This document shows, one piece after another, positions 1 through 64,000 of a DNA stretch of 64,000 nucleotides. The translations under genes were made by a program, and so were the position numbers. How positions within the stretch are numbered: the stretch's first letter is position 1; the number at the start of each line of letters is the position of its first letter. Under the pieces are notes generated by a model. That model ran no database searches. It had not been told where the DNA came from and saw only the letters and a program-made list of their open reading frames with translations. The stretch is from a virus: the IMG/VR virus record IMGVR_UViG_3300027762_000294, positions 1 through 64,000 of that record; one strand, given 5' to 3'.

Positions 1-333
1 TTATTGTCACCTTTAGAGAACGAGGCGTTCAACCAATATTTGTTACTTTTGCACTGAAAATAAAATTTTAATCAATTCTCATCGCTATTTTTTAATCAAT
101 TCCCATTGGGAACGGTAAAGATAGAGAATACGTCAAATTGAGTATTAGTTACTAATTGAAAAACGGCGTTTTGCATACATTAACTAATACCCAATTGAGC
201 GTATTCATTAATTTTTTACCGTTCCCAATGGGAATTGATTAAAAAATAGCGATGAGAATTGATTAAAATTTTATTTTCAGTGCAAAAGTAACAAATATTG
301 GTTGAACGCCTCGTTCTCTAAAGGTGACAATAA
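1..333. repeat. Terminal fold-back palindrome (putative hairpin genome end)
   Basis: 1-119 is the exact reverse complement of 215-333. The centre (120-214) pairs imperfectly: 126-132/200-206, 142-151/181-190, and 160-164/168-172 around a GGC apex. Confidence 0.9.
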
Positions 334-511
334 TCCGTTTTTCGGGGTCTTTGGGATTTTTACCTGTCATACCGTTCCCTTTTGGGAATGTAATCTGCTA
401 TTCCTATGGAAAAAAACCGGCGGGGATGCCAAAAAGGAATTCATTAAGATAACGTTTGACAAATTAATCCAAAAAAAGGAAAAAAATCTATAACTTTTTT
501 TCAAAAAAACC

Positions 512-540
512 TTGACTTCTTTCCACAACCGAGCTATAAT
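512..540 (+). promoter_or_regulatory. sigma70-type early promoter P1
   Basis: TTGACT-17 nt-TATAAT with an A/T-rich upstream tract; near-identical copies at 994 and 2492. Confidence 0.9.
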
Positions 541-574
541 TACATTATCAAAACTAAACAAAGGGCGGTTTAAC

Positions 575-931
575 ATGAAACAACAACACGATTTGGGCAC
601 ACAACTACTTCTCAGCCATATGTTACTCATCGAATTAAAAGCTATGAGCAACAATTCCACTGAATATGAGGGTTTGGGAGGTGTGACTGAGTTAGTGAAA
701 ATTATGACCAAGCAACCACTGCCGGAGGATTATGAGAAGTTTGTGAAGGTCCATGTAGAGCTACAGCAAATGGATTGCGCCATAGGGTTTTTACACCAGG
801 GCGATCCCTTTTTCTATGATCTGGATACCGGTTATCTAGTGATGATTATTGACAATGATGTGACTATGTCAATAACCTTCACACCTGAAGGCACCCAAGC
901 CGTTATGGAAGCCATGACCATCTCGTATTAA
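575..931 (+). CDS. Early hypothetical protein, paralogue family A
   Basis: ATG at 575, downstream of P1 (the track's TTG start at 512 is the -35 box). C-terminal FFYDLDTGYLVM motif is shared with the ORFs at 2553, 2917 and 5108. Confidence 0.8.
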   Translation: MKQQHDLGTQLLLSHMLLIELKAMSNNSTEYEGLGGVTELVKIMTKQPLPEDYEKFVKVHVELQQMDCAIGFLHQGDPFFYDLDTGYLVMIIDNDVTMSITFTPEGTQAVMEAMTISY

Positions 932-993
932 CCTTTAACTGTGCCCTGTAAGGGGCACAATCACTGACCCCTCCAAAAAAAAGAAAAAAAACC

Positions 994-1022
994 TTGACTT
1001 CTGTCCACAACCGAGCTATAAT
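994..1022 (+). promoter_or_regulatory. sigma70-type early promoter P2
   Basis: TTGACT-17 nt-TATAAT; same spacer and leader family as P1. Confidence 0.9.
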
Positions 1023-1055
1023 TACATCATCAAAACTAAACAAAGGAAAAGTTGT

Positions 1056-1802
1056 ATGGCAATTAAGGTGTTTGAAATCTCACAACGGCGATTAAAAATC
1101 GCACTAGATCAGTATACGAAGGGAAGTAAATTACTGATCCAAGTTACTAGCAAGAATGTGTCGTTAATGGTTGACAAATACGGGATTTGTTTTGAGTATA
1201 CCGTGCCCTCTTATTATGAAGGTGAAGGTTTTTGGTTAGCGGTCTCCCAAGATACTGTTAAGCGGTTAAAATCCGAAGTTGGTAAAAACAACAAACTTGT
1301 CAAATGTTATTATGACGCTCATCCTGCCAACTCGTTGAGTTTCGTATTGTATAACGCAACGGTTGGCGTAAAAGAAACATCGATCTCAAGTCAAGCCCCA
1401 TATGACACTGAGAGATTTGAACTGTCCACTCCCGGTGCCCCTGTTAAATTGGAGTATGGTTCTCTTTGTAAAGCAGTTGAAAATGTGAAGACAGAGAACG
1501 TAACTGAAAAAACCCCCACAGTGGTTTTGCGGCTTTATCCGGATAAAACAACCCTTGGCAGAATGATTGGTGCAGAAGAAGAGTATCTGATACATGGTGA
1601 TTGTGCTGGTGACAAGTATCCGGGCTTTGTTAGATTGGGTATGCCAAACGCCCCCATCTACTCTATCCATCTTGAGCTTTCTACCCTAACTACCATACTC
1701 AAGGCTATGCAACCACTATGTCTAGTGTTTGATAATAATGTGCGGTCTAACAAGATCATCATCAACGGTATCGAAGGTTGTACCTGGTACTTACGATATT
1801 AA
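1056..1802 (+). CDS. Early hypothetical protein (possible sliding-clamp-like fold)
   Basis: 248-aa ORF with AAGGA RBS, directly after P2. The hydrophobic pattern resembles clamp domains (weak). Confidence 0.7.
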   Translation: MAIKVFEISQRRLKIALDQYTKGSKLLIQVTSKNVSLMVDKYGICFEYTVPSYYEGEGFWLAVSQDTVKRLKSEVGKNNKLVKCYYDAHPANSLSFVLYNATVGVKETSISSQAPYDTERFELSTPGAPVKLEYGSLCKAVENVKTENVTEKTPTVVLRLYPDKTTLGRMIGAEEEYLIHGDCAGDKYPGFVRLGMPNAPIYSIHLELSTLTTILKAMQPLCLVFDNNVRSNKIIINGIEGCTWYLRY

Positions 1803-1857
1803 CATCACGCGCCCTGCAAGGGGCGCTTTATCAACCCAAAGAAAGAGGAATTGATGT

Positions 1858-2421
1858 ATGTCTAACACTTTATTTTATACACCCCATACCCTTGACGACA
1901 AAGGAAACCTTTTAGTCCACGCTGTGAAAACAGAATGTGGTTATGTAATTACGAAAAAGAATCCCGCAAACGACTACCCGGGTTATATAGAAGAGGTAGC
2001 TCTAGAATTGCCGTTGCCAGAACAAATACTAACCTCGTTTGATCTTGGGACTCTCAGACTGGGACTTTTAGATTTATGCGTAGTAACGCATTATCCCCGC
2101 TACATAGAGCGGGATCTTCTTACTCAATATCAGAACGAGGTTTTGAACTTTCTGATTCAACAGGTTCAAACCTTAGGTTTAGATTTTAGTGCTCACATGC
2201 CCTTGAGAGAGCTCCAATGTTTTCTATACCGGGTCCTTGTGAAATCGGATATGACAATTGACGAGTTTATTGATCACGTGTTGGGTTATATATCTCAATC
2301 GCAATTACGCATTTCTCTTTTGCCAACTAAAACGTCAGCCGAATCGACAGAAGTTGAAATGTCGCTTTTTGAATATAGACTCAAACTTATGCGAATCATA
2401 CACGCGGTGGTTAATGGTTAG
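1858..2421 (+). CDS. Early hypothetical protein, paralogue family B
   Basis: GAGG RBS; motifs LFYTPHT / PEQILT / YPRYI / MSLFEY shared with the ORFs at 3340 and 4494. Confidence 0.8.
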   Translation: MSNTLFYTPHTLDDKGNLLVHAVKTECGYVITKKNPANDYPGYIEEVALELPLPEQILTSFDLGTLRLGLLDLCVVTHYPRYIERDLLTQYQNEVLNFLIQQVQTLGLDFSAHMPLRELQCFLYRVLVKSDMTIDEFIDHVLGYISQSQLRISLLPTKTSAESTEVEMSLFEYRLKLMRIIHAVVNG

Positions 2422-2491
2422 TCCATAACAGGTGCGCCCTGAAAGGGGCGCTAGAAAGGAAAACACTCTACAACTTTTTTTTCAAAGACCC

Positions 2492-2520
2492 TTGACTTCT
2501 TTCCATAACCTGGCTATAAT
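2492..2520 (+). promoter_or_regulatory. sigma70-type early promoter P3
   Basis: TTGACT-17 nt-TATAAT followed by the same TACATTAT..AAACT.AACAAAGG leader. Confidence 0.9.
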
Positions 2521-2552
2521 TACATTATACAAACTGAACAAAGGAGTAATAA

Positions 2553-2864
2553 ATGAGCAACACGTATGAATTGGCTAGTAAAGCCATGAATGACTTGATC
2601 ACCATGACGTTGATCGACCCCGAAACTTTTGTTAAACATTTAGATGCCGCCGCTGATAATGCCGCTTCTGGCTTGGTGGATTGTGACTTCATATGGGGTT
2701 TAAAAAACGCGGTATTCTTTAAATACCAAGAATGCGTGTATGTACTTGATTTAGATCGTTGGATTTTGTATGCTGTTATTGATGACGGTTTTATCTTGAG
2801 TAAGGAGATCCCAGAAGAGGGAATAACGGGCGTTAATGACGAGTTAGAATTACAGTCCTATTAA
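2553..2864 (+). CDS. Early hypothetical protein, paralogue family A
   Basis: AAGGAG RBS; YVLDLDRWILYAVIDDG motif. Confidence 0.8.
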   Translation: MSNTYELASKAMNDLITMTLIDPETFVKHLDAAADNAASGLVDCDFIWGLKNAVFFKYQECVYVLDLDRWILYAVIDDGFILSKEIPEEGITGVNDELELQSY

Positions 2865-2916
2865 TCAACCGCGCCCTGCAAGGGGCGCTCAATCAATCCA
2901 AAGAAAGGAAAAAAAT

Positions 2917-3285
2917 ATGTTGTATACAGATCACTTGTTACCAGATAATAACCAAGGCTTGCTCAATATGGCGTTCTTTGCCGGGCTGTTGTTAGTAGAT
3001 CAGACGAACAGTGATGAGGGGCGTAATAGTTTTCTTAAAATGATGCATGTCCCCATTTACGGCGGTGGCTATAGTGAGGAAGAGGTAACCCATTGGTCAA
3101 ACCACTTGCATGATGAGTTCCCGTTGTTAGACCGCGGGAATTTCTTAATCACAACAACCGTGAAGTTCCCAACGTTTTACGAACTGGATTCTGGGACGTT
3201 GTTTATGGTTGTCATGCCCGGCGTCATGCTAACATTCTTAATCGACCCTGAACCAGCCAAGTTAATTCGTGATAGCCTCAAATAA
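2917..3285 (+). CDS. Early hypothetical protein, paralogue family A
   Basis: AAGGA RBS; TFYELDSGTLFM motif. Confidence 0.8.
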   Translation: MLYTDHLLPDNNQGLLNMAFFAGLLLVDQTNSDEGRNSFLKMMHVPIYGGGYSEEEVTHWSNHLHDEFPLLDRGNFLITTTVKFPTFYELDSGTLFMVVMPGVMLTFLIDPEPAKLIRDSLK

Positions 3286-3339
3286 TCAACCGCGCCCTGC
3301 AAGGGGCGCTCAATCAATCCAAAGAAAGGAGATAAATGT

Positions 3340-4008
3340 ATGAGCGACAATCGTTATTGGTATAGACCCAACACTATATATGATAATGAAGGAGAAACTT
3401 ACCGGTTGTTATTCAGTGAATTTCATTCAGGTGATTATTATACCACTACAATGTTGAACAAAAACGGTATTACTGGCAAATTTAGCGATCATTCGTTTAC
3501 AACAGTACCCTTTGAAAACATCTTGTACCCTGAACATGTATTGACCCCGTATGAGCTTAGTGCCTTAGCAACTGATGATGATTTATGGCTTTCCCCTTAC
3601 CCAGGATACCTACAACCGAGAGATGTTAATCCTGAATATATGTACTTACTGTTTGACCTTACAAGAATACTTTCTGACTCAACAATAGAATTGCCTATCA
3701 ATGATGTTGACCGTCTGTTGAAGTTTTTACAAACCACTTCCCCGTTTCGTGATAACTTAGGGGTGCATAATTTTGTTATAGAATTGTTGTTTAACCAACT
3801 ACGCAACACTAAGATTGAAAGTTATCGTACTGACTTCCCATCTAATGTATGGGCAACGACGAACACTGGTAGTATGTCACTGTTTGATTACATCTTAGTT
3901 TTGATGAATGCCTTACGCCCACGGCTTTATGGGTTATCAACAATTAGCGAACGCCCCAAAGAACGCCATATTGAGCCTTTAAACAAACAGCGTGATTTCA
4001 AACGTTAA
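3340..4008 (+). CDS. Early hypothetical protein, paralogue family B
   Basis: AAGGAG RBS; YWYRPNT / PEHVLT / YPGYL / MSLFDY. Confidence 0.8.
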   Translation: MSDNRYWYRPNTIYDNEGETYRLLFSEFHSGDYYTTTMLNKNGITGKFSDHSFTTVPFENILYPEHVLTPYELSALATDDDLWLSPYPGYLQPRDVNPEYMYLLFDLTRILSDSTIELPINDVDRLLKFLQTTSPFRDNLGVHNFVIELLFNQLRNTKIESYRTDFPSNVWATTNTGSMSLFDYILVLMNALRPRLYGLSTISERPKERHIEPLNKQRDFKR

Positions 4009-4050
4009 TCAACCGCGCCCTGAAAGGGGCGCAAAGAAAGGAGAGAATAA

Positions 4051-4413
4051 ATGTCATTACCTGAAGTAAATCCTATTATGGTATATGGACTTCGTACTTT
4101 ATTGCACAATTTTCCTAATTGTGTTTCAGGGGTGGATACATCAACACCTGATTATTTTGAAAAAGCCTTGTCTGTAATTGATGAAAACAACAAACAGTTT
4201 GTTAATGGGAGTTGGTATATTTCGATAGGAGGTATTTTAGACCTTATTTATAAATTGGGTCATAGTGGTCTCGTAGATTTTTTAAAAGACAAAGGTATCC
4301 ACCCGTATGGCAACCCACGGTTTAAGATGGAGTTGGTCTTTAATACATTAACATTAACTGCGCCCTGCAATCCAATAAAGAGAGGGAATATGATTGAAGA
4401 AGACCGTAAATGA
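4051..4413 (+). CDS. Early hypothetical protein
   Basis: AAGGAG RBS; the 3' end reads through a collapsed hairpin/RBS unit. Confidence 0.7.
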   Translation: MSLPEVNPIMVYGLRTLLHNFPNCVSGVDTSTPDYFEKALSVIDENNKQFVNGSWYISIGGILDLIYKLGHSGLVDFLKDKGIHPYGNPRFKMELVFNTLTLTAPCNPIKRGNMIEEDRK

Positions 4414-4493
4414 AGTCTTTCTTAAAACAGAAAGAACGTTTGTTTACCCCGGGTCAAAATTTGAAAGACATGCAGAATTGGGAGGCAGAATAA

Positions 4494-5066
4494 ATGGCTC
4501 ATCTTTTATATAAACCGTACACGTTTTTTAAGGGTGTAAGACTTGTTGAGGCGGTTGGTAATATGGTGACTGCAATTCTAGGAACGGGATGCAAGGTCAA
4601 GTTTTATTGCCCAGTCATACCATGCTCGAATTCCTTCATGAATATTGGAGAGGTCATGGCATTACGTGATTTCACCCGTGATTTAGAGTCAGAGGTTTAT
4701 CCTGATTATATGTGTTATTTTCCATTAGCACATAAGTACCATTTTTTAGAGGTCGGTATAAAAAGAATCATGAGTGATCCCCTGCAGTATCCTATAGAAT
4801 TAAGTGAGTTACTGTGTTTTGAGGACATACTGTTCAGACTTATTTATGATGGGGGTGATACTCCTGATGAATTGGCTGGGCGGATTCTCAGTGAACTCGA
4901 GGGTAACATCATAATGGATTATCTTACTGATGATTTTGTGCCCATACCCATCAACACTTCTGTGTTCAACATGTTGTCGTCTATGATACAAGTCACATAC
5001 CCACGGGCAAACCCGCGGTATAAGAATCGTGCTCTAAATGGGGCATGGGACATAGGACAGAAGTAA
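4494..5066 (+). CDS. Early hypothetical protein, paralogue family B
   Basis: GGAGG RBS; LLYKPYT / YPDYM / TSVFNM. Confidence 0.75.
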   Translation: MAHLLYKPYTFFKGVRLVEAVGNMVTAILGTGCKVKFYCPVIPCSNSFMNIGEVMALRDFTRDLESEVYPDYMCYFPLAHKYHFLEVGIKRIMSDPLQYPIELSELLCFEDILFRLIYDGGDTPDELAGRILSELEGNIIMDYLTDDFVPIPINTSVFNMLSSMIQVTYPRANPRYKNRALNGAWDIGQK

Positions 5067-5107
5067 AATCAACCGCGCCCTGAAAGGGGCGCTTTATTAA
5101 TTCAAGA

Positions 5108-5458
5108 ATGAGGAAAGAAGTTATGTGCTTATCTGTTGCAAAAGAATTACGGTTGTTGATGGTCACTAAGTTTACATTACATGAAGCGGCTGGCATTATC
5201 CTAAACAATCGAGTTGAGTATGACGAGTCTTACTCGTGGCTCTTGACTGAATGCTCGCCCCGTAAGAACTGCATTCTGTTTGGGTATAAAACTTGCCTAT
5301 TCAAATTTGATCTGATGGATGGCTGCTTGATTTTTGAAGGGGATGAACCCGGGTCCACTATGCAGTTATATCTGGACTCAGACCCTCAGATACACCAGCA
5401 GTATCTAGATAGATTTATCCCTTATTTAACCTGGCTTCCTTGGCTACGCGATCTATAA
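5108..5458 (+). CDS. Early hypothetical protein, probable family A
   Basis: LFKFDLMDGCLIF motif; last gene before the terminator. Confidence 0.7.
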   Translation: MRKEVMCLSVAKELRLLMVTKFTLHEAAGIILNNRVEYDESYSWLLTECSPRKNCILFGYKTCLFKFDLMDGCLIFEGDEPGSTMQLYLDSDPQIHQQYLDRFIPYLTWLPWLRDL

Positions 5459-5485
5459 CGCTGTAAAGTAAAGTAACCTAACCAC

Positions 5486-5517
5486 AACCCGGCAAGTGTT
5501 TACGCCGGGTTTTTTTT
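5486..5517 (+). terminator. Rho-independent terminator closing the early array
   Basis: AACCCGGC-loop-GCCGGGTT with a T run. Confidence 0.85.
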
Positions 5518-5587
5518 GCCTGGCTATATGGCATGGGGTATATACGATCGTTCAACCTTGGGGCTCCTAGGGCAATCCAAAGGGAAG

Positions 5588-6215
5588 GAAAGGATCTTCT
5601 TTACCGGGCTAAGTTCAATTACATCTTGTAAGTGTATACTTGTGTTTAGAATTTACCGCCATATAGAGTATACATACAAGTTTATTATGAAAATTATTCC
5701 TATCAATCAAGGGCTTACGTGATTTCAGATCACTTAGACTAAATTTTCCTATTATCTCTCTTCTTCAAATTTAAAACTTCTTAAGTTATTGATTATTCAC
5801 ACTTATCTCTCTCAATCTTTTTCGACACTTTGACAGTTTCTTATGACGTATTAAATACCATCCCCTACCCTATACTACGTTAAAGCAATTCAAGGAAATG
5901 AAAGGATCTTCTTTACCGGGCTAAGTTCAATTACATCTTGTAAGTGTATACTTGTGTTTAGAATTTACCGCCATATAGAGTATACATACAAGTTTATTAT
6001 GAAAATTATTCCTATCAATCAAGGGCTTACGTGATTTCAGATCACTTAGACTAAATTTTCCTATTATCTCTCTTCTTCAAATTTAAAACTTCTTAAGTTA
6101 TTGATTATTCACACTTATCTCTCTCAATCTTTTTCGACACTTTGACAGTTTCTTATGACGTATTAAATACCATCCCCTACCCTATACTACGTTAAAGCAA
6201 TTCAAGGAAATGAAA
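5588..6215. repeat. Perfect 312-bp tandem duplication (non-coding)
   Basis: 5588-5899 is repeated at 5900-6211, with GAAA microhomology at the junctions. Confidence 0.9.
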
Positions 6216-6649
6216 TAAGATGTTACTACCCTTAAATATATATATATTTTAAATCTTAAACTTTTTTAAAAAATATAATATAAGTGATCTTAAACTATGT
6301 AAGCTATTAATATATAAGAAGAATTTTTATAATAAATGGGTATTATACGTCGTATGAAAGATACTTCAATGTAGTAAAATATGGCGGGGTTTGACGTGTT
6401 TCAAAGTAAACTTCCAATGTACCTTAAACTGCGCCGTTGACGCGATCTTAAGTTTTCCTAAATAAACAAGCCACTTTCCTCTATAACTTGAATACCCACA
6501 CTAATAATAAATGTTAATCTTTTTTGACCCTTTGGAAGTGGGGTTATTGCTGGCGATATATTGGGGTTTTGGTTACGTTTTTCCCCTGTTTGTGAAGATT
6601 CATCTTCCAATGTCTAAAAAAGTCTGTATCGTTATAAATCAATAACTTA
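5705..6649. promoter_or_regulatory. Cluster of IHF-consensus sites (WATCAANNNNTTR)
   Basis: Exact matches at 5705-5717(+), 5782-5794(-), 6017-6029(+), 6094-6106(-) and 6637-6649(+); one-mismatch site at 6300-6312(-). Confidence 0.6.
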
Positions 6650-6713
6650 AGCGCGGTCAAAAGTGATACTTTGATTGATGTTTTAGTTACGTTTTTCCCT
6701 GTTTGTGAAGATT
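6572..6713. repeat. 28/29-bp direct repeat GTTACGTTTTTCCC(C)TGTTTGTGAAGATT x2
   Basis: Copies at 6572-6600 and 6686-6713, flanking the IHF-like site at 6637. Confidence 0.85.
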
Positions 6714-6993
6714 ATCTTTGGCTGCGCTTCTGCCCTAATCAACCTTTCTTCTTTTATTGGATTGATTTTGCCCTACAACGTCCTAATCGCCCCACCCTTA
6801 AACGATTACATCCCTAGGCATAATGATCCGGCTTAACTGAGATCTCTTTACCACGGGGCTATTACACCCCTTCTTTATGATTTGAGGGGGCGTGGGCATT
6901 TTTAGAATTTTTTTGATACAGGACTAAGGCAGGCGTATTCACGCATTTGAAGGAGGGGGGGGGTGTAGTATCGTTCCCATCGCTCGTTTGGAG

Positions 6994-7078
6994 GGTAAGT
7001 CGCCCTCATTCCAATTCCCACTACGTAGTAGGAGGTTAACATTACGATAGTGGTAAGTCGCCCTCATTCCAATTCCCA
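6994..7078. repeat. 27-bp direct repeat GGTAAGTCGCCCTCATTCCAATTCCCA x2
   Basis: Copies at 6994-7020 and 7052-7078, 31 nt apart. Confidence 0.85.
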
Positions 7079-7235
7079 TTCCATAATGAAATTGCCCTAC
7101 GAAAGTACCGTTGGTCGGACCTTTGGCTACACTCAGGGGAATACCGCTGGTATTCTAAAGGGGAGTGGTTTATACTATTATTAATGAGGGGAAGAAAACA
7201 TAAACTAACATTTACTTAAACAGGAGACATAAAGC

Positions 7236-7583
7236 ATGATTACTGCATACAAACGCGCTTGGGTCAAAGATATGACCAAAATGATTAAAGAGGTCTTGGA
7301 AAGCCTAGACCCAAATAAGTTACCCTTGACAGGGTATGATGCCGAGGTGCATATTGATGTTCTCAAGTTAGTTGAGACTTTACGTGGCATTGAACCGTTG
7401 TTACCAGCGTTAGAGTCAAAACACCTCATCCGACGCCATGCAAAGAACATTGTAGCTGCATTGAATGTTTGTTTTGATGAGGATGTTGATGTGGAAACCA
7501 GATTGCTTCACGCAAGTTTAGTTTACGCGTTATTGAAGTTAATTCCCGTGTCTGGCTCTGAGGATACCGACGAGTCAACTTAA
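7236..7583 (+). CDS. Hypothetical protein
   Basis: 115-aa ORF, AGGAG RBS, followed by a terminator. Confidence 0.75.
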   Translation: MITAYKRAWVKDMTKMIKEVLESLDPNKLPLTGYDAEVHIDVLKLVETLRGIEPLLPALESKHLIRRHAKNIVAALNVCFDEDVDVETRLLHASLVYALLKLIPVSGSEDTDEST

Positions 7584-7590
7584 CAATAAT

Positions 7591-7616
7591 GAAAAAGGGG
7601 CACCGCCCCTTTTTTC
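7591..7616 (+). terminator. Rho-independent (possibly bidirectional) terminator
   Basis: GAAAAAGGGGC-ACC-GCCCCTTTTTTC. Confidence 0.75.
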
Positions 7617-7622
7617 TGGAGG

Positions 7623-7943
7623 TTGCTTATGCAATATGATGTAATACATTATCCAGGGTTTTCACTTGTTAGACGCGAGCTTTATGATGAATATGTGACT
7701 GGGGAAAAGGGGCTAACGCAGATAGACTTAGAACCCGAATACATGCTAATCAAAGATGGGTCTGTAACCCCGATTCCCCAGTTATTTGAAGAGGCGTTGA
7801 GACTGGGGTTGGACACTTATCTTAGCGGTGGGAATCGTCCCGGGACTACATTCTCTTCTTTGGTTGCTGGGTTTAATTCCTGGAATGCCTTGACTCAGGG
7901 CAGCTTAACTGACATGAAGGATGTGCTTTATGATACCGACTAA
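7623..7943 (+). CDS. Hypothetical protein
   Basis: 106-aa ORF; GGAGG before the ATG at 7629. Confidence 0.65.
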   Translation: MLMQYDVIHYPGFSLVRRELYDEYVTGEKGLTQIDLEPEYMLIKDGSVTPIPQLFEEALRLGLDTYLSGGNRPGTTFSSLVAGFNSWNALTQGSLTDMKDVLYDTD

Positions 7944-8781
7944 TGACAAATTAGTGTATTTAACATCTAATCGTGAAGATGATGTTTTCAGAAAATTATA
8001 CAACACCATGATCGACGATCGTTGGCATCCTGGTGAAGTTGGGCGCTTAAACATAAACGCAAGTATTCCCAATCCAACATTGAAAGAGGATGTGATAAAA
8101 ACTGTCGCCTTGTTAAATGCGTTTGATATGATCGCGGCTATTGGACATTCAAAACTGTTGTTGTTAGGGGATAACTGTAGAGTCACTGGGAATTATGTAA
8201 TGGCTGTAACTGAGGCGGCATCATCTGAAGCGGTTCACGCCGAATCTTATCGTGAAATTTTAACCCGTATGGAGTTAGACCCTGATCAGCGAGATGCTGC
8301 GTTATTAGATGCTTTAACCAATTCAAAACACGAGCCCATTTTAAACTTCATTCTCAATGAAGACCATTTTTGGATCAGAATGATTGTTTGGGAATATGTA
8401 ATCTTCCCAATGTTTTTCTCTAAATTTCTCAGATTGGATACCCCGGGACTGATTTTAGTCAATCATATGTTTAGTTTGATTATGCGCGATGAAGCTAATC
8501 ACAGTATTTTACAACGCGTTCAATTCAAACGTTGTAAAGACCATTTTGAATATAACACCCCCAAGGTGATAAAAGGTTTAATCCCAGAGGTTGTTGAATT
8601 TTTACGAATTGAGGGTTTTACAGGAAATGACGATCATGATTTCATCATGGGTAGATTCGGCAATTTGTTAGGGGAAAAGTCTAACCGATTTGCTGTACTT
8701 GAGAAGATTTTGAGAGATTGGTTGCGCCCGCTTAAAACCAACATTATGGAAAGGACAACTTCTAATTATGTCACTAAATAA
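7921..8781 (+). CDS. nrdB: Ribonucleotide reductase class I beta subunit
   Basis: Di-metal ligands FD, EAVH, WE and DEANH; radical Tyr in EAVHAESY; C-terminal ERTTSNY. Confidence 0.85.
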   Translation: MCFMIPTNDKLVYLTSNREDDVFRKLYNTMIDDRWHPGEVGRLNINASIPNPTLKEDVIKTVALLNAFDMIAAIGHSKLLLLGDNCRVTGNYVMAVTEAASSEAVHAESYREILTRMELDPDQRDAALLDALTNSKHEPILNFILNEDHFWIRMIVWEYVIFPMFFSKFLRLDTPGLILVNHMFSLIMRDEANHSILQRVQFKRCKDHFEYNTPKVIKGLIPEVVEFLRIEGFTGNDDHDFIMGRFGNLLGEKSNRFAVLEKILRDWLRPLKTNIMERTTSNYVTK

Positions 8782-9067
8782 GATACTTTCGGATGCTTCC
8801 CGATTCTTATTTAAGAATTTGAAAGGAAACGGGGAGTTAATAATTTGTGATGACGGGACTGAATTTGTACTCCATAAAATAATATTTGACCAAGGGATAA
8901 CCAGGTTGAAAGTTTCAAGTAAGACAGAGTTAATCCCGGGATCTGTTTACACATACAAAAGAAATCACTTGACAGTGGATTCAAGATCAAGTTATAATAC
9001 AAACGATTGGTACACCGGCGAATTAATACACAGTATACAACACCCAAAGAAAGGCATAACATCATGA
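8768..9067 (+). CDS. Hypothetical protein (possible head-closure/stopper protein)
   Basis: 99-aa beta-rich ORF with an ELIPGSVYTY...LTVDS pattern reminiscent of head-tail joining proteins (weak). Confidence 0.5.
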   Translation: MSLNKILSDASRFLFKNLKGNGELIICDDGTEFVLHKIIFDQGITRLKVSSKTELIPGSVYTYKRNHLTVDSRSSYNTNDWYTGELIHSIQHPKKGITS

Positions 9068-9804
9068 TCAAACCATCTTTAGAACCTGCACACAGAGAAG
9101 TAAGCGATCCCACACAGGTTAAATATACCAGCGTTTTTATGTCGTTTAACCCAAAGCTCTCAACAATTCTAGGAGGGGTTAATCGAGTTCTCCCGACAAA
9201 TTATCCAGTTGAGATGACCGACGATGACCGGATTATACTCAAGCCGTCGGCTTTGATTCTCAAGCCTTACTTTGTAGGTATTGGTCAATGGAAACTAGCG
9301 GCAAACCAAAAGGTGTTTAACGACAAATCAAAGGTTTTTATAAGTGGGGTTTTGCATGATTCACAAGGCGTTCCCATTTACAGAGACCCTATCTTGACAA
9401 CAGAGTTGATGCTCCCTTTAACCCAAGCACAGGATGCTTTATTCTTGTTACGATTGGTGGGAGCAATCCAAAAAGATATGGGATATTACCCATCTTTCTT
9501 GTATACCTTGTCTAAGGCAGACACCGCTTGGAAAACTGAGAATTTTGAGTTGTTGTGGGAAGGGTATCAACGAGGCGGCATTCATACCGCTTTGCAAATG
9601 GGAGTTAAGCGCTTGAAAGGGGCTTCTGTAAATGAGCGCCCAATGGATATATCGGCTTTAACACTAACGCCTTCGGTTGGTAAAGTGCCAACTGAAATTA
9701 ACCCAATTATTGCGGAGAATGTTAAGAATCGGATTGACTACCTTACAAACAAATGTGGCTCTACTTTAAGCCATCACGTATTTTTTGCTAATCTCGGAGG
9801 TTAG
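9064..9804 (+). CDS. Hypothetical protein
   Basis: ATG at 9064 overlaps the previous stop (ATGA). Confidence 0.75.
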   Translation: MIKPSLEPAHREVSDPTQVKYTSVFMSFNPKLSTILGGVNRVLPTNYPVEMTDDDRIILKPSALILKPYFVGIGQWKLAANQKVFNDKSKVFISGVLHDSQGVPIYRDPILTTELMLPLTQAQDALFLLRLVGAIQKDMGYYPSFLYTLSKADTAWKTENFELLWEGYQRGGIHTALQMGVKRLKGASVNERPMDISALTLTPSVGKVPTEINPIIAENVKNRIDYLTNKCGSTLSHHVFFANLGG

Positions 9805-10227
9805 ATGACAAGTTTGGAATATCATGTAGGGTTAAAAAACTACATTGTAGACATTTTATCCCATATGCCCAGATCTTCAATTTTACATTATGTAGATGGG
9901 CAAGTAACAACTGAGTTGATCGGAGTTGAGGGTGAAAAGCCGTATATTGAAGTTACAGTTGTGCCCTTTTTCACAATAGAAAAATCAGATCAGCAATGTT
10001 ATTTTTCAGTTGAGTCGATTTTGCAAGTTCATTTCATAGGAGATGCAGAACAAACGATATATTCGTATTTGACCCCGAATAAAGAATTCCCTATTGAAGT
10101 GGAGATGTTTAGACGCATCTCTTCTTTGAATGGGGTAACTAATTTGAAATCACAACGGGGCTTTAAAAACTCCACCTTACCTAACCTCATAGAATATGTA
10201 TGGCAAGTTCCTAATTTAAGTCCATAG
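9805..10227 (+). CDS. Hypothetical protein (possible tail terminator)
   Basis: 140 aa, GGAGG RBS; KPYIEVTV...ILQVHF pattern and size fit tail-terminator proteins (weak). Confidence 0.5.
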   Translation: MTSLEYHVGLKNYIVDILSHMPRSSILHYVDGQVTTELIGVEGEKPYIEVTVVPFFTIEKSDQQCYFSVESILQVHFIGDAEQTIYSYLTPNKEFPIEVEMFRRISSLNGVTNLKSQRGFKNSTLPNLIEYVWQVPNLSP

Positions 10228-10235
10228 CCTTGACG

Positions 10236-10274
10236 GAACGGCTATATTGATAATTCGGTAGCCGTTCTTTTTTT
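10236..10274 (+). terminator. Rho-independent terminator
   Basis: GAACGGCTA...TAGCCGTTC followed by T7. Confidence 0.7.
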
Positions 10275-10296
10275 CTCTTTTTAAGAAGGAGTTAAG

Positions 10297-12300
10297 ATGA
10301 AAAGAGTATTATATAACCCCACGAAATTACATCACGCAATTAACGCGTTGCTAGAGTCTGTCAACTTACTCCATTTAGGCGATTCTTGGTTTAACCAAGT
10401 GGATTCTAGAATACAGCTCACAGAGGGGTCCATTACTTCCCGTCCCTTTATTGAAATGATGATTGAGGAAGTTTTGCCGCCTAGTTTATCGACTCGCTAT
10501 TTTGTATATAAACAAAATCGTGATTTTTTGAAAGGTTTCCAAACTTTACAAGAGATTGCTACGTTTTTCGAGATAGAACTTGACCCCGATGTAGATGCCT
10601 CAACTAAGGTGTTTCCTAAACACAAAGATTTGATGATTTTCCTACAAAGCTCGTCTCATATAGAGGGGTTATACTTTATGCGAACCTTGCTCAAATATGC
10701 AGAAATAAACAATCTTTCTTTGCATAATTACAAAGAATGGACTACTGTAGATCATCATCTCTTAAGTATCTTTTCTTTTGAAGGTTTGGAGTTGCTTCAT
10801 AGACGATATTTAATAACCCACGCTGATTATAGTTTAGAGACTGTTATTGAATTTTTAACAAGGATTTACGGGACTGTAGATGAAAATTTTAAATTCACGC
10901 ATATATTTTCAACACCCATCATGAGAAACAACGGGCATTTAGGACCTGAATATACAGCAGCCTGTGCAATGATTGAGGTCGGGGATTCTATGGTTGATAT
11001 TTTTGAAGCGGCAAAGGAAGTGGCAAATTGCACAATCCATAACGCAGGAATTGGGTTGAATTTAAGTAGATTGAGACCCAACCAATCTCCCGTGGGTAAC
11101 AAGTTCTTAGGGTTGAAAACCTTAGGTCTCCCACCGGTAATCAATATGTTTAGGTCTGTAGTTAATTTGTTGAATCAGCCTCAACGCGGCTCTGCTGTGA
11201 CTTATTATTTACCTGTTGTACACCCTGATATTGAGGCATATTTAAATTTGAGGTATCGTGTATCTGTAGATGGGCAGTTAGGTCCCAGAGAACATATGTG
11301 TGTGGTAATGACTGGTGATTTTATGGAGGCGGCAAAAGATAAAACAGCATACACATTAAGATGGTCAGACGATTACCTGAATCATAAAAATTACGTAGGG
11401 GGCAATTTCTATGGGCGCATGTCAGCGGATGATGTTTTATCAAAAATAGCAACGTTGATTTTAAGTACAGGAGAACCGTTTATTTTATTCAGGGATAATG
11501 CGAATGATTTCGTTCCTAATAAAGTCACAACTAACCCGATCAACTTTGGGAATTTGTGCACAGAATTTTTCGTTCCTCATTCCAGTCACAAGCCCGGGAA
11601 ACCGGACCCAACATCGTTTTGTTTTTTAGGCTCCATTGTATTACCTAGTATGATGACCGCTCAAGGATATATTGATTTTAATTTGTTAGAGGAGACGATT
11701 AAGAAAACTTTTTCAAAACTGAAAACGTTGTCGATTAATTTTTCGAGACAGACCAACACCCTTTATCCCGTCGGCGTTGGTTTATGTGGGTTTTGGGACG
11801 CTTATTTTGTGTCAAATGAAATGTACACTCGCAGCACATTTACTATCGCTGTATTTGAGTTTATTCACCGCGTACTTCGTGATAATTATCCAGATCATTT
11901 CTTCAATTTCATGGTTGCCCCAACGTCGTCAGCTTCTCGCATCGCAAATGTATTGCCAGGAATAGATCCCCCTTGGGGGGTTGTGGAGGAAACTGTCACA
12001 AACGACGGTCGCTTCACAAAGCCTAACCCATTAAGTAAGTCCGAAAAGTTTTTTACAGTTGATGAGTTGAGTTTAGAAGAGCAAATTGCGTTAATGGCTA
12101 TTCGAGAGCGATATGTGAACGGGGCAAGCAATACTCTTTATTTGAAAACTGAAGACCAAACAGTAGAGAGAGTCAAGTGGGCAATTATGGAGTGTTGGCT
12201 AAAGGGAATTAAGAGTTTATACTATTGGCGATTGAAAACCGTTGTTGATGAGGATTTGTTTGACGACCCTTTATGTACCGGCGGGGCTTGTGAGGTCTAA
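10297..12300 (+). CDS. nrdA: Ribonucleotide reductase class I alpha subunit
   Basis: STPI, AAC, GIG..LS.LRP, HPDI, GEP, NLCTE, CFLGSI, APT.S.S, SLYY and a C-terminal CTGGAC. Confidence 0.92.
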   Translation: MKRVLYNPTKLHHAINALLESVNLLHLGDSWFNQVDSRIQLTEGSITSRPFIEMMIEEVLPPSLSTRYFVYKQNRDFLKGFQTLQEIATFFEIELDPDVDASTKVFPKHKDLMIFLQSSSHIEGLYFMRTLLKYAEINNLSLHNYKEWTTVDHHLLSIFSFEGLELLHRRYLITHADYSLETVIEFLTRIYGTVDENFKFTHIFSTPIMRNNGHLGPEYTAACAMIEVGDSMVDIFEAAKEVANCTIHNAGIGLNLSRLRPNQSPVGNKFLGLKTLGLPPVINMFRSVVNLLNQPQRGSAVTYYLPVVHPDIEAYLNLRYRVSVDGQLGPREHMCVVMTGDFMEAAKDKTAYTLRWSDDYLNHKNYVGGNFYGRMSADDVLSKIATLILSTGEPFILFRDNANDFVPNKVTTNPINFGNLCTEFFVPHSSHKPGKPDPTSFCFLGSIVLPSMMTAQGYIDFNLLEETIKKTFSKLKTLSINFSRQTNTLYPVGVGLCGFWDAYFVSNEMYTRSTFTIAVFEFIHRVLRDNYPDHFFNFMVAPTSSASRIANVLPGIDPPWGVVEETVTNDGRFTKPNPLSKSEKFFTVDELSLEEQIALMAIRERYVNGASNTLYLKTEDQTVERVKWAIMECWLKGIKSLYYWRLKTVVDEDLFDDPLCTGGACEV

Positions 12301-12560
12301 TGGAAATTTATGTGGACCGCCACGGCAAAGCGTGGAAAACAACATTGTTAAAGATCTCCAAGGCTGCTAAAAAGAGATCGTTGTTAAACCTATCACTTTG
12401 GTTGAAAGATCGGGTCCCTGTCAGAACCGGGAGGTTACGGGACTCAATTGAACCTGATTACGCGAGGCGTTCTTTACGCATGGTGTATTACGGTCCCGAG
12501 GTTATTAGACGAAGGGGGTTGATGGGTCAATTAAGAATGGAGAGAGTGTATAATTTTTAA
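12300..12560 (+). CDS. HK97 gp10-like neck/tail-completion protein
   Basis: PVRTGRLRDSI matches the PVxTGxLxxSI signature. Confidence 0.6.
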   Translation: MEIYVDRHGKAWKTTLLKISKAAKKRSLLNLSLWLKDRVPVRTGRLRDSIEPDYARRSLRMVYYGPEVIRRRGLMGQLRMERVYNF

Positions 12561-12626
12561 TCCAAGAAAACATAAACAAATTCTTCTTCCTTTTTTGGAT
12601 TATATTTCAACAATATCGAGGCAACT

Positions 12627-13292
12627 ATGAGAATTAAATTACCCGAAACCGTGTTTTCACTTTTGAACTATGTGACGGCGTTGAGAATTAACAACGAGAC
12701 TAAGCAATTAATCAACACTCATCGGTGGGGATTACAGGATTACTTCTATTTTAAGAGAATAGGACCGTTGATACCAGCACCTGTGAGTCTCAGTTTAACT
12801 ATCCATATGCCAAACGATCGTTATAAAAGTGTCAACCCGTTTATTTTTTCAAAAACTTTGATTGACGTTTTGCAAGGTCGTCTTTACCGAAACGATAAAG
12901 ATGTTTTTCACTTAGAAGTTCACATAGATGACACAACTGAGAACGAACTATATGTTGACATTGAGGGAAGTCCTTTCGTTCCTAAGAGTCATCGTTTGGA
13001 TGGGTTAGATGTATTGCCGTTGTCACACACAGTAAATAAGTTGTATAAAGTGTCTGGAGGAGAACACCCTCATATTTATCGAGATCGGACGGTGTCTTAT
13101 GGGAAAATTGATCTCCCGTTTTCAGACACAATTTATTTTTTATTCCCTGATACAGCTCGCCCAGATATAGATAGCGTTCCTTATGTTTTTTGTGGGGACT
13201 GGAAAAACTATAACTTGCGTCATGTCTATGCTACTAAAGATTCTCAAGTTCCTCAGCATACGTTTTGTTATGGACTGAATAACCCATGTTGA
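12627..13292 (+). CDS. RusA-like Holliday junction resolvase (apparently two RusA-like halves)
   Basis: KTLIDVLQGRLYRNDKDV resembles RusA K..LDAL.G..DD..V; the second half has PLSHTVNKLYK and FPDTARPDIDS. Confidence 0.55.
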   Translation: MRIKLPETVFSLLNYVTALRINNETKQLINTHRWGLQDYFYFKRIGPLIPAPVSLSLTIHMPNDRYKSVNPFIFSKTLIDVLQGRLYRNDKDVFHLEVHIDDTTENELYVDIEGSPFVPKSHRLDGLDVLPLSHTVNKLYKVSGGEHPHIYRDRTVSYGKIDLPFSDTIYFLFPDTARPDIDSVPYVFCGDWKNYNLRHVYATKDSQVPQHTFCYGLNNPC

Positions 13293-13597
13293 ATTTTACA
13301 TATAGTCCTGCTGTGGGTAAACTATTGGATGCGTTTGACGATGAGCATCACAATTTACAAATTCTTTTTTCCAAAATCATCTTAGCAGTTACGGCTGGGT
13401 ATCAAGATAGTTCACTACTACCAATTTGGTTGGAACTAAAAACTGTAGCAACTCAAATTATGGATGGGAATTTTGAAGATTCATTTACTCCTATGGCTGT
13501 TGCGATAGTTTATGACATGATTTTGTCTATGCAGGTGAAAAGCCCAGCCTTAGAATACATGTACACCTTGACGTCCGAGCCCGAGGGGTCTGTATGA
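13286..13597 (+). CDS. Hypothetical protein
   Basis: 103-aa ORF overlapping both neighbours. Confidence 0.7.
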   Translation: MLNFTYSPAVGKLLDAFDDEHHNLQILFSKIILAVTAGYQDSSLLPIWLELKTVATQIMDGNFEDSFTPMAVAIVYDMILSMQVKSPALEYMYTLTSEPEGSV

Positions 13598-14763
13598 AGT
13601 TTATACCCGTCTTATGTGATAACCCGCCTTATAATGTGATGATTGTGGGGGATGGTTTTGGGGATGTTGCAGTTTGTACACTTTGGAGCGAGCCCAGTCT
13701 AGTTTGGAAAATTTTACAGCACAAAGCCCCCGACATTGCCAAACGAATTTGCGTGTTGGGAATGTTGAGGGGTGTGGGATTACCGATCATAGAAAGCAAC
13801 TTGTTGTACAACCCTCAAATCAAGTATTTATTGGTTTGTGGGACTAACATGGGAAAACTCACAGAAAAAGATTTTGAAAGTTTACCGGTAGAAACAATAT
13901 TCATAGGAGAGTTGTCAATGTTGAATGTGCCTATGTTGAGACCGTTACAGGACAGCGATGAACCTAGAGTTAATAAAGTCCCTTTTGGGAATTATGAAGT
14001 AAAGGAACGGGATCATAACATCCCTGGACATTTAATAAGAGGGGATAACATTCGTGTTGTTTTGACTGAATTGAACAACTTGATAGTTAAATTTGGGACT
14101 CGAGAAACCAATGATAAAGGTGAGTTGAGGTTTGAAGTTTCAAATGTGACAACAGTGATTAAAAGCCCTGAATCAAATTTGAAATTTACAGATTATCACC
14201 TAAACTTAATGAGTAAACATGTACCGGATGGGATTAAATATACATACGGTAATAGATTGGGTGGTTTTATCCAGCAAGTTACCACAACCTTGAAGGATAA
14301 CCCACGTAGTAGGAAGTCGTTTCATTCATTGTGGAATAATTTTGTAGACGGGAAAGATAGTTCACCATGTTTAGTGTCGCTGATGTTTGTGATAAGAAAC
14401 TCTAAATTGAGGTTAACCGCTGTATTCAGGACCCATAATTTAAACATGGCTTACGAATACAATGTCAGCGGACTAAGTTTTCTTATGGAGCAGGTAGCCA
14501 ACGGTGTGGGGGTAGAGGTAGGAGAGTTGATTATAACGTCCTTGGTTTTGACTTCACAGGTCCCTCTACAGTATATCAAACCAAAGGGGTATGTTATGGA
14601 TCCCGCAGATAGTCTAGTTGTTTCCGGTAAATATCACGCTACTGGAAACCGCGGGAGATTTACTGCAGATTCGGCAAGTGAATTAATCCAAAAGTTAGAA
14701 GCTGCGGGAAGTGTATCTACTATTGGGCATGTTATATATTTACTTAATGAATTGGGAGTATAA
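13594..14763 (+). CDS. Thymidylate-synthase-like protein fused to an N-terminal MtrA-like and a C-terminal DUF4346-like domain
   Basis: N-term VCTLWS...NLLYNPQIKYLLVCG; TS core YTYGNRL, SRK, SPCL, FRTHN...YN; C-term DP...SA.EL...H..YL..EL. Confidence 0.75.
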   Translation: MKFIPVLCDNPPYNVMIVGDGFGDVAVCTLWSEPSLVWKILQHKAPDIAKRICVLGMLRGVGLPIIESNLLYNPQIKYLLVCGTNMGKLTEKDFESLPVETIFIGELSMLNVPMLRPLQDSDEPRVNKVPFGNYEVKERDHNIPGHLIRGDNIRVVLTELNNLIVKFGTRETNDKGELRFEVSNVTTVIKSPESNLKFTDYHLNLMSKHVPDGIKYTYGNRLGGFIQQVTTTLKDNPRSRKSFHSLWNNFVDGKDSSPCLVSLMFVIRNSKLRLTAVFRTHNLNMAYEYNVSGLSFLMEQVANGVGVEVGELIITSLVLTSQVPLQYIKPKGYVMDPADSLVVSGKYHATGNRGRFTADSASELIQKLEAAGSVSTIGHVIYLLNELGV

Positions 14764-14765
14764 AT

Positions 14766-15593
14766 ATGGGGATACTCAAACCATTTACAAGGTGGGGTGG
14801 GGGAAAAACAATGTGGATGAAGCAAATTGTACCTTACTTCCCGCCAAAAATTAATTATTACATAGAACCGTTTGTTGGGGCGGGAGGATCCTTACTTTAC
14901 GTGATTGAAAATTATCATCCTGATAGAGTGTGTATTTCAGATTTAAATGCTGATTTAATTAGATGTTATGAGGTTATTCGAGACACGCCTACTGAGTTAT
15001 GTGAGGTGTTGGAGTGGTGGCAAAATTTTGAAATGGATAAGGATAGTTTCTTAAATTTACGTAAACTATTTAACGATCGCAACTCATCTAAAATTGAGAT
15101 GGCGGCTTACGTCATCGTATTAGGACGCAGAAGTTATTATGGTTTACTGCGTATAAATAAAGAAGGGTTGTATACAAATACATACGGCGATGCGAAAAAC
15201 TATAAATTATATAGTTCTGTGAATATACATGGGCTTTCTAAGTTGTTTCAAAACATTGATATAACCCACGGGTCTTACAAAGATTGTTTGACAAATATAG
15301 ATCCCAACAGTTTCATTTATTTTGACCCACCCTATAGACCCACAAGTAAAACTGCTAAGTTCACAAGCTACAATAAAGAACCTTTTTTAATCAATGAACA
15401 AATTGAACTAGCAGAATTTTGTCTTGCCTTAGATTGTGATTGGGCAGTTAGCAATTCCTATATAAATGAGGATGACGATTTTTATCAAACTAATTACAAA
15501 GACTGTAAAATTAACATTATCGAGGTTTTTAGGGGACATGGTACGGGTCTTAAGCGTATGAAAGAGGTTGTTATTACCCCTAAGTATAGGTAG
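14766..15593 (+). CDS. dam: Dam/D12-family DNA adenine methyltransferase
   Basis: RWGGGK, YIEPFVGAG, SDLN, YFDPPY, SNS. Confidence 0.9.
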   Translation: MGILKPFTRWGGGKTMWMKQIVPYFPPKINYYIEPFVGAGGSLLYVIENYHPDRVCISDLNADLIRCYEVIRDTPTELCEVLEWWQNFEMDKDSFLNLRKLFNDRNSSKIEMAAYVIVLGRRSYYGLLRINKEGLYTNTYGDAKNYKLYSSVNIHGLSKLFQNIDITHGSYKDCLTNIDPNSFIYFDPPYRPTSKTAKFTSYNKEPFLINEQIELAEFCLALDCDWAVSNSYINEDDDFYQTNYKDCKINIIEVFRGHGTGLKRMKEVVITPKYR

Positions 15594-15600
15594 GTTGTTA

Positions 15601-15630
15601 TTGACTTTTGATTTAAAGCTATGATACAAT
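15601..15630 (+). promoter_or_regulatory. sigma70-type promoter for the envelope cluster
   Basis: TTGACT-18 nt-TACAAT with an extended -10 TG. Confidence 0.6.
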
Positions 15631-15662
15631 GGTTTCATCTTAACAAACGAGGTAACAACAAA

Positions 15663-16232
15663 ATGAAATACCATATTATATGGGCAATGATATCGGCAAT
15701 GCTATTTAGTGTAAGTGTTAACGCAGGGATCTCAGGAATTGCTGATGATGTTCCCCCGGGCATCTACCGGCTTTTGATAGATATAGACAAGCAACGGATG
15801 TATGTCGAGTTTGACCGCGTGATCATTAACGACTTCCCGGTGTCTACAGGTAAGGGAGGAACTAGCGATCGTCATGGTAGTCATGGCACGCCTACAGGCG
15901 TGTTTCAGATTAAGCAAAAGGTTGGGGCGGGTGCCAAAATTTTAACCCGGTTTAAAGGGTTGAAAAATGTGGGTATGGCAAAGCTAAATCAACCCGGGGA
16001 TGCTATTACAACACGGGTAATGACTTTAAAGGACGCCCCTGGCAACCGTAGTAATGTCGAATCACGGCGTATTTATATTCACGGCACTTCAGATGAACTC
16101 AATATTGGAAAACCAGTTTCAATGGGTTGCATACGAATGTTAAACAAGGATGTTGTTTGGTTATTTGACCGTGTTAAAGTTGGCACCACCGTGATCATTC
16201 AACAGAGTGTAATTGTAGAGGGGGTCGGATGA
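15663..16232 (+). CDS. Exported L,D-transpeptidase (YkuD family)
   Basis: Signal peptide MKYHIIWAMISAMLFSVSVNA; FPVSTG, TPTG and IYIHGT...SMGCIRM catalytic motif; GAGG RBS before the ATG at 15663. Confidence 0.9.
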   Translation: MKYHIIWAMISAMLFSVSVNAGISGIADDVPPGIYRLLIDIDKQRMYVEFDRVIINDFPVSTGKGGTSDRHGSHGTPTGVFQIKQKVGAGAKILTRFKGLKNVGMAKLNQPGDAITTRVMTLKDAPGNRSNVESRRIYIHGTSDELNIGKPVSMGCIRMLNKDVVWLFDRVKVGTTVIIQQSVIVEGVG

Positions 16233-17341
16233 GAGGGTTCTTAGGACTTGTATTGTTGTTTATGACACTCAACTCATATGGGGTTGGACCTCCTTTTAAG
16301 TTAGTAGATACTGTCAGTGACGATTTTTATGAAATATCTTCTGTTTGCTTGGATTTGTTAGGGTTTAACGGTCCCACTAACCCTAATTATGATATAGCCC
16401 CTTTGTTTAACGAAATACGACACTTAGAGCAGGAAGTTCTAAGCAAATATGTTACACGTGAACCAGGTATAGAAATGTTGAGGTTAAAGTTGGCTTGTTG
16501 GGCAATTGAACACGAACTTGTTGTTAGTAGACAAAATTGGGAGCATATAGTAGGATTAATTCATCAGGAGAGTCTCAACCGTACTACAGCTGTATCTAGG
16601 GTTGGCGCTATGGGATTGACTCAAGTGATGCCAGGTACCCACTTCAGCTATTGTCAAACAGACAATGAGTATAAGAAAACTAAGAAGTGGACTATCCAAC
16701 AATACAAGGTAGAGTTGTTGTTGCATACCGTAAACAAGGAGAGACCGAAATATGTGGGAACTGGTAAAAATCGTAAGGTATATAAGATCCCAAAAGATTT
16801 TACAGTGTTGAAAGGTGATTACAAGCTGAAGGTTGCACAGTGCGGTGTATATTATTTACTGCGTATTTTGCCTAGAGAGATCACCATTATGCCCAATTCA
16901 TCACATCTTTCTGCTGCGTTTAACGGTGGACCTGGCAAAGCAAAGTTTGTATTACTCAATGGTGATTGGACGGCTTTACATGATGAAACAGTCAACTACG
17001 TTATAAAAGTTAAGGAACATACAGCTCGTTTAACCGATAATGTCCCGACATTATCGGGCATGAAAGGGATGGCGCAAGACGGTTATTTTGCAGAACTTAA
17101 CCGGTTGGGTACCGTTGATCACCCGTATAAACCATGGTATACACGGTTTATGTGTAACCCAAATCCAAATACATACAGGGAGTTCATAAGGAATTATGGA
17201 ATTGATAACCCGTTTATGGTACATATAGGAAACGATCCGTTTTTGCATAGTAATCACGTAAATTGTTTACAAGAATCATCGACATTGGCATGCAGTGTGT
17301 TGAGGGAAGCGATGAAATCAGGGAACCCGGTATGTAAATAA
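16229..17341 (+). CDS. Exported lytic transglycosylase (SLT family)
   Basis: Signal peptide; QES...AVSRVGAMGLTQVMP, AAFNGGPG, ETVNYV. Confidence 0.88.
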   Translation: MRGFLGLVLLFMTLNSYGVGPPFKLVDTVSDDFYEISSVCLDLLGFNGPTNPNYDIAPLFNEIRHLEQEVLSKYVTREPGIEMLRLKLACWAIEHELVVSRQNWEHIVGLIHQESLNRTTAVSRVGAMGLTQVMPGTHFSYCQTDNEYKKTKKWTIQQYKVELLLHTVNKERPKYVGTGKNRKVYKIPKDFTVLKGDYKLKVAQCGVYYLLRILPREITIMPNSSHLSAAFNGGPGKAKFVLLNGDWTALHDETVNYVIKVKEHTARLTDNVPTLSGMKGMAQDGYFAELNRLGTVDHPYKPWYTRFMCNPNPNTYREFIRNYGIDNPFMVHIGNDPFLHSNHVNCLQESSTLACSVLREAMKSGNPVCK

Positions 17342-17384
17342 GCACTAACAACCTGCCCCGCCTAAGGGGCAGGAGAAAAGGACC

Positions 17385-17549
17385 ATGATACTAAACTCGG
17401 TAATCCTACCCCTAATTATAGCATACTTGATAATTAGGTTTAAAATGTTCTTGACTTTGTTTGGTTTATTAGCTATAATTTCTTTGTATATTCAAGGAGG
17501 AATTGAACTGTGTGGTTTCCTAAATTTTCTACCCTGGAACTTATTTTAA
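17385..17549 (+). CDS. Small membrane protein (54 aa, not in the ORF track)
   Basis: AAGGA RBS; MILNSVILPLIIAYLIIRFKMFLTLFGLLAIISLYI is hydrophobic. Confidence 0.5.
   Translation: MILNSVILPLIIAYLIIRFKMFLTLFGLLAIISLYIQGGIELCGFLNFLPWNLF
17451..17479 (+). promoter_or_regulatory. sigma70-type promoter
   Basis: TTGACT-17 nt-TATAAT, ending GCTATAAT like P1-P3. Confidence 0.65.
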
Positions 17550-17593
17550 TTTTAATTGTGGTGATACTCATCATCTAACATAATAGAGGTCAA

Positions 17594-18232
17594 TTGTATA
17601 TGTATGACAGAGCAGAGCTTGCGTTATTCGGGCATAGTCATTATCGTCATCTGGATAAACCCTTTTTCTCATTAGGAGAGATATTAACTACTTGTTATTG
17701 GCGGGGTAGTGTTGAGGATGCCTTAAATAAGATTGACTCAGAAAACGTAATGTGCTTACCTGGACTAAAGTGGTATGTTAGTGTAGAGGGCGTTATTGAG
17801 TTAGCACATTCATCTTCAAATTTGCGGTTAAACCTCTTTGAATATCGCACTATGTCCAACGTAGATTCTCTAGGGGTTGAAATTATGTTGTGGGATATTT
17901 TTAAGAAAGCGTTCCCTTATTTCAAATTTGTCCTTCACCCGTCCCCCGAGATGGGATTACCTGACATAATGTGCTCGTATCAAGGAAAAGATGTTGTGGG
18001 GATTGTATTCCTGAAGCATCACCTTGACGCCTCTCTAGTGTTTTTTCGTGAAAAGGCAATCCGCGAGCGGTTTTCGGATATTGAGGTAGATAAGTTACAC
18101 TTATATGAAGCCTCTCTGGATTTTTACTTAACACAATACTTGAGAAATGTTGCGTTTGTCCTGTCTAAACGAATCAACATGAGTTACGATGAGTTTTTCA
18201 AAACCCATTTAAGATTGGAGGCAATATGTTAA
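17594..18232 (+). CDS. Hypothetical protein (possible BRO-like N-terminus and nuclease-like C-terminus)
   Basis: 212 aa; PFFSL.EI, YVSVEGVIELA..S and GLPDI patterns (weak). Confidence 0.6.
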   Translation: MYMYDRAELALFGHSHYRHLDKPFFSLGEILTTCYWRGSVEDALNKIDSENVMCLPGLKWYVSVEGVIELAHSSSNLRLNLFEYRTMSNVDSLGVEIMLWDIFKKAFPYFKFVLHPSPEMGLPDIMCSYQGKDVVGIVFLKHHLDASLVFFREKAIRERFSDIEVDKLHLYEASLDFYLTQYLRNVAFVLSKRINMSYDEFFKTHLRLEAIC

Positions 18233-18480
18233 ATTTTAAAACAAACGATGTTCGGTTGATTATGATTTCTATCCTGATAATGGTTGTGAGTTTTTTGTCT
18301 GCTATCTCAATACCCATATGGGTAGTTTTTTTTCTTGGAATAGTTTTAATTTTTGGTATGGCGATGGGTATGTTATTTATGGTAGAAAAACCCCATCCGG
18401 TAACACTCGGCGCTGTCATTACTGCGATGATGTTTGTAACAAACATGATTGTTTCATTACTAATCCCAGCCTTTAGTTAA
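18226..18480 (+). CDS. Membrane protein (about 3 TM helices)
   Basis: Almost entirely hydrophobic 84-aa ORF; GGAGG RBS. Confidence 0.75.
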   Translation: MLNFKTNDVRLIMISILIMVVSFLSAISIPIWVVFFLGIVLIFGMAMGMLFMVEKPHPVTLGAVITAMMFVTNMIVSLLIPAFS

Positions 18481-18519
18481 ACCCTTCAACTGCCGGCTTA
18501 AGCCGGCAGGAGGTAAAAT

Positions 18520-18873
18520 ATGTTAGAATTAGTGTTGCTTATTGCATTGCACGTTCCTGCCAACACGATATACGATACCCAAAATAACACGAATGCGCAA
18601 AATATGATCGCAATTCGTCGTATGATTGGAAAACTACACAGTTGTTTGAAGAATCCCAAATGTCCATATTTGCATCAAGCTAGATTGTTCAACATTTTTG
18701 ACGGTAACCCCACACCGACGTCATGGCGTGTGTTTGTGGCTTCTGCAACTAGGGGAGCCCCTAACAATTTGGTAAAGGCAATACGCAAATGTGATGAGTT
18801 AAAAGCCGAATATACCGGTTGTCTCAATGGAGGTGTGCAGCAATGCGACACATTGCAAAAAGGGCTCTACTAA
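18520..18873 (+). CDS. Putative exported Cys-rich protein
   Basis: Hydrophobic N-terminus, several Cys, AGGAGG RBS. Confidence 0.65.
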   Translation: MLELVLLIALHVPANTIYDTQNNTNAQNMIAIRRMIGKLHSCLKNPKCPYLHQARLFNIFDGNPTPTSWRVFVASATRGAPNNLVKAIRKCDELKAEYTGCLNGGVQQCDTLQKGLY

Positions 18874-19433
18874 TCTTCATCATTTTGCAAACATCTTGTA
18901 CGGTAGTTGTTTCAAATAAGGAACAGCTACCTCCTATAGAACCCTTGTATCAAGAGCATGTAGAATGTGTTTTTAACTCAATACAAGCGGTCCTTCCTAA
19001 TGTACGGGCAAGGATGGTTGTTGATGGTAGTGGACAAATGGGAAGTCAAGTAAGAGTAAATGAGCGCTTGATAATTATTAACCGGGGATTGATACACAAA
19101 CCCGTGAATCAGTTAGCCGGGGTTATAGCTCACGAATTTGCACATTTAGCCATGCGTGATGAAAAGTTCTTGTCCGATTACTCGGGTTTATATGGGCGTA
19201 GGTTAAATGAGTTGTGGGCTGACAAACTGGCTGTGATGATAGTTCAGTGGGCGGGGTTTGACCCTTATGGGCTTAGTGACTACATTACTAGCTGGGGTCC
19301 TGATTCAATCCCTGAATTCGCATCTACACATCCATCTAATATGAGGAGGGTACAGAATATACATTTTAAGATAGGGCAGGTTAAAGTGCCTGTTATTCGA
19401 CAACATAACTGCGGGAGCTTAAATGACTTTTGA
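18843..19433 (+). CDS. M48-family Zn metallopeptidase (putative lipoprotein)
   Basis: GGAGG RBS; MRHIAKRALLIFIILQTSC signal; LAGVIAHEFAH, ELWAD, AGFDP, STHP. Confidence 0.88.
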   Translation: MRHIAKRALLIFIILQTSCTVVVSNKEQLPPIEPLYQEHVECVFNSIQAVLPNVRARMVVDGSGQMGSQVRVNERLIIINRGLIHKPVNQLAGVIAHEFAHLAMRDEKFLSDYSGLYGRRLNELWADKLAVMIVQWAGFDPYGLSDYITSWGPDSIPEFASTHPSNMRRVQNIHFKIGQVKVPVIRQHNCGSLNDF

Positions 19434-19635
19434 ACAATTTCATTATTACAGTCACCTTTGGGTGACCGTATTTATACTTGTGGTAACCCTTTTTGGCGTT
19501 GGGAAGACGATTATAACAAGGAAAGAATATGTTTACCCACAATGGTTGGGTGTTGCAAATGGAATAGCGTCATTATATGCTATCGTTTTACTGTGGATGG
19601 CATTGCCTATGATAGCACAGGTTTATGGATTATGA
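19423..19635 (+). CDS. Small membrane protein (2 TM)
   Basis: Two hydrophobic segments; GGAG RBS. Confidence 0.65.
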   Translation: MTFEQFHYYSHLWVTVFILVVTLFGVGKTIITRKEYVYPQWLGVANGIASLYAIVLLWMALPMIAQVYGL

Positions 19636-20027
19636 TCTACAATAATCAAGAAACAGGGGGGAGATTTAAACTCACAGAACACCATAACTCGGGGGATATA
19701 AAGCCTGTCCAGATTTTTGACAACGGCTCCTTTAACATTTTAGGAGACCCCATAGAACCTGTATATGCCCAGGTTAGGGTATTTGTCCTGTTTACCCCAA
19801 GTTGGCAAGTAGACAGTTATAGTGCGCTACATGACCCTCAATCAGGATTGTTTTTCATGACAGAGCGGATGAGGTCTGTTGGAGATGGGACTAACAGCGC
19901 CTCTATATTTACCGCGGCTGTAAATGGGGAAGAGGTCATGCTTCAACCCTTACACTTTGATATACACGGATTTCTAATTTTAGGAGGAATAACCGATGAG
20001 CTATCAAGCGTTATCAGATTTAATTGA
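19632..20027 (+). CDS. Hypothetical protein
   Basis: ATG at 19632 overlaps the previous stop (ATGA); the track's upstream extension is likely spurious. Confidence 0.6.
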   Translation: MIYNNQETGGRFKLTEHHNSGDIKPVQIFDNGSFNILGDPIEPVYAQVRVFVLFTPSWQVDSYSALHDPQSGLFFMTERMRSVGDGTNSASIFTAAVNGEEVMLQPLHFDIHGFLILGGITDELSSVIRFN

Positions 20028-20175
20028 CCAACTTCTATACACCTTAACTGTGTTGATTGAACAATCGATTAGTTATGTTGATGAAGGTGAGCTCAATCTT
20101 GAGGATTTTAGACTGCTGCTGTTAGAGGGTCTTACAAATTTAAAGAATGATGTTAAGCGAGAGGTATTACAATGA
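19996..20175 (+). CDS. Small acidic hypothetical protein (59 aa, not in track)
   Basis: AGGAGG RBS; MSYQALSDLIDQLLY... Confidence 0.55.
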   Translation: MSYQALSDLIDQLLYTLTVLIEQSISYVDEGELNLEDFRLLLLEGLTNLKNDVKREVLQ

Positions 20176-20342
20176 CCCCCGCAACAGCTTACTTTATATT
20201 GGACGAAATAGACCAAGCGTATATAGAATTTTTAACAACTTACGATGAGGAATATCCATTACCTCCAGAGGTAATATGTACTTTGTTGTTAGAACCTCTT
20301 GACGAAGCTATAGATACTGTAAATCACTGGAATCTATCTTAA
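20172..20342 (+). CDS. Small acidic hypothetical protein (56 aa, not in track)
   Basis: ATGA overlap, GAGG RBS; MTPATAYFILDEIDQAY... Confidence 0.5.
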   Translation: MTPATAYFILDEIDQAYIEFLTTYDEEYPLPPEVICTLLLEPLDEAIDTVNHWNLS

Positions 20343-20416
20343 CATCATAACAATCCAGGAAAAGAAGAAATCATTCCCTTCCTTTCTTGGATTTTTTTTA
20401 AAAAGGATTAGGTAGA

Positions 20417-23400
20417 ATGAACTTTGAGATTAAAGTAAAAGGGGTGGGATCAAAGATAATCATTGATTCTACCAACCCAAAATGGAACCTCCTTAGTAGT
20501 CCCAAGTATACCCACCCAGCATACACATATAGACTTTTTAAGGCAAACGGGGAAAGCACATGCGATTTGTCGGTATTATTAACCTCTAATGACAAACTCT
20601 TGTTATACCGTTATTCTAAAGGCTTTGAAAGCAGTGTGTATGAAGGTGTTCATCCGGGTTTATATGCCGAGGTAGAAGCCAGAGTAGGATCTGTGCCCAC
20701 TATTAAGGTTGGGGAAACAATTTCAAAACCCGTAGGGGAGCCCTCCCATAACCATCAACTATTACATTGCCCAAACTCGATCCCTGAATCGGTGGTAGCG
20801 GATTTTAAGAAAAGAGGGGTTCCCTTAAGGTTGTTGGTTGAACTAGGGTATTATCTGATTGAGAAACGGCTTTATACACCTGCCTATATTATCGAAACGG
20901 GGGAGCTTTGTCCTTTTGTTTGTAGAGATCCTGGAAACGATAAACATCACAAACGTACTTTAAAAGGGAGTAAATTTGCGTCCTTTGCCTGGATAAAGTC
21001 TTCTGTTGAGGAGTGCGAAACCTTAATCGTTTGTGAGGGAATAATGACGGCTCTAGCAATTGCTAATTATTTTCCCAACCAACATGTAGTTTCAGTAGGA
21101 GCCCATAACAATTACCCTAACCTTATTAACGATACCGCTTTAAGTAGATATTTTCCTGAGGTAACCACGGTAGTCATAGTTCCCGATGTGGATTCTAATC
21201 ATCATTCAACGGATAGTATTTCTAAACTCACTATAAATTCAGAAAAAGTGAGACTGGCTATTTTTCCTATGAACCCGTCGACTTTGAAAGGGGATTTTGG
21301 TGATTTGAAAAGTAAGACTGCCCAGAGGGTTGCAGCTGCCTTGTTTGAGTTTATTGCCTTTGCATCAGGGAAAACTTTAGCAAACCGTCTTTACTATGAA
21401 CGTAAAGTCACACCTTGCACTTTGAATAACAACCCCGGGGATTTACCCATGATTCAAGGGAGCAAAACCACTTCGTTTTTAGAGCCCATGGGGTTTTTAA
21501 ATAATTTTTTAAGGTTAGGTCCCAAGTCATTCTATTGCGTTCCTCATCAATTAGTAGTGAGCTTAGAGCAACTAACTTCTTTAATTGAATCACCAGCAAC
21601 AATGATTCCTTATACCAGTGCATTAACCGATCTTATGGGAAACGAGCCTAAGGGTAGTGCCGTGTATAAAGAAGCACAAGCAGTTCTAGATAAAATCAAA
21701 AGATGGTCTACTGACACACTAATAAGTAACATACCTAATCATCCATTGCTTAGACTGGATATGTACGGTTTTGCATTTAAGAATGGGTACTTTATGCATG
21801 ATGGTAGCAATCATTGGTTTGTTACAGATAACAAAACACGTCCAGCTGCCGTGAATTTACGATACCCACCCATTCACTTAGAGTACGTTCCTGAAGCTAT
21901 CGACGACATAGCTAAACAAGAAGTTGAGTTTGTTTTGGGTCACTGTATGTGTGGAGGGAGTCGTAAGTCAAAAGAATCTGTGGCGCGTATGTTGAGGTCA
22001 TTGTTTTTTGGCAATGAAGACCATATAGCAACCCATGCAAGATCTATATATGTTGTTGAAGGCACGGGCGGGATTGGTAAATCGCAGCTAGGGTTATTAA
22101 TAAAATCAATGGACCCTTATGCGGGTGACATTAACCCCATGAGTGTGGCTTCTAAAAACAAGTCTCAATTTCATTTCACACATGAGGATGCGTTAAAATC
22201 AATAAAGATTTTAGATGATGCACCTCCTATATTTGGGGATGTTAGCTTTCTCAAAACCAGTGCTACCGGTGGTGAAATGCGAACAGAAGGCAAATTCCAG
22301 AATCCGGTATATGTAGAAACATGTGCCTCAATGGTATTTGTTTATAATGAAACTCCTAAATTTGACAATGACACTGGATTAGAGCGTCGGTTGAGATATG
22401 TAACATTAGAGGGAAAACGTAACAATTCGATTAAAGTAGATACTTTGGGAACGCTGTCTAAACACTTACCAGCCGTTTTCAACTGGATTTGCGAAAACAT
22501 CAACACCGTGGTGTCTGATGAGGATTTTTATCGCAGCACCAAAACAGAAGTTCCCGCTGATGTTATGGCGTTTGCAGAAGCCGTATTTACACCGTCATTT
22601 AATTCCAATCCGGCACTATCAACTTCTGAACTCATGTTTTTCAAACGAGTTTTCATTCAGGACGAGAACGAATGTAAAAAATTAAAGCCTAAGGAAAGGA
22701 CAACACTTTGGCAAAATACCAATCGCAAACAAGAACCTCAATATTCTCTATTCGACGGCTATAAGCGAACCTTAGGGTTGAAGAATAATATATCGCACAG
22801 TCAATTTGAAGATAAATTACGAATTGCTCTGTCGTATAGACAAGTACAACAACAGTTTTTGGGAGTTGAACCCACGCAGTCCCTGTATAATTACAGGGAA
22901 TTGTTTTTCACTGTAAACTCCAAAACTCAATATGTGCGAATGAGATTAGAGCAAATTCATGAAAACCCAGATGACCAGGATCCTGTAACACCACCTCCTG
23001 AAAAACAGAATAAGGATATCGTTCCTATAAATCAAGTGAGTCCCGTCCCACAAAAACCTGTTATTGATGGGTATTTCCAGGGAGAGGACAGTTTCTTAGA
23101 TATAGTTTGGCACCTTCAGAATTTTAAAGAGTGGGAGAGATCTGAAGATTTACTTTGGATTGTGTATAATCCAAACAAGGACAAAGAATTTGAAGGATTT
23201 TTAAAGACTAACTATCACGGGGATGAATTAACCAACTTACTTCGGTTGTTGAGAATGTATAGAGAGCCTCTTGTTGCTGTAAAATCAAACAACTTCCTCT
23301 CACCTGAATTACATACTGCTGTGTTGGATGACTTTGAATTCGCAACCCTCACGGATATGTTTCCTGAAAAATTATCTGAATTGAGTGATTTGAAAGATAA

Positions 23401-24589
23401 GGTCTTAAAAGCCAATCTCTTGTATGACCGCTGTTATGCACACTCGGATGTTAGTATTTTGAGTTTAGCCAATGACGCTGATAAAGCCGCAGCCCGGGAA
23501 TTATCGAATTACATAACACCCCCACATAAGAGAGCAAAGTTTATCCCTTTCTTGGATAGCCTTAAGTTAGATGTGTCCCCCACTTTTGAGGAGTTGCCAA
23601 CTGATGATGAGCATATGACGGTTTTGAAATTATATGCCCCATATGTGCCCAACACGGAAGAATATCTAATATCCCAAGGTCGTAAAGTTGATAATTTGGC
23701 ACGCCAACGGATCGACGATGTTGAGGGGGTAGTTTGTTTAAAGCCAACCGGAGAATCTCGTATTAACTTTGATGAAGTTCCTACACGGGTCACAAAGGGA
23801 CTTACCGGAGTTGCGCCGAATAGAGCAATTCATGGGATAATTGAGGATTGTATTCTCCCTCAACCTAAAGATATTACATTGATGTATCTTAGTGGTGAAT
23901 ACCCAACTGATAAAAATGCATATCCTGAAATTCCAGGTAATTGCCCTAATCCTTCTTCAACTCTATACATGCGCGGACCTCGCCCTATTGGAGATATTTG
24001 TGAAGCTGTTGGAGATGAATATCAACCCGAAAAAAGTGACCGGTTTTTTGATCCTATAAAGGAGCACGTTCCTTATATGAAAGCCGCTTATTTAGAAGCT
24101 AAGACTGTAACCAATACTATTGAAAATCCAGGTAAGTCGGCGATTGCTAAAATGGCAATTAGTGAGACAGCTTGTTATCACGGGTTAAGTTGGATGCATC
24201 ATAACGACCGACTTCGTGAGTTCATGATTTCATTGGCTGCCCCCTTCATCACTGCTCGTGAGGCATATAATCGTGGTGAATATGATCACCCGTTTCTTGT
24301 GGATTATGTGTATCCTTATGGTGAATTAACTGACAGTTTAGCCGAAGGGTTATTACAAAAGGAAGGGGAAGAATCTGTAGGGCAACTTATGGATATTTTG
24401 ACTGGATTTAACCAAGCCCAAGCCATGGCAAATAAGTTAGAATCAGAACCCCAGCGGTTTGAAAAAGTGGTAAGCGATCTTAAAGCTAAGGATTATTTTT
24501 GGAAACGTGCCAATTTCATATCTGGAAAAGGTAGACGCTTCAGAATCATCAACCATGTTAAGTATCTCGAAGGAGAACAAAATAAATGA
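20417..24589 (+). CDS. Primase-helicase (TOPRIM + D5-like SF3 helicase) with a long C-terminal extension
   Basis: LIVCEG.MTA, VPDVD and GDFGD (TOPRIM); AFKNG, Walker A GTGGIGKS, Walker B ILDD, EGKF, YNE.P and LERR (SF3). Confidence 0.85.
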   Translation: MNFEIKVKGVGSKIIIDSTNPKWNLLSSPKYTHPAYTYRLFKANGESTCDLSVLLTSNDKLLLYRYSKGFESSVYEGVHPGLYAEVEARVGSVPTIKVGETISKPVGEPSHNHQLLHCPNSIPESVVADFKKRGVPLRLLVELGYYLIEKRLYTPAYIIETGELCPFVCRDPGNDKHHKRTLKGSKFASFAWIKSSVEECETLIVCEGIMTALAIANYFPNQHVVSVGAHNNYPNLINDTALSRYFPEVTTVVIVPDVDSNHHSTDSISKLTINSEKVRLAIFPMNPSTLKGDFGDLKSKTAQRVAAALFEFIAFASGKTLANRLYYERKVTPCTLNNNPGDLPMIQGSKTTSFLEPMGFLNNFLRLGPKSFYCVPHQLVVSLEQLTSLIESPATMIPYTSALTDLMGNEPKGSAVYKEAQAVLDKIKRWSTDTLISNIPNHPLLRLDMYGFAFKNGYFMHDGSNHWFVTDNKTRPAAVNLRYPPIHLEYVPEAIDDIAKQEVEFVLGHCMCGGSRKSKESVARMLRSLFFGNEDHIATHARSIYVVEGTGGIGKSQLGLLIKSMDPYAGDINPMSVASKNKSQFHFTHEDALKSIKILDDAPPIFGDVSFLKTSATGGEMRTEGKFQNPVYVETCASMVFVYNETPKFDNDTGLERRLRYVTLEGKRNNSIKVDTLGTLSKHLPAVFNWICENINTVVSDEDFYRSTKTEVPADVMAFAEAVFTPSFNSNPALSTSELMFFKRVFIQDENECKKLKPKERTTLWQNTNRKQEPQYSLFDGYKRTLGLKNNISHSQFEDKLRIALSYRQVQQQFLGVEPTQSLYNYRELFFTVNSKTQYVRMRLEQIHENPDDQDPVTPPPEKQNKDIVPINQVSPVPQKPVIDGYFQGEDSFLDIVWHLQNFKEWERSEDLLWIVYNPNKDKEFEGFLKTNYHGDELTNLLRLLRMYREPLVAVKSNNFLSPELHTAVLDDFEFATLTDMFPEKLSELSDLKDKVLKANLLYDRCYAHSDVSILSLANDADKAAARELSNYITPPHKRAKFIPFLDSLKLDVSPTFEELPTDDEHMTVLKLYAPYVPNTEEYLISQGRKVDNLARQRIDDVEGVVCLKPTGESRINFDEVPTRVTKGLTGVAPNRAIHGIIEDCILPQPKDITLMYLSGEYPTDKNAYPEIPGNCPNPSSTLYMRGPRPIGDICEAVGDEYQPEKSDRFFDPIKEHVPYMKAAYLEAKTVTNTIENPGKSAIAKMAISETACYHGLSWMHHNDRLREFMISLAAPFITAREAYNRGEYDHPFLVDYVYPYGELTDSLAEGLLQKEGEESVGQLMDILTGFNQAQAMANKLESEPQRFEKVVSDLKAKDYFWKRANFISGKGRRFRIINHVKYLEGEQNK

Positions 24590-25071
24590 GCTTATTCCCA
24601 GAATTCGGTTTGACTGTTCAGACCGTTGAACCCACAACTAAAAGTTCATCTGAAGATGACGGGAAGCCCACTAAATCGGGGAAGAACAAAGATTTGTTTG
24701 ACGGGGGATTTTCAAACATGAACCTAATTCAAGAAGAAGAGAATACAGGGGACTTTCCACTATATACTTACGATCCTGATAAACAATTCAAACACCCTTG
24801 TAATTGTGTGGAGATAACGTTTGAGAATCAGGTGTTTAATTGGGCATCTCCTAGTAATAAAAAGGTAGGGGTTGATTTTTCTAAAGGTGCTACACGCACA
24901 ATACGGTTAACCCTGCCCAGCGAGGTCCCTATTGTTATACCTGAATCTGAGGATATTCGTGAAGTATTAGATCATGGGGTGCCTGATCTTTACCTTAGCA
25001 AACCCACTCTTGTATCTAAGGGTAAAGAATCACGTCGTAACATCCGGGGAGATTTAAGTAATTATGAGTAG
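24586..25071 (+). CDS. Hypothetical protein
   Basis: 161-aa ORF, AAGGAG RBS, overlapping both neighbours. Confidence 0.7.
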   Translation: MSLFPEFGLTVQTVEPTTKSSSEDDGKPTKSGKNKDLFDGGFSNMNLIQEEENTGDFPLYTYDPDKQFKHPCNCVEITFENQVFNWASPSNKKVGVDFSKGATRTIRLTLPSEVPIVIPESEDIREVLDHGVPDLYLSKPTLVSKGKESRRNIRGDLSNYE

Positions 25072-26824
25072 AGTAGTGTTATATGACATTGAGGTGTTTC
25101 CTAACGCCGCGTTTATGGTATTTTGTATTGACGGGGTGTATTATTACCGAGACTTACTTAAACTGACTCACGACGATCATTTTTTCAAATATGCAATGTG
25201 TCCAATGACAACATATTTAGGGTATAACTCGTTTCATTATGATAACATTGTGATCAACCGAGTTGTTGGAAAAGGTTTAACTTACTCACAGATCAAGGAA
25301 TTGAGTGACTCCATTATTAAGGGTAATTTTAAGGATGAGAATTACCTGTTATTAGGAGGTGAGAAATTCACCAATGTAGCTGACTTTGCAGCGGTTATGA
25401 GATTACAACAAGTTTTTGGAAAAAAACGGTATCCTATCGGATTAAAAACAGTAGCGGAACTTGAACTCGGTCTCATTTATGACAGTCCTTTGAGTTTCAA
25501 CTCTTTAATTGAAACAGAGAGCCATAAAAGAGCTGCAATCACATATTGCTACACGGATGTTAAAGTGATGTATGAGATATTAGCAGGTAAAGGGGATTTG
25601 TTAGCACAAAATCTGTTTTGGTTTATGAAAACCAAAGGCGAAAATGCGTGGCTAAAACATAATGCTGGAATTACAAATAACCTATTTAGAAATGAATTGA
25701 AAAAGCCCAATTCATTAAGAGCTAATCCTAATGAAAATCTCCTGATTCCTTTGCCAGGTGTAAATTCAGTATTGGGCAAGGCAATATTGAACAATGGGTT
25801 GAAAAAGGATATTGAATTACCGGTACCATATGGGGTTTTAATGTTTGGGGTGGGCGGGGTTCATTTAAATTATACACAACCCATTTGTTTTAACGGGCGA
25901 ATTTTAGTAGCGGATATCAAAAGTTTTTACCCGTCTATGTTAGTACACCTCAGAAGCATGCCTGGGGGCTTGACTGCATTTGTGAAAATTTTAGGGGAGA
26001 TGCTTGATCATAAACGAAGCGCCGAGATGAGCATTCCCAAAAAATCAACAGAATTTCAAAAGTTGGTTGTGAATTCTGCGTACGGTTTGTTGTTAGATAA
26101 GAACTCGGTAATTTTTTCTGTAGGTACCGCTAACAATATGATTTTTTGTTGTTTCTTATTAGTTGCGGAGGTGTTTTCAGATTTGACAGACGCGGGTTAC
26201 CCTCCTATTTATGTAAATACGGACGGCTTTTTCATTCCTAGTCGGGGGGTTCGTGATGACGTTTATATTAAACAAGTTATTAAAAGCACTTGTGAACGAT
26301 TAACAGGGAAGGACGCAATTCAATGGAGTTACAAAACCTACAAAGGAGGTTACATAAAGGACACGTCTAATTACATTTTGAACACTCAAGAAGAACATTG
26401 GGCATTTGTTGCTAAAGGGTGTTTTGAAGGACCTAGTGTTTACCGATTGAATGGCAAGTGGCTTAACTTGTTAGCTGTAAATAATTTTCCCGGGGAGGTT
26501 ACCGGGGAAAAACTGAAGGCGTTTTTTCTAGGGAATCCAAAAGAGCGATATAAATACTTTGTGCGTCAAGCAAATGCTGACTGGTTTGGCAATGGTAATG
26601 AATCAAAAACGTATATCTTTACTAAGAGTACCGATTTAGTAACATCTATTAGGAGAACACAAAAGGGGATCCAGAGAATTACTAATTGGGTTTTGCAAGG
26701 TGCCGTTCCTTTAGGAAAAATTGATTTTACAGGGTATGCCGACTTGCCTATCGACTTCGATCGTTATGCAAAGGAAGTTAATGATTTAGTTGATAGAGAA
26801 AATTTAATATACCTTGATTGGTGA
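25064..26824 (+). CDS. Family B DNA polymerase with 3'-5' exonuclease
   Basis: Exo motifs YDIEVF, GYNSFHYD, YCYTDV; polymerase motifs DIKSFYPS, KLVVNSAYG, NTDG. Confidence 0.92.
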   Translation: MSRVVLYDIEVFPNAAFMVFCIDGVYYYRDLLKLTHDDHFFKYAMCPMTTYLGYNSFHYDNIVINRVVGKGLTYSQIKELSDSIIKGNFKDENYLLLGGEKFTNVADFAAVMRLQQVFGKKRYPIGLKTVAELELGLIYDSPLSFNSLIETESHKRAAITYCYTDVKVMYEILAGKGDLLAQNLFWFMKTKGENAWLKHNAGITNNLFRNELKKPNSLRANPNENLLIPLPGVNSVLGKAILNNGLKKDIELPVPYGVLMFGVGGVHLNYTQPICFNGRILVADIKSFYPSMLVHLRSMPGGLTAFVKILGEMLDHKRSAEMSIPKKSTEFQKLVVNSAYGLLLDKNSVIFSVGTANNMIFCCFLLVAEVFSDLTDAGYPPIYVNTDGFFIPSRGVRDDVYIKQVIKSTCERLTGKDAIQWSYKTYKGGYIKDTSNYILNTQEEHWAFVAKGCFEGPSVYRLNGKWLNLLAVNNFPGEVTGEKLKAFFLGNPKERYKYFVRQANADWFGNGNESKTYIFTKSTDLVTSIRRTQKGIQRITNWVLQGAVPLGKIDFTGYADLPIDFDRYAKEVNDLVDRENLIYLDW

Positions 26825-26873
26825 AATGTAAATTTACTCCTTCCTGGATTATTTTTTTTTTGTTATTATTAAT

Positions 26874-28208
26874 ATGGGAGGTTGCGTGAAATACAATCCT
26901 GTAAAATATGGAGAATATATTGCTAAAAAATTCGGAGACACACTAGACCCTTGGCAACGTGAAGAGTTGACTCGTTTTGGTAGAGTTTTAAACGGGGAGA
27001 TACCTAACTTGAGAATCTCGTTGCCCGCAGCGCATGGGGTAGGAAAAACGTTTTTAGCAAGCCTAATAATTACTTACGCCTTATCGGTTGTCCCACGTAT
27101 AGCGGGAGTTGCCACATCTAATACCCGGCAACAATTAATCACTAAATTAGTGAGAGAAATTCAGAAAGTCATTCCTTATAATCCCGGTTTAAAATGCACC
27201 ACTTACGGAGTTAGGAGGATTACAAAACCGTCTAACGTAGTCTCTTTTGTGACGTTTGATCCCACAATGCCCGAGAGTTTTCAGGGGCTACATGAAGAAT
27301 TTGTTCTTATTGTTATAGACGAGGCATCTGGATTACCGGATGATTTGTTTAGGGTATTAGAAGGCGCATTATCCGGGGGAAGATTTTATTACTTGTTGTT
27401 GGGTAATCCCACTAAATTAGGGACGTATTTTCATAAAACAGTGACTGATTACAAACATATATGGCTAAGTCGTCCTATTTCTTGTTTTGATTCTCACAGA
27501 GTGTCTCCCTCATATTCTGAAAATATGGATACGCTGTATGGAAAAGACTCGGATATGTATAGAGTTAGGGTGTTGGGGTTGTTTCCAAAAATCTCAGGGG
27601 GTGATAGTAACCTTTTCAAAACTTCAGATTTTAAAAACGTGTTTGAAGAAAAGTTTGAAGGTTGTCTAGACGGTGAACGTAGCTTAGGAATGGACGTAGG
27701 CGCGGGGGGTGATAAAACGGTATTGGTTGATGTTACAGTCAATAAAGAATTAAAAATAATTTCGATAAATTCCATAAACCCTTACGGAGAGGCGGATTTA
27801 GTTAAAGTGGCAAGATTGCCTATTGATTATATGCGGGATATTGATTTTTTTGACTTTGATTTGAATATGGATAGCACAGGATTAGGGGCAGGGGTTTCTC
27901 ATATGTTAGCAGAAATAATACGCAACAACAACCTATCGACTCGTTTAAACCCGTTTAACTTTTCATCAAAACCAATATACTTAGACGACCCCTATAATGC
28001 TAAAAATATTCGCACGATGTTATACACTAACTTGAAAAAACTACTTGTCCTAGGGTGGCGGATTTATGGAATGCCAGAAGATTTGGTGAAGTTGCTCTTG
28101 ACAATTGTGTTTAGATCTGATACACTGTATTTAGAAATTGTGAATAAGTCTAAAGACCAAAATCATGACGCTTTAGACGCCTTACTGTTAAGTATAATAT
28201 TTGTTTGA
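26874..28208 (+). CDS. terL: Terminase large subunit
   Basis: LDPWQ, AHGVGKT, IVIDEA, GNP; nuclease motifs GMDVG..GD, DSTGLG, HDALDA. Confidence 0.9.
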   Translation: MGGCVKYNPVKYGEYIAKKFGDTLDPWQREELTRFGRVLNGEIPNLRISLPAAHGVGKTFLASLIITYALSVVPRIAGVATSNTRQQLITKLVREIQKVIPYNPGLKCTTYGVRRITKPSNVVSFVTFDPTMPESFQGLHEEFVLIVIDEASGLPDDLFRVLEGALSGGRFYYLLLGNPTKLGTYFHKTVTDYKHIWLSRPISCFDSHRVSPSYSENMDTLYGKDSDMYRVRVLGLFPKISGGDSNLFKTSDFKNVFEEKFEGCLDGERSLGMDVGAGGDKTVLVDVTVNKELKIISINSINPYGEADLVKVARLPIDYMRDIDFFDFDLNMDSTGLGAGVSHMLAEIIRNNNLSTRLNPFNFSSKPIYLDDPYNAKNIRTMLYTNLKKLLVLGWRIYGMPEDLVKLLLTIVFRSDTLYLEIVNKSKDQNHDALDALLLSIIFV

Positions 28209-28212
28209 TTAG

Positions 28213-29097
28213 GTGATTAATGTGAGTATAATCGAGTTTTTTAGATCCGAGGGGCTACCCACTAAAAATGGGTGTGTTAAATGGACGTCATTACATCAAT
28301 ACTTCGGATTTGCATCAAAGAAGGCAGCGAACAAACCCCACGTGGCAGACATACCATCCCGGTATGGAATTAACCGAGAAAACGTCATTACCTTCTCGAA
28401 TGACAAAGGGCATTGGATAACTGAGCACGGGATCGCCGAACTTTGTTATAGGTCAAGAAACAAAACGGCAGTTTTACTTTGGGAAAACTATTTCGACAAA
28501 GGAAACAAAAAGTTAAATTTAGCTTTTGAGGAATTGTGTAATGCAGGGGTTAACACTCAAGGTCATTTGTTGAGGGCATTAGACGTGCAATCATTCTTTA
28601 GGATTCGCAATAATCCCACTTACGATTTGACTCAATTAGGAATACCCTACGTTTTGGTTAAAGATGGGATACACCCTAACAATTTACCTGCCACTTATTT
28701 TGCCTTGGATTATTTGCCCAGATATTTGGGAGCGCGGCGTAACAAGTTAGTGTATGACTTTGTCCAAAACTACGAGTTGTCGACTACAATAATGCCTATT
28801 GAAGTTGCTATTATATCTGAGTTAGAACGGGAGTTTCCTGATCTATGCTTTCAAAGGCAATACCGGATTGGTAAGTATCGGGTAGACGCTGTAATTTTAC
28901 AGGAGTCTATTCCAGTTATTGCTATCGAAATTGATGAATATCAACATAAGCGAACGAGAAGCAGTGAGTATGATAAATTGCGTGAAAATTACATCATCAC
29001 GGCATATCCGGATCTGGTTATTTTGAGAATAGACACAACTGCCAAAGAGTTCTCTTTGGCACCGTACTTCAACATCATACAGGAGCTTTGCAAATGA
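28213..29097 (+). CDS. BRO-like DNA-binding protein with a DUF559/Vsr-like endonuclease domain
   Basis: WITEHGIAELCYRSR; QYRIGKYRVD...IAIEIDEYQH...DKLRE. Confidence 0.7.
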   Translation: MINVSIIEFFRSEGLPTKNGCVKWTSLHQYFGFASKKAANKPHVADIPSRYGINRENVITFSNDKGHWITEHGIAELCYRSRNKTAVLLWENYFDKGNKKLNLAFEELCNAGVNTQGHLLRALDVQSFFRIRNNPTYDLTQLGIPYVLVKDGIHPNNLPATYFALDYLPRYLGARRNKLVYDFVQNYELSTTIMPIEVAIISELEREFPDLCFQRQYRIGKYRVDAVILQESIPVIAIEIDEYQHKRTRSSEYDKLRENYIITAYPDLVILRIDTTAKEFSLAPYFNIIQELCK

Positions 29098-29789
29098 CAA
29101 CCCTAACATTTACCCCAGTTTTTCTTCACAAGTTGTTGCATCAACATCGGTACAGTGCTAAAGAGAATGGTGTGTTGTTCAAATTGGAGGACCATGTATT
29201 GCAAGTAGTGTCTACCAATAACCGACTTTTGACAGTTACAAAACTCACCATGCCTGAAATTGACACTACGTTAAACGCAACCATTCATAACCGTGGAGTG
29301 ATGTTTATCAAAGGGTATCTGCGTAAGCTAAAAGGCTTGGTTTCCTTATCGTTTTCTGAGAGTTATGTCGATTTGAAGCAAGGCGAATCTCAAATCGACA
29401 GAAATTATTTGGTCGGGGAAACATATCCCGATTATACAGCGGTAATTCAAAAGGAGGTAGGATACCAGATTTGGGTTAGATATTCCTCTTTCAAGGATGC
29501 CGTTCAAAGTCAAGAAAATGAGCTGATTTTGAAAGAGTACCAACACCGTCTTTTGATCAATCAACATTCAATGTCCATTTACGACAGTCGATATGCTGAG
29601 GGTAATGCTGTTAAATTGTCAACGGCACCAATCCCCCTAGACACCGATTTATTAATGGGGGCTGTACTTTCCCTAAATGCTTTGCCCAACAAACATTTGA
29701 TTTTGTCCTTTTATGAGGATAGTATAAACGTAGGGCTTGAATTAGAAGGACGCCCTGAAACTAAGGTTATAATAGCCGCCAACCATTAA
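29088..29789 (+). CDS. DNA polymerase beta-clamp-like protein
   Basis: NGVLF......LQVVSTNNRLL and GETYPDYTAVI correspond to the DnaN VATDGHRL and G.FPDY..VI motifs. Confidence 0.7.
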   Translation: MQMTTLTFTPVFLHKLLHQHRYSAKENGVLFKLEDHVLQVVSTNNRLLTVTKLTMPEIDTTLNATIHNRGVMFIKGYLRKLKGLVSLSFSESYVDLKQGESQIDRNYLVGETYPDYTAVIQKEVGYQIWVRYSSFKDAVQSQENELILKEYQHRLLINQHSMSIYDSRYAEGNAVKLSTAPIPLDTDLLMGAVLSLNALPNKHLILSFYEDSINVGLELEGRPETKVIIAANH

Positions 29790-29793
29790 TTAC

Positions 29794-29825
29794 AAAAAAA
29801 ACCCCCAACTGTATTTGTTGGGGGT
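29794..29825 (-). terminator. Terminator at the convergence of the two transcription blocks
   Basis: A8-CCCCCAAC-loop-GTTGGGGG; the U tract reads on the minus strand. Confidence 0.75.
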
Positions 29826-29909
29826 AGGAGGAATAACATGAATAACAATATCAATCAAGCGGGAACTCTAATATTTATAGCTGTTATGCTGTGGTTAGTT
29901 ACTCTTTTA

Positions 29910-32900
29910 CTACCGCCGGATGCTTTTCACTTCCCTTGGTGGTAATCTCTCAGAAGCCTTGGGCGCCCCAATTTTATTGGTAGCAACCAAGGTTTTTATT
30001 TGCACATCTAATTGCCGTTCTAACAAATTTTCTACCTTATTCAAGTTTAGGTTATCGCCCGGCTGATTGACTTTCATAGGTTCAACCTTAATGCCATATT
30101 TACGTAGGACCTCAGAAGATTTAGGATCTACAATAATCTCCCCTTTATGAATTTCGGCTACTTGGTTTTCTGCAACATAGCTAGTTCCTACCTCATAACT
30201 CCCCATTGCCTTTAAGCGCTTTTCAAGCTCGGCTATATATACGTTATTCTTTTCACGAGCTTCGACAGACCCTCCGAATAACGTTTTTCCATAACGCTGG
30301 GCACGGTCTAACTCATTCTTTAAAGCAGCAACATCAGTTTGGATACTCTTTGGTATCTGTACTTGTGAACTCATAACTGCGGGTTGTACCGGGGTAACCT
30401 TAGGAGCTACCGCTGTAGAGGTTTGTTGTATTGATGCAACCTTAGTGACTGCCGCTATAGAGGTTTGTTGTATTGATGCAACCTTAGTGACTGCTTCTGT
30501 AGGGATTGTTGCATTGACATTTATGATAGGTGATTTATCTGCAATAACCTTTAACAACGTTGTCATTTCACGCAATTGAGTTAATTGAGATAAATCCGCC
30601 GGCGTTTCTCTCAATATAGCGTTCTCCACAACTCTTCCAAAATTATCAGGTAATAAATTAATTGATTGAGTTGTCTCTTTGGCAGTAGTTATAAGACTCT
30701 CAAAATAACCCTGATTTAGCAACAATATATTGGTGTTATCGATTTGAGCTTGCAATTTCAACAACTCTAAATCGTAAACCTTTTTACTCTCTCCCAATAA
30801 TAAATTTAACTCCCTGTCCGTTTCTAACTTTAAAACACTCTCTTGTCTTTCTTGGTTTTCTCTGGTCTGATCCCGTAAAGTTATTAGTTCAGTTTTTAAG
30901 ATTTCATTAAGCCTAGCTTCCTCAACTTTCAAGCTCTCATCTAAGGCGGCTAAGGCTGCAACCAAGGCATCTTTTTCAGTTTGAACCTCCAACTTAACCT
31001 CATCCATTTTGACGCCCATATGAGCCGTGCCGTTAATTAATTCACGCAAAGAAATTAACTGGGCAGCGTAAGCTTCATTTGCTTCCATTTTTTTAGCTTC
31101 TGCTAAAGTCACATCCCCGCTTAATTTAGTAACATTGTCCGCACTAGCTTGAACATTTTCTAATTCTCTTAAGCGGGCAATATTTGAATGAAACGCCTCT
31201 ATGTACTTATCTCCGCTGGCATAACCCTCCCGCATCAACCCATTATACTCTTGAATAAAGTCTATCTCCTTAGAATAGTCTTTGTTAGCACGGGCTGTTT
31301 GAATTTCACTCTTAATATAAGCTTCACGCTCTCCAAAACTTAAAGCCGCGTCTTCACTCATTGTCATGTTGTGAATTGTCTCTTTGGCTTTAGCCGCTAT
31401 ATCCTCAAGCATTTGTTTGTAATCGTCAAGGGCTTGTTGCTTAGCTGATAACTCCTCATCAATCATCGCTAATTTCTCTTCATGTTCTTTCTGAAGAATG
31501 TTATAGTACTCACTATAATTTTCCTCTATGATGTTGGAATCCGATATATTTTGAATTGAACTCTTCAAAGCTTGATAAGCAGTATCTTTTGAAGGTTGCT
31601 GATTTCTCAATTCCATAATCTGTCTTGTCAAATCCTTGGTCTTTCCCGCAAACGAATCTAAGATAGACCGAATGTTTTCCATTTCTTGTTCTAATATGGC
31701 GATTTTAGAGTCACTTGCGTTTTGCAAAGTTTCCTTTTCTTTTTCAAGTCCCTTTTGGAAGTCTGCAAGATTATCATCACGAATTTTCTTTAGATTATCC
31801 ACAGGTGACAATACAGGATCTAACTCGTTAATTGCGTTATTTATGGAATCCATAACCTCTTTGTTTTTATTAACTAAGTCAGTATAGGCATCCATTAAGG
31901 ATTGAGCTTTATCTTCAATCGCCTTAAACGGATTACTATCTGGAGTATTGTTCAAGGTTTTCAAATGTCCCTCTATTACGCCCCGTGTATTCTCATATGA
32001 ACTCGTCAATTCATCAATTTTTGCTTTAAGTTTCTCTAAATCTAATTTAATATTCTCTAAGAATCGTATGGGGTTTTCTAGATAGCTAGGCTTGACTTCT
32101 TCTTTGGTAACGTTGGTTATTGAACTCCGTAAATCATTTATTTCTTGGGTTAATCTTTCAATTTCGCCAACTCTCTCGGACAAATCTATTTTCTTTGGCG
32201 CTGTGTAACTTTCAATAGTAGATATTAAGGTAGTGTTTTCCTCTGCTAATTCTACCCATGGCTTAAGCAACTCTTCAACGCCTAACTTTATCTGAGTACT
32301 ATCCAGCCCATCTTTACTCATAGAATTGATAATTCCATTCAAATCGAAATTATTCTTACTTGTGTAGCTTTTATACATCGTGATATCAGGGGTTTGAGGT
32401 TTGATTAAAGCGTCTGTAACAAGCCCATTCATTTCTTCAAACCAACTTTTTGTCGATTCAATGGATGACTTAACAGTGTCTAAACTCACGTTGTATTTTT
32501 CGCTTAAATTAACAATATCCGAATATTCAAGAAACTTTATGTCTTTTAGTTTGCTTGGGTCAATTAACTCTTCTGAAGTTTTGAGAGATTTCAACCACTC
32601 AACGTGCCCTTTCTTAACTTCCAATATTTGTTGCCATTCTTGGAATTCTTCATTAGATGGCAGCGCCCCGTTAATCCAAGAAAGGAAAGTATTTTTAAAG
32701 CCTATGCCTATCAATTTTGGGTCGGTTGTGTCAAATTTAACCTCGTCGTTTATAAACCCTGCAAAGGAGTCTGTCACTGCACTTTTTATTTCATTGAATC
32801 TGTCTTTAGTGCGTGAAATTTCAGTCTGAACTTCCTCAATTGTTAAGTTTAACGTCTCGGCTAAATGATGGATTCTTTCAATAGACAGATCACCAAAATC

Positions 32901-35900
32901 ACGAACCGATTGGATAACCAAGTTATCATCTCCTGTTGACAACATGTCCTTTTTCCAGTTCTCAAATTCAACATTGAAAGAAAACGCTTCTGTAAGTTTA
33001 TCAATTTCAGATTGAGTCGGCAGGTTATTTCTGAACTCAGTGGCTTTAGCTAAGAGGGCGTCTTTATCCAAAAGGGTGTATGTGTTAAACGCGTCATCCC
33101 CTTTAAACTCCTTAACAGCCTCATCTAAAGATTTAGTAGTGTCTAGCAGCCAAGTCAAATATGTATCGGTGGCAGAGCTCAAATCGTCTAAATTAGCATT
33201 TCCAAATTTTTCAATTACGTCAGTACCTTTCAAACTTTCAAGGCGATTTCGCATTTTGTCAACTGAGGTTATCCCCTCATTTCTGAAATACGTTTCAACT
33301 TCTGGGGGCTTATCACCCTTAAGTTTTTCTATTGATGTCGTTAAGAAGTCGTCAAATTGTTTTTGTCTTTCTAAAGCAACTTTAGCCTTATCTTGGATAA
33401 AATCATAAACCTCAACAGGAGTCTTCTCTAATGAATTGGCTAAATCGATTAACCCTAGCTCACTCAAAGACAGCGCATCTTTGAGAACTGTGAACCCGCC
33501 GCGCATATCCCAAGTCTCATCTAAAGATATTTTCCCATGGTCTTTCATTGATTTACGCAAATCGATTAAATCTTGGAAAGAAGCAATTTGTGTAGATGCT
33601 ACCTCTTCTAAACTACTTTTCGCATTTTCGAGTTCAGTGGTTATGTTTTCTAGAGATATTCCATAAGTATCTGAAACATATTTTATTTGTTCTAATGTAA
33701 TAGTATTAAGTCTTTCCAAACTTGTGTAATCAAAATCGAATAATAGATTACTCACTTCAATCGGCTTTGGCTTTTTAAGGTTATCCAGTTTATTTTGTAA
33801 ATCTTCTAATTCTGAATTATAATCCTTAACCACATTAATGACTGTAGTTGGGTCCAAACCTTTAGCAAGTAAAATGTTTAGGTTATCTGCAGTTGCTTCC
33901 CAGTTCAAACCTAATTCTTTTAAAGCGTCATCAATAACAGGAGGCTCTGTTTTTCTAAGTTCGTCTTGAATTTTTAACAGAGACAACTCAATAGGTTCTT
34001 TAAAATCTTCAAGTAATTTACCCCCTAACAAATCACTAAGTTTACCTTTATCAACAAAAGAAGAAGATTCTATGTAATCAGTAATATTGTCAAATGATAG
34101 GTTGTCCTTGATCTGATAATAATAAGTTTCCATATCCGATTCTAATTTTTTAACATCACGATTTTCAAATACCGAATTCAATTGAGTATAAGTTTCCTTC
34201 ACAACTCCCACAAGCTCGCTTAATTCTCCACTATAATTTGAATCTATTTTGAACTGCTCCCATTCAACCAATGACCAATCAGTCAACATACTTTGGAGTT
34301 GAGGAAGCCCTAAAGTTAGACTAAATTTAGGAGTGCCAAGTTTGCTATCGTCAATGACTTTCTGAGTGTCTTTAATCCAAGCATTCTTATCGTCTACAGC
34401 TGCGTTAAATCTTTCAATGTCACTGTTATAAAAATCTTTTAAAGTAGCCAACGCATCCAAGTTAAGGAATTGTGAAGATGTTAAATTCTTTAAAGGATCT
34501 ATCTCTTCTTTCTTGGGTTGAATTGACACTTTGCTTAAATCTGTATTCTTCAACACTTCTGTAAGTGATGCAACATCATTATTGTAAACTTTCAACAACT
34601 CTGAGAAAGTCTCGTATGTCTTAGCATTACTCCATTTATTCAATAAATCTACCGGTAATACAACCGGCTCTTTAACCTCTGCAAAAATATCAGCTAAGGG
34701 ATTATTAGTTAACAACTCCATATTATTTTTAGATGCCAACATGAATGCTTCAAAATTATCAATCGTTTTGTTGGTTGTGAACTCAAATAATTCTTTATAA
34801 GGTACTTCCTCAGTAACACTATCGCTTAATAATTTGTCTACCTCTTGTAAAGAGTCTTTAAACGTTCCCAGCACGGCATAATTGTCAAGAGTTTTATCTC
34901 TCATAAATGTGATCAAAGGTGACACATCCATCACTTTAGATTTGTTATATGCTAACCATTCTTGATTAACACCCATTATTTTGTTGCTAGCATCCGAGAT
35001 AAATGAACTAACATCTTCATAGGGAATTATGCCTTCATACATCAAATTGGTTAAGTTTAGAGCATCATTTGCTAGGAAAGATTCTAACTCGGTTAAAGAT
35101 TTAGATTCAGTCCATTGAGATCCCTTTAAAACACCTGTCTTTGAATCGCCGATATCAACTCTAGCCTTTTCTAAAGAAGCGTCTATTTCTTTCATTTGTT
35201 TGATAAAATCACCCAATTGTGTATTGAATTCCTCTAAGCTCACACTAACATCAACTTGCTCAATCTCGTCAACTTTAGCTACAACATTTTTGTTTGCTTT
35301 TAACCAATCTTCAAAAGTTGACATATCTACCGCCTCAGGCATGGCAACAGAAAATTCATTCCAGAATTCACCAAACCCTGCCAACACCACACTTTGATGT
35401 AAATTCAACTCTTTAATTTTCTTATTGTTCTCGTCTATCATTGCAAACTGGGAGTTATAATCACTTATGGAAAATTCCTTAATTTGTTCAATGTGTTCAG
35501 TACCATAAGGAGTTTTTGTGACTTGTGTCATCCCACCCGTAGCCCGAGCTTTCTCAATCGTTTCATTTATAGATGCATTTTGACTTTCTAGTCTAACTCT
35601 GCGTGCTTTAATTACTTCGGCTTCTTTCTGTAAAGGACTTAAATCGCGTCCTTGTATTGTAGTATTATTACCTTCTTCTTTACGTGCGGCTTCTTGTAAT
35701 TTTTTAAAATTAGATGACCAAGTGTTAACCAGAGGGGTTAATCCTGCTGACAAATCTATGGTTGGTCTCAATTGTTCCCAAAACTTTCTTTGTTGATTAA
35801 CACCGGCATTCGTTATTTCTTTAAACGCGTTGATAAAAGCCTCATGATCGCTCTTAAGACGATCCGCTTCTTCTTTAGCCCGTGTTGCAGCGTCCTCTCT

Positions 35901-38900
35901 AGCTTGTTGGTCAGCTTCAGCCTGTTGTTGTCTCGCATCTTCAGCAGCTTCTCTAGCCTCTTCAGCCCGTTGTGTATCAGCCTCTGCCATATCAGATTGG
36001 TTAGACGCGGCTTGAGCTTCATCTAATTGTTTACGAGTACGGGCATCTATTCCCACACTTGTAGCTACGGGGCGTAAATCATCCTTAATTGATGACACAG
36101 TTGTCGCAAATTCTAACATTTGCTTTTGAACTTCAGGGTCGTTTAAAACTTGTTGCGTTATACTAATTACCCCTTTAACTTGGTCTACAATTGATGCCAG
36201 AGAATTAGCAGCGGCTAAACCACCTGTTGTTAAAGCAGTCCCAGCAACCTGTCCACCCATCATCATATCGATATTACTACTCATCAACGGACTAATGAAA
36301 TTATCTTGTATTATAGTAGATATTTGTTCAACACCTGCATTGAATATAGCCTGATTCATTTGTTGCGTTATAGCCTCTGGACCTGATTCTTCCCAGTTTG
36401 TTAACATCGCACCCCAATCTAAATTAGAAAGTGAAGATTGCATATTTGCAGTTAACTTTTGAGAAGTGGTACCATATTCACTTAAGGCATTAGTCAACCC
36501 TGGAGTCAAGGAGGACAATTCTTTGAATTCTAAAGATAATTGATTCCAGTCAGACAGAGAATCTATACTGAAGTCTTGTCCTGTAAATGCTTCTGCTAAA
36601 TTTTCATATTGTGTTAAAATTGAAGACGATGTTAAATTATCCTTAACTCCTAATTCACTCAAGTTTGCATAAAATTGTTCAACATGATCGGCGGCGTTTA
36701 TTAGCGAGTTTTGTCCGGTCTCATCTAAAGAGTTAAACACGTCTATAAACCCTGCCTTTGTTAAAGGTAACGATTGACCCAATGAAGAGAATAAGTCACT
36801 CAAATCTTGGAACGGTTTAATATTGTCGGTTGTTTTGAATACATCAATGAACTTATTTAATTTTTCAGTCCCAAAATTATCTAGATCCCCGGTTTCAAAA
36901 TCACGGTTGAAATTGGTAGATTGATTGATCTCTTTCAACATATTCATTGATTCAAAATACTGTTTTAATTCTGTACCTGCGTTAATAAGATTTTCTCTAC
37001 CATCTGTAATTGTCTCAAAGAAACGACTCACATCCCCTATGCTCTTTGGTAACTCTTCACCAGCATCTTCAAAAATATCAGCTACAACTTTGTTGCTACG
37101 TGTATAATTTACATCCCCAGATTTACCCACAAGCTCTAAAAAATCAGTTAAGTTTTGTCCAGTGTCAATATCATCTGGATTTATGTCTCCCATAGTTAAC
37201 CCAATCTTTTGATAAAATTTACCTAAGTCCACAAGTCCTTTCAATTTCTCTTGCATGTCCTCTGCAGTCATCATTTCATCGTCAATCAAAGTTAGAGAAT
37301 CGGTTATTGTTTTGTCGATTATTTTCTTTAACCCTGCGTCCATTATGTCGTATTCCCCACTTGTTAGGGATTCTGTTATAATAGCACGGCTAGTTTCTAA
37401 TTGTTTAACAATAATCTCGGCAGTCTCTTGTCCTATATCACTATAACCAGCAGTTTTCATGGCTGCAATTACCGAGTCCACATTAACCTCAGTTAAACCA
37501 CCCAAGGCAGAGGAAAACTTCTGAACTAAGGCTTCGCCACGGGGCATCTTGGACAAGGCACCATCCCAAACTGACATTCTATTTTTGATTCCTAAAGTAC
37601 CATCATTTAACTGTTGAGCAATGACGTTATATGTGTCAACCATACCGTTAGTCATATTCTCACCAGCAACAGTCAAGTTATTGAAGTAATAGCTCAAAGC
37701 TGTAGCTTTAGATAATTCCTCCATTTTGTTATTCCAGGCGTCCTGCTCACTACCACGATCATACATAGATGAGATTGTGAACGTATGCCCTTTTAACTTC
37801 TCATTAGCCTCACTGTAGCCTCCAATTAAAGATGAACCGAACTCCTCAATAGATTTTTTGAGAGCCTCAAATGACTTGTTAAGCTCTCTCATTTGCGCCC
37901 CAGATAACTCTTCATATTCCTCTTTTGTCTTTGTGCCTCCCAGTCCTTTTTTGCTCATTCGATTTACTGTCCGAGCAGTAACACCTTCGTCTGAAATTGT
38001 TTTCTCAGTCCATGAGGCTTCCTTCTCATATTTGGCTCCTAATTTTCCTAATAACGCATTACCTAAAATTTGAATTGCAGGACCCGCTATTTCTTTAATT
38101 CCAGGCGGTAACATTGTTGCAGCAGCAGTACTTAAACCTGCAACAGCAATACCTCCAAATTTTTGAGTATTACTGGCTCCAGATTGAGTGATAGATGATA
38201 ATGCACCCAATGCAAAGTTTTGCCAAGCTCTTTTAACGTCTTCACCTCTTTGTAAGGATGCTGCTATTTCAGCATCTTGAGCTTGCTTAGATAATTCAGA
38301 ATGTGTCAATGTACTTTCCAAGAAATTAGCATTCGCCTCACTGTGTGCCTCTAACACCGATTCTAAAGCCTTACCTTGATCCTGACCTACCTTATACAAA
38401 ACCTCGTCTGATTTTTTCTTTTGGTCTTCTATCAGTTTCAACTGGTCATTCATTAAACTAGCTTGTTGCTCACCAGCCTCTCCTATACCTTTCATTTGTT
38501 CTTTGAACGGTGTTAAATCAACGTTTTTAAATGCGTCTATTGTGGGATCATTTACAGCTTTAACCATTGGATTGACAACAAACAACTTATTCTTTTCTTG
38601 TGCTTTCATCCAATCTTCTAAATCTGTTTTAATAACTCCCTTCTTAGAAGAAGAAGACTCCGTAACCATCAATTTATTTGTAACTGCATCTTTAATGACC
38701 ATGACAATGTGGTCAATATCTTTATCAATGTTGCTCCCTGCACGGGCACGACCCCGGCTATAAGCTCTATCACCATTGTCAATTCCTATAATGTCGCCTT
38801 CTTTAAGTGTATTAGTTAAACTAGCATGTTGTCCCACATCGCTAATTTTAACATTACCTGTTGCGTCAGCAATATTTTGAATGATACCATGAGCTGAATC

Positions 38901-41900
38901 TTTTACTGCTTTAAAATCCTCAGGTCCAAACACCGTTTTCCCTGCTTGTGAATTAATAGTCTCAAAGCTCTTTTGTGCCAGCAAAGATACCCAACCACTG
39001 CAATCAATTTTCTTAACTTCTAATAGCTTCTCCATACTTTCGGGTTTGCTATAATTAGAAATAGCATTCTTACCTGCGTTGATAAAATAACCAACTTTAG
39101 CAGACATCGCTTTATCGACTTCTCCACTTAAGTTGTCTAACAATGCTGTTTTGGTATTGGTTACCACAACAGGAGCTGCCGTTTGTATTGCCCCAACTGA
39201 TTCTTTTAAGCCTGCCTCGTATTTCTTGAATTCGATAGGAACGGGCAATTTTTCCCATTTACCGCCCCATGATTTTAACCAAGCGTCAGATAAAGCTCTA
39301 AGGTCACTCCCATACCCCAACTTATTTTGTTTCAAATATGCGGCGGGTATGTTTTTTATTAGATATTCTTTGGGCACTTTTCCTGTTCTACCCATTAATA
39401 AATTTACAATATTTTTAAATCCTCCAGGACCTTGGTTGTGCATTCCCCAAGCCATTTGACCTTCTTTAATCCCCAAATTTCTAGCTTCAGACATCGTCTT
39501 TGTGCCAACTGTTTTTTGATTTTTGAAGTAATATTTCATGGCAGCTTCTGCACTTTTGTAAGGATCATACCGCCCACCGGCAAAGTCTCTCATGCCTACT
39601 TCTTCCCAAGCTGGTTTTCCCATTTGATACACACCATAATAACTACCCTTGCCACCCCCACTTCGTGCTTTTTTATTAAAACTAGATTCCAAAGATGCCT
39701 TTCTTGCAAATTCAATAGGATTGATTCCATAAGCCAATGAAACTTTTTCTATAGCTTTAATTACTTCAGGATCTATTCCTGATTTATAAACCACCTTACC
39801 TGTAATCCCAGCAACAGGTCCTCCTTGTGGTGTAAATTCACTATCACTTGATTCAGAACTTGATCCAGAGTAAGATGATGAAGAATTAGCTACATTAATA
39901 ACCGCGTTTTGTATGTCAAAAGTTTTTGGTTTATTTCTTTCAATCTCTTCTAAAGTTTTTATCATTTCATCTAAAGGATCAACTATATCAGCCGGTTTCA
40001 TTTCTTCTAAAGGAGCTAAATATTTCTCTGTGTTTTTCAAAGGCTCCATTATAGCCTTATCGATTAAGTCCTTCACACCGCCAGTAGCTGCCCCAAAAGC
40101 ATTTTTGATTGATGTTACATCTGGGTTAGCTTGTAATAATTTGGTAGCCTCGGCAATAACATCTTCTTGACCATTACCGAATTCTTTAAACCGCTTTTCG
40201 ATTTCTGTGATGTTAAATTTAACCTTTTCCAAAGTCTTTGTGTTCAACGGGTTACCTTCAAATATCGCAACGTTTTTAAGTCTCTCTTCTATTACCTTTT
40301 TAGCACCTTCACTTGACGTTTCCAGGGCTTTACTTATAGATGTTAAGTCTGGATAAGCTGACATAATGTCATTTACTTCTTTTGTCAAGGCATCACTACC
40401 TTTAGCAACGTTTGTAAGTTCCGTTTTTGTTTTCTCAATTGGGTCTAATAAATTCGATTTCAAAACGTCTTGTAATTCTTTTGATGCTTTTGGTAAATTG
40501 TCAGTCATTGTTTTCATTGTGCCGTTTTCACTCAAAAACTTATTAGCTTCCTCAACAAGAGTCTTATTATCACCAGCTACCTTTTGAATAATTTGATTCA
40601 CAACCCCGGTGTTTACTTTTAAAGTCTCAATATCCTTAGGCTTGAGTAATGACGTGAATTCTTTAGTATCAAATATCTTGTTAAAATCAATATCCATTTT
40701 GACTTGACCGGTTTCAATATTACCCAACTTAGATATATTGTTTTCTAATACTGACTTCATGTGTGCTGTTTGATTCTTTAAAGTTTCTAGCATAGCCGCT
40801 TGTTGGTCTTTTAGGGGATTTATGAAACTATCCTCCAATCCTTTATTACCTGCCTTTAAAGCTGCATTACCGGCGCTTGCAATCTGTTCTCGTTCTTTAG
40901 TGAAACTGGTTAGAATTTTCTCACTACCTTGGTCACTAACTCCCTTCAAAGTAAGAAGTTGAGCATTGATAAACTCGGTACTTTTTTCATTCAACGTTGT
41001 CAAATAATTCTGAAAATTAACTCGGTTTGTTTCAATCTCATTGGTAATTTCTTGTCCTCCGGACACATCGTAAATTACAGGTTTCAATTGTTTCATCAAA
41101 CCTTCTAACAAAAATGCGTTAAATTGTTTTTTGGTAAAATCATGAATAACTTTAACAGCGTCATCAAAATTACCTGTGTCTAATAAGGTAGAGAAAAATG
41201 AAGAAACCGCTTCTGTAACTGAGTCAATCCAAGATCTGAACGATTCAATTCTACTTCCTAAGGAATTATCTAACTCTGTGTTAAATTCTGCCCACGATTT
41301 AGTTAACTCATTTAACTTATTAAGGTCTTCACTTATGCTAGGGGCATGTTTTTTCTTGTTTTCATCTAATTTTTCAAATTCGTCTGTGTACTCTTTCATC
41401 TTATTTCTAACATCTTTCACTGTTGCTGATTTACGCTCCGGTCTATCATCTGTTATATCCTTAACCGTTTTGAATATGTTAAGAGTATCCACTTCATTTA
41501 CACCGGCTTTTAAGTCTTTCAACCCTTTGACAACATTCTTAACCTCGTCCCCATAAACTCGTGGGGCTTCCGGTTTGAATATTTCTGTGTTAAGTCTACC
41601 CATTCTAGACTTAAGCTGTTCAAATACATTCCCTATGTCTTCATCATTTTTACCTACATTCTTCAATTCTCGGATTAAATCAATCGTTTGTGTGATCTTG
41701 TCAACATCACCATCAACCTCAATTTTATAACTGAAAACGCGATCACTAAGCTCAAATATATCTTCTTCTTTAGTCATCCGTTTATTAGTAGCCTTCAAAT
41801 GATCCTTCATTTTCTTGTATTCTTCAGATTGCCAACGCAACTGGTCATCCCACTTTTTAGACTCAAATTTCTCAGTATCTTTGAGTTCAGTCAACAGAGA

Positions 41901-44900
41901 TTTTCTCTTCTCATATTGCGCTGTAATTTGAGTTAAAGTGTTATACTGACGGGTCAATATTTCTGCAGACTGCTTTTGGGCTTCGTTTAACTTAGATAAA
42001 TCAACGTTGGGACCGAATAGTTGGGAGGATGTTTTTTCCCCATCGCGACTTTTACCGCTTAAATTTTGCTTCATATCCTCTAAAGAATTTTTTAAATTAC
42101 CGCGCTCGGATATAAACTGGTCTATAAAGTTAGTTTCATTTTTTGCTAATGAGATCGTTTGGTTATTTAAGTATTCAGTTAACTCTATACGCTTTGAACT
42201 CAACTCATTAATCTCTTCTAATCGTGTCTTTTCCTTTTCCAGGATTTTGGTTTTCTTCTCTGCAACATCTAAAGCTTGCTGTTGGCTTGCTGTCAGAAGC
42301 TCTCTGTTCAAAGCCATATCTCTAAGAATACCGGCGCCCTTCTCTTCTTCTCTACTAACAGCTAGGGCTCCTAATTCCCCCTGTGAAATCAAACCGGCTT
42401 TAAATCCTTGGTTTAAGTTAGTACCAACAGTATCTATAGGTTTAACTAACTCCTCTTGAAAAGCAGCTTTTTGTTTTAACAAATCGACGTCTTTAGTGCG
42501 AGCTTTATAATTTTGCAAAATTGCTTCTCGCTCTTCTTTGGTAGCCTTTACTAAATCAAGTTGGTAATTTAATTCTCCGGCTTTTGTAGATAACCTTGCC
42601 TCCAATTCTGCTTTATCAAAACCAACGTCATTCAACTCGGCGATCATACCCACACTCCCGCCTTTCAAAGTGAGAATTTTGGTAAGTGAAGATCCTACTT
42701 CTGCTAAATTAAATTTCAACTCCTTAGCATACGAATTCTCTGCCTCGGACAACATAATCAATTGTTCAGTCTCTTCTTTTTTGGTTTGAATTGCTCTTAT
42801 CTCCTCCTTAGATAAATTCAATCTGCCTGCCACTAACTCTAATAAAGCCCCTTCTCTTCCTAGTTGAACGGCTGTTAATTTGTCAGTCTCTTCATTTAAC
42901 ATTTCTTGATAAATGACATTGCGAGCGTTATCGTCAACTGATAATTTAGGACTATTAAGTAGCGGCTTAAGATACTCTTGACTAACAGTTCTACCTAAAG
43001 AGGTTGTGGTAGACTGCTTATTTTCTAAATCCACAACTGACTTTAAAAATGACAACTCATCTTCTCTCAACTTAGCAGTTTGAATCAATTCTTCTGTTTT
43101 TTCCTTAGATAAATTCAAAGAATTAGCTTCAAATTTAATTAATCCAGTCAAAGAAGAAGTCATCGTTTTATACAAAACATTTGAGTGCTCTAATTCCTTT
43201 GTCCGTTCATAACTTTCAACATCAACAACCCCACTCTTAACCAAACCTGTCAGTTCATTCCCAACACCCTCGAAAATGTCAAAGTTTTTGAGTTTGGTTT
43301 GATATGCCTCTCTTAAATCCGCCTGATAAGATGATACTATTTCTTGAATCTCGTTTGCATCTTTTCCAAAGTTTGTTAACATGAGTTTTAATTTATCTAA
43401 TTCACTCATTTTGTCGAAAACTTCAGATTTTATAGCGTTTCTCAATGTGGTCAGTTTATTTTGAATAATGGTATTCTCTAATCCCGCGGCTTCGTCAGTA
43501 GATAAACCAGAATCTCCAATTGTATCTTTGTACAGAAAACTAGCTTTGACACTTTCATCACCAATGTAGTCGTATTCGCTATGCTTGAACTTGTTTGTTA
43601 GTTCGTATAACTCTTTTAATTTACCTTGAGACTCAATTTTTTGTTTAATTAAGTCAACTTCTTCTCTTGAAAACTTTAGTCGTTTAAAAATTAAGTCGTT
43701 AATGTTTGATTCGTTTGAAATGTAAGTTTTATAAGCATCTGCCGCCGACTCAATCATCATTGCCGAGCTTAAATCATATTTCAAACTTTCCCGTTCCTCA
43801 TCGCTAAATATGTCCTTGTTTGTTAATTGGTTAGCTATGTTCAGTTTATCATTGTCAGATTCAACACGTTCTCGACTCATGTTTTTAGTTTTGTTTTTTA
43901 GTGTCATCATAGACCCTAAACTAAAAGCTTTAATTAAGCTATTCCTAAGCTCTTCCCCTTCCTTTTCAGTTCGGACCACCATATCCTTCATTTTTTCTGC
44001 TAAGAATTTCTCTTGCTCAGTGAGTCCCTCCATAACTTTCGATTGAATATGTTCAATCCCTATTTGCTGAGTTTTTTCGTATACCTTATAAACATCTTTG
44101 ATATTTGTCAATGACGAGGGATCGACTTTAAACGTGGGTCTTAATACTAGATTCTCAGATAAAGATGTAATCTCCAGTTTGAAGAACTCCTTAACCGACT
44201 TTATTTTACCCAACATTTCGGCATGCACACCACCGGTCTCTCTTTTACCTACCCAATTATTTAAAAATTTAGTGATTGGGTTGCTTTTGACTACTTCTGC
44301 CAGTTTTTCCAATTCCTTTTCAGAATCTTTTATCAACGTTGAACCGATCACTTGTTGAGAAGCCAATAATGCTCGCTTTGTTTCAAGTTGTTTTAACTCC
44401 ATTTGCTCTTCAATACTGTATTGCACACCTTTATATTCAATCACTTCTTTGAGATTTAAAATTTCGTCGTCTAACATCATTGTCATTTTCGCAACATTAT
44501 CAACCCCCATCTTTGCTATTTTTAAAGATGCCGTGGGATCTATTTTAATCAAATCCTTTGCACTGGAGAATGAACTTGCTATTTTAGATTGAATATCTCC
44601 CATTACACCTAAAGAGAACTCTGTAGCACTTTCTAGTTTTTTCATCCCGTCTTCAATGCCCAAAAAACCAACAACTTCCTCAACTGTTTTCCTGGATTGT
44701 AACTCAGTTAACTTAGCAGTTTGACTTTGAGTTTTTCTGCCCATAGAGGCAGTTTTTTTCAAAATAGCGTCTATCTCAAAATTGATTAAATTCTCCTGCT
44801 TTGTTATGGCATCCGCTGCATCATTTAAATCTTTGTACACTTTATCATCAAATCTTAAACCTGTTTTGATCATATAGGTTAAGGTAACGTCAGTTTCTAT

Positions 44901-47900
44901 TTGATTGACTTCACTAGCAGTCAACTGAGACCCTGCTTTTTTGATTGCCAATGAAACATCACTATTGATAGACTTAAGGATATCCTCTACTTTCTTTTTT
45001 GTATCTCCTAAAAGAGTGTCAGCACTGAAATCACCATCTTTTAATGCTTCGTTAAATGCCTTTATGTCTATATCCGGTTGAATAGCATACTTAACTTTCA
45101 TACCTTCATTAGCTAACTTACCTGCGACATACCCCTCATCTTTACTGAATAGTCTTGTAAAGAAATTACCACTATCCTTAGTATTCACTTTAGTGTTGTG
45201 CTTTTGTAATTCAGAAGTTGCATTTGTAATATCCAAGAGTTTTGTCTTTCTCAGAAAATTATCCGTTATTCTAACAGACGTACTTAGATTGTTTAAATCG
45301 AGCTTAGCATGATCCTTTTGAATGACCGTTTCTAATTTTCCCAACGTGGCTGCAGATATACGATCATACTCGTCCAACAAAGACGTCATACTCAAATTGC
45401 CAACTTTTATAGCCTCTTGTTTAAGCACTCCCAACAGAGCTTGGTAACGTTTAGGTTCCTCAGTTTTAAGTTTGTCAATGTCAATATCAAAATCAATAGC
45501 AACCCCCACACTAGCCCCAGTCTTTGCGTATCGTGTATTAAGTTGGTTTTGAGTTTGGGTCATAGAGTCTCTAACTTGCTTAAACTCGCTTTCCTTACCT
45601 AAAATTTTACTTACAAGATTGGGATCTAACTTACTAATGTAGTTGTTAACCTCTGCTTTTAAGTTAGACTCTACAGCCTTCTCTTTTTTGAACTCGGTCG
45701 CAAGGTTAATGAACTCTTTAGCATCATCATTACTTTTGCTGATTTCTTCTAAGAAAAAATCTTTAAACTGTAAGACAGCTTTAGTTCTCAACATGCTCAA
45801 ATTTTTATTAACATCTTCTTGTTTTAAATCCAGCCCTTCCCCACTCATGGGACTTTTCATTCTCTTTAATTGAGTATTTAGTAAATGGTCGGCACTCTTA
45901 AACTTCTCAAACATCAATGTGTAAAATTCATCATTACTTATATCTAAAGATTTAACAAACCCTTTGATTAAATTGTTGTTGACTTCGTAAGCAATTTTAG
46001 GATTTAAATCTAGACCAACTCCTTTTGCTTGCTTAGTCACCAAATCCCGCTCGTCCTTTAAAGATCTAATTTGTCGTGTTGTGTCTATGCTTGCTTTGGT
46101 GTTTAAATACCCTGCTTTAATAAAATCCTCTAACTTGGTCAATTGGTCTGTTAGTTTAGTATATTGCTCAGTATATTCAACTCTTTTTATCCCTTGGACT
46201 TCTTCCTGTTTAGAAGCTTTCATTTTATTGTTGAGTTGGTATATGTCCTCAAATTGGTTTCTAGATTTTACAGGAGGTTCAACACTCACATCTACAGTTT
46301 TAACAAGTTGAGGTTCAACCAAAATTTCATAGCGCTTTTTTAGCATTTCTTTTTTAAGAATTGTGTCGTCTGCTATTAAGGTCACTGTTTGTGGAATGGG
46401 CTCCTCAAAATAAGACATGACGGCATTATAACCGCTGTATTCAAGGATTAAATTTTTTAAAGCTTCGCCATATTTTCCTAAACTTTCTGTTAATTGGTCA
46501 AACGACATATCCTCAATAACTTTAATAAAACTGTAAAATGCGGAGGCAACAGCTAAAACCAAAGTGGGTAATGTGGTTAACATGGTAAATAATTTGTTTC
46601 CCTTTTGAAAACCTACCATGGTTTTGTGCAAGAGAATAACAGCGGCAGTTAAAGCAGCCAGCAACATTAACACATTGGGAGTGTCTTTTAAGAATATTCC
46701 TGTAATTGCCCCTACAATCAAAAATATCATTTTGTATTTACCAAACATGACAGAGAGGTACCCACTTTGGGCAATGGTTAGTAAAGATAAACCCATGATC
46801 ACTAACGATAAATTGTCTACCTGTTTGGCAAAATTAACAATTAAAGGGGACATAACAGAAAACAGAGCGGCTATGATTCCCAAAGGATTGCTCACTTTAA
46901 AAAAAGCCATTCCCACTACAGTGATAACTGACACTATATCCAAGAAACCTATATTTAAACTTTTGATTTTGTTGCTGATTGTGTCAAATAATTGCCCTAC
47001 TCTTTCGAGCATAGTAACGTCTAAATTTTCTAAATCTACAGTTACAGTTTCCTGTAAATTATAAGAAACGTATTTGTTAACTTCCTCTATAATTTGTGCA
47101 CTATTCTTTTTATCTTTGAATTGTTGGTAATTCCTTAGTCCCATGTCCACGACACTATTGCCAGGGGCTGCACTTACAAATCCCAATTCAGAAGCATGGG
47201 CTTTATTCATTGTAGACTCTAAAGATAACCATCCCGTCATTACAGCTGCAATCCCCAATGTCCATTTAGCAAACGGGTTTAACGCTCCTAAACTCACAAA
47301 GGAAGATTTAACACTTCCCATTATTTGCACTATATAGGTTAAGGCAGAAATCAATGGGGTGAATTTCAATCCCACGGTCGAAAACGTCATGCTCATTATG
47401 AGACCCAATACTTTTAGCACAGCTGTTAATTGAGATATTACTCCCATTAAACTTTTAGAATGTTGGGTGATTAGAACAATAGATTTCAAGAAATTCAAAT
47501 GAATAGCATTGCGTATAATCAAGAACACTTGCGCTAAACTTTTACCTTGTCTTATCAGTGAATACGTTTGAAATGAAATTGTAGCAAAGAATAACATTAG
47601 TACCGCGATAGGCAGCGATTTCTCAAAACTGAGAACGGCTGTAACAAGCAATCCAATAGCAGACACTAAGGCTAATAAAGGCAACATTGTTGATAACATC
47701 CCTATTTTCAGTAATGCTAGGGCGGCGGTTAAAAATCCAATGTAAGTTAAAGATTGTGACCACGAATTATTCAAAAGGATGATGACGTTCACAACTGCCA
47801 ACACTGGACTTATGAATGCTGATAACACGATCAAAGCTAACGTCATACTGGGAATTACAGCGTTCATAATGGTTGACGCCAACGCCTTTAAAATCTCAAC

Positions 47901-50900
47901 AATGGGTCCCATCATATACATCACAGCCCCCATGATTGCGATAGAAACCATTTGACTTTTTACCATTCCCAAAATACCACTGGTTGCTGTAACAACCGAT
48001 TGTCCAAATCCTTTAACTACAGCTCCGACTTGTGCAACAGCCCCTGAAAACACCCCAGTTGTTTTCACACTGTTTCCTATTGTGGAGTTGTATCTTTCTT
48101 GGACTTTGGAGTTTTCTTCTAATATTTTTCGCTCTTCTAACATAGACGCTAATTTAGCTTGTTGTGCCGCTATACTAGCCTTACCCTCATTGGTCTTTGG
48201 ATCACTCACGTCTTTAGTAGCTGTTAAAACGCTGGTTTGCAATTTAATATCTAAAGATTTTTGCAATAACTCCGCTTTGTAGTCTCTATAAAAATTAGCA
48301 TTAAACTTTCCTGCTGTATCTCTAACAGAAGTCAGCGATTCTCCCGTAAGTGTTTTGAATGCATCCCTGATTATTTTAGGGTCTGTTAACAGTTTTATAT
48401 CTCTACCGAATTCTTTGGACAACCCCTTCATTATTTTGTCTACATTCTTTGGGTTGTCTGCCATAACTTTGTCATAAACGTTTTGTGGAATTTTATAAAA
48501 TTCCTTAAGAGAATTAGCTATTTTATTAACATCTTTCTCCGGGTATTGCCATATAGGTTTCCCTTGTCTGTCAAGACCTACATGAGGATGGATAGACCCT
48601 ATTAGAGACTGAATTTTAGTCATGTCACCCTTGTAATTCAAAAGGTCTTTTGTTAATGCTGCCAATTTACTATTATCAGGTCCTTTTAAAAATTCTCCTG
48701 CTTTAGCCTGCCCGCCAATAATATCCCTGTAACTGCCGGTCGAGGGCATAAGGATTGAACGTTGTGTCTCAAACGATTTATTAACCTTCTCAATATTAGC
48801 TGCACTGAATGAAGCTAATATTTTTTGACCCATTTCCCGTCGGTTATCTTCTAATGTCTTAGCTAATAACGTATTTCCTGATTTATTAGCTGCGTTAATT
48901 TTGCTGGTAATATCTTTGTAATATGCCTCCATTCCCAAAGTTTTTATAGAAACTGAAGGGATGCTAGAACTGAGAGCAGTTTTTAGCCCTATTGCACCTT
49001 TGTGGGTTTTTAGCAACGCCTGTCCTAACATTGCCAACGCTGCTATTAAAATGGTGATTGAGAGCGTAAAATTGTTATCTACAAATGAAGCAATGCCCTC
49101 TATTACATTGAATATGCTATTAAAAAAGCTTATTAAGGGACCGATGTAAGTGCTCACCTTTGCTACAATGGCTGCTAGGGAATCCAACAAAAACACAATG
49201 ATATTTGAAACGTCAGACAACCGCTTATGGAAAATTTCTACCACCTCAGCAGGTAACAAATTAGTATAAAAATCTTCAAAACTATCCGCTTTCTGATATA
49301 GGTCATTCATCCATAACGCTACGTATGTTAATACGGGAACGATTAAGGATTTTAAACCAAACCCAAACTTCATCAACGCGGCAATGTACAACATTAATGA
49401 CGTAAAGGCATTATTATCTATAAACTCCAGTTTACCTAAATCTTTTAAAACAAACAGCCCTACCAAAAGGGTTTTGTACATGTTTGCAAATGTTAACACC
49501 GGCTTTAAGAAACTAACAAAACGCCCCAATAACGTTATGGCAGGGGGTGTTACAGTTGTCATTTTGATGAATATCCCAGCCACTATTAAGATGTATGCCC
49601 TGAAGTTCGTAAATCCTTCATAAAACCAAATCTGAAAATCTCTCAAGCCCGTGGTCAAACCACTAATACCTTGGTTTATTCTGTAGATAGCTCCCACGGT
49701 TTGACCTAATAACATAGCTGGAGCTGATAGTGCTTTTCCACTAAGGGTAAAGAGTGTTTTTAATAACGCAGTTGTGGCAATCAATGAATTGCTTCCTGTC
49801 GATAACACAGTGTTTAACTCCCTAAACATGTTCATTATCACAGAGCCTAAAGCCTCAAGGGTATATACATCTTCGCCCATTGAGCTCAAATAACTAATGT
49901 TGGTTACCAACCCTCCCACGAGCAAAGAAGCGCCCCGAACATAACCTCCAAAATGTAACATTGCCACCCCGAGCAACGCCATTTTAGCAGGCAATCCTTC
50001 AAGAGCGTCACCATAATCCAATATACTAGATACAAAAAACATAGATATGCCGGTTGATGAAAAGGATGAGCTTATAATAAACAACCGTGTTAATGACGCT
50101 GCCAGCTCGTCAGATACTTTAATTACAAATAAAGATAGTCCTTTAGTATCTAACGCTTCGATACTTTTAATTAAACTGACGGGACCCCCTAACGCATTTA
50201 GCACGTCTATTGCTAATTTTTGAAAATTAGTTGATACAGACTCGACATCTGCCTTGAGACCTTCCTTATCTTCTTTTAACATTAGGGTTGTATACAGCCC
50301 CCCGCGCAACAATGCTCTGGTATTGCTAAACACTACTCCTAAAAATTTCAGTTGTAGTGTTAAACTTTTTAAATCCTCTTCCGGAAACCACTTATCCACT
50401 GTAATAGGAGGATCTTTTAAGTTTGTCGAATATACCCCATGTAAAGATTTAATACTTAAGTCTACAGTAGACAAAATAAACGCTGTCTGTTTCGTGGCTT
50501 TGGACAAATTGTTAAATAACAACGTGTATAACGTCAACTTTTTTAAACTTTCCACAGGGACCGTCACATTAGGATCGTAAGTTATAGCCCCTTGAACAGT
50601 ATGTAGCTTTTTAAACTCAGAAAACAAAACGTTAATACCATCTGTGACCAATTTAGTATATGATAACACTAGGTCTACCACAAACTTGTAAAACATCTCA
50701 ATTTCAACAAATAGCGACAAAACGGTAGTTAAATTAAGCAGTTGTATAACTGTCGCAATCATCGCCCCGTAAGATAATATAGTATGAAGAGGTAGTGCGA
50801 TTTTCGATAATGCTGTGAAACTACCTTGAATTTTAGTAATAACCGCAACAATATGTTGCCCCGACAATTTAATTTTAAAAATCATCATGGTCAAATTATC

Positions 50901-53144
50901 ATAAAACTGTTGATTTGCCTCCCTATTATGGTTTAACGCTTGATTATAAGAATTAGTTTGAGTTATAACAGCTGCTATAATTGAAGGAAGCCGCTCTGCA
51001 AATACAGTCCCTAACTTAACATCAAATACCATCAACATTGAAGCAAATAATGAAGTTGCCCCTAACTTTGCTAAATTAAAAGCTTTTATTACGGGCATAA
51101 ACCCGGCTAACCATGTAGATATAATAGCAACATCAAATGTTGATTTAAATTCCCCAAATTCAATTCCCAACAGTAAGAAATCAGTTATTAATGAGGATAA
51201 TATAACACGTAGCAATATGAAATTTGTAAATATTTCATTCAGTGCCACTACTTCTTGTTTTGAATTACGCATAAAAACGATAGGGGTTGCGTTAATCTTT
51301 TTGGCATTCTCTAAGATGTTGCCTTGAGCTAGTATCACTTTCAAAAAAGGACCTACATAATTGTCTTCACTAAGATAGTTATTAAGTCTCATTAAGGTAA
51401 AAAACATTTTGATCTTTGACAAAACAACCATCATCAAAGCTGCTAACTTTGACATTTGCACACCCATCAACACTAAGAGTGAAACAGATGTTTTTTGGGA
51501 ATGTATGATTTGGAGCCAGATTGTAACAATCGCAACTTTTTCATAAAATAGAAACATCGTTGACGACAAATCTAAGACACTCAAATGTAACAAATTTAAT
51601 TGATGAAACAAATAAACTATGTTGTTATACATAGCATTGTTTAATACCAAAATTTTTGCAGTTGCACCCGGTATTGTGTAATAGAATAACACCAATTTAC
51701 CGATAGTTGTTAAAGTGTTACCTACCCCAATTCCCAACTTTCTAAAATAGGTTTCAATACCGTCAGTTCGTCTGTAAAGTAAGTCCACCTTTTGCAATGC
51801 TGTAACATACGCTTGTAAATGGGTATTCATAGTTGAGGCATTAATAACCCAATTATCGATTAACGTCATAGTCAGAAATCTGTTAATTCCAGTTTTGAAA
51901 ATCTCTAAAGAATTATTCAATGACTCCAAACTTGATTTAACCCTATTTAAAGTTCTAGCCATCAAAAACGTAGCATATATTGTATAGGTTCCTATGTTTT
52001 TCAACAACGTAACTATCATCAACCCTACTTGTCTAGCATCATTAGTAACCCCTCTCAAAATGATGGAAATAATCCCATATTGGTGTTTAATAGGGTTTAT
52101 AAATCCTGCAAAAAAAATCTTTGCGTCATTTTGAAGTCTGAGCATTGTTTTTTCACTAGCCGACAGATTAACCCCGATGGGATTTTCTTCAAAATAATTT
52201 TCAATTACATCATTCAAGGCTTTGAGAGTATTCACATCAATCGGCATAACTCTTGGTAATAATCTGATTCCATAATCTTTAATATTAGTTTTGAATTGTT
52301 GGTATTCATCCCGCTTTGTACTTTTAGATTCCCGACTCCGTATATAGTCTACCTTATCCTCTAATTCATCCCAGTCAATAGGGTTAAAAAAACTTTTCTT
52401 AGTTGTCGATCGGTACTCTTCAATTAATTCCTTCAACCCTCCTTGGTAGTCATTAACAGATTTACCCGCCTTAAGCATATGATCCGTGAGACCCTCTACT
52501 TCATTATTGATTTTCTTTAAATCCGCGGATTGTTCTCTCAAATTAGTTAAATACGCCGTGATTAAGTCAGCATCAAAACCCAACGTATATGCCTTCATGA
52601 AATGTTCTTTGTTACGAACGTTTTCATCTTTTAAAATTAACATCAATAGTCTAAATTCTTTGATGTGCTCAGATGCAACGTTTATACTCCTCACTATGGA
52701 GTCATCTAAGTATGATGAGTTTTTTACGGTTTCTCTAATAGAATACCCAAAAGTCTTACTAAATGTACTCAACTCTTTAATATATTCCCCTATATCCCCA
52801 ACACTATCCTCAACTCTTAAATCGGTTGTTAACTCTTTGATGATGTCCGCATACGACATGCCTGTTTTGGACTTAATCTGGTCTACTAAATCTACAATAA
52901 CACTACGTTCTTTTTGGTATATTTTCGCAAGTTTGTCAATTTCTTTGTGTATATCAAAAAATCCCAAAGCCTCTACCGAGGGTGACATCAATTGGGTTAA
53001 AGATTTTTTAGCATTTTTCAACGCTGTTAAATCAAAATCAAATTTTATTTTAAACTCATTATCAAAGATAGACGACAAAGACTTGCCGATTTTATCAAGC
53101 CCTCGCTCCTCAAAATTAAGCCTTACACTTTCGGTTATTAACAT
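29910..53144 (-). CDS. Giant tail tape measure protein (7744 aa) with SLT and NlpC/P60 domains
   Basis: AAGGAGG RBS; long helical/coiled-coil sequence with hydrophobic blocks. SLT motifs LESSFN..A and YGVYQ (~39240-39780); NlpC/P60 IDCSGWV...DHIVMV (~38560-39110); C-terminal GSYEVGTSYV...EIHKGEIIV typical of TMPs. Confidence 0.85.
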   Translation of the reverse strand: MLITESVRLNFEERGLDKIGKSLSSIFDNEFKIKFDFDLTALKNAKKSLTQLMSPSVEALGFFDIHKEIDKLAKIYQKERSVIVDLVDQIKSKTGMSYADIIKELTTDLRVEDSVGDIGEYIKELSTFSKTFGYSIRETVKNSSYLDDSIVRSINVASEHIKEFRLLMLILKDENVRNKEHFMKAYTLGFDADLITAYLTNLREQSADLKKINNEVEGLTDHMLKAGKSVNDYQGGLKELIEEYRSTTKKSFFNPIDWDELEDKVDYIRSRESKSTKRDEYQQFKTNIKDYGIRLLPRVMPIDVNTLKALNDVIENYFEENPIGVNLSASEKTMLRLQNDAKIFFAGFINPIKHQYGIISIILRGVTNDARQVGLMIVTLLKNIGTYTIYATFLMARTLNRVKSSLESLNNSLEIFKTGINRFLTMTLIDNWVINASTMNTHLQAYVTALQKVDLLYRRTDGIETYFRKLGIGVGNTLTTIGKLVLFYYTIPGATAKILVLNNAMYNNIVYLFHQLNLLHLSVLDLSSTMFLFYEKVAIVTIWLQIIHSQKTSVSLLVLMGVQMSKLAALMMVVLSKIKMFFTLMRLNNYLSEDNYVGPFLKVILAQGNILENAKKINATPIVFMRNSKQEVVALNEIFTNFILLRVILSSLITDFLLLGIEFGEFKSTFDVAIISTWLAGFMPVIKAFNLAKLGATSLFASMLMVFDVKLGTVFAERLPSIIAAVITQTNSYNQALNHNREANQQFYDNLTMMIFKIKLSGQHIVAVITKIQGSFTALSKIALPLHTILSYGAMIATVIQLLNLTTVLSLFVEIEMFYKFVVDLVLSYTKLVTDGINVLFSEFKKLHTVQGAITYDPNVTVPVESLKKLTLYTLLFNNLSKATKQTAFILSTVDLSIKSLHGVYSTNLKDPPITVDKWFPEEDLKSLTLQLKFLGVVFSNTRALLRGGLYTTLMLKEDKEGLKADVESVSTNFQKLAIDVLNALGGPVSLIKSIEALDTKGLSLFVIKVSDELAASLTRLFIISSSFSSTGISMFFVSSILDYGDALEGLPAKMALLGVAMLHFGGYVRGASLLVGGLVTNISYLSSMGEDVYTLEALGSVIMNMFRELNTVLSTGSNSLIATTALLKTLFTLSGKALSAPAMLLGQTVGAIYRINQGISGLTTGLRDFQIWFYEGFTNFRAYILIVAGIFIKMTTVTPPAITLLGRFVSFLKPVLTFANMYKTLLVGLFVLKDLGKLEFIDNNAFTSLMLYIAALMKFGFGLKSLIVPVLTYVALWMNDLYQKADSFEDFYTNLLPAEVVEIFHKRLSDVSNIIVFLLDSLAAIVAKVSTYIGPLISFFNSIFNVIEGIASFVDNNFTLSITILIAALAMLGQALLKTHKGAIGLKTALSSSIPSVSIKTLGMEAYYKDITSKINAANKSGNTLLAKTLEDNRREMGQKILASFSAANIEKVNKSFETQRSILMPSTGSYRDIIGGQAKAGEFLKGPDNSKLAALTKDLLNYKGDMTKIQSLIGSIHPHVGLDRQGKPIWQYPEKDVNKIANSLKEFYKIPQNVYDKVMADNPKNVDKIMKGLSKEFGRDIKLLTDPKIIRDAFKTLTGESLTSVRDTAGKFNANFYRDYKAELLQKSLDIKLQTSVLTATKDVSDPKTNEGKASIAAQQAKLASMLEERKILEENSKVQERYNSTIGNSVKTTGVFSGAVAQVGAVVKGFGQSVVTATSGILGMVKSQMVSIAIMGAVMYMMGPIVEILKALASTIMNAVIPSMTLALIVLSAFISPVLAVVNVIILLNNSWSQSLTYIGFLTAALALLKIGMLSTMLPLLALVSAIGLLVTAVLSFEKSLPIAVLMLFFATISFQTYSLIRQGKSLAQVFLIIRNAIHLNFLKSIVLITQHSKSLMGVISQLTAVLKVLGLIMSMTFSTVGLKFTPLISALTYIVQIMGSVKSSFVSLGALNPFAKWTLGIAAVMTGWLSLESTMNKAHASELGFVSAAPGNSVVDMGLRNYQQFKDKKNSAQIIEEVNKYVSYNLQETVTVDLENLDVTMLERVGQLFDTISNKIKSLNIGFLDIVSVITVVGMAFFKVSNPLGIIAALFSVMSPLIVNFAKQVDNLSLVIMGLSLLTIAQSGYLSVMFGKYKMIFLIVGAITGIFLKDTPNVLMLLAALTAAVILLHKTMVGFQKGNKLFTMLTTLPTLVLAVASAFYSFIKVIEDMSFDQLTESLGKYGEALKNLILEYSGYNAVMSYFEEPIPQTVTLIADDTILKKEMLKKRYEILVEPQLVKTVDVSVEPPVKSRNQFEDIYQLNNKMKASKQEEVQGIKRVEYTEQYTKLTDQLTKLEDFIKAGYLNTKASIDTTRQIRSLKDERDLVTKQAKGVGLDLNPKIAYEVNNNLIKGFVKSLDISNDEFYTLMFEKFKSADHLLNTQLKRMKSPMSGEGLDLKQEDVNKNLSMLRTKAVLQFKDFFLEEISKSNDDAKEFINLATEFKKEKAVESNLKAEVNNYISKLDPNLVSKILGKESEFKQVRDSMTQTQNQLNTRYAKTGASVGVAIDFDIDIDKLKTEEPKRYQALLGVLKQEAIKVGNLSMTSLLDEYDRISAATLGKLETVIQKDHAKLDLNNLSTSVRITDNFLRKTKLLDITNATSELQKHNTKVNTKDSGNFFTRLFSKDEGYVAGKLANEGMKVKYAIQPDIDIKAFNEALKDGDFSADTLLGDTKKKVEDILKSINSDVSLAIKKAGSQLTASEVNQIETDVTLTYMIKTGLRFDDKVYKDLNDAADAITKQENLINFEIDAILKKTASMGRKTQSQTAKLTELQSRKTVEEVVGFLGIEDGMKKLESATEFSLGVMGDIQSKIASSFSSAKDLIKIDPTASLKIAKMGVDNVAKMTMMLDDEILNLKEVIEYKGVQYSIEEQMELKQLETKRALLASQQVIGSTLIKDSEKELEKLAEVVKSNPITKFLNNWVGKRETGGVHAEMLGKIKSVKEFFKLEITSLSENLVLRPTFKVDPSSLTNIKDVYKVYEKTQQIGIEHIQSKVMEGLTEQEKFLAEKMKDMVVRTEKEGEELRNSLIKAFSLGSMMTLKNKTKNMSRERVESDNDKLNIANQLTNKDIFSDEERESLKYDLSSAMMIESAADAYKTYISNESNINDLIFKRLKFSREEVDLIKQKIESQGKLKELYELTNKFKHSEYDYIGDESVKASFLYKDTIGDSGLSTDEAAGLENTIIQNKLTTLRNAIKSEVFDKMSELDKLKLMLTNFGKDANEIQEIVSSYQADLREAYQTKLKNFDIFEGVGNELTGLVKSGVVDVESYERTKELEHSNVLYKTMTSSLTGLIKFEANSLNLSKEKTEELIQTAKLREDELSFLKSVVDLENKQSTTTSLGRTVSQEYLKPLLNSPKLSVDDNARNVIYQEMLNEETDKLTAVQLGREGALLELVAGRLNLSKEEIRAIQTKKEETEQLIMLSEAENSYAKELKFNLAEVGSSLTKILTLKGGSVGMIAELNDVGFDKAELEARLSTKAGELNYQLDLVKATKEEREAILQNYKARTKDVDLLKQKAAFQEELVKPIDTVGTNLNQGFKAGLISQGELGALAVSREEEKGAGILRDMALNRELLTASQQQALDVAEKKTKILEKEKTRLEEINELSSKRIELTEYLNNQTISLAKNETNFIDQFISERGNLKNSLEDMKQNLSGKSRDGEKTSSQLFGPNVDLSKLNEAQKQSAEILTRQYNTLTQITAQYEKRKSLLTELKDTEKFESKKWDDQLRWQSEEYKKMKDHLKATNKRMTKEEDIFELSDRVFSYKIEVDGDVDKITQTIDLIRELKNVGKNDEDIGNVFEQLKSRMGRLNTEIFKPEAPRVYGDEVKNVVKGLKDLKAGVNEVDTLNIFKTVKDITDDRPERKSATVKDVRNKMKEYTDEFEKLDENKKKHAPSISEDLNKLNELTKSWAEFNTELDNSLGSRIESFRSWIDSVTEAVSSFFSTLLDTGNFDDAVKVIHDFTKKQFNAFLLEGLMKQLKPVIYDVSGGQEITNEIETNRVNFQNYLTTLNEKSTEFINAQLLTLKGVSDQGSEKILTSFTKEREQIASAGNAALKAGNKGLEDSFINPLKDQQAAMLETLKNQTAHMKSVLENNISKLGNIETGQVKMDIDFNKIFDTKEFTSLLKPKDIETLKVNTGVVNQIIQKVAGDNKTLVEEANKFLSENGTMKTMTDNLPKASKELQDVLKSNLLDPIEKTKTELTNVAKGSDALTKEVNDIMSAYPDLTSISKALETSSEGAKKVIEERLKNVAIFEGNPLNTKTLEKVKFNITEIEKRFKEFGNGQEDVIAEATKLLQANPDVTSIKNAFGAATGGVKDLIDKAIMEPLKNTEKYLAPLEEMKPADIVDPLDEMIKTLEEIERNKPKTFDIQNAVINVANSSSSYSGSSSESSDSEFTPQGGPVAGITGKVVYKSGIDPEVIKAIEKVSLAYGINPIEFARKASLESSFNKKARSGGGKGSYYGVYQMGKPAWEEVGMRDFAGGRYDPYKSAEAAMKYYFKNQKTVGTKTMSEARNLGIKEGQMAWGMHNQGPGGFKNIVNLLMGRTGKVPKEYLIKNIPAAYLKQNKLGYGSDLRALSDAWLKSWGGKWEKLPVPIEFKKYEAGLKESVGAIQTAAPVVVTNTKTALLDNLSGEVDKAMSAKVGYFINAGKNAISNYSKPESMEKLLEVKKIDCSGWVSLLAQKSFETINSQAGKTVFGPEDFKAVKDSAHGIIQNIADATGNVKISDVGQHASLTNTLKEGDIIGIDNGDRAYSRGRARAGSNIDKDIDHIVMVIKDAVTNKLMVTESSSSKKGVIKTDLEDWMKAQEKNKLFVVNPMVKAVNDPTIDAFKNVDLTPFKEQMKGIGEAGEQQASLMNDQLKLIEDQKKKSDEVLYKVGQDQGKALESVLEAHSEANANFLESTLTHSELSKQAQDAEIAASLQRGEDVKRAWQNFALGALSSITQSGASNTQKFGGIAVAGLSTAAATMLPPGIKEIAGPAIQILGNALLGKLGAKYEKEASWTEKTISDEGVTARTVNRMSKKGLGGTKTKEEYEELSGAQMRELNKSFEALKKSIEEFGSSLIGGYSEANEKLKGHTFTISSMYDRGSEQDAWNNKMEELSKATALSYYFNNLTVAGENMTNGMVDTYNVIAQQLNDGTLGIKNRMSVWDGALSKMPRGEALVQKFSSALGGLTEVNVDSVIAAMKTAGYSDIGQETAEIIVKQLETSRAIITESLTSGEYDIMDAGLKKIIDKTITDSLTLIDDEMMTAEDMQEKLKGLVDLGKFYQKIGLTMGDINPDDIDTGQNLTDFLELVGKSGDVNYTRSNKVVADIFEDAGEELPKSIGDVSRFFETITDGRENLINAGTELKQYFESMNMLKEINQSTNFNRDFETGDLDNFGTEKLNKFIDVFKTTDNIKPFQDLSDLFSSLGQSLPLTKAGFIDVFNSLDETGQNSLINAADHVEQFYANLSELGVKDNLTSSSILTQYENLAEAFTGQDFSIDSLSDWNQLSLEFKELSSLTPGLTNALSEYGTTSQKLTANMQSSLSNLDWGAMLTNWEESGPEAITQQMNQAIFNAGVEQISTIIQDNFISPLMSSNIDMMMGGQVAGTALTTGGLAAANSLASIVDQVKGVISITQQVLNDPEVQKQMLEFATTVSSIKDDLRPVATSVGIDARTRKQLDEAQAASNQSDMAEADTQRAEEAREAAEDARQQQAEADQQAREDAATRAKEEADRLKSDHEAFINAFKEITNAGVNQQRKFWEQLRPTIDLSAGLTPLVNTWSSNFKKLQEAARKEEGNNTTIQGRDLSPLQKEAEVIKARRVRLESQNASINETIEKARATGGMTQVTKTPYGTEHIEQIKEFSISDYNSQFAMIDENNKKIKELNLHQSVVLAGFGEFWNEFSVAMPEAVDMSTFEDWLKANKNVVAKVDEIEQVDVSVSLEEFNTQLGDFIKQMKEIDASLEKARVDIGDSKTGVLKGSQWTESKSLTELESFLANDALNLTNLMYEGIIPYEDVSSFISDASNKIMGVNQEWLAYNKSKVMDVSPLITFMRDKTLDNYAVLGTFKDSLQEVDKLLSDSVTEEVPYKELFEFTTNKTIDNFEAFMLASKNNMELLTNNPLADIFAEVKEPVVLPVDLLNKWSNAKTYETFSELLKVYNNDVASLTEVLKNTDLSKVSIQPKKEEIDPLKNLTSSQFLNLDALATLKDFYNSDIERFNAAVDDKNAWIKDTQKVIDDSKLGTPKFSLTLGLPQLQSMLTDWSLVEWEQFKIDSNYSGELSELVGVVKETYTQLNSVFENRDVKKLESDMETYYYQIKDNLSFDNITDYIESSSFVDKGKLSDLLGGKLLEDFKEPIELSLLKIQDELRKTEPPVIDDALKELGLNWEATADNLNILLAKGLDPTTVINVVKDYNSELEDLQNKLDNLKKPKPIEVSNLLFDFDYTSLERLNTITLEQIKYVSDTYGISLENITTELENAKSSLEEVASTQIASFQDLIDLRKSMKDHGKISLDETWDMRGGFTVLKDALSLSELGLIDLANSLEKTPVEVYDFIQDKAKVALERQKQFDDFLTTSIEKLKGDKPPEVETYFRNEGITSVDKMRNRLESLKGTDVIEKFGNANLDDLSSATDTYLTWLLDTTKSLDEAVKEFKGDDAFNTYTLLDKDALLAKATEFRNNLPTQSEIDKLTEAFSFNVEFENWKKDMLSTGDDNLVIQSVRDFGDLSIERIHHLAETLNLTIEEVQTEISRTKDRFNEIKSAVTDSFAGFINDEVKFDTTDPKLIGIGFKNTFLSWINGALPSNEEFQEWQQILEVKKGHVEWLKSLKTSEELIDPSKLKDIKFLEYSDIVNLSEKYNVSLDTVKSSIESTKSWFEEMNGLVTDALIKPQTPDITMYKSYTSKNNFDLNGIINSMSKDGLDSTQIKLGVEELLKPWVELAEENTTLISTIESYTAPKKIDLSERVGEIERLTQEINDLRSSITNVTKEEVKPSYLENPIRFLENIKLDLEKLKAKIDELTSSYENTRGVIEGHLKTLNNTPDSNPFKAIEDKAQSLMDAYTDLVNKNKEVMDSINNAINELDPVLSPVDNLKKIRDDNLADFQKGLEKEKETLQNASDSKIAILEQEMENIRSILDSFAGKTKDLTRQIMELRNQQPSKDTAYQALKSSIQNISDSNIIEENYSEYYNILQKEHEEKLAMIDEELSAKQQALDDYKQMLEDIAAKAKETIHNMTMSEDAALSFGEREAYIKSEIQTARANKDYSKEIDFIQEYNGLMREGYASGDKYIEAFHSNIARLRELENVQASADNVTKLSGDVTLAEAKKMEANEAYAAQLISLRELINGTAHMGVKMDEVKLEVQTEKDALVAALAALDESLKVEEARLNEILKTELITLRDQTRENQERQESVLKLETDRELNLLLGESKKVYDLELLKLQAQIDNTNILLLNQGYFESLITTAKETTQSINLLPDNFGRVVENAILRETPADLSQLTQLREMTTLLKVIADKSPIINVNATIPTEAVTKVASIQQTSIAAVTKVASIQQTSTAVAPKVTPVQPAVMSSQVQIPKSIQTDVAALKNELDRAQRYGKTLFGGSVEAREKNNVYIAELEKRLKAMGSYEVGTSYVAENQVAEIHKGEIIVDPKSSEVLRKYGIKVEPMKVNQPGDNLNLNKVENLLERQLDVQIKTLVATNKIGAPKASERLPPREVKSIRR
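30416..30494. repeat. In-frame 42-bp tandem duplication in the TMP C-terminus (AVTKVASIQQTS x2)
   Basis: Identical 37-nt blocks at 30416-30452 and 30458-30494. Confidence 0.85.
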
Positions 53145-53185
53145 AAAATTAGCCTCCTTCTTAATCCAAGAAAAGAAAAAAAATA

Positions 53186-53665
53186 TTATACATAGTTTTT
53201 AGCATCAACCGACAATTCTAGTTTGTTGATGTTGTCTCCTGTCACTGTCAATTTACGAGACTTTATGACACCGTAGAGATAAGGGGATACAAATATTCGC
53301 TTTCCTACATTCAATTCAGGGACGTTCATGATAACAACATCCACATCCAAAATAATCACGGTCATCTCATTTTTCCAGGCTAGAATTCGGTAATCATACA
53401 TTGTCGATTCAGACCAGTCCTGGTGTAAATTGAAATCAGGTTCGTAATATCCCACATAAGGCAACTCAAGCATGTATTCTACTGAAAACATCGGACCCGT
53501 GCTCTCTAAATCATAACCCCCTAATTGAGACTCATTAACATTCAAAAATTTAGCAGTCTTGCTCTTTTCCATAGGAAACATTGAAAATGGAAAAAAGAAC
53601 AATGGGACCGTATAATTACCGGGTCTTGGTTTATCTGCTATCGCATAAATTTTACCGTTTATCAT
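53186..53665 (-). CDS. Hypothetical protein, probably a tail component
   Basis: 159-aa beta-rich ORF in the tail operon. Confidence 0.65.
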   Translation of the reverse strand: MINGKIYAIADKPRPGNYTVPLFFFPFSMFPMEKSKTAKFLNVNESQLGGYDLESTGPMFSVEYMLELPYVGYYEPDFNLHQDWSESTMYDYRILAWKNEMTVIILDVDVVIMNVPELNVGKRIFVSPYLYGVIKSRKLTVTGDNINKLELSVDAKNYV

Positions 53666-56193
53666 ATTAAATACCTAACCATTTTGTAAGTCATATCTCT
53701 TGTGAATGGGTTCATTGAATAACCCGTAACATCATAATATTCCCCACCCGCCCCCTCAACATGCCAAGTCAACTCATAAGGTTCGTATAACGGGTTTATC
53801 ATTTTACAGGTATAATGTTTAGCTGGAGCATAATAACTAAAAGCTGTACTACTTGCACTACCACCGTGTGTAATTTCATTAGCCGGGGTTGTTACTGTTG
53901 AAATATCCCTCGGTGTGAGAGTTACCGTGGCAGTATCCGCGCGTTCTTTTTCCATAACCAACGTATTTATAGATGAATACTTAGCGTCGGTATTTATTGT
54001 ATATCTGACATATCGTTTTGTGAGTGTCCAATGTGATTGAGTTCCTACAGGTATACTTGTTGCTAATGTTGAGGGTGAAGTATTTGCATAATAACTGACT
54101 GCTAAAATGCTTTTATACCCCTCGTTTAAATGTACTAGCTTGATGTAAGGCGCGTCAGTTATACCTGTGGGACGCGTAACTTTTCTGCATGTATAAAAAT
54201 GTATACCATAGAACGAACTTATAGGAACCCTGTAGACTGCCGAAACCAACCCATGAAGGTAAAGTTGAGAAACTTTAGCCAAAGCTAACATTTTATGTCG
54301 GGTTGAGTTTATAATCTCTAACACGTTGGTTGTTTCTCTATATATGTTGTTACGGAGATAATGGCTGTCTTCGTTAACGATAAACGCGGTATCCATTTCT
54401 GTAATTCGCTTTATGAAATCCCAATCTTTAGAGGGATGATTTTTAAGTAAGTAGGCTTTAAGTGCAATAAAATTGTCGATTTTGGTAGGAATTTCATATC
54501 GATACACACTATTATAAGTCGCCGAATTTGAAGAAGCCCCCTCAACAGAACACAATAAATAATTTATGTAAAGAGAAGATAACCCTGATAAAAAGGTTGT
54601 TAACCCGGTGCCACTCCCACTCGTAAAGCTATAAATTTTATTGACCCCTAATGTAAGGTCCCAATAATACGCCTCTCCGGCGGTAACCCACCCTGCTAAA
54701 ATTTCCATCCTCCCTGATAAAACAGCGGTTGCTGTCGTGTAGTTATTCTCTCCTTTAGCCCAATTCAAGGGACTAACCAGTAAATACTCCCTACTATTAA
54801 ACCCCGCACCAGCAGGACTTCTAAGAGCTTGTAATTCAGGGGTTACTTTTATAACTCTTCCACCGGGTTTAAGAAAATTGTCTGATGAATTTCCCGGAAT
54901 ATACGCTGTTTCATAACCAGAACAAGCGGTATACGAAACCGTTCCAGCGGGTTTACTATAAAGACTTATTTGATAAGCGTTTATCTTCAGCCAACCGGTA
55001 GACGCAGAGGAAAGCTTAATGCCATTATCATATACACATAAAGCCTTATCGTGGTTCGTAGAACCTGGTATACATCCATACCAACTAATGGTACCTTCTG
55101 GAAAATCAAAAGAATAAACATATCGCCCCCCCGTTATTCCCACATATTTTGCCTCATGAACCTGGTGCCCTGATAAATAAGCTAACTCTGGAAAGTTTTG
55201 ATTATAAACTTCTAAAGAAGGCAACAACTCTAGAGTGTACTCGGCATTTTCAGTGCCTAAATCATCACTGGACAACCCCTGTATTAAATAAAACCGTTCA
55301 TAATTCATCATATAATGACTGGGATACTCACACCTTCTGAAACCCTCATTTACAGGATAATAATGAAACTGATTTTTTTGCACAAAGTCAAAAGGAAACC
55401 TATTATTAGATTGCCATAACGAATTCGATAAATTTACATAACTTCTGTAGTTGTTTGAGTCTCCAATAATACCTAACGGTAAAGGATTATACCAATAGTT
55501 ATATGTAGTTACGGTTCCGCCATCATAAGGATTACCATAATCCACAAATTTAAAGCCCAACCCAAAGTTTTCCTTTGATAACTCAAAATTGGGGATTTTA
55601 GACTCGAAAGTAATCGAAAATCCTGAATATGTCACTGCCCGAGTTTCAGGATCCATGTAATTATAACTTTCCTCCCCATTTACACTCAATAACACCCCTA
55701 AAGTGTAGGGAACGTTTATCGAATTTACAGTGGTGTTTTTAGCTCTATAGCTAGCATCTGTTGCAATTCTGAAATTGACAAACGTTGAGGTGTGTACCAA
55801 AGTATCAATGTCATACGTGCGGGGAATACTAGGGGTGCCTCTAATAATCAAGTCCACAAAACAAGGGCATCTGACATTGTCAGTAGTTGTGTCATAACAA
55901 TTTAAACGGGGAGATATAAACCCCTCGTTTCCCAGCCGCTTTTGAAAAAAGATTGTGGTCTCAATCAACCCGTTGAAATTGTCATTATGAAGCGAGCCTG
56001 CTTTAAACCCCCGAAAAAAATATTTAACTCCTGTTGTTGGATGAGTCCATTCCCTATATTGAATTGACACTCGAAAACCCATCCATAGATCTTGTAATTG
56101 CCAATATGTAAGTAAACAGGTAACATCTAACCTCTGCTCCCCACAACGTGGATTCTCACCTAAATCACTCACCTCTTCTTTCAAAATAATCAT
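53662..56193 (-). CDS. Putative tail tip/structural protein
   Basis: 843 aa, rich in Tyr/Thr/Gly/Ser, in the tail operon; no family recognised. Confidence 0.65.
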   Translation of the reverse strand: MIILKEEVSDLGENPRCGEQRLDVTCLLTYWQLQDLWMGFRVSIQYREWTHPTTGVKYFFRGFKAGSLHNDNFNGLIETTIFFQKRLGNEGFISPRLNCYDTTTDNVRCPCFVDLIIRGTPSIPRTYDIDTLVHTSTFVNFRIATDASYRAKNTTVNSINVPYTLGVLLSVNGEESYNYMDPETRAVTYSGFSITFESKIPNFELSKENFGLGFKFVDYGNPYDGGTVTTYNYWYNPLPLGIIGDSNNYRSYVNLSNSLWQSNNRFPFDFVQKNQFHYYPVNEGFRRCEYPSHYMMNYERFYLIQGLSSDDLGTENAEYTLELLPSLEVYNQNFPELAYLSGHQVHEAKYVGITGGRYVYSFDFPEGTISWYGCIPGSTNHDKALCVYDNGIKLSSASTGWLKINAYQISLYSKPAGTVSYTACSGYETAYIPGNSSDNFLKPGGRVIKVTPELQALRSPAGAGFNSREYLLVSPLNWAKGENNYTTATAVLSGRMEILAGWVTAGEAYYWDLTLGVNKIYSFTSGSGTGLTTFLSGLSSLYINYLLCSVEGASSNSATYNSVYRYEIPTKIDNFIALKAYLLKNHPSKDWDFIKRITEMDTAFIVNEDSHYLRNNIYRETTNVLEIINSTRHKMLALAKVSQLYLHGLVSAVYRVPISSFYGIHFYTCRKVTRPTGITDAPYIKLVHLNEGYKSILAVSYYANTSPSTLATSIPVGTQSHWTLTKRYVRYTINTDAKYSSINTLVMEKERADTATVTLTPRDISTVTTPANEITHGGSASSTAFSYYAPAKHYTCKMINPLYEPYELTWHVEGAGGEYYDVTGYSMNPFTRDMTYKMVRYLI

Positions 56194-56435
56194 GGTTTTG
56201 CAATCTCCCCTATGACAGATTCCGGATGAAGTTTATCCACTAAAATATTCCCCCCTTTATCTCCTAACAAAAAAACAACAACTAATACTAAACCATACCT
56301 TTTGAATGTAGTTAACTCCTCTTTTAAACTCCTGATTTCATAAGTCATTCCCTCGAGTTTACTTCTAATGTCCCTATGATCCTGAAGAAGACTATCCACT
56401 GTATCTGACAATTCTTTAACTGTTAAGTTTCCCAT
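56190..56435 (-). CDS. Holin-like single-TM protein
   Basis: Coiled coil followed by a YGLVLVVVFLLG TM segment; overlaps the endolysin stop. Confidence 0.55.
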   Translation of the reverse strand: MGNLTVKELSDTVDSLLQDHRDIRSKLEGMTYEIRSLKEELTTFKRYGLVLVVVFLLGDKGGNILVDKLHPESVIGEIAKP

Positions 56436-57013
56436 GGCACTTCCTTAGTTATATAATAACGTGGTTGTAGATATTGGGCGTCATATTCTCTCACGTCTAA
56501 ATGGACCCAAGTCGGGGATAACTCTCTAGGCTCTACAGATTTCATATTGCGCTTTCCCCACCCTATTTGACAATTACACTTAGAAATAATAGTCTCCCTA
56601 TTTTTAGCGACAAAATCAACAGCGTTACCCATATGATTTGTTGTGCGACGTCCGTGTTTTTTGTTGTTTAATTTACATCTATAACCCGACGTGATTATAA
56701 CATCCCCCACATAAAACTGAATTGCTTTTAAAGTGTAAATCAAAACCTCGTGAATACCCTTACCATCAAACCCTCCACACGAACAGTTAGGGCATTTTAA
56801 CTTCTCAAAATCAACGGGATATTTTGTTATGAACTCACACATCGCGGCTTTAGTCTTAGGTCCCGCAACACCATCAGGATGTTCATCTCCCATGTAATCA
56901 TGTTGAAACTGTTTGATTTGTTTTATTGTTTTCGGTCCCATAACACCATCCCAGGTTGTCCCGCCAAACCCTGCTAAAATTATTTGTATTCTTTCCACAT
57001 TCATGAATTCCAC
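56423..57013 (-). CDS. Endolysin: PG-binding domain + peptidase M15
   Basis: DGVMGPKT and DGVAGPKT (PG_binding_1); ITSGYRC...N...H..GNAVD and WVHLD (M15). Confidence 0.88.
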   Translation of the reverse strand: MEFMNVERIQIILAGFGGTTWDGVMGPKTIKQIKQFQHDYMGDEHPDGVAGPKTKAAMCEFITKYPVDFEKLKCPNCSCGGFDGKGIHEVLIYTLKAIQFYVGDVIITSGYRCKLNNKKHGRRTTNHMGNAVDFVAKNRETIISKCNCQIGWGKRNMKSVEPRELSPTWVHLDVREYDAQYLQPRYYITKEVPWET

Positions 57014-57074
57014 TCCTCTGGAAAATTAATCCAAGAAAAGGGAATATTTATCTTTTCTTGGATCGGGTGTAAAA

Positions 57075-57726
57075 TTACTTATTCTTGTCCATACTTCTCT
57101 TAATCTCCTTAGAGATCGGTTGATCTAGTTGGCGATCTAAGTTAAACAAAACCTCAACAACACTCAATTTGTTAAAGTAACTTGCCCATGGGGCAATGTC
57201 AACCAAGCGGATGAAAGCGTCGATAGGAACCGGGTTGAAATGGGCACCCCATTCACCTAAAATAATTGGATATGAGGATCGTGCCATTGAATATAAATTC
57301 AAAACCAAGACGTCAAAAAAAGCCAAGTCATGAGTTTTGGACTCAAGAGCTTGGCTTTGGGTTTTCAATTCAGGTGGTAGCTCTAGTCCGCTTTCTGTAT
57401 AGAAATTTATAGCGTCTTGAATAAGGCTTAAATCTGAACCGCCTCCTGTATATGTTTTAACAACCTGTTCATTCACAGCCTCGATATTGAGATAGTCTCG
57501 AATATTGAGCTTTGTGTTTTCACTTCCTAAAGTTGACACTCGGTCTCTAAACACGTCGTCATCCTTTAAAAATGGAATTAGCTCCTCGGGGGCTGTGAAT
57601 TCTCCGCCTTCAATTCTAATGAGCAAACTCAAGGCTTCTTCATACGAAACCCCTTCCTGCAATGCTTCCTGGAAAAAGGGGTTATCAAAAGAGGATACCG
57701 AAAAACGAATTAATCCAGTTTTTTTT
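57075..57726 (-). CDS. Tail assembly chaperone GT extension (-1 frameshift product)
   Basis: The -1 frame is open from the A8 tract (57719-57726) into ORF 57075-57662, which has only a TTG start. Confidence 0.75.
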
Positions 57727-58273
57727 GGGCTAAATAGTAACGATCCGTTGAACTAAATGACGAGATTAAGGGGTATAGGTTATCGTGCTGACTTAGAGCC
57801 AACTTTAGACCTGGTTTGTCTTTGATCGTCAATTCTTGACCTTGATAATGAATGCCGGATGACATGTCAACAATCAGATGGTCTACCATCATGTCAATTT
57901 GATGGCTGCGGGATTCTTCTGCACTTGGGAGTTTCACTCCCGCATTGGTTGACGATCCTGATAAACCTCGTTTCTTTGAACCTTTGTCATCATTGATAAT
58001 TCGCTGCGTGTAAAAATTTTGAATCCCATCTCGATATGGTTGATAACTAACATGACGCAGAATAAACCAAGGTAACTCGGAAGCTAACTGATTAGCCTCT
58101 TCAGAAGATCCCATTGATTTGACTAAGTCCTCATATGAACAAAGATCAAGATCGCGTTCTGCTTGACCATCATATTCGACAGCCACGAGATATCCCTTTA
58201 CTCCCTCAACTAATAGTTGTTTGGAGATATACATCGTTTCCACATCTTTGTTGGGTTTTCCATATTTAGCCAT
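57710..58273 (-). CDS. Tail assembly chaperone (gpG-like)
   Basis: Ends CAA AAA AAA CTG GAT TAA (slippery A AAA AAA); lies downstream of the tail-tube genes. Confidence 0.75.
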   Translation of the reverse strand: MAKYGKPNKDVETMYISKQLLVEGVKGYLVAVEYDGQAERDLDLCSYEDLVKSMGSSEEANQLASELPWFILRHVSYQPYRDGIQNFYTQRIINDDKGSKKRGLSGSSTNAGVKLPSAEESRSHQIDMMVDHLIVDMSSGIHYQGQELTIKDKPGLKLALSQHDNLYPLISSFSSTDRYYLAQKKLD

Positions 58274-58859
58274 TGCGTTTTCCTCTTTTAGTGGTAGTTG
58301 AGACCTTAGTCTCTGTTGGTTGAACAGGTGGGGTAATGAGCTCTAATGCTGCCTTCTGAAAATCTCGATAAAACATTCTACTGAACGTTTCATTATCAGA
58401 TACAACATACTCTCGTTTAACCGCACGGGCGGACGGTGTGTTGGTTTCATTGGGCTTAACCAAATCCCAAGAAATGGGTTTGGCATAATAAACGACTAAT
58501 GGGTCTACAATTTCAGTAATGGCAACCAGCACATTGTGTTTCATAGCTGAATATAAACGATGATGCCCATCGGCAACATACAAATCACCATTTGAATTAC
58601 GTTCGCAAACAACGGGAATTCTAACAACCCCGTTTATAATTTCAATTCGATTCGACATTAACTCCAAAGGACTGTTAACACAAATATTGTCCCAAAATTC
58701 CAGTTTTCGATTATCTAAATAGAACTGGGTCGGTCTTACGTTCTCTTTTATTTCACGGGAATTGTAAAGAGATGTTGTTATGCGCCGTCCTTTGTAGGGT
58801 TTGATATCCGGATAATCTTTTAACCCCACATTTTGTAAAAAGGCAATTAAAGAAGTCAC
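58266..58859 (-). CDS. ParB/Srx-like domain protein
   Basis: IPVV...LYVADGHHRLYSA. Confidence 0.65.
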   Translation of the reverse strand: MTSLIAFLQNVGLKDYPDIKPYKGRRITTSLYNSREIKENVRPTQFYLDNRKLEFWDNICVNSPLELMSNRIEIINGVVRIPVVCERNSNGDLYVADGHHRLYSAMKHNVLVAITEIVDPLVVYYAKPISWDLVKPNETNTPSARAVKREYVVSDNETFSRMFYRDFQKAALELITPPVQPTETKVSTTTKRGKRNG

Positions 58860-58860
58860 T

Positions 58861-60485
58861 TCAGTTTATTCTCCATGTTGAATTTGAATTGAGGGTAAAT
58901 ATAGAGGTGGACAGGTCTATTGAAAACTCTCCAAACCCATCCACAACATCGGTACACGCATATTTAATGCCTAGCTGGACATTGAACAGCCCTGTTGAGG
59001 GGGGCACAGGTCCTATGCCGCTAATTGAATATTCGTAAGTTTCAACTCCTTTCACAATAGAAGTTGTCGAGTCGAAATTTGTAACCTGTGAATATATGTT
59101 TTTTTTAACAAACGAAAATTCAGTAACAAAATAATTTTTTGGGAATGTCAGCTTATAAAAGCCATCCTCAAGTTGAATATATCCATTTCTAACAACGCCA
59201 CTACGATCAATTATCTCTCTAGTGGAATTGTTTGAAATATACTTTATTCTTTCCAGGACGCGGTTTGAGCTTTGATCCCAAGAATACCCAATCTCATTTA
59301 TGTGGGCATCTTCAAATGTATATTTGACAATAGATCGGGATACTCCTGGAATAACATGCTCGTTTAATGTGTAAAGACTTAAGGTCAGTCCGCTATTAAA
59401 AAATACATCGGGGTTAAAATGGATATTTTCTACAGTTAAAGCATACCTTGGGAACTGCCTAACAACTCTATCAGTTTTCCCTAATGTAACATCAATATAA
59501 CCTTCATTTGCAAGACCTGTTAAATCGTGAACCTCAGTCCTTATTGGACACCATACTGAACTATTACTCTGTAATGGTGATAGAAATACGGATCTTCGTG
59601 AGATTAGCCGCACCCCCCACCCCAAACCGTGCGGGACACTTTCGCGTCACACGGCTTTCAAAGTCTTATGGCTAGGTTCTGTGACCTATGCCAACATTCA
59701 GTTCTATTTGGAAGTCAAGAAGTGTCATTTTGTCCATAGGCACCTCCTTTATTAAGTTAAGTTTTACATCTGAATTGATCTTAACTTCCAATTTTCCCTA
59801 AATGCTCTAAATAAAGTTGTTTGCAAATACTCAACATGTTTTCGAGCCTTTTTAATTAAGCCCGGTGTAAATTGCCATTTCTTACGAGGATCGTAAGCTC
59901 TGACGGCTTTTTTACTCACCTTGGTATCCAAAGTTTATTCTTTATCTAGATAGACTCCTAGCGTACTTCTGCCCCTAACTCCCTTGGGTCGTTGCGTTTC
60001 TGTCTGCCAACGTATTGTTCGTCGTCCCTTACTCGCATATTATTACGCCTCTGTGAGATTAAGGTTAACTCTCTATAAAGTTGATCTACCTTGACCTAAT
60101 CTTAACCTCATCCCTAATTTTGATTAATCCGAATATATTAACTGATTTAGACTGAGACTTTACCCCTTACACTTTTAGATGATTATGCAGTTGTATGCAC
60201 TGTTGCATATAAGTGTCTTAACTCTGTTGGGATTTAGAGGCTTCAATCGTCTCTTCGCATATTGCTAGTCATGTCAGTTTCTGCTCAGGCTAAGGTTTTA
60301 AACAGAGTTTCCTAATTCCTTAAATACGCCCTTTTGTCCCTTCGCTATACACCCTGATCCTGTTATAGCAAGTCAGAGGTCTGAAGGTAAGCACACCACG
60401 TCTCATCAGTGGCGAGGGAATTGCACCCCATTTCAGATTATCTTTCGTAACCATTTGAGTTGGCTACTTATTTAGGCACACGCAT
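58861..60485 (-). CDS. Intron-split tail gene, join(60485..60482,59573..58861), 238 aa
   Basis: Splicing gives ATG C|TA CAG AGT in frame with ORF 58861; the track's TTG start at 59625 lies within intron DV/DVI. Confidence 0.7.
59574..60481 (-). mobile_element. Group II intron (IIB-like), 908 nt, RT gene deleted
   Basis: 5' GUGUG; GGGGUGCAAUUCCC domain Ic hairpin. EBS2 (60227-60232) and EBS1 loop GCAUACA (60192-60198) complement the exon end TTGGGA-TGTATGC. DV AGCCGUGUGACGCGAAAGUGUCCCGCACGGUU; DVI with bulged A 8 nt from the terminal AU. Confidence 0.92.
59764..59931 (-). pseudogene. Truncated intron-encoded RT (RVT_N-like remnant, 55 aa)
   Basis: KKARKHVEYLQTTLFRAFRENWKLRSIQ resembles the W..KA...V..LQ.RI..A......VR.LQ N-terminal motif of chloroplast-like-class group II RTs. 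Confidence 0.65.
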
Positions 60486-61980
60486 ACATCCCAAACATAA
60501 CAGTATAACCCATATTAGATTTACCGGCTGAGAACTCAACATTAACAGCTGTTGGGGTATTAAGAGCGGGGTTATCATCGTTTGCAATCAATGTTACAGA
60601 GGGCAAATGAATAGTCAAATATTGAGTTTTCCCGTTTGAACCTTCGCAACCCTTAACACTTTGCAAAACCACAAATAGATTTGCCACACAAGAATTAGCC
60701 GACGCCATAATCAATCTTAAAGTTTTGTCATCTAAAAAGCTCTTAAAAGTCCCACCGATTTGTGATAAGTTGTTCACGCTTATTTTGTTAGGATATAGAG
60801 CGTCATTGTGTTCTTCAGAAGTTCTCCCTGATTTTTCAACCATATATGTTTCCCCTGTCTTCAATGTAAACTCAGACACGGGGTACACCTTCCCATTGAG
60901 ATAGAGAAAAGACTTAGACCCAATGAACGGCAATCCGATACTGTTATCTTTAACCAGCTTTGAATAGGGGGGCGTTCCTATCTCGGTAGGATCCGTTGTG
61001 GTTGGGCTGATATAAAAGTCGCCTCCACATAACGCGCCAAAATTCATAGTGACTAATTCATTGGATGGGGATGATAAATCAAGCGAGTGAATTACAGCCC
61101 CTCGTAAACCTTTGTAATATTTCAATGCCTCGTTTGCAACAACCAAGTTAAATGAGCTGACTTTTGTACCATTCTTAACAGTGTCAAACATATCAAGTGA
61201 CCAAGAAGACAGGTCTGTCACTTCAAAATTTCGAGTTGTTTTGAAAGTAAAATTATTGACTCCCACGGAATCAACATAAAAGATTCCGCTAGTTGCAAGT
61301 TTTTGAGAAGTTCCTTTGATGATAAATGGCTGCCCTACTTCCATAGACGAGCCACCTGTAAAAGTGTAAGTGTATAGGTTAGTTAGAGGATCAAACAATT
61401 TAGACCCTGTAAACCCAGTTACATTTAGAGTTGACCCATATTTAACTTCCCCGTGTAATACAGAAGCTATAGCATTCTTTGCAAAATCAGTCCCTGTGTA
61501 ATTTGTTTCTAGAGTAGTGGTTACAGTGAACCCTGTGATTTGCTTATTAGCTACCTGCCCATCATCACTTAAACAAACAGCTTCCGCCGATTCGGCAGCC
61601 CGTTGAATTCCTCCTGCCTTGAAGCAAATTTGTGTAAATTCAGGGAGAATGTACCACTCAGAATAGTTACCTGCTAAAGCCGCAACTAAATCAATGTTAG
61701 TAGACGGTGTCAATAATGCACTAAAGCTCCCATTCGTCTCGGTAATAATAGAATCAAAACCGAATTCATAATCCACACCATTTACTTTAACCCACACAGG
61801 TTGCCCAACAGAATATGTTGAAAAAATTTCTTTGTCAGTTATCCGTTTTAGCTTGACTTTATCAGCTGACATTTCTAAGGTATTAACTGGAGTGACTCGA
61901 TATCGTTCATAAGGCGGCTCCCCAAAAATTTCTTCAGATGCATACCCCATACTTACGTTACTATTTACTAATGTTGGCAT
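60472..61980 (-). CDS. Major tail tube protein (paralogue 1)
   Basis: GAGGA RBS; MGYASEEIFGE.P start and NG..V.SF / IHLP.V / V.F.A tube pattern; upstream of the chaperones. C-terminus is YACA* unspliced, YATE* spliced. Confidence 0.75.
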   Translation of the reverse strand: MPTLVNSNVSMGYASEEIFGEPPYERYRVTPVNTLEMSADKVKLKRITDKEIFSTYSVGQPVWVKVNGVDYEFGFDSIITETNGSFSALLTPSTNIDLVAALAGNYSEWYILPEFTQICFKAGGIQRAAESAEAVCLSDDGQVANKQITGFTVTTTLETNYTGTDFAKNAIASVLHGEVKYGSTLNVTGFTGSKLFDPLTNLYTYTFTGGSSMEVGQPFIIKGTSQKLATSGIFYVDSVGVNNFTFKTTRNFEVTDLSSWSLDMFDTVKNGTKVSSFNLVVANEALKYYKGLRGAVIHSLDLSSPSNELVTMNFGALCGGDFYISPTTTDPTEIGTPPYSKLVKDNSIGLPFIGSKSFLYLNGKVYPVSEFTLKTGETYMVEKSGRTSEEHNDALYPNKISVNNLSQIGGTFKSFLDDKTLRLIMASANSCVANLFVVLQSVKGCEGSNGKTQYLTIHLPSVTLIANDDNPALNTPTAVNVEFSAGKSNMGYTVMFGMYACA

Positions 61981-62075
61981 ATGTTTATTCCTCTCTTGTT
62001 ATAGTGTTAAAACAATCCAAAAAAAATAAAAGATTAATTTATCTCTCCCGTTTTCTTGGATTGGTTTGGTTTTTT

Positions 62076-64000
62076 TTATCCTTTCCAGTAATTTAAACTA
62101 TATGTGTAATCGTATAATGGGGAATAAGCGGCACTATATTCCATTGTGACAGCCGTTGGGGTGTTTGATGCCGGGTTATCAACTGTAGCTACAACCGTTA
62201 CATTGGGAATATGAATCAAGAATTCATCACGGATATTTGAACCATCGTTTAAGCATGTAGCTGCACTAGACCCCCTTAAAATCAAACTGCCGGTGCAATT
62301 ATTGTTAAACTTTTCAATTTGTTGAATCATCGATTGAGACAAGAATCCCTTAGTACTCCCACTGACTCCACTAAAAGAATTCAAGTTGACAATCCCCGGG
62401 TATTCTCCGCTGGTATCTGTTAAATCGTCTGAACCTGCATTTACGTAATCGGTAGCAACTAAATCGCCCGTTCTGAAACTGAATTCGCTAACTGGGAATA
62501 CCTTGCCATTCAAATAAATGATGGAATTAGACCCCGTAAAGGAATGATTAAACCCTGAATCAATTAAGGTTGAATGATAGGGGTGTGGGGTGGGGTCTGT
62601 TAAACTTGGATTAGACTCATAACCCCCAACACCATCTACAGTCGTGTTGAGACTCATCATTTCGGTGAGGTTTGATGTAATTTCAAACGACTTGGTTAAG
62701 CAGCCGGGCAATCGAATGTAATAACCAATTCCTGTATTTACTTGGGTTAGTGTATAAGGAATAACATCCTTTCCATTATGTACGTGCGCCATCACTTTAA
62801 TATTCATTAAAACTGTTATTGTTGAAGACGGCACACTAGCAAGGTGGGAAAAACGGATGCCCCCACTCGTCCCGGTACATAAAAGAGGTTTATTTGCGAT
62901 TTTGGTATTAGGATAATCGCTAATCATAAAAAACACGCCCTTCGTAACCCCTGGAATCGGATATGGAATTAAATAATCAAATAACCCTGTGGTAGAATTT
63001 TGACCTAAATTAGTCAATTGAGCAGTTATAGCCACTGACGATTGGGAACTCCAAGTCGACCTACTCGCACTGGACAACATTAATAATGCAGGGTCGGATA
63101 AAGATAGAAACATATTTACTGTCGTGGCTAAACTATACCGAGTTCTGATCTTGGGACCGACCTGTCCCTCAATAGTCATACAAGGCTGTTCTACCGCTTC
63201 AGGCGTTCTTTGAATACCGCCATCTTTATAACAAATCTTAGTAAATGAGGGATAAACTTTTAACTCACCTGCTAAAACAGTCACGGGCTCTGTAGACCCA
63301 TCCGACCGAACGTATTGATCATCTCCAACTTTAATAAACTCAATTCCCGCGGCGTCTAAAGATGAGCCCACGGGCAAATTCTTGAGTAACTCTAAGTCTG
63401 GCTCCCCAAAGCTAAATAAGCCTTGCGGTGGGGTTACAGTTTCAAATGTCACATTTACTTTCTGAATAGGGCTTGGGATGAAAACCCCTTGGGTAATATC
63501 TTCAAGTGCACTCACTGTGAAGGTCAGTGGGTTTACAACTGTAACGGCAAAACCAGATTCCTCAAGTTTAGACTTAACTTTATCTTTAAAATTAGTATAC
63601 GTATTCCCTTGAGTTAAATACACATAACGAGTCAAACCGTCTTTTGAATCGTCTTGATATGTGGATGTGACAATAAAGTCATAACCAACACCCCCTCTCA
63701 CAAAACGCAATCGATCTCCGTCTGAAATATTAATATTCTCTAGGATATCTTGATTCTCAAAGCTTAAAGTGCGACGGCGGCTTACAGGTAACGCCCCTTC
63801 AATTATAACAGCATTCTCACTTAAAAGCTCTAACCGAGTTGGGTTGTAAGCTTTGGCTGTGATTACAAATTTACTATTGGGAGTATCGATTGTAGTCGTG
63901 TAATCAGTCAATATTAAATTCATTTTAGCCACAAGATTAGGTTTGTAATCCACTCCATCATCATAAGAGTAATACACCCGTGTTAATGGGTTGTCGGGCG
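62076..64000 (-). CDS. Tail-tube paralogue 2 with a long N-terminal extension (5' partial)
   Basis: Shares FTxICxKxGGIQR, YLNGKVxPVSEF and IHxPxVTxxAxxDNPAxNTPTAV with paralogue 1; the frame stays open to the window edge. Confidence 0.75.
   Translation of the reverse strand, partial: PDNPLTRVYYSYDDGVDYKPNLVAKMNLILTDYTTTIDTPNSKFVITAKAYNPTRLELLSENAVIIEGALPVSRRRTLSFENQDILENINISDGDRLRFVRGGVGYDFIVTSTYQDDSKDGLTRYVYLTQGNTYTNFKDKVKSKLEESGFAVTVVNPLTFTVSALEDITQGVFIPSPIQKVNVTFETVTPPQGLFSFGEPDLELLKNLPVGSSLDAAGIEFIKVGDDQYVRSDGSTEPVTVLAGELKVYPSFTKICYKDGGIQRTPEAVEQPCMTIEGQVGPKIRTRYSLATTVNMFLSLSDPALLMLSSASRSTWSSQSSVAITAQLTNLGQNSTTGLFDYLIPYPIPGVTKGVFFMISDYPNTKIANKPLLCTGTSGGIRFSHLASVPSSTITVLMNIKVMAHVHNGKDVIPYTLTQVNTGIGYYIRLPGCLTKSFEITSNLTEMMSLNTTVDGVGGYESNPSLTDPTPHPYHSTLIDSGFNHSFTGSNSIIYLNGKVFPVSEFSFRTGDLVATDYVNAGSDDLTDTSGEYPGIVNLNSFSGVSGSTKGFLSQSMIQQIEKFNNNCTGSLILRGSSAATCLNDGSNIRDEFLIHIPNVTVVATVDNPASNTPTAVTMEYSAAYSPLYDYTYSLNYWKG

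What the first reader, a model, noticed from the sequence alone, without database searches (positions are those of the whole stretch)
1..333. Poxvirus-style, incompletely base-paired hairpin end on a tailed-phage genome
Seen: the sequence folds back on itself about position 167. The 119-bp arms are perfect, and the AT-rich 95-nt centre still pairs in register (126-132/200-206, 142-151/181-190, 160-164/168-172) but with mismatches, bulges and a 3-nt apex. Known: this is the architecture of poxvirus/ASFV covalently closed termini, which occur as flip/flop isomers and are made by Holliday-junction-resolvase cleavage of concatemer junctions. Protelomerase ends (N15) are instead perfectly paired. 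Inference: the contig read around a closed end. The phage also encodes a D5-like SF3 primase-helicase, PolB and a RusA-like resolvase, so it may use a hairpin-telomere replication/resolution system while still encoding TerL. I know of no such described combination, and no protelomerase is visible in this window.
Basis: partly seen in the sequence, partly recalled or inferred. Interest (0 to 1): 0.85.

Follow-up and report, generated by a model that had tools for sequence, protein, structure and literature searches.

The report
Fold-back junction at phage genome ends
Both ends of this 75-kb tailed-phage contig run round a real 95-base imperfect palindrome, which may be a poxvirus-like hairpin chromosome end never shown in a tailed phage, but assembled contigs cannot yet tell that from one giant internal inverted repeat.

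Summary
Positions 1-119 and 215-333 are exact reverse complements around a 95-nt, 70% A+T centre (120-214). The centre is itself a significant imperfect palindrome: 35 matches, 9 mismatches, 6 gap positions, fold z = -5.9.

Position 1 is a true contig end. The 75,468-bp record has 7,167-bp ITRs, so the same fold-back sits at both ends.

The 119-nt arms are an assembler limit, not biology. A k=31 assembly of the probable source run gives a 30+95+30 unitig and an unbranched 215-564 unitig. So only the genome itself flanks the centre on either side.

No protelomerase, tyrosine recombinase or A22-type resolvase is detectable. There is a P4/D5-type primase-helicase, a small PolB, a clamp-like protein, a weakly supported RusA-like ORF, and a TerL with intact nuclease residues.

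The assembly graph is equally produced by two structures: a linear genome with hairpin ends or head-to-head junctions (my best guess, about 0.45), or a circular-map genome with one 7-kb inverted repeat and a 95-nt spacer (about 0.33). The centre's depth suggests most molecules carried it as duplex junction DNA.

Long reads or virion end chemistry are needed. No relatives could be retrieved. This scan has noted similar phage ends on other DNA before.

The parts
1..119 (.). Read-through arm A': exact reverse complement of 215-333. Its length is set by the assembler's k, so it is not a separate genomic segment.
   Evidence: In Logan's k=31 contigs the same arm is 30 nt (unitig 90-244).
120..214 (.). 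Fold-back centre: 95 nt, 70.5% A+T, imperfect palindrome with a 3-nt apex (165-167) on a perfect 5-bp stem (160-164/168-172). Candidate hairpin-telomere loop, or end-to-end junction, or spacer.
   Evidence: Present as one unitig with both flanks in the probable source run, depth 14.6.
215..333 (.). Arm A: the genome's own outermost duplex sequence next to the centre.
   Evidence: The unbranched unitig 215-564 shows that only the genome continues from it.
218..234 (.). Box 1: ACCGTTCCC followed by the 6+1+6 palindrome TTCCCA-A-TGGGAA, starting 4 nt from the centre. Candidate binding site for a dimeric protein.
   Evidence: The motif occurs only next to the centre, at both genome ends.
228..268 (+). 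Two 17-nt iteron-like direct repeats, ATG(G/A)GAATTGATTAAAA, spaced 24 nt apart.
   Evidence: D6. One search shows the core GAATTGATTAAAA is found nowhere else in the 75 kb.
371..388 (.). Box 2: ACCGTTCCC and the palindrome variant TTCCC-TTTT-GGGAA, 153 nt inward of box 1.
   Evidence: (D4, I6).
512..540 (+). First of at least three near-identical sigma70-type early promoters (TTGACT, 17 nt, TATAAT) pointing inward. The first early gene probably starts at ATG 575.
   Evidence: D1 copies at 475-564, 957-1046 and 2455-2544.
1..7167 (.). Inverted terminal repeat as written in the contig (true repeat unit 215-7167, 6,953 bp). It holds about 11 ORFan early genes and then a roughly 1.7-kb non-coding block. 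It ends in intergenic DNA 68 nt before the first unique gene.
12627..13292 (+). Candidate diverged RusA-like Holliday-junction resolvase (N-terminal ~150 aa). Weak support only.
   Evidence: PF05866 at 13.2 bits, E = 0.006, below cut-off. Atlas top hits are all RusA families, scores 0.86-0.87, 176-182 shared features, TM 0.49. No Pfam, PHROG, NCBIfam or PDB hit. The AF2 model was unusable.
20417..24589 (+). Primase-helicase, 1,390 aa: Toprim domain plus P4/D5-type SF3 helicase domain.
   Evidence: TIGR01613 1e-8; DUF5906; Toprim_3; PHROG DNA primases.
25064..26824 (+). Small family-B DNA polymerase with intact exonuclease and polymerase motifs, from an isolated lineage.
26874..28208 (+). Large terminase with Walker A/B motifs and three invariant C-terminal aspartates (D274, D333, D435), so the nuclease is probably active.
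29088..29789 (+). Sliding-clamp-like protein (partial DnaN similarity).
   Evidence: TIGR00663, 1.5e-7.

Best explanation
The 95-nt centre is the phage's telomere. The genome is a linear dsDNA of about 75 kb with 7-kb inverted terminal repeats. At each tip the two strands are continuous through an A+T-rich, incompletely base-paired hairpin. During replication the same sequence appears unfolded, as the duplex centre of end-to-end (head-to-head and tail-to-tail) junctions.

Shown: both orientations of the centre adjoin the same arm; nothing else adjoins that arm; the centre is a significant in-register imperfect palindrome with a perfect apex stem-loop; unique palindromic boxes and iterons lie beside it; no protelomerase is present.

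Inferred: the RNA-primed, clamp-assisted replisome (primase-helicase, PolB, clamp-like protein) copies round the hairpin and makes inverted-dimer junctions. These extrude as cruciforms and are cut by a junction resolvase (the RusA-like ORF, or the RuvC-fold nuclease of TerL during packaging), then sealed, which restores hairpins and homogenises the ITRs. The ITR places the same early genes and strong promoters at whichever end enters the cell first, with a non-coding block at its inner edge, much like the T5 first-step-transfer region.

The contig's 119-nt arms only show where the assembler met its own reverse complement.
For: The fold-back is present at both ends of a complete record. The centre is significant on its own. 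An independent k=31 assembly of the probable source run gives a 30+95+30 unitig plus an unbranched 215-564 unitig, so this is neither a finite 119-nt internal palindrome nor a by-product of one assembler. Depth does not rise towards the tip, which argues against an open terminal palindrome with short arms. The boxes and iterons occur only within about 390 nt of the centre. The genome lacks protelomerase, tyrosine recombinase and A22, and the centre is not a perfect palindrome, so this is not an N15-type end. A primase-helicase, PolB and clamp-like protein are present, and a RusA-like lead exists. From established knowledge, kb-scale gene-bearing ITRs accompany hairpin ends in Poxviridae, ASFV, chloroviruses and Rudiviridae. 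Also from established knowledge, long palindromes in bacteria are usually rescued by losing central symmetry, whereas here the apex keeps a perfect nucleating stem-loop.
Against: The same graph (unique 61 kb, repeat 6.95 kb at 2x, loop edge 95 nt) is produced by a circular-map genome with one internal inverted repeat, and the depth ratios are identical. The centre's depth of 14.6, against 37-46 in the ITR, is about 0.6-0.8 of what is expected if every end sat in duplex junction form. That is more than I would expect from virion hairpins in a size-selected short-read library, so most sequenced molecules were probably duplex junctions. TerL keeps its nuclease residues and clusters with ordinary pac/cos terminases at 27-30% identity, which suggests concatemer cutting. 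RusA support is below threshold. No related genome could be retrieved to test conservation. Hairpins are SbcCD targets in bacteria (PMC12624138), and no protective factor is identified.
Confidence: 0.45

Rival explanations
1. Internal giant inverted repeat (plastid-like LSC/IR/SSC layout). The phage has a circular map of about 75,135 bp (circular, concatemeric or permuted DNA). Two 6,953-bp inverted copies of the early region face each other across a 95-nt spacer. The short-read assembler could not cross this, so it wrote the repeat at both contig ends and stopped k bases past the spacer. A sub-variant: terminase cuts within the spacer (a cos-like site with twofold symmetry), giving linear virion DNA with ITRs but open ends and head-to-tail concatemers.
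For: The graph topology and the centre:repeat depth ratio (0.32-0.39 observed against 0.5 expected) fit. The fairly high centre depth fits ordinary duplex DNA. TerL is a generic terminase with an intact nuclease. This scan's earlier follow-ups judged two other 'ITR' phage contigs to be breaks at internal inverted repeats (e1-3297043 and e1-3417602; unchecked here). The jumbo phage Matilda shows that long inverted repeats bracketing a segment do exist in phage genomes (bioRxiv 10.64898/2026.10.21.760668).
Against: A 14-kb quasi-palindrome whose spacer itself pairs in register and keeps a perfect apex stem-loop should be prone to hairpin and cruciform formation and to SbcCD cleavage (established knowledge). 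Selection normally removes central symmetry. A tandem inverted duplication of 7 kb of early genes has no evident benefit, and the T5-like layout (early genes, then a structured non-coding block) makes sense only at a physical end. No TerS or other end signal was recognised.
Confidence: 0.33
2. Open-ended terminal palindrome, or Matilda-type paired terminal repeats. The virion DNA really contains arm, centre and arm at each end, with finite arms. The arms could be anywhere from 119 nt to the whole 6.95-kb repeat, the latter giving a genome of about 89 kb. The ends are open and could breathe into rabbit-ear hairpins, as in parvoviruses.
For: The same local sequence would be assembled. There is a precedent for repeat-segment-repeat termini with both segment orientations in phage Matilda and Sarumanvirus.
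Against: With arms of 1,500 nt or less, k-mer depth should double over the arm. Instead depth falls towards the centre: 46, then 37, then 14.6. Full-length arms would require terminase to ignore two identical internal repeat/unique boundaries. The 95-nt 'segment' carries no gene, unlike Matilda's 1.3-kb and 25-kb segments.
Confidence: 0.07
3. In-vitro or assembly artefact at a real open end. The virion genome ends with the 95-nt imperfect palindrome. Its 3' end snapped back and was extended during amplification or end repair (for example MDA), creating fold-back molecules that the assembler then followed.
For: Terminal palindromes self-prime readily. The library type of the source run is not on record.
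Against: The centre reaches roughly a third of ITR depth in what is recorded as a bulk freshwater-sediment metagenome, which is far above chimera rates of standard libraries. Even under this reading the centre is the true terminus and forms a hairpin, so the biology is close to the best explanation.
Confidence: 0.1
4. Protein-primed linear genome (phi29/PRD1-like) with terminal proteins on ITR ends. The fold-back is incidental.
For: ITRs plus a small PolB with a weak PF03175 match (22 bits, below cut-off).
Against: Molecules or ends carrying both orientations of the centre next to the arm are abundant. If the contig was built at k = 119, reads span arm, centre and arm. The genome also encodes a primase-helicase and a clamp-like protein. 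The PolB's nearest homologues match classical DNA_pol_B more often (8) than DNA_pol_B_2 (5). No terminal-protein candidate was recognised.
Confidence: 0.03

Closest known systems
Poxvirus / ASFV / chlorovirus hairpin telomeres (vaccinia flip/flop loops, concatemer junctions resolved by the A22 resolvase)
   Same: kb-scale gene-bearing ITRs. An A+T-rich terminal sequence that pairs incompletely, with mismatches and extrahelical bases. An unfolded duplex copy of the loop joining two inverted genome ends. A PolB plus D5-type primase-helicase replisome.
   Different: The host is a bacterium and the virion is a tailed HK97-fold capsid filled by a terminase whose nuclease looks intact. No A22/RuvC-type resolvase is present, only a weak RusA-like lead. 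Covalent closure and head-to-head polarity are not shown.
Rudiviridae (SIRV1/2): linear dsDNA, about 2-kb ITRs, covalently closed ends, Hjc-type resolvase
   Same: A prokaryotic virus with long ITRs and a proposed resolvase-dependent resolution of inverted concatemers.
   Different: Rudiviruses are archaeal, rod-shaped, lack a terminase and use a Rep-type initiator. There is no sequence relationship.
N15 / PY54 / phiKO2 telomere phages (protelomerase TelN, telRL)
   Same: A tailed phage whose DNA can have hairpin ends in a bacterium.
   Different: Those hairpins exist only in the plasmid prophage, are made by a protelomerase at a perfect palindrome, and the virion DNA has cos ends. Here there is no protelomerase, an imperfect palindrome and 7-kb ITRs.
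Collapsed inverted repeats in de Bruijn graph assemblies (plastid LSC/IR/SSC graphs; false 'ITR = complete' calls)
   Same: Identical graph shape, k-limited palindromic contig ends, and repeat identity true by construction.
   Different: The 'small single-copy region' would be only 95 nt and is itself an in-register imperfect palindrome, flanked by unique binding-site-like motifs.
Burkholderia jumbo phage Matilda / Sarumanvirus paired terminal repeats (bioRxiv 10.64898/2026.10.21.760668)
   Same: A loop-on-a-stalk ('dumbbell') assembly graph at the genome ends, and terminal segments seen in both orientations between long inverted repeats.
   Different: Matilda's two ends differ from one another and bracket 1.3-kb and 25-kb gene-bearing segments. 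Here both ends are identical and the bracketed piece is a 95-nt non-coding quasi-palindrome.
Phage T5 terminal repeats (10-kb direct repeats with pre-early genes and an injection-stop region)
   Same: A terminal repeat of about 9% of the genome, filled with early ORFan genes under strong promoters and followed by a structured non-coding block.
   Different: T5's repeats are direct, not inverted, and its ends are open.

Membership tests
Pox/ASFV/chlorovirus-type incompletely base-paired hairpin telomere | Linear dsDNA genome with kb-scale inverted terminal repeats | tested here: met
   The 7,167-bp ends are exact inverses. Caveat: the identity is true by construction in a graph assembly, and linearity is inferred.
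Pox/ASFV/chlorovirus-type incompletely base-paired hairpin telomere | A+T-rich terminal sequence that folds on itself with mismatches and extrahelical bases | tested here: met
   95 nt, 70.5% A+T, 35 matches / 9 mismatches / 6 gap positions, z = -5.9.
Pox/ASFV/chlorovirus-type incompletely base-paired hairpin telomere | Covalent continuity of the two strands at the tip (snap-back, exonuclease resistance) | not testable with these tools
   Needs virion DNA or raw and long reads. Only contigs were available.
Pox/ASFV/chlorovirus-type incompletely base-paired hairpin telomere | Flip and flop isomers of the loop | tested here: inconclusive
   Both orientations adjoin the arm (unitig 90-244). Between palindromic arms, however, flip and flop are the two strands of one duplex, so this is uninformative.
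Pox/ASFV/chlorovirus-type incompletely base-paired hairpin telomere | Head-to-head / tail-to-tail concatemer junctions as replication intermediates | tested here: inconclusive
   A duplex end-to-end junction is probably abundant (depth 14.6 against 37-46). Its polarity cannot be read across 7-kb repeats.
Pox/ASFV/chlorovirus-type incompletely base-paired hairpin telomere | Virus-encoded Holliday-junction resolvase | tested here: inconclusive
   Pox_A22 is absent. RusA scores 13.2 bits, below cut-off, with atlas leads. The structure model failed.
Protelomerase (N15-type) hairpin telomere | Protelomerase (ResT/TelK catalytic domain) or other tyrosine recombinase gene | tested here: not met
   PF16684 and PF00589 find nothing in six frames of the whole 75 kb.
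Protelomerase (N15-type) hairpin telomere | Perfectly palindromic target site | tested here: not met
   The centre is 73% self-complementary with indels.
Protein-primed ITR replicons (phi29, PRD1) | Protein-priming PolB (PF03175 with TPR insertions) and a terminal protein | tested here: inconclusive
   PF03175 scores 22 bits, below cut-off. Homologues are split between the two families. No terminal protein was recognised.
Protein-primed ITR replicons (phi29, PRD1) | Free, protein-capped ends with no end-to-end joins; no primase needed | tested here: not met
   The centre joins two inverted arms, and a primase-helicase and a clamp-like protein are present.
Internal inverted repeat of a circular-map genome (assembly-graph break) | Graph of unique region, 2x repeat and loop edge, with k-limited palindromic contig ends | tested here: met
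   This feature is shared with the hairpin model and does not discriminate.
Internal inverted repeat of a circular-map genome (assembly-graph break) | Single molecules linking unique end, repeat, spacer, repeat and unique start | not testable with these tools
   Needs reads longer than 14 kb.

The most novel reading that the evidence does not exclude
A terminase-packaging tailed phage whose mature genome ends are covalently closed, incompletely base-paired, poxvirus-style hairpins flanked by 7-kb ITRs. These ends would be made without a protelomerase, by junction resolution (a RusA-like enzyme and/or the TerL nuclease) of inverted concatemers. That would be a seventh end type for Caudoviricetes and a bacterial counterpart of pox/ASFV/rudivirus telomere biology.
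Probability: 0.3. Interest if true: 0.9.

Novelty: new variant of a known kind. Interest (0 to 1): 0.6.

Why it matters
The recognised end types of tailed phages (cos, direct terminal repeats, headful, Mu-like, terminal protein) include no resolvase-made hairpin telomere. If this phage has one, the pox/ASFV/rudivirus replication strategy also exists in bacterial viruses. That would raise two questions: how a terminase handles closed ends, and how such ends escape SbcCD. It would also mean that 'ITR' genomes in viral catalogues hide a distinct class.

If instead it is a 7-kb inverted repeat around a 95-nt spacer, it is a warning. 'ITR = complete linear genome' calls (CheckV / IMG/VR) can then be graph artefacts, and the genome would be an unusually extreme quasi-palindrome tolerated in a bacterium.

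Either way, this case gives a practical rule. Palindromic contig ends whose arm length equals the assembler's k mark a turning point in the graph, not a measured structure.

Tried and rejected
Relatives:
- No relatives could be retrieved. Single-protein scans of IMG/VR with a terminal ITR gene, with PolB and with the 51%-identical TerL relative P0019 all came back empty.
- GenBank phages have no DNA match to the ITR.
- PolB and the RusA-like ORF have no homologues outside their own 90% clusters in the indexed search. The exhaustive HMMER search found only 27-30% identical PolBs plus one 116-aa fragment at 54%.
The other contigs of this phage (58,873, 44,237 and 23,308 bp) could therefore not be read.

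Reads:
- In runs X2, X3 and X6, from other studies, relatives cover parts of 218-1500 at low depth. No contig covers the centre, so nothing can be concluded from them.

Structure and sequence comparisons:
- The single-sequence AlphaFold model of the RusA-like ORF had pLDDT 32 and was not searched further.
- phmmer against PDB found nothing meaningful for PolB, TerL, the RusA-like ORF or ORF 28213-29097. The p85 hits for the last are coiled-coil noise.

Other:
- GC skew flips at about 29.5 kb, exactly where the coding strand flips, so it says nothing independent about replication.
- ORF 28213-29097 was rejected as a telomere enzyme. It is a DUF559/Vsr-like nuclease with a Bro-N/AntA-type N-terminus, a common homing-type phage gene.
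- The 'finite 119-nt internal palindrome' reading was rejected, because unitig 215-564 is unbranched.
- The ANME-1 Chaacviridae were rejected as a precedent. They are tailless 10-11 kb viruses.

Full report
THE OBSERVATION

The first 333 bases of the window are a fold-back. Arms 1-119 and 215-333 are 100% complementary, and 95 nt lie between them. The centre (120-214) is 70.5% A+T, against 61-62% for the genome as a whole. It is an imperfect palindrome in register with the arms. Its two halves align with 35 matches, 9 mismatches and 6 gap positions, a score reached by none of 2,000 shuffles. The whole 333 nt folds at -156 kcal/mol. The description is correct.

CONTEXT

The window is bases 1-64000 of a 75,468-bp IMG/VR virus record that is classed as ITR and 100% complete. 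The first 7,167 bases are the exact reverse complement of the last 7,167, so the identical fold-back closes the other end (75136-75468).

The genome is a tailed phage. It has an HK97/P22-type major head protein (phrog_283, 1e-34), an endolysin, a weak portal match, TerL and a 7,744-aa ORF in the tail module.

The plus-strand half carries:
- ribonucleotide reductase, a ThyA-like enzyme and a Dam methylase;
- a 1,390-aa Toprim plus P4/D5-type SF3 primase-helicase;
- a small PolB with intact exonuclease and polymerase motifs;
- TerL and a clamp-like protein.

The ITR holds about 11 ORFan genes behind at least three near-identical strong sigma70-type promoters that point inward. A roughly 1.7-kb non-coding block follows. 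The ITR ends in intergenic DNA, 68 nt before the first left-hand unique gene and 32 nt before the first right-hand one.

WHAT THE ARMS MEAN

I laid the contigs that Logan built with k=31 from four public runs onto 1-1500. In X1, the probable source sample (a freshwater sediment metagenome), the centre sits on a 155-nt unitig covering 90-244. That is 30 + 95 + 30 nt, which is k-1 bases on each side. The next unitig runs from 215 to 564 without a branch and stops only at the repeated promoter.

So arm length follows the assembler: 30 nt at k=31 and 119 nt in the IMG contig. The value 119 is presumably that assembly's k. This is my inference, since the assembler is not on record.

More importantly, no other sequence leaves the arm at 333/334. 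The centre is flanked on both sides by the genome itself for at least 350 nt and, by extension, for the whole repeat.

The perfect identity of the arms and of the two ITRs is true by construction, because one graph node is written twice. Flip and flop forms cannot be told apart in double-stranded short-read data either. The reverse complement of arm'-centre-arm is arm'-centre'-arm, so the two forms are the two strands of one molecule.

WHAT IT IS NOT

- It is not an N15-type telomere. No ResT/TelK domain and no tyrosine recombinase exist in any of the six frames of the 75 kb, and the site is not a perfect palindrome.
- It is not simply a protein-primed ITR genome. The centre physically joins inverted arms. 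The phage has a primase-helicase and a clamp-like protein. The nearest PolB homologues match classical DNA_pol_B (8 members) more often than the protein-primed family (5 members).
- It is not an open terminal palindrome with short arms. Depth would then double over the arm, but it falls instead: 46, then 37, then 14.6.
- It is unlikely to be a random chimera, because the centre reaches about a third of ITR depth.

THE UNRESOLVED CHOICE

The graph consists of a 61,134-bp unique region, a 6,953-bp repeat at double depth, and a 95-nt loop edge. Two structures produce it equally well:

(H) A linear genome whose ends are hairpins and/or inverted-concatemer junctions.
(L) A genome with a circular map of 75,135 bp that carries one internal inverted repeat around a 95-nt spacer. 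This includes a variant in which terminase cuts inside the spacer.

The expected depth ratios are the same for both, and the depth of the unique region was not measured.

In favour of H:
- The centre is an in-register quasi-palindrome with a perfect nucleating apex. That is the opposite of the central asymmetry that usually rescues long palindromes in bacteria.
- Palindromic boxes (ACCGTTCCC..GGGAA at 218-234 and 371-388) and two iterons (228-268) occur only beside the centre.
- kb-scale gene-bearing ITRs are the hallmark of hairpin-ended viruses.
- The layout of early genes followed by a structured non-coding block makes sense only at a physical end, as in the T5 first-step-transfer region.

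In favour of L:
- TerL is a generic terminase with Walker motifs and three invariant C-terminal aspartates. Its nearest isolates are ordinary pac/cos phages at 27-30% identity.
- The centre's depth is about 0.6-0.8 of the value expected if every end sat in duplex junction form. I would expect far less from closed hairpins in a size-selected library. Most sequenced molecules probably carried the centre as duplex DNA, either as replicating concatemers in infected cells (compatible with H) or as a permanent internal repeat (L).

A recent preprint on the jumbo phage Matilda shows a third layout that gives loop-on-a-stalk graphs, with each end consisting of repeat, segment and repeat. It fits this case poorly.

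RESOLVASE

It matches nothing in the Pfam, PHROG, NCBIfam or PDB searches. It has no homologues outside its own cluster. Its AlphaFold model was unusable.

The language-model atlas does put RusA families in all the top places (scores 0.86-0.87, 176-182 shared features), with a structural TM of 0.49 over residues 1-147. I treat it as a lead. RusA-type resolvases are common in phages whatever their end type.

COMPARATIVE EVIDENCE

None could be obtained. The lineage is isolated. Pattern and protein scans of IMG/VR and of JGI metagenome contigs returned nothing. Runs from other studies hold relatives of the ITR but do not cover the centre.

Literature searches found hairpin ends in phages only for protelomerase prophages. 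Earlier notes of this scan describe similar fold-back ends in other tailed-phage contigs, and also two 'ITR' contigs that turned out to be breaks at internal inverted repeats. I did not check those notes. They are leads in both directions.

VERDICT

My confidence in each reading:
- Telomere (a hairpin and its replicative junction): 0.45.
- Internal repeat: 0.33.
- Open or paired terminal palindrome: 0.07.
- In-vitro fold-back at a real open end: 0.10.
- Protein-primed ends: 0.03.

If hairpin ends are proven, this would be a new end type for tailed phages. The deciding experiments (read-pair geometry, native long reads, exonuclease and snap-back tests) are simple.

Noticed in passing
window 29910-53144 (-): A single uninterrupted 7,744-aa ORF (23.2 kb, nearly a third of the genome) lies in the tail module, downstream of tail genes. 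It is presumably a giant tape-measure-like protein. I did not analyse it here.
   Followed up: no
window 475-564, 957-1046, 2455-2544: There are three copies of a 90-nt early promoter plus leader cassette (TTGACT, 17 nt, TATAAT, then a conserved leader ending in AAAGG). This was the deepest and most variant-rich part of the ITR in other metagenomes, so it is conserved among relatives.
   Followed up: partly
window 941-959, 1809-1827, 2434-2452, 2871-2889: A G+C-rich hairpin (GCGCCCTG-NAA-GGGGCGC type, with a GNRA-like loop) recurs after the early genes, mostly without a T-run. The same hairpin appears in the loose ends of relatives' contigs in X2, X3 and X6.
   Followed up: no
window 28213-29097 (+): Immediately after TerL lies a 294-aa protein with a C-terminal DUF559/Vsr-like nuclease domain. 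The atlas neighbours carry Bro-N/AntA/Rha N-termini. It looks like a homing-type endonuclease inserted beside the terminase gene.
   Followed up: partly
window 13594-15593 (+): A 389-aa protein whose thymidylate-synthase-like domain covers only residues ~195-315 sits next to a Dam-type methylase. This may be a DNA base-modification module.
   Followed up: no
window 7167/7168 and genome 68301/68302: The ITR ends sharply in intergenic DNA just upstream of the ribosome-binding sites of the first unique gene on each side. The repeat therefore supplies the upstream region for both the replication-gene arm and the structural-gene arm.
   Followed up: yes
window 25064-26824 (+): The PolB has no relative above about 30% identity among 1.84 billion cluster representatives, apart from a 116-aa fragment at 54%. 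The phage lineage is very sparsely sampled, although it occurs in freshwater sediment, lake and subsurface metagenomes from several studies.
   Followed up: yes
window 26824-26874 and surroundings: No small-terminase candidate was recognised next to TerL, which directly follows PolB. Packaging initiation may be unusual, or TerS may lie elsewhere.
   Followed up: no

What the first reader, a model, noticed from the sequence alone, without database searches (positions are those of the whole stretch)
575..5458. Gene-cassette array delimited by a conserved GNRA-tetraloop hairpin
Seen: seven of the nine early genes are followed by GCGCCCU-GNAA-GGGGCGC, then a similar A-rich RBS leader or a promoter. 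Loop variants GCAA, GAAA and GUAA all keep the GNRA consensus, and the first copy shows a compensatory C-G to U-A change. Most copies lack a U tract, so they are not ordinary terminators. Inference: it is a structured RNA signal (processing, stabilisation or a boxB-like antitermination site). It may also act as a homology module for shuffling host-takeover/anti-defence genes, analogous to the promoter stem-loop cassettes of T4-like phages.
Basis: partly seen in the sequence, partly recalled or inferred. Interest (0 to 1): 0.7.

Follow-up and report, generated by a model that had tools for sequence, protein, structure and literature searches.

The report
Hairpin linkers between phage early genes
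Seven near-identical small GC-rich hairpins sit just after the stop codons of the early genes of an uncultured freshwater phage. Close relatives carry different genes next to the same hairpin linkers, much like the promoter/stem-loop cassettes known from T4-type phages.

Summary
GCGCCCT-GNAA-GGGGCGC occurs seven times on the + strand (941, 1809, 2434, 2871, 3292, 4015, 5075; 0.06 expected). Each copy lies 6-12 nt after a stop codon and is followed by a shared A-rich RBS leader or a consensus sigma-70 promoter module. An eighth copy (4359-4371) is a decayed half.

A covariance model finds no other copy in the window, and public collections hold only singletons.

The array lies inside a perfect 7,167-bp inverted terminal repeat, so it occurs twice in the 75.5-kb genome.

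Five copies precede promoterless genes and lack U tracts, while the phage's real terminators have them. They are therefore not plain terminators. boxA, an N-like protein and site-specific recombinases were not found.

Contigs from independent metagenomes show at least four foreign genes abutting the same modules, with breakpoints at module edges.

Best reading: a standard stop-hairpin-RBS linker. Its RNA hairpin probably caps and insulates each cistron (inferred). Its 50-90 nt of identity serves as a recombination joint (seen in contigs).

This is a variant of the T4-type PeSL cassettes. The scan has reported similar GNRA hairpins in other phages. RNA structure evidence is thin: one compensatory pair.

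The parts
475..564 (+). Promoter module P1 (AT-rich upstream block, -35 TTGACT at 512-517, -10 TATAAT at 535-540, leader ending AAAGG). No hairpin upstream, but a leader-like AATTAATCCAAAAAAAGGAAAA at about 460-485.
   Evidence: family D3
575..931 (+). o1, 118 aa, acidic ORFan. Weak paralogue of o5.
941..958 (+). HP1, GTGCCCT-GTAA-GGGGCAC. The variant copy with the compensatory U-A pair. Lies 9 nt after the o1 stop.
957..1046 (+). Promoter module P2 (-35 at 994-999, -10 at 1017-1022).
1056..1802 (+). o2, 248 aa. No sequence family. Predicted fold resembles a sliding clamp (lead only).
1800..1854 (+). Linker module with HP2 (hairpin 1809-1826, loop GCAA, followed by UUUAUCAACCCAAAGAAAGAGGA). 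Relatives read GAAA in the loop (C>A at 1817).
1858..2421 (+). o3, 187 aa ORFan. Paralogue of o6 (about 22-25% identity over the full length).
2434..2451 (+). HP3 (loop GAAA), 12 nt after the o3 stop, followed by AGAAAGGAAAA and then promoter module P3.
2455..2544 (+). Promoter module P3 (-35 at 2492-2497, -10 at 2515-2520).
2553..2864 (+). o4, 103 aa acidic ORFan.
2862..2916 (+). Linker module with HP4 (hairpin 2871-2888, GCAA). 49 nt identical to the HP5 module (2862-2910 = 3283-3331).
2917..3285 (+). o5, 122 aa acidic ORFan.
3283..3337 (+). Linker module with HP5 (hairpin 3292-3309, GCAA).
3340..4008 (+). o6, 222 aa ORFan. No homologue outside its own 90% cluster.
4006..4050 (+). Linker module with HP6 (hairpin 4015-4032, GAAA). 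The RBS follows directly (AAAGAAAGGAGAG).
4051..4413 (+). o7, 120 aa. Its last ~20 codons read through a decayed linker.
4359..4389 (+). Decayed half copy, GCGCCCTGCAA|TCCAATAAAGAGAGGGAAT. The 3' arm and TCAATCAA are missing. Relatives X2 and X3 carry an intact hairpin after o7.
   Evidence: no fold
4494..5066 (+). o8, 190 aa ORFan. Preceded by the scar of a lost cassette (4390-4493), not by a hairpin.
5066..5122 (+). Linker module with HP7 (hairpin 5075-5092, GAAA, followed by UUUAUUAAUU). The only copy that passes the terminator scan.
5123..5458 (+). o9, 111 aa ORFan. Last gene of the array.
5486..5517 (+). Canonical intrinsic terminator closing the array (AACCCGGC...GCCGGGTT followed by T7).

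Best explanation
The early region is built from ORF-only cassettes joined by two kinds of standard linker.
- Type L: stop codon, TCAACC, hairpin, (TCAATCAATCC), AAAGAAAGGAG, start codon.
- Type P: hairpin plus a 90-nt consensus sigma-70 promoter module.

RNA level (inferred). Host RNA polymerase starts at P1, P2 and P3 and reads through the hairpins, because they lack U tracts. In the polycistronic RNA each very stable GNRA-capped 7-bp stem sits 6-12 nt after a stop codon. There it can block 3'-to-5' exonucleases once the message is cut downstream. It can also leave a structured 5' end on the next cistron. And it keeps each A-rich ribosome-binding leader from pairing with neighbouring coding sequence. 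At most it attenuates transcription weakly.

DNA level (seen in contigs). The 50-90 nt of near-identity between linkers gives homologous recombination a place to swap, delete or insert whole ORFs without disturbing stop, RBS or promoter. This explains the different gene sets in close relatives. It also explains why the linkers stay identical while flanking paralogues have drifted to about 25% identity.

Because the array lies in the inverted terminal repeat, any change ends up at both genome ends.
For: Shown:
- Seven copies against 0.06 expected, all on the sense strand. The covariance model scores them 36-46 bits and nothing else above 10 bits.
- The conserved unit runs from the stop codon to the RBS. 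49 nt are identical between the HP4 and HP5 modules.
- Six genes (o3, o5-o9) have no promoter of their own and lie behind hairpins. The three consensus promoters are at 512, 994 and 2492.
- Only 1 of 7 hairpins has a terminator-like tail, whereas 5486-5517, 7591-7615 and 29801-29825 have T runs.
- Other stop-hairpin-RBS junctions without U tracts occur among the middle genes (17352-17373, 18490-18509).
- All copies keep a U.G pair that would be a C.A mismatch on the other strand.
- Among the listed differences in relatives, the only one inside a hairpin is at the free loop position (1817 C>A).

Cassette exchange:
- X2 contig 11 (1112 nt) reads foreign gene, HP3+P3 (2433-2546), 371 foreign nt, HP6 module and the o7 start (4006-4129).
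- X3 contig 17 (1523 nt) reads o3, HP3, P3, o4, HP4 (to 2888), then a leader and about 540 nt of a gene that is not o5. o5 lies on another contig that starts at 2916.
- At least four foreign gene ends or starts abut the modules, as loose ends at 2433, 2546, 2863/3284/5059 and 3288/4011. One of them is a minor variant in the source sample itself.
- Breakpoints fall at the stop codon, at the first or last hairpin base, or just after the SD.

Paralogues: o3/o6 and o1/o5 are only about 22-30% identical, yet their hairpins are nearly identical (18/18 for o3/o6, 15/18 for o1/o5).

Established knowledge: 3' intercistronic structures block PNPase and RNase II (malE-malF), and 5' hairpins protect after RNase E cleavage (papBA), as reviewed in PMC5927463. 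[quoted passage not shown]
Against: - No RNA data exist for this phage, so read-through, processing and stabilisation are all inferred.
- Covariation is one compensatory pair, reached by 77 of 500 shuffles. A DNA-level palindrome would show the same pattern.
- The copies are related by descent or conversion, so their identity is not seven independent observations.
- The decayed copy at 4359 shows that a junction can lose its hairpin without obvious loss of the downstream ORF.
- The PeSL stem-loop tested by Arbiol et al. terminated strongly in a reporter (PMC2839356), so a weak-terminator role cannot be dismissed on sequence alone.
- The exchange evidence comes from short k=31 contigs laid at 85% likeness. 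Identical hairpins make the 'to' coordinate of some joints ambiguous, some sides are under 30 nt, and several strains may coexist in one sample. Gene order in any one relative is therefore not established.
- No phage recombinase (RecT, ERF) was detected.
Confidence: 0.55

Rival explanations
1. Leaky intrinsic terminators (attenuators). Each hairpin stops a fraction of polymerases. This would give a graded fall in expression along each transcription unit and insulate P2 and P3 from upstream transcription, as proposed for the stem-loops of PeSLs.
For: - A GC-rich 7-bp stem right after a stop codon is terminator-like.
- HP7 passes the scan and HP2 has UUUAU.
- HP1 and HP3 sit just upstream of promoters in a terminator-promoter arrangement.
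- A PeSL stem-loop reduced lacZ expression as much as rrnB T1 (PMC2839356).
Against: - Five of seven copies have no U tract, including the two in front of promoters.
- The phage's clear terminators do have T runs.
- Efficient termination would silence six promoterless genes.
- The hairpin starts only 6 nt after the stop codon in four copies. From general knowledge, a terminating ribosome would then hinder its folding.
Confidence: 0.2
2. Recognition site for a phage or host RNA-binding protein. This could be a boxB-like site for an N-type antiterminator, or an operator for a translational repressor that shuts off the early genes together.
For: - GCCCUGAAA is shared with lambda nutR boxB (agcccugaaaaagggc, PMC2724277).
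- The GNRA loop and its closing U.G are invariant while the N position varies.
- The leader next to HP4 and HP5 carries AATCCAAAGAA, one half of an inverted motif that is enriched before middle and late genes. There are 10 + strand matches in 68 kb against roughly 0.5 expected from pattern frequency.
Against: - No boxA near any hairpin. Pattern counts are at chance level (64 against 55 +/- 7).
- No ORF has an arginine-rich stretch in the early region.
- There are seven sites placed after genes, not one behind each promoter.
- There are no terminators inside the units for an antiterminator to overcome.
- A true tetraloop differs from the lambda and P22 pentaloops.
Confidence: 0.1
3. DNA-level element. 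The 18-bp near-palindrome would be an operator for a dimeric DNA-binding protein. Alternatively it could be a cruciform or single-strand hairpin used in replication of the terminal repeat, or a site for a dedicated recombinase, as attC is for integron integrases.
For: - GCGCCC-N6-GGGCGC is a good two-fold symmetric site.
- The array lies in an inverted terminal repeat next to a palindromic end.
- The cassette-plus-hairpin layout superficially recalls integrons.
Against: - No tyrosine or serine recombinase is present in the genome.
- The hairpin is far shorter than an attC site and lacks its extrahelical bases.
- The sites do not overlap promoters. P1 has none, and HP1 and HP3 lie 36-41 nt upstream of the -35.
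- A symmetric double change in both half-sites (HP1) is what a hairpin needs, not what an operator tolerates best.
- The invariant T...G is a mismatch in DNA.
Confidence: 0.07
4. No function of its own. The hairpin would be a passenger that was duplicated together with genes and is kept identical only by frequent gene conversion between repeats.
For: - o3/HP3 and o6/HP6 share the same loop and the same hairpin-to-RBS junction, which suggests co-duplication.
- One copy has decayed without obvious harm.
Against: - Variation among copies and among strains is confined to the loop N and one compensatory pair, while the flanks vary freely.
- The placement 6-12 nt after the stop codon is regular.
- Unrelated hairpins occupy the same position at other junctions in this phage and in other phages (L010; earlier scan notes).
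Confidence: 0.06

Closest known systems
PeSL (promoter-early stem-loop) cassettes of T4-type phages RB49, phi1, PST and nt-1 (Arbiol et al. 2010, PMC2839356; Comeau et al. 2014, PMC4122927)
   Same: - Repeated intergenic motifs made of stop codon, stable stem-loop, AT-rich block, consensus sigma-70 promoter, SD and start codon.
- Concentrated among small ORFans expressed early.
- Close relatives differ by insertions, deletions and replacements whose ends lie in the motifs.
- HP1+P2 and HP3+P3 fit this description fully.
   Different: - Five of seven copies here have no promoter. They are stop-hairpin-RBS linkers inside polycistronic units, so they cannot be strong terminators.
- One single hairpin sequence with a GNRA loop is reused, not many different G/C-tract stems.
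- The phage is unrelated to T4. It has a PolB of 24% identity or less to any phage and a very large tape-measure-like ORF.
- The array lies in an inverted terminal repeat.
- Mini-circles were not tested.
Intercistronic protective RNA structures of bacterial operons (malE-malF REP hairpins, papBA 5' hairpin; Dar and Sorek 2018, PMC5927463)
   Same: - A stable stem-loop without a U tract lies between co-transcribed genes.
- It is positioned to cap the 3' end of the upstream cistron or the 5' end of the downstream one after endonucleolytic cleavage.
- Several can act in series in one operon (menBCE).
   Different: - The known cases are individual, unrelated structures, often inside coding sequence.
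- Here one sequence is repeated at nearly every junction together with its flanks.
- Function here is inferred only.
lambda/P22 boxB of the nut sites (PMC2724277)
   Same: - A short GC stem with a GNRA-type loop.
- 9 nt (GCCCUGAAA) identical to lambda nutR boxB.
- Located in early transcripts.
   Different: - No boxA and no N-like ARM protein.
- A tetraloop, not a pentaloop.
- Seven copies after genes, not one per operon near the promoter.
Repeated GNRA-capped hairpins after early genes noted by this scan in other phages (e1-125865 in a T5-like phage; e1-206524)
   Same: - Identical small GC-rich GNRA hairpins just after stop codons of early genes.
- They bracket optional small genes.
- They were judged leaky terminator or mRNA-protecting hairpins of the PeSL kind.
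   Different: - Those have 3-4 copies. Here there are seven (fourteen per genome) with a conserved 50-nt linker.
- Here there is direct contig evidence of gene replacement in relatives.
- Those notes are unchecked by me.

Membership tests
PeSL cassettes (T4-type phages) | A sigma-70-like early promoter with an AT-rich upstream block inside the repeated motif | tested here: inconclusive
   Met for HP1+P2 and HP3+P3 (TTGACT-17-TATAAT, 11 of 12). Not met for HP2, HP4, HP5, HP6 and HP7, which have only an RBS leader.
PeSL cassettes (T4-type phages) | A stable stem-loop in the motif | tested here: met
   A 7-8 bp stem forms in every copy; the 80-nt windows have minimum free energies of about -14 to -21 kcal/mol.
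PeSL cassettes (T4-type phages) | Motifs flank ORFans in a plastic region, and close relatives differ by indels or replacements ending in the motifs | tested here: met
   The genes are ORFans. Contigs of X2, X3, X6 and a minor X1 variant show foreign genes joined at module edges. The evidence is contig-level and gene order is not resolved.
PeSL cassettes (T4-type phages) | The stem-loop acts as a transcription terminator or attenuator, and mini-circles form between motifs | not testable with these tools
   This needs reporter assays and PCR on phage DNA. No RNA run holds the phage.
Rho-independent terminator | A GC-rich hairpin immediately followed by a U tract | tested here: not met
   Only HP7 passes the scan. 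HP1, HP3, HP4, HP5 and HP6 are followed by AAUCAC, UAGAAA, UCAAUC or AAAGAA.
Rho-independent terminator | Placed at the end of a transcription unit | tested here: not met
   Five copies are followed by promoterless genes. The unit ends at the canonical terminator 5486-5517.
N-utilisation (nut) site, boxA + boxB | boxA (CGCUCUUA / UGCUCUUUA) a few nt upstream of the hairpin | tested here: not met
   No match lies within 30 nt upstream of any hairpin. Window counts are at chance level.
N-utilisation (nut) site, boxA + boxB | A cognate N-like protein with an arginine-rich motif | tested here: not met
   In a scan of all ORFs of 40 aa or more, the only window with at least 6 Arg in 18 residues is at 12300, outside the early region. 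The early proteins are mostly acidic.
Integron cassette array (attC + IntI) | A tyrosine recombinase, and 57-141-nt attC hairpins with R/L boxes | tested here: not met
   PF00589 and PF00239 are absent from the genome. The element is an 18-nt perfect hairpin.
Host REP/BIME-type or CRISPR-repeat-derived element | Many copies, or arrays, of the same hairpin in bacterial genomes | tested here: inconclusive
   Scans of viral, metagenome and genome collections gave 19, 119 and 120 stretches. Nearly all are singletons, mostly in high-GC genomes, and none is an array.
Any Rfam family | A match to a curated covariance model | tested here: not met
   No meaningful match in 1-7300 at E of 1 or less.

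The most novel reading that the evidence does not exclude
The stop-hairpin-RBS linker could be an active, self-propagating unit and not merely a passive stretch of homology. The GNRA hairpin, together with the adjacent AATCCAARGAAA half-site, would be bound by a phage factor. That factor would both time the shut-off of all early cistrons and promote excision and insertion of ORF cassettes, for example as mini-circles. The inverted terminal repeat would then be a dedicated, duplicated 'accessory gene dock', analogous to poxvirus ITRs.
Probability: 0.1. Interest if true: 0.7.

Novelty: new variant of a known kind. Interest (0 to 1): 0.45.

Why it matters
The finding extends the PeSL idea outside the T4 group. 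In PeSLs, regulatory punctuation doubles as recombination joints for accessory genes. Here it takes a simpler form, a promoterless stop-hairpin-RBS linker.

That linker is in effect a natural 'standard part' for plugging ORFs into an operon. Such linkers could be used to find the borders of swappable early genes in uncultured phages. Early ORFans are often where host-takeover and counter-defence genes are found, though that function is untested here.

It also offers a compact insulator design for synthetic operons.

The setting adds interest, but it is a separate question. The array lies in a 7.2-kb inverted terminal repeat of a very divergent 75-kb phage.

Tried and rejected
**Searches for relatives**
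- Near-identity search of 400-5600 against GenBank phages gave no match.
- The search for related loci in IMG/VR with the DNA polymerase, o2 and an o8 homologue gave none.
- The promoter-module pattern in IMG/VR gave none.
- The search for homologous proteins returned only the own clusters for the polymerase and for o6.
- A cross-phage covariance test was therefore impossible.

**Scans with the hairpin 18-mer**
- Viral, metagenome and genome collections gave only singletons.
- Of all fetched loci, only L010 resembles the module beyond the hairpin.

The 11.3-kb and 3.7-kb contigs that carry o4/o5/o8/o9 and o6/o9 homologues could not be read.
- No RNA holder is listed for this stretch.

**Other negative results**
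- Rfam gave nothing.
- Profile-profile comparison did not confirm wider paralogue families. o3/o6 against o8 gave E 0.3, and o1/o5 against o4/o9 gave E 0.56. Only the pairs o3/o6 and o1/o5, and weakly o4/o9, are claimed.
- T7-type RNA polymerase and RegB families were not found, but the controls were silent, so this says little.

**Readings considered and rejected**
- N4-type hairpin promoters: the consensus sigma-70 promoters are present, and the hairpins lie after genes.
- RNase III sites: the stem is too short.
- CRISPR-repeat mimic: no arrays with this core were found, and the spacing equals gene lengths.

Full report

Yes. The pattern GCGCCCYNNNNRGGGCGC (up to 2 mismatches) occurs seven times in the 64-kb window. 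All copies are on the + strand, at 941, 1809, 2434, 2871, 3292, 4015 and 5075. Dinucleotide shuffles give a mean of 0.06, and none of 100 reaches seven.

Six copies read GCGCCCT-G[C/A]AA-GGGGCGC. The first reads GTGCCCT-GTAA-GGGGCAC. Its second pair has changed from C-G to U-A on both sides.

Each copy folds as a 7-8 bp stem with a tetraloop, and the 80-nt windows tested have minimum free energies of about -14 to -21 kcal/mol.

A covariance model built from the seven scores them 36-46 bits and nothing else in the window above 10 bits. The family is therefore confined to this region.

An eighth copy at 4359-4371 is broken. It reads GCGCCCTGCAA and runs straight into TCCAATAAAG, so the 3' arm and part of the leader are lost. 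It no longer folds.

**2. Anatomy**

Nine ORFs (o1-o9, 103-248 aa) run rightwards from 575 to 5458.
- Hairpins begin 9, 6, 12, 6, 6, 6 and 8 nt after the stop codons of o1-o6 and o8.
- What is conserved is a module, not the hairpin alone.
- Family D2 runs TAA-TCAACC-hairpin-(TCAATCAATCC)-AAAGAAAGGAG to the next start codon, which lies 18-31 nt after the stem. The HP4 and HP5 modules share 49 identical nt.
- HP1 and HP3 are instead followed by a 90-nt module present three times (475-564, 957-1046, 2455-2544). It holds an A/T-rich block and TTGACT-17-TATAAT, an 11 of 12 match to the sigma-70 consensus.

The layout is therefore: P1-o1-HP1 | P2-o2-HP2-o3-HP3 | P3-o4-HP4-o5-HP5-o6-HP6-o7-(half copy, scar)-o8-HP7-o9. 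The canonical terminator at 5486-5517 closes it.

**3. Context**

The record is a 75,468-bp IMG/VR virus contig classed as having inverted terminal repeats.
- The first 7,167 bases are repeated, reverse-complemented and without a single mismatch, at the other end. The genome therefore carries the array twice, each reading inward.
- Independent Logan contigs of two samples (X1, X2) branch at exactly 7167 into the sequence that adjoins the right-hand repeat.
- The rest of the genome encodes ribonucleotide reductase, a thymidylate-synthase-like protein, Dam methylase, a primase-helicase, a very divergent family-B polymerase, TerL, a 7,744-aa ORF and lysis and tail genes.
- The polymerase and o6 have no homologue outside their own 90% clusters in a 5.8-billion-protein index. 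This is an isolated lineage.
- The source is a freshwater sediment metagenome.

**4. What the hairpins are not**

*Plain terminators.*
- Only HP7 passes a simple hairpin-plus-T-tract scan. HP2 has UUUAU and five copies have no U tract.
- The phage clearly uses canonical terminators elsewhere (5486-5517, 7591-7615, 29801-29825).
- Six genes (o3, o5-o9) have no promoter of their own and lie behind hairpins. Efficient termination would silence them.

*nut sites.*
- The loop and 9 nt match lambda nutR boxB (PMC2724277).
- However, there is no boxA near any copy and no arginine-rich early protein. The sites follow genes and do not sit once behind each promoter.

*Integron-like attC sites.* No tyrosine or serine recombinase is encoded.

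*Catalogued RNAs.* Rfam has nothing.

**5. Evidence on the RNA reading**

The case for an RNA-level role is circumstantial.
- All copies are in the sense orientation.
- All keep a U.G pair closing the loop, which would be a C.A mismatch on the other strand.
- Variation among copies is limited to the free N of GNAA and one compensatory pair, while the flanks vary.
- Among the best-supported differences in relatives, the only one inside a hairpin is 1817 C>A, which turns GCAA into GAAA.
- Two unrelated stems occupy the same stop-hairpin-RBS position among the middle genes (17352-17373, 18490-18509). The arrangement therefore looks like a house style of this phage.

Against this, covariation amounts to a single event, which 77 of 500 shuffles match. 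No RNA run holds the phage.

Known biology offers a ready mechanism. Intercistronic stems block PNPase and RNase II after a downstream cut (malE-malF). They also protect the 5' end after RNase E cleavage (papBA). Both are summarised in PMC5927463. I take this as the most likely role, with weak attenuation as a non-exclusive rival.

**6. Evidence on the cassette reading**

That test fails, which favours the idea.

Runs from at least three other studies hold only 17-31% of the sampled words of 400-5600. Laying their contigs gave the following.
- *X2 contig 11 (1112 nt).* It reads about 500 nt of a foreign gene, then 2433-2546 (HP3 plus P3, ending at the SD). Next come 371 foreign nt, then 4006-4129 (the o6 stop codon, HP6 and the o7 start). 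In this contig o3 and o4-o6 are replaced.
- *X3 contig 17 (1523 nt).* It reads o3, HP3, P3, o4 and HP4 up to 2888, which is the last base of the stem. A leader and about 540 nt that are not o5 follow. o5 itself sits on a contig that begins at 2916. X6 shows the same joint.
- *Loose ends.* Four different foreign gene ends or starts abut module edges (2433, 2546, 2863/3284/5059, 3288/4011). One of these variants is a minor strain in the source sample.
- *After o7.* X2 and X3 carry an intact hairpin after o7 where the window has the broken one.

Protein clusters agree. Homologues of o4, o5, o8 and o9 share one 11.3-kb contig, and o6 and o9 share a 3.7-kb contig. Homologues of the other early genes are not listed on either at 90% identity. 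Several homologues differ from the window's proteins only at their last residues, next to the linker.

The paralogue pairs o3/o6 and o1/o5 have drifted to about 22-30% identity while their linkers stay nearly identical. This requires either selection or continual conversion between linkers.

Caveats:
- The contigs are short (k=31) and were laid at 85% likeness.
- Identical hairpins make some joint coordinates ambiguous.
- A sample may hold several strains, so the full gene order of any one relative is unknown.

**7. Comparison with known systems**

The closest described system is the PeSL of T4-type phages. It is a repeated motif made of stop codon, stem-loop, AT-rich block, sigma-70 promoter and SD. 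It flanks ORFans, and recombination between motifs causes replacements and mini-circles (PMC2839356, PMC4122927).

HP1+P2 and HP3+P3 meet that description. The other five copies lack the promoter and work inside polycistronic units, so they are a simpler form.

The phage is unrelated to T4 and the array sits in a terminal inverted repeat.

Earlier notes of this scan describe repeated GNRA hairpins after early genes in a T5-like phage and another phage, with the same comparison. I did not check those notes.

An unrelated IMG/VR contig (L010) even carries the same 18-mer before an RBS and a small gene. This suggests that such gene-end hairpins arise or travel readily.

**8. Verdict**

- 'Not plain terminators' holds.
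- 'Homology modules for shuffling' holds at contig level.
- 'boxB-like' is not supported.
- The RNA function remains inferred.

This is a new variant of a known kind. It is moderately interesting, mainly as a clean natural example of standardised linkers and because of its unusual genomic setting.

Noticed in passing
window 1-7167 and genome 68302-75468: The inverted terminal repeat is perfect over 7,167 bp. Both inner junctions are seen in Logan contigs of X1 and X2. However, the contig depth of the repeat is only about 1.0-1.4 times that of the adjoining unique DNA in X1, X2 and X3, not 2 times. Either coverage is biased or not every molecule carries both copies. This is unexplained.
   Followed up: partly
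window 1-333: The contig end is itself a palindrome. It has perfect arms at 1-119 and 215-333 around an imperfect AT-rich 95-nt centre. An arm of exactly 119 nt equals a common assembler k-mer size, from memory, so the outer arm may be an assembly read-through of a fold-back or hairpin end.
   Followed up: partly
window 466, 2895, 3316, 12559, 20352, 53163, 57028, 62014 and partners: AATCCARRRA occurs 10 times on the + strand and its complement 7 times in 68 kb, against roughly 0.5 expected per strand. Before middle and late genes it forms inverted pairs (for example 12559/12592, 20352/384, 62014/62053). The early leaders after HP4 and HP5, and the region upstream of P1, carry one half. It may be a shared regulator site that links early shut-off to middle/late activation.
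   Followed up: partly
window 1056-1802: o2 has no sequence family. Its ESM Atlas model (pTM 0.70) aligns to a bacterial DNA polymerase III beta-clamp cluster at TM 0.74, and feature neighbours include gp45/PCNA-like viral clusters. A second weak clamp-like ORF lies at 29088-29789. An early clamp-like protein in the terminal repeat deserves a fold and a comparison.
   Followed up: no
window 4390-4493: A scar of a lost cassette lies between o7 and o8. It consists of a 7-codon remnant (ATGATTGAAGAAGACCGTAAATGA), read in frame as the tail of o7, then about 80 nt of non-coding sequence and an RBS for o8 with no hairpin.
   Followed up: partly
window 5580-6191: Two tandem 300-nt copies (99% identical, spacing 312) lie in the non-coding block between the early terminator and the repeat boundary. 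Their contig depth is about three times that of their neighbours.
   Followed up: no
window 29910-53144 (- strand): A single uninterrupted 7,744-aa ORF.
   Followed up: no
L010:8560-9250 (IMGVR_UViG_3300050136_000042): This unrelated phage contig shares the 18-nt hairpin. It carries several copies of a 29-nt type I-E-like CRISPR repeat (CTGTTCCCCACATGCGTGGGGATGAACCG) with 32-33-nt spacers. They are interleaved with two diverged copies of a small gene.
   Followed up: no
window 17352-17373 and 18490-18509: Two further GC-rich hairpins without U tracts sit between a stop codon and the next RBS in the envelope-remodelling gene block. The first is the best non-family hit of the covariance model, at 10 bits.
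   Followed up: partly

Follow-up and report, generated by a model that had tools for sequence, protein, structure and literature searches.

In bacteria, group IIB introns depend in vivo on intron-encoded proteins, and in B.a.I2 of Bacillus anthracis and C.te.I1 of Clostridium tetani the use of splice sites decides which open reading frames and protein ends are made from adjacent coding regions. Group II introns of phages were published in 2025 as a set of 20 curated examples, six of them ORF-less, with matches in 9,229 IMG/VR contigs; 14 of the 20 interrupt coding regions, the rest being intergenic or otherwise placed (PMC12350094). The set of 9,229 contigs may include the record analysed here. 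Introns of the IIB2 class are abundant in the giant sulfur bacterium Ca. Thiomargarita nelsonii, which harbours 57 of them in addition to non-protein-coding versions (Flood et al. 2016, PMC4853749), while in Thermosynechococcus elongatus the mobility and the splicing of ORF-less introns both rely on help in trans (Mohr, Ghanem and Lambowitz 2010, PMC2882425).

The intron described here lies in a 75-kb tailed phage from freshwater sediment, whose genome is represented by a 75,468-bp IMG/VR record with inverted terminal repeats; the window that we analysed is the first 64 kb of this record (64,000 nucleotides). We propose, as the probable explanation of the locus, that an ORF-deleted IIB-type intron of a sulfur-bacterial family has recently inserted as a selfish element into the overlap of two phage genes, and that its splicing restores both reading frames. 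The intron and both flanking genes are on the minus strand. The two genes overlap by 14 bases, which read ATGC followed by TACAGAGTAA, and the intron is placed between these two parts. On the minus strand the upstream gene thus runs ...GGG AUG UAU GC and is broken at 60481, where the intron begins with GUGUGCCUAA; the 3' end of the intron at 59574 reads ...CUAUCACCAU, and exon 2 continues with UACAGAGUAAUAG. The exons and reading frames are as follows.

60482..61980, minus strand: exon 1, the tube-like 502-aa gene up to its second-last codons, which also holds IBS2/IBS1 and the ATG of the next gene
60485..60483, minus strand: ATG of the downstream gene, within exon 1
61980 to 60472, minus strand: upstream ORF of the unspliced RNA, 502 aa
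60472..60481, minus strand: continuation of the upstream frame inside the intron (G-UGU-GCC-UAA), so that the unspliced product ends in ...YACA and a stop
59564..59573, minus strand: first 10 bases of exon 2, which after splicing fill out the Ala-Thr-Glu-stop codons of the upstream gene and codons 2-5 of the downstream one
58861..59573, minus strand: exon 2, which encodes the main part of the 238-aa downstream product (chiefly beta strands, according to a model of low confidence)

The intron itself can be divided into the six domains of a group II ribozyme, with a remnant of coding sequence in domain IV.

59574..60481, minus strand: group II intron of 908 nt, from 5' GUGUG to 3' CACCAU
60110..60479, minus strand: domain I (intron nucleotides 3-372), with EBS2, EBS1 and a candidate EBS3 (RNAalifold consensus of alignment A2)
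60055..60109, minus strand: domain II (RNAalifold consensus of A2)
59960..60049, minus strand: domain III (RNAalifold consensus of A2)
59660..59958, minus strand: domain IV with the deleted ORF (RNAalifold consensus of A2, homology with the Thioploca intron)
59764..59931, minus strand: 55-codon stump of the intron-encoded RT/maturase (N-terminal ~50 residues; HMMER match to P0023)
59624..59657, minus strand: domain V with the AGC triad (Rfam RF00029 and RNAalifold consensus)
59576..59621, minus strand: domain VI, with the bulged branch-point A at 59581 (Rfam RF00029 and RNAalifold consensus)

The original prediction, made from the letters alone, had described a group II intron without an RT at the overlap of two genes, and comparative analysis of the sequence confirms that 59574..60481 on the minus strand is a group II intron. 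The search with group II models that had been suggested as a check returned Rfam RF00029 (domains V/VI) at 59659..59574 on the minus strand; the match scores 56.8 bits (gathering score 40) and spans the whole model (1-77). This is the sole Rfam match in the window and the sole RF00029 match in the whole phage. The Rfam D1-D4 models (clan CL00102) gave no match to 59400..60650 even at E values up to 10, a pattern also seen by Merk et al., who report introns with a D5/D6 match alone (PMC12350094). The termini, GUGUG at 60481 and AU at 59575..59574, fit the 5' GUGYG / 3' AY rule. The minimum-energy fold of the intron as a single sequence missed the canonical domains, and a comparative fold was used instead, derived with RNAalifold from a seven-member alignment (A2) of the phage intron and six ORF-less bacterial copies with a mean identity of 66%. 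It displays the canonical six domains with 212 pairs, 113 of which carry compensatory changes; the invariance of domain V within the family is by construction, as the loci were gathered with a domain V pattern. The covariation of all six domains, an allele with an empty site and the lack of RVT_1 and GIIM matches (both described below) uphold the predicted identity of the element.

The intron is fitted to its present site by two pairings with exon 1.

60198..60192, minus strand: EBS1, GCAUACA, in a hairpin loop; 7/7 pairs with the last seven exon bases, UGUAUGC
60233..60227, minus strand: EBS2, AUCCCAA; 7/7 pairs with exon UUGGGAU at 60494..60488
60494..60482, minus strand: IBS2/IBS1, in exon 1
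60160, minus strand: candidate EBS3 (A322), opposite the first base of exon 2 (U, 59573)

The seven EBS1 pairs had been predicted as found, and for EBS2 we find seven pairs in place of the six claimed; the two elements share one exon base and jointly pair with an unbroken 13-base stretch of the 5' exon. In all seven copies of the family EBS1 forms 6-8 bp with the 5' exon next to that copy, and the pairing stops precisely at the splice site; the EBS2 loop likewise changes to suit the exon beside each copy. Directly 5' of EBS1 stands a U that faces another U, and there is therefore no IIA-type delta pairing. A322, in a GGGGUA-N-AG loop, occupies the sole alignment column that complements the first 3'-exon base in six of the seven copies, where about one such column would be expected by chance among 1013 random ones. 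This column would fit an EBS3 of the IIB type, and we treat it as a candidate that is supportive only.

No enzyme of its own appears to be left to the intron. The original prediction had noted a 55-aa RT remnant, and a full HMMER search bears this out: with residues 1-49 of P0023, a 542-aa protein with RVT_N, RVT_1, GIIM and HNH domains, the stump shares 65% identity (E 2.9e-11 against the whole library, 1e-19 pairwise). Because of this match, the ORF at 59764..59931 on the minus strand can be read as the N-terminal stump of an intron-encoded protein. The stump alone had no Pfam match, and BLASTP against the protein of the Thiomargarita copy L068 found nothing. Homology with the Thioploca intron restarts at the stop codon of that intron's protein, including a common AAAGGAGGU-N-CCU motif, which indicates that approximately codon 54 to the end has been deleted. 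The RVT_1 and GIIM profiles have no match anywhere in the 75,468-bp phage genome, thus any maturase would have to act in trans, as had been foreseen. By these comparisons the intron is a non-autonomous (ORF-deleted) derivative of an RT-encoding intron.

The prediction had also suggested looking for intron-less alleles in relatives, and these were found both as proteins encoded by other contigs and as one DNA contig. Among members of the 90%-identity clusters of the two proteins, which derive from other contigs, four 502-aa homologues of the upstream protein (P0008-P0011) and a fragment (P0007) terminate in GMYATE, while six 237-aa homologues of the downstream protein (P0003, P0012, P0013, P0015, P0017 and P0018) start with MLQSNSSVW. 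The proteins of the intron-less relatives therefore match both products predicted for the spliced RNA. The downstream protein is 95–99% conserved among relatives, and its MLQSNSSVW start is invariant. We also aligned the contigs of four public runs (X1, X2, X3 and X5) to 59000..61000. X3 is a subsurface metagenome that belongs to another study, and one of its DNA contigs, 1423 nt long, joins 59573 directly to 60482 and skips exactly 908 bases; the joint is unambiguous, with no inserted letters and no nearby base differences, and the skipped segment is bounded by AT..AC (plus strand) or GU..AU (minus strand). Searches of viral contigs for loci related to the downstream protein, the 502-aa protein and P0004, of metagenome contigs for loci related to P0003, and of both kinds of contig for the predicted ligated junction returned none, in collections from which records very close to the window may be missing. 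The splice junction is thus exactly where it had been placed, on the evidence of both the X3 contig and the protein ends of the intron-less relatives.

The intron-bearing form occurs in the IMG/VR record itself and in a 37,867-nt Logan contig of run X1, the probable source sample, and so traces to one sample only; the depth of the intron-bearing contig in X1 is 35, the highest among the runs compared. At least six other contigs lack the intron, as shown by five homologues of the upstream gene (one of them fragmentary) and six of the downstream gene. Other DNA runs with matching words, of which X3 alone was aligned, share a fraction of about 0.3, which fits the exons without the intron. The protein of one intron-less allele, P0008, equals the window's 502-aa protein except for the last residues, and since the upstream gene is otherwise identical to that of an allele lacking the intron, the insertion is likely to be recent. 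The homologues and the X3 DNA examined show no retention of the intron across the phage lineage. Judged by these alleles, the intron at this site is a rare and recent polymorphism in an otherwise near-identical phage population.

The position of the intron gives it different consequences for its two neighbours. The upstream protein ends in MYACA when unspliced and in MYATE when spliced, and is 502 aa long either way; as the unspliced frame meets a UAA at intron bases 8-10, this protein should still be made from unspliced RNA, with only the last two residues differing. Splicing joins ATG-C (60485..60482) to TA-CAG (59573 onwards) to give a 238-aa protein beginning MLQSNSS. In these respects (the two ends of the 502-aa protein, the start codon assembled across the junction and the making of the upstream protein in either state) our translations agree with the original prediction. 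In the unspliced RNA the downstream AUG heads a frame of only five codons (MRVPK), and the first in-frame ATG, GTG or TTG of exon 2 is codon 173 of 236, so that the downstream protein would need splicing. In-frame starts do occur inside the intron, TTG 59625 and GTG 59613, in paired strands of domains V and VI; the frame leading into exon 2 is open from 59648, and gene callers picked the GTG (P0016, P0019). A product of such an internal start would contain the peptide ...RLISRRSVFLSPLQ.... The claim that the next protein needs splicing is supported, as exon 2 offers no start before codon 173, and initiation at TTG 59625 or GTG 59613 is unlikely; the 'tail' label is not supported for this protein, which has no assignable family. 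The further claim that splicing rewrites the C-terminus of the tube protein had the direction reversed, since ...YATE is the ancestral end in all intron-less relatives and the unspliced form is the altered one.

Labels for the two structural proteins are of uneven value. ESM-Atlas look-alikes of the 502-aa protein (P0002) fall into PF18906 clusters (score 0.97, TM 0.67), and PHROG 290, 'minor tail protein', matches it weakly (8e-5); Pfam returned no match even at E values up to 10. PF18906 (Phage_tube_2) gives faint scores on relatives of the protein, namely the homologue P0004 (E 0.56) and a 633-aa paralogue (E 0.03), the latter encoded just upstream and 31% identical to it (E 8e-49). AlphaFold (AF2) models were too poor for a fold search (pLDDT 41 for the 502-aa protein, 34 for the 237-aa downstream protein), and a profile search of the PDB gave no match. 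The 502-aa protein may be called tail-tube-like, a weak label built on look-alikes and faint profile scores. For the downstream protein, profile searches assigned no family and the ESM-Atlas search was uninformative (0.81). Scans for promoters and terminators gave results at chance level, with no terminator-like site between the two genes.

Relatives of the intron were found in one group of bacteria only. The domain V pattern was run against prokaryotic genomes, one for each species, and picked out 99 loci, of which those in three Beggiatoaceae MAGs (Thiomargarita sp., Thioploca sp. and a Thiotrichaceae bacterium) alone show likeness beyond domain V; all 12 loci with domain V and the family start of domain VI belong to these MAGs. 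Six of the Beggiatoaceae copies are ORF-less and 805–899 nt long. The nearest, L013, is 70% identical to the phage intron over bases 1-585 (domains I-III) and contains a decayed trace of the same protein stump. The Thiomargarita copy L068 is full-length and encodes a 554-aa RVT_N/RVT_1/GIIM/HNH protein, and the three Beggiatoaceae genomes encode proteins 47–58% identical to P0023. The GC content of the intron (0.41) differs too little from that of the phage (0.38) and the Beggiatoaceae loci (0.41–0.46) to inform on its origin. The signature of domains V and VI had no match among the IMG/VR contigs searched, a 30-mer specific to the intron had none in viral contigs, and blastn with the intron as query found nothing in phage and plasmid collections; the one-per-species genome scan found no genome with a near-identical copy. 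As the relatives live in Thiomargarita, Thioploca and Thiotrichaceae, we infer that this group includes the host, and it is probably both the host group of the phage and the source of the maturase.

Near-identical copies of the intron exist outside this phage. Two small sediment metatranscriptome libraries from another study (X2 and X5) contain contigs 100% identical to the intron interior, covering 59785..60471 in X2 and 59979..60428 in X5; the exons are uncovered in both, which says nothing on transcription or splicing of the phage genes, and RNA libraries can contain DNA. The X5 contig shifts into 22 different bases at the first hairpin of the phage intron and, because it departs there, represents another copy of the same intron. 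X3, in which the phage is intron-less, further contains a stand-alone intron fragment of 151 nt that carries two differences.

We propose that a non-autonomous IIB-type intron that has multiplied in giant sulfur bacteria recently entered one phage population. One transcript would carry both genes. In the folded intron, EBS1 and EBS2 would hold the end of the exon, including the downstream start codon, and excision would rebuild the ancestral 14-base overlap, in which the upstream protein ends ...MYATE-stop and the downstream one starts AUG-CUA-CAG. Unspliced RNA would yield an upstream protein ending ...MYACA, with two terminal residues altered, and no downstream protein. Splicing may proceed unaided or, more likely, with the help of a host maturase from full-length introns of the family, and the same kind of enzyme may have been the agent of insertion into the phage. 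Ribosomes ending the upstream gene would stop at intron bases 8-10 and could there compete with folding of the 5' splice site. From the sequence, we infer that the intron splices, that it is helped in trans, and that it is selfish rather than regulatory.

An origin of the locus by misassembly, with a host or other copy of the intron joined into a phage contig, might be suspected where other copies of the same intron are present in related communities, but it is exceedingly improbable given that two assemblies (the 75,468-bp IMG/VR record and the 37,867-nt Logan contig of X1) place the intron here, and that a chimera would not give a base-exact insertion at a site matched by EBS1 and EBS2 over 13 bases. 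It is also unlikely that the insertion fails to splice and is either tolerated or crippling, the downstream protein being dispensable or made with an extension of 13-17 residues from GTG 59613 or TTG 59625. The phage has no maturase, both start codons are present in the open frame where gene callers placed a GTG start, and the contigs aligned to the locus include no spliced RNA, all of which would agree with such an insertion, although the RNA libraries concerned cover the intron interior only. In the ribozyme, however, all six domains, the triad, the branch A and the EBS/IBS pairings are preserved and conform to the consensus of the family. The internal starts lie within the strongly paired helices of domains V and VI with no clear ribosome-binding site, the downstream protein is too well conserved at its invariant start to fit readily with this reading, and the intron-bearing genome is the deepest of the runs compared.

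The original prediction raised the possibility of a domesticated splicing switch, which would be retained because the efficiency of splicing sets the ratio of downstream to tube protein or its timing. The geometry does make the downstream protein dependent on splicing and the upstream one not, IBS1/IBS2 span the downstream start codon together with the preceding bases, and the intron-bearing form is the one assembled in the source-sample run, at the depth given above. We nonetheless regard a switch as quite improbable, and this part of the prediction is not borne out, as the intron is a rare polymorphism of one sample. Six or more related contigs lack it, as does the X3 DNA from a different study, and the identity of the flanking gene to an intron-less allele marks the insertion as young. 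It is moreover an ordinary member of a proliferating bacterial family, whose EBS fit the site as they would after any retrohoming or retrotransposition; there is no sign of a sensor or of a regulated step, and splicing brings back the ancestral products without adding any new one. A related possibility, that the intron is kept as a host-dependent gate which makes the downstream protein conditional on the maturase of certain hosts (giant sulfur bacteria), also seems unlikely; if true, it would gate virion assembly and the ratio of the two proteins. As judged from the reading frames, the insertion does make the downstream gene dependent on splicing, with no sign of selection for that dependence.

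On the preferred reading, that of a recent selfish insertion, the locus is a clear case in nature of a single group II intron that serves two overlapping cistrons, in which the stop region of one and the start codon of the other are restored together. Since one splice serves both cistrons, the efficiency of splicing would limit one structural protein and not its neighbour. The intron may also give an unusual clue to the host of an uncultured phage from sediment, pointing to giant sulfur bacteria, which would be the source of the element and of its helper enzyme as well. The coexistence of intron-bearing and empty-site phages is a polymorphism that would allow a direct test of the cost of a non-autonomous intron to a virus.

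The phage intron has a single junction and differs only between spliced and unspliced RNA, whereas B.a.I2 and C.te.I1 use alternative splice sites. Its closest described counterpart is an ORF-less intron of a member of Caudoviricetes, which it resembles in its detection by Rfam D5/D6, its lack of an IEP and the definition of its boundaries from intron-less homologues, and for which help with mobility or splicing is likewise presumed to come in trans (PMC12350094). Unlike LPJP1 from the same work, the present phage has no RT anywhere, and unlike the introns described there, this one serves two cistrons from their overlap. Its 5' part is unmatched by the Rfam D1-D4 models; we found no mention of an intron at a gene overlap or start codon in the text of that paper (PMC12350094). 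With T. nelsonii the locus has in common the bacterial group, which holds all the relatives found, and a mixture of full-length RT/maturase/HNH copies with scattered ORF-less ones, but the copies there are chromosomal and the present one lies in a phage; the two are likened by description, the nearest genome copy being about 70% identical over domains I-III (PMC4853749). As in T. elongatus, most copies of the family are ORF-less, would depend on protein supplied by a few full-length members and have EBS that diverge to suit new sites, although the intron lineage and the host are different (PMC2882425). The present dependent copy also lies on a virus, and its helper would therefore be encoded by another genome, that of the host. 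Since ORF-less group II introns of phages were published in 2025 (PMC12350094), the kind of element is already known; what is particular here is its position in the overlap of two genes, in a phage with no RT at all, and its tie to an intron family of giant sulfur bacteria.

The phage intron also exists outside the phage genome. Run X5, a public sediment metatranscriptome made from an RNA library, yielded a contig that matches 450 intron bases (window positions 59979-60428) with 100% identity; beyond these it carries a different 22-base hairpin in place of the first hairpin of the phage intron. This contig represents a second copy of the intron, one not carried by the phage, in another sediment study.

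Domain IV of the phage intron contains a small reading frame:

59672-59737, minus strand, ORF of 21 codons

It is preceded by a strong Shine-Dalgarno-like AAAGGAGGUG, followed by CCU and AUG. The same AAAGGAGGUG/CCU motif is found in the Thioploca intron L003 (at about 6441-6460), where it lies 3' of the protein stop codon; as it is common to both introns, the motif belongs to the conserved portion of domain IV.

Among the related introns of Beggiatoaceae, three ORF-less copies in two different genomes are preceded by a near-identical 5' exon end (...GUAGGGUGGG):

L015, 5742-5756, 5' exon end
L021, 124-138, 5' exon end
L097, 3341-3355, 5' exon end

Having nearly the same 5' exon end suggests that these copies share a homing site. 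The domain V pattern also matched dozens of times in the MAG 'uncultured bacterium DOM43_bin32' (loci L002, L005, L009 and L011, and approximately 30 more), with many of the matches lying at contig ends and some repeated in tandem at a spacing of about 86 bases. In this MAG, another group II intron family has expanded to a very large extent, which breaks the assembly.

Around the intron, the phage carries the following genes:

62076-63977, minus strand, 633-aa ORF, paralogue of the 502-aa tube-like protein
58266-58859, minus strand, ParB-like nuclease-domain protein (weak matches)
56423-57013, minus strand, peptidoglycan-binding M15 endolysin
29910-53144, minus strand, uninterrupted 7,744-aa ORF, approximately one third of the genome

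By sequence comparison, the 633-aa ORF shares 31% identity with the 502-aa protein over about 410 residues (E 8e-49), and the phage therefore carries two tandem tube-like genes. The giant ORF was labelled a putative tape measure protein in the original prediction. Between it and the tube-like genes lie the putative ParB-like protein and the M15 endolysin, a placement which is an unusual gene order in a siphovirus tail module. At the genome ends, window positions 1-7167 recur exactly, in inverted orientation, at the far end of the 75,468-bp record (G000); a terminal inverted repeat of 7,167 bases is very long for a tailed phage.
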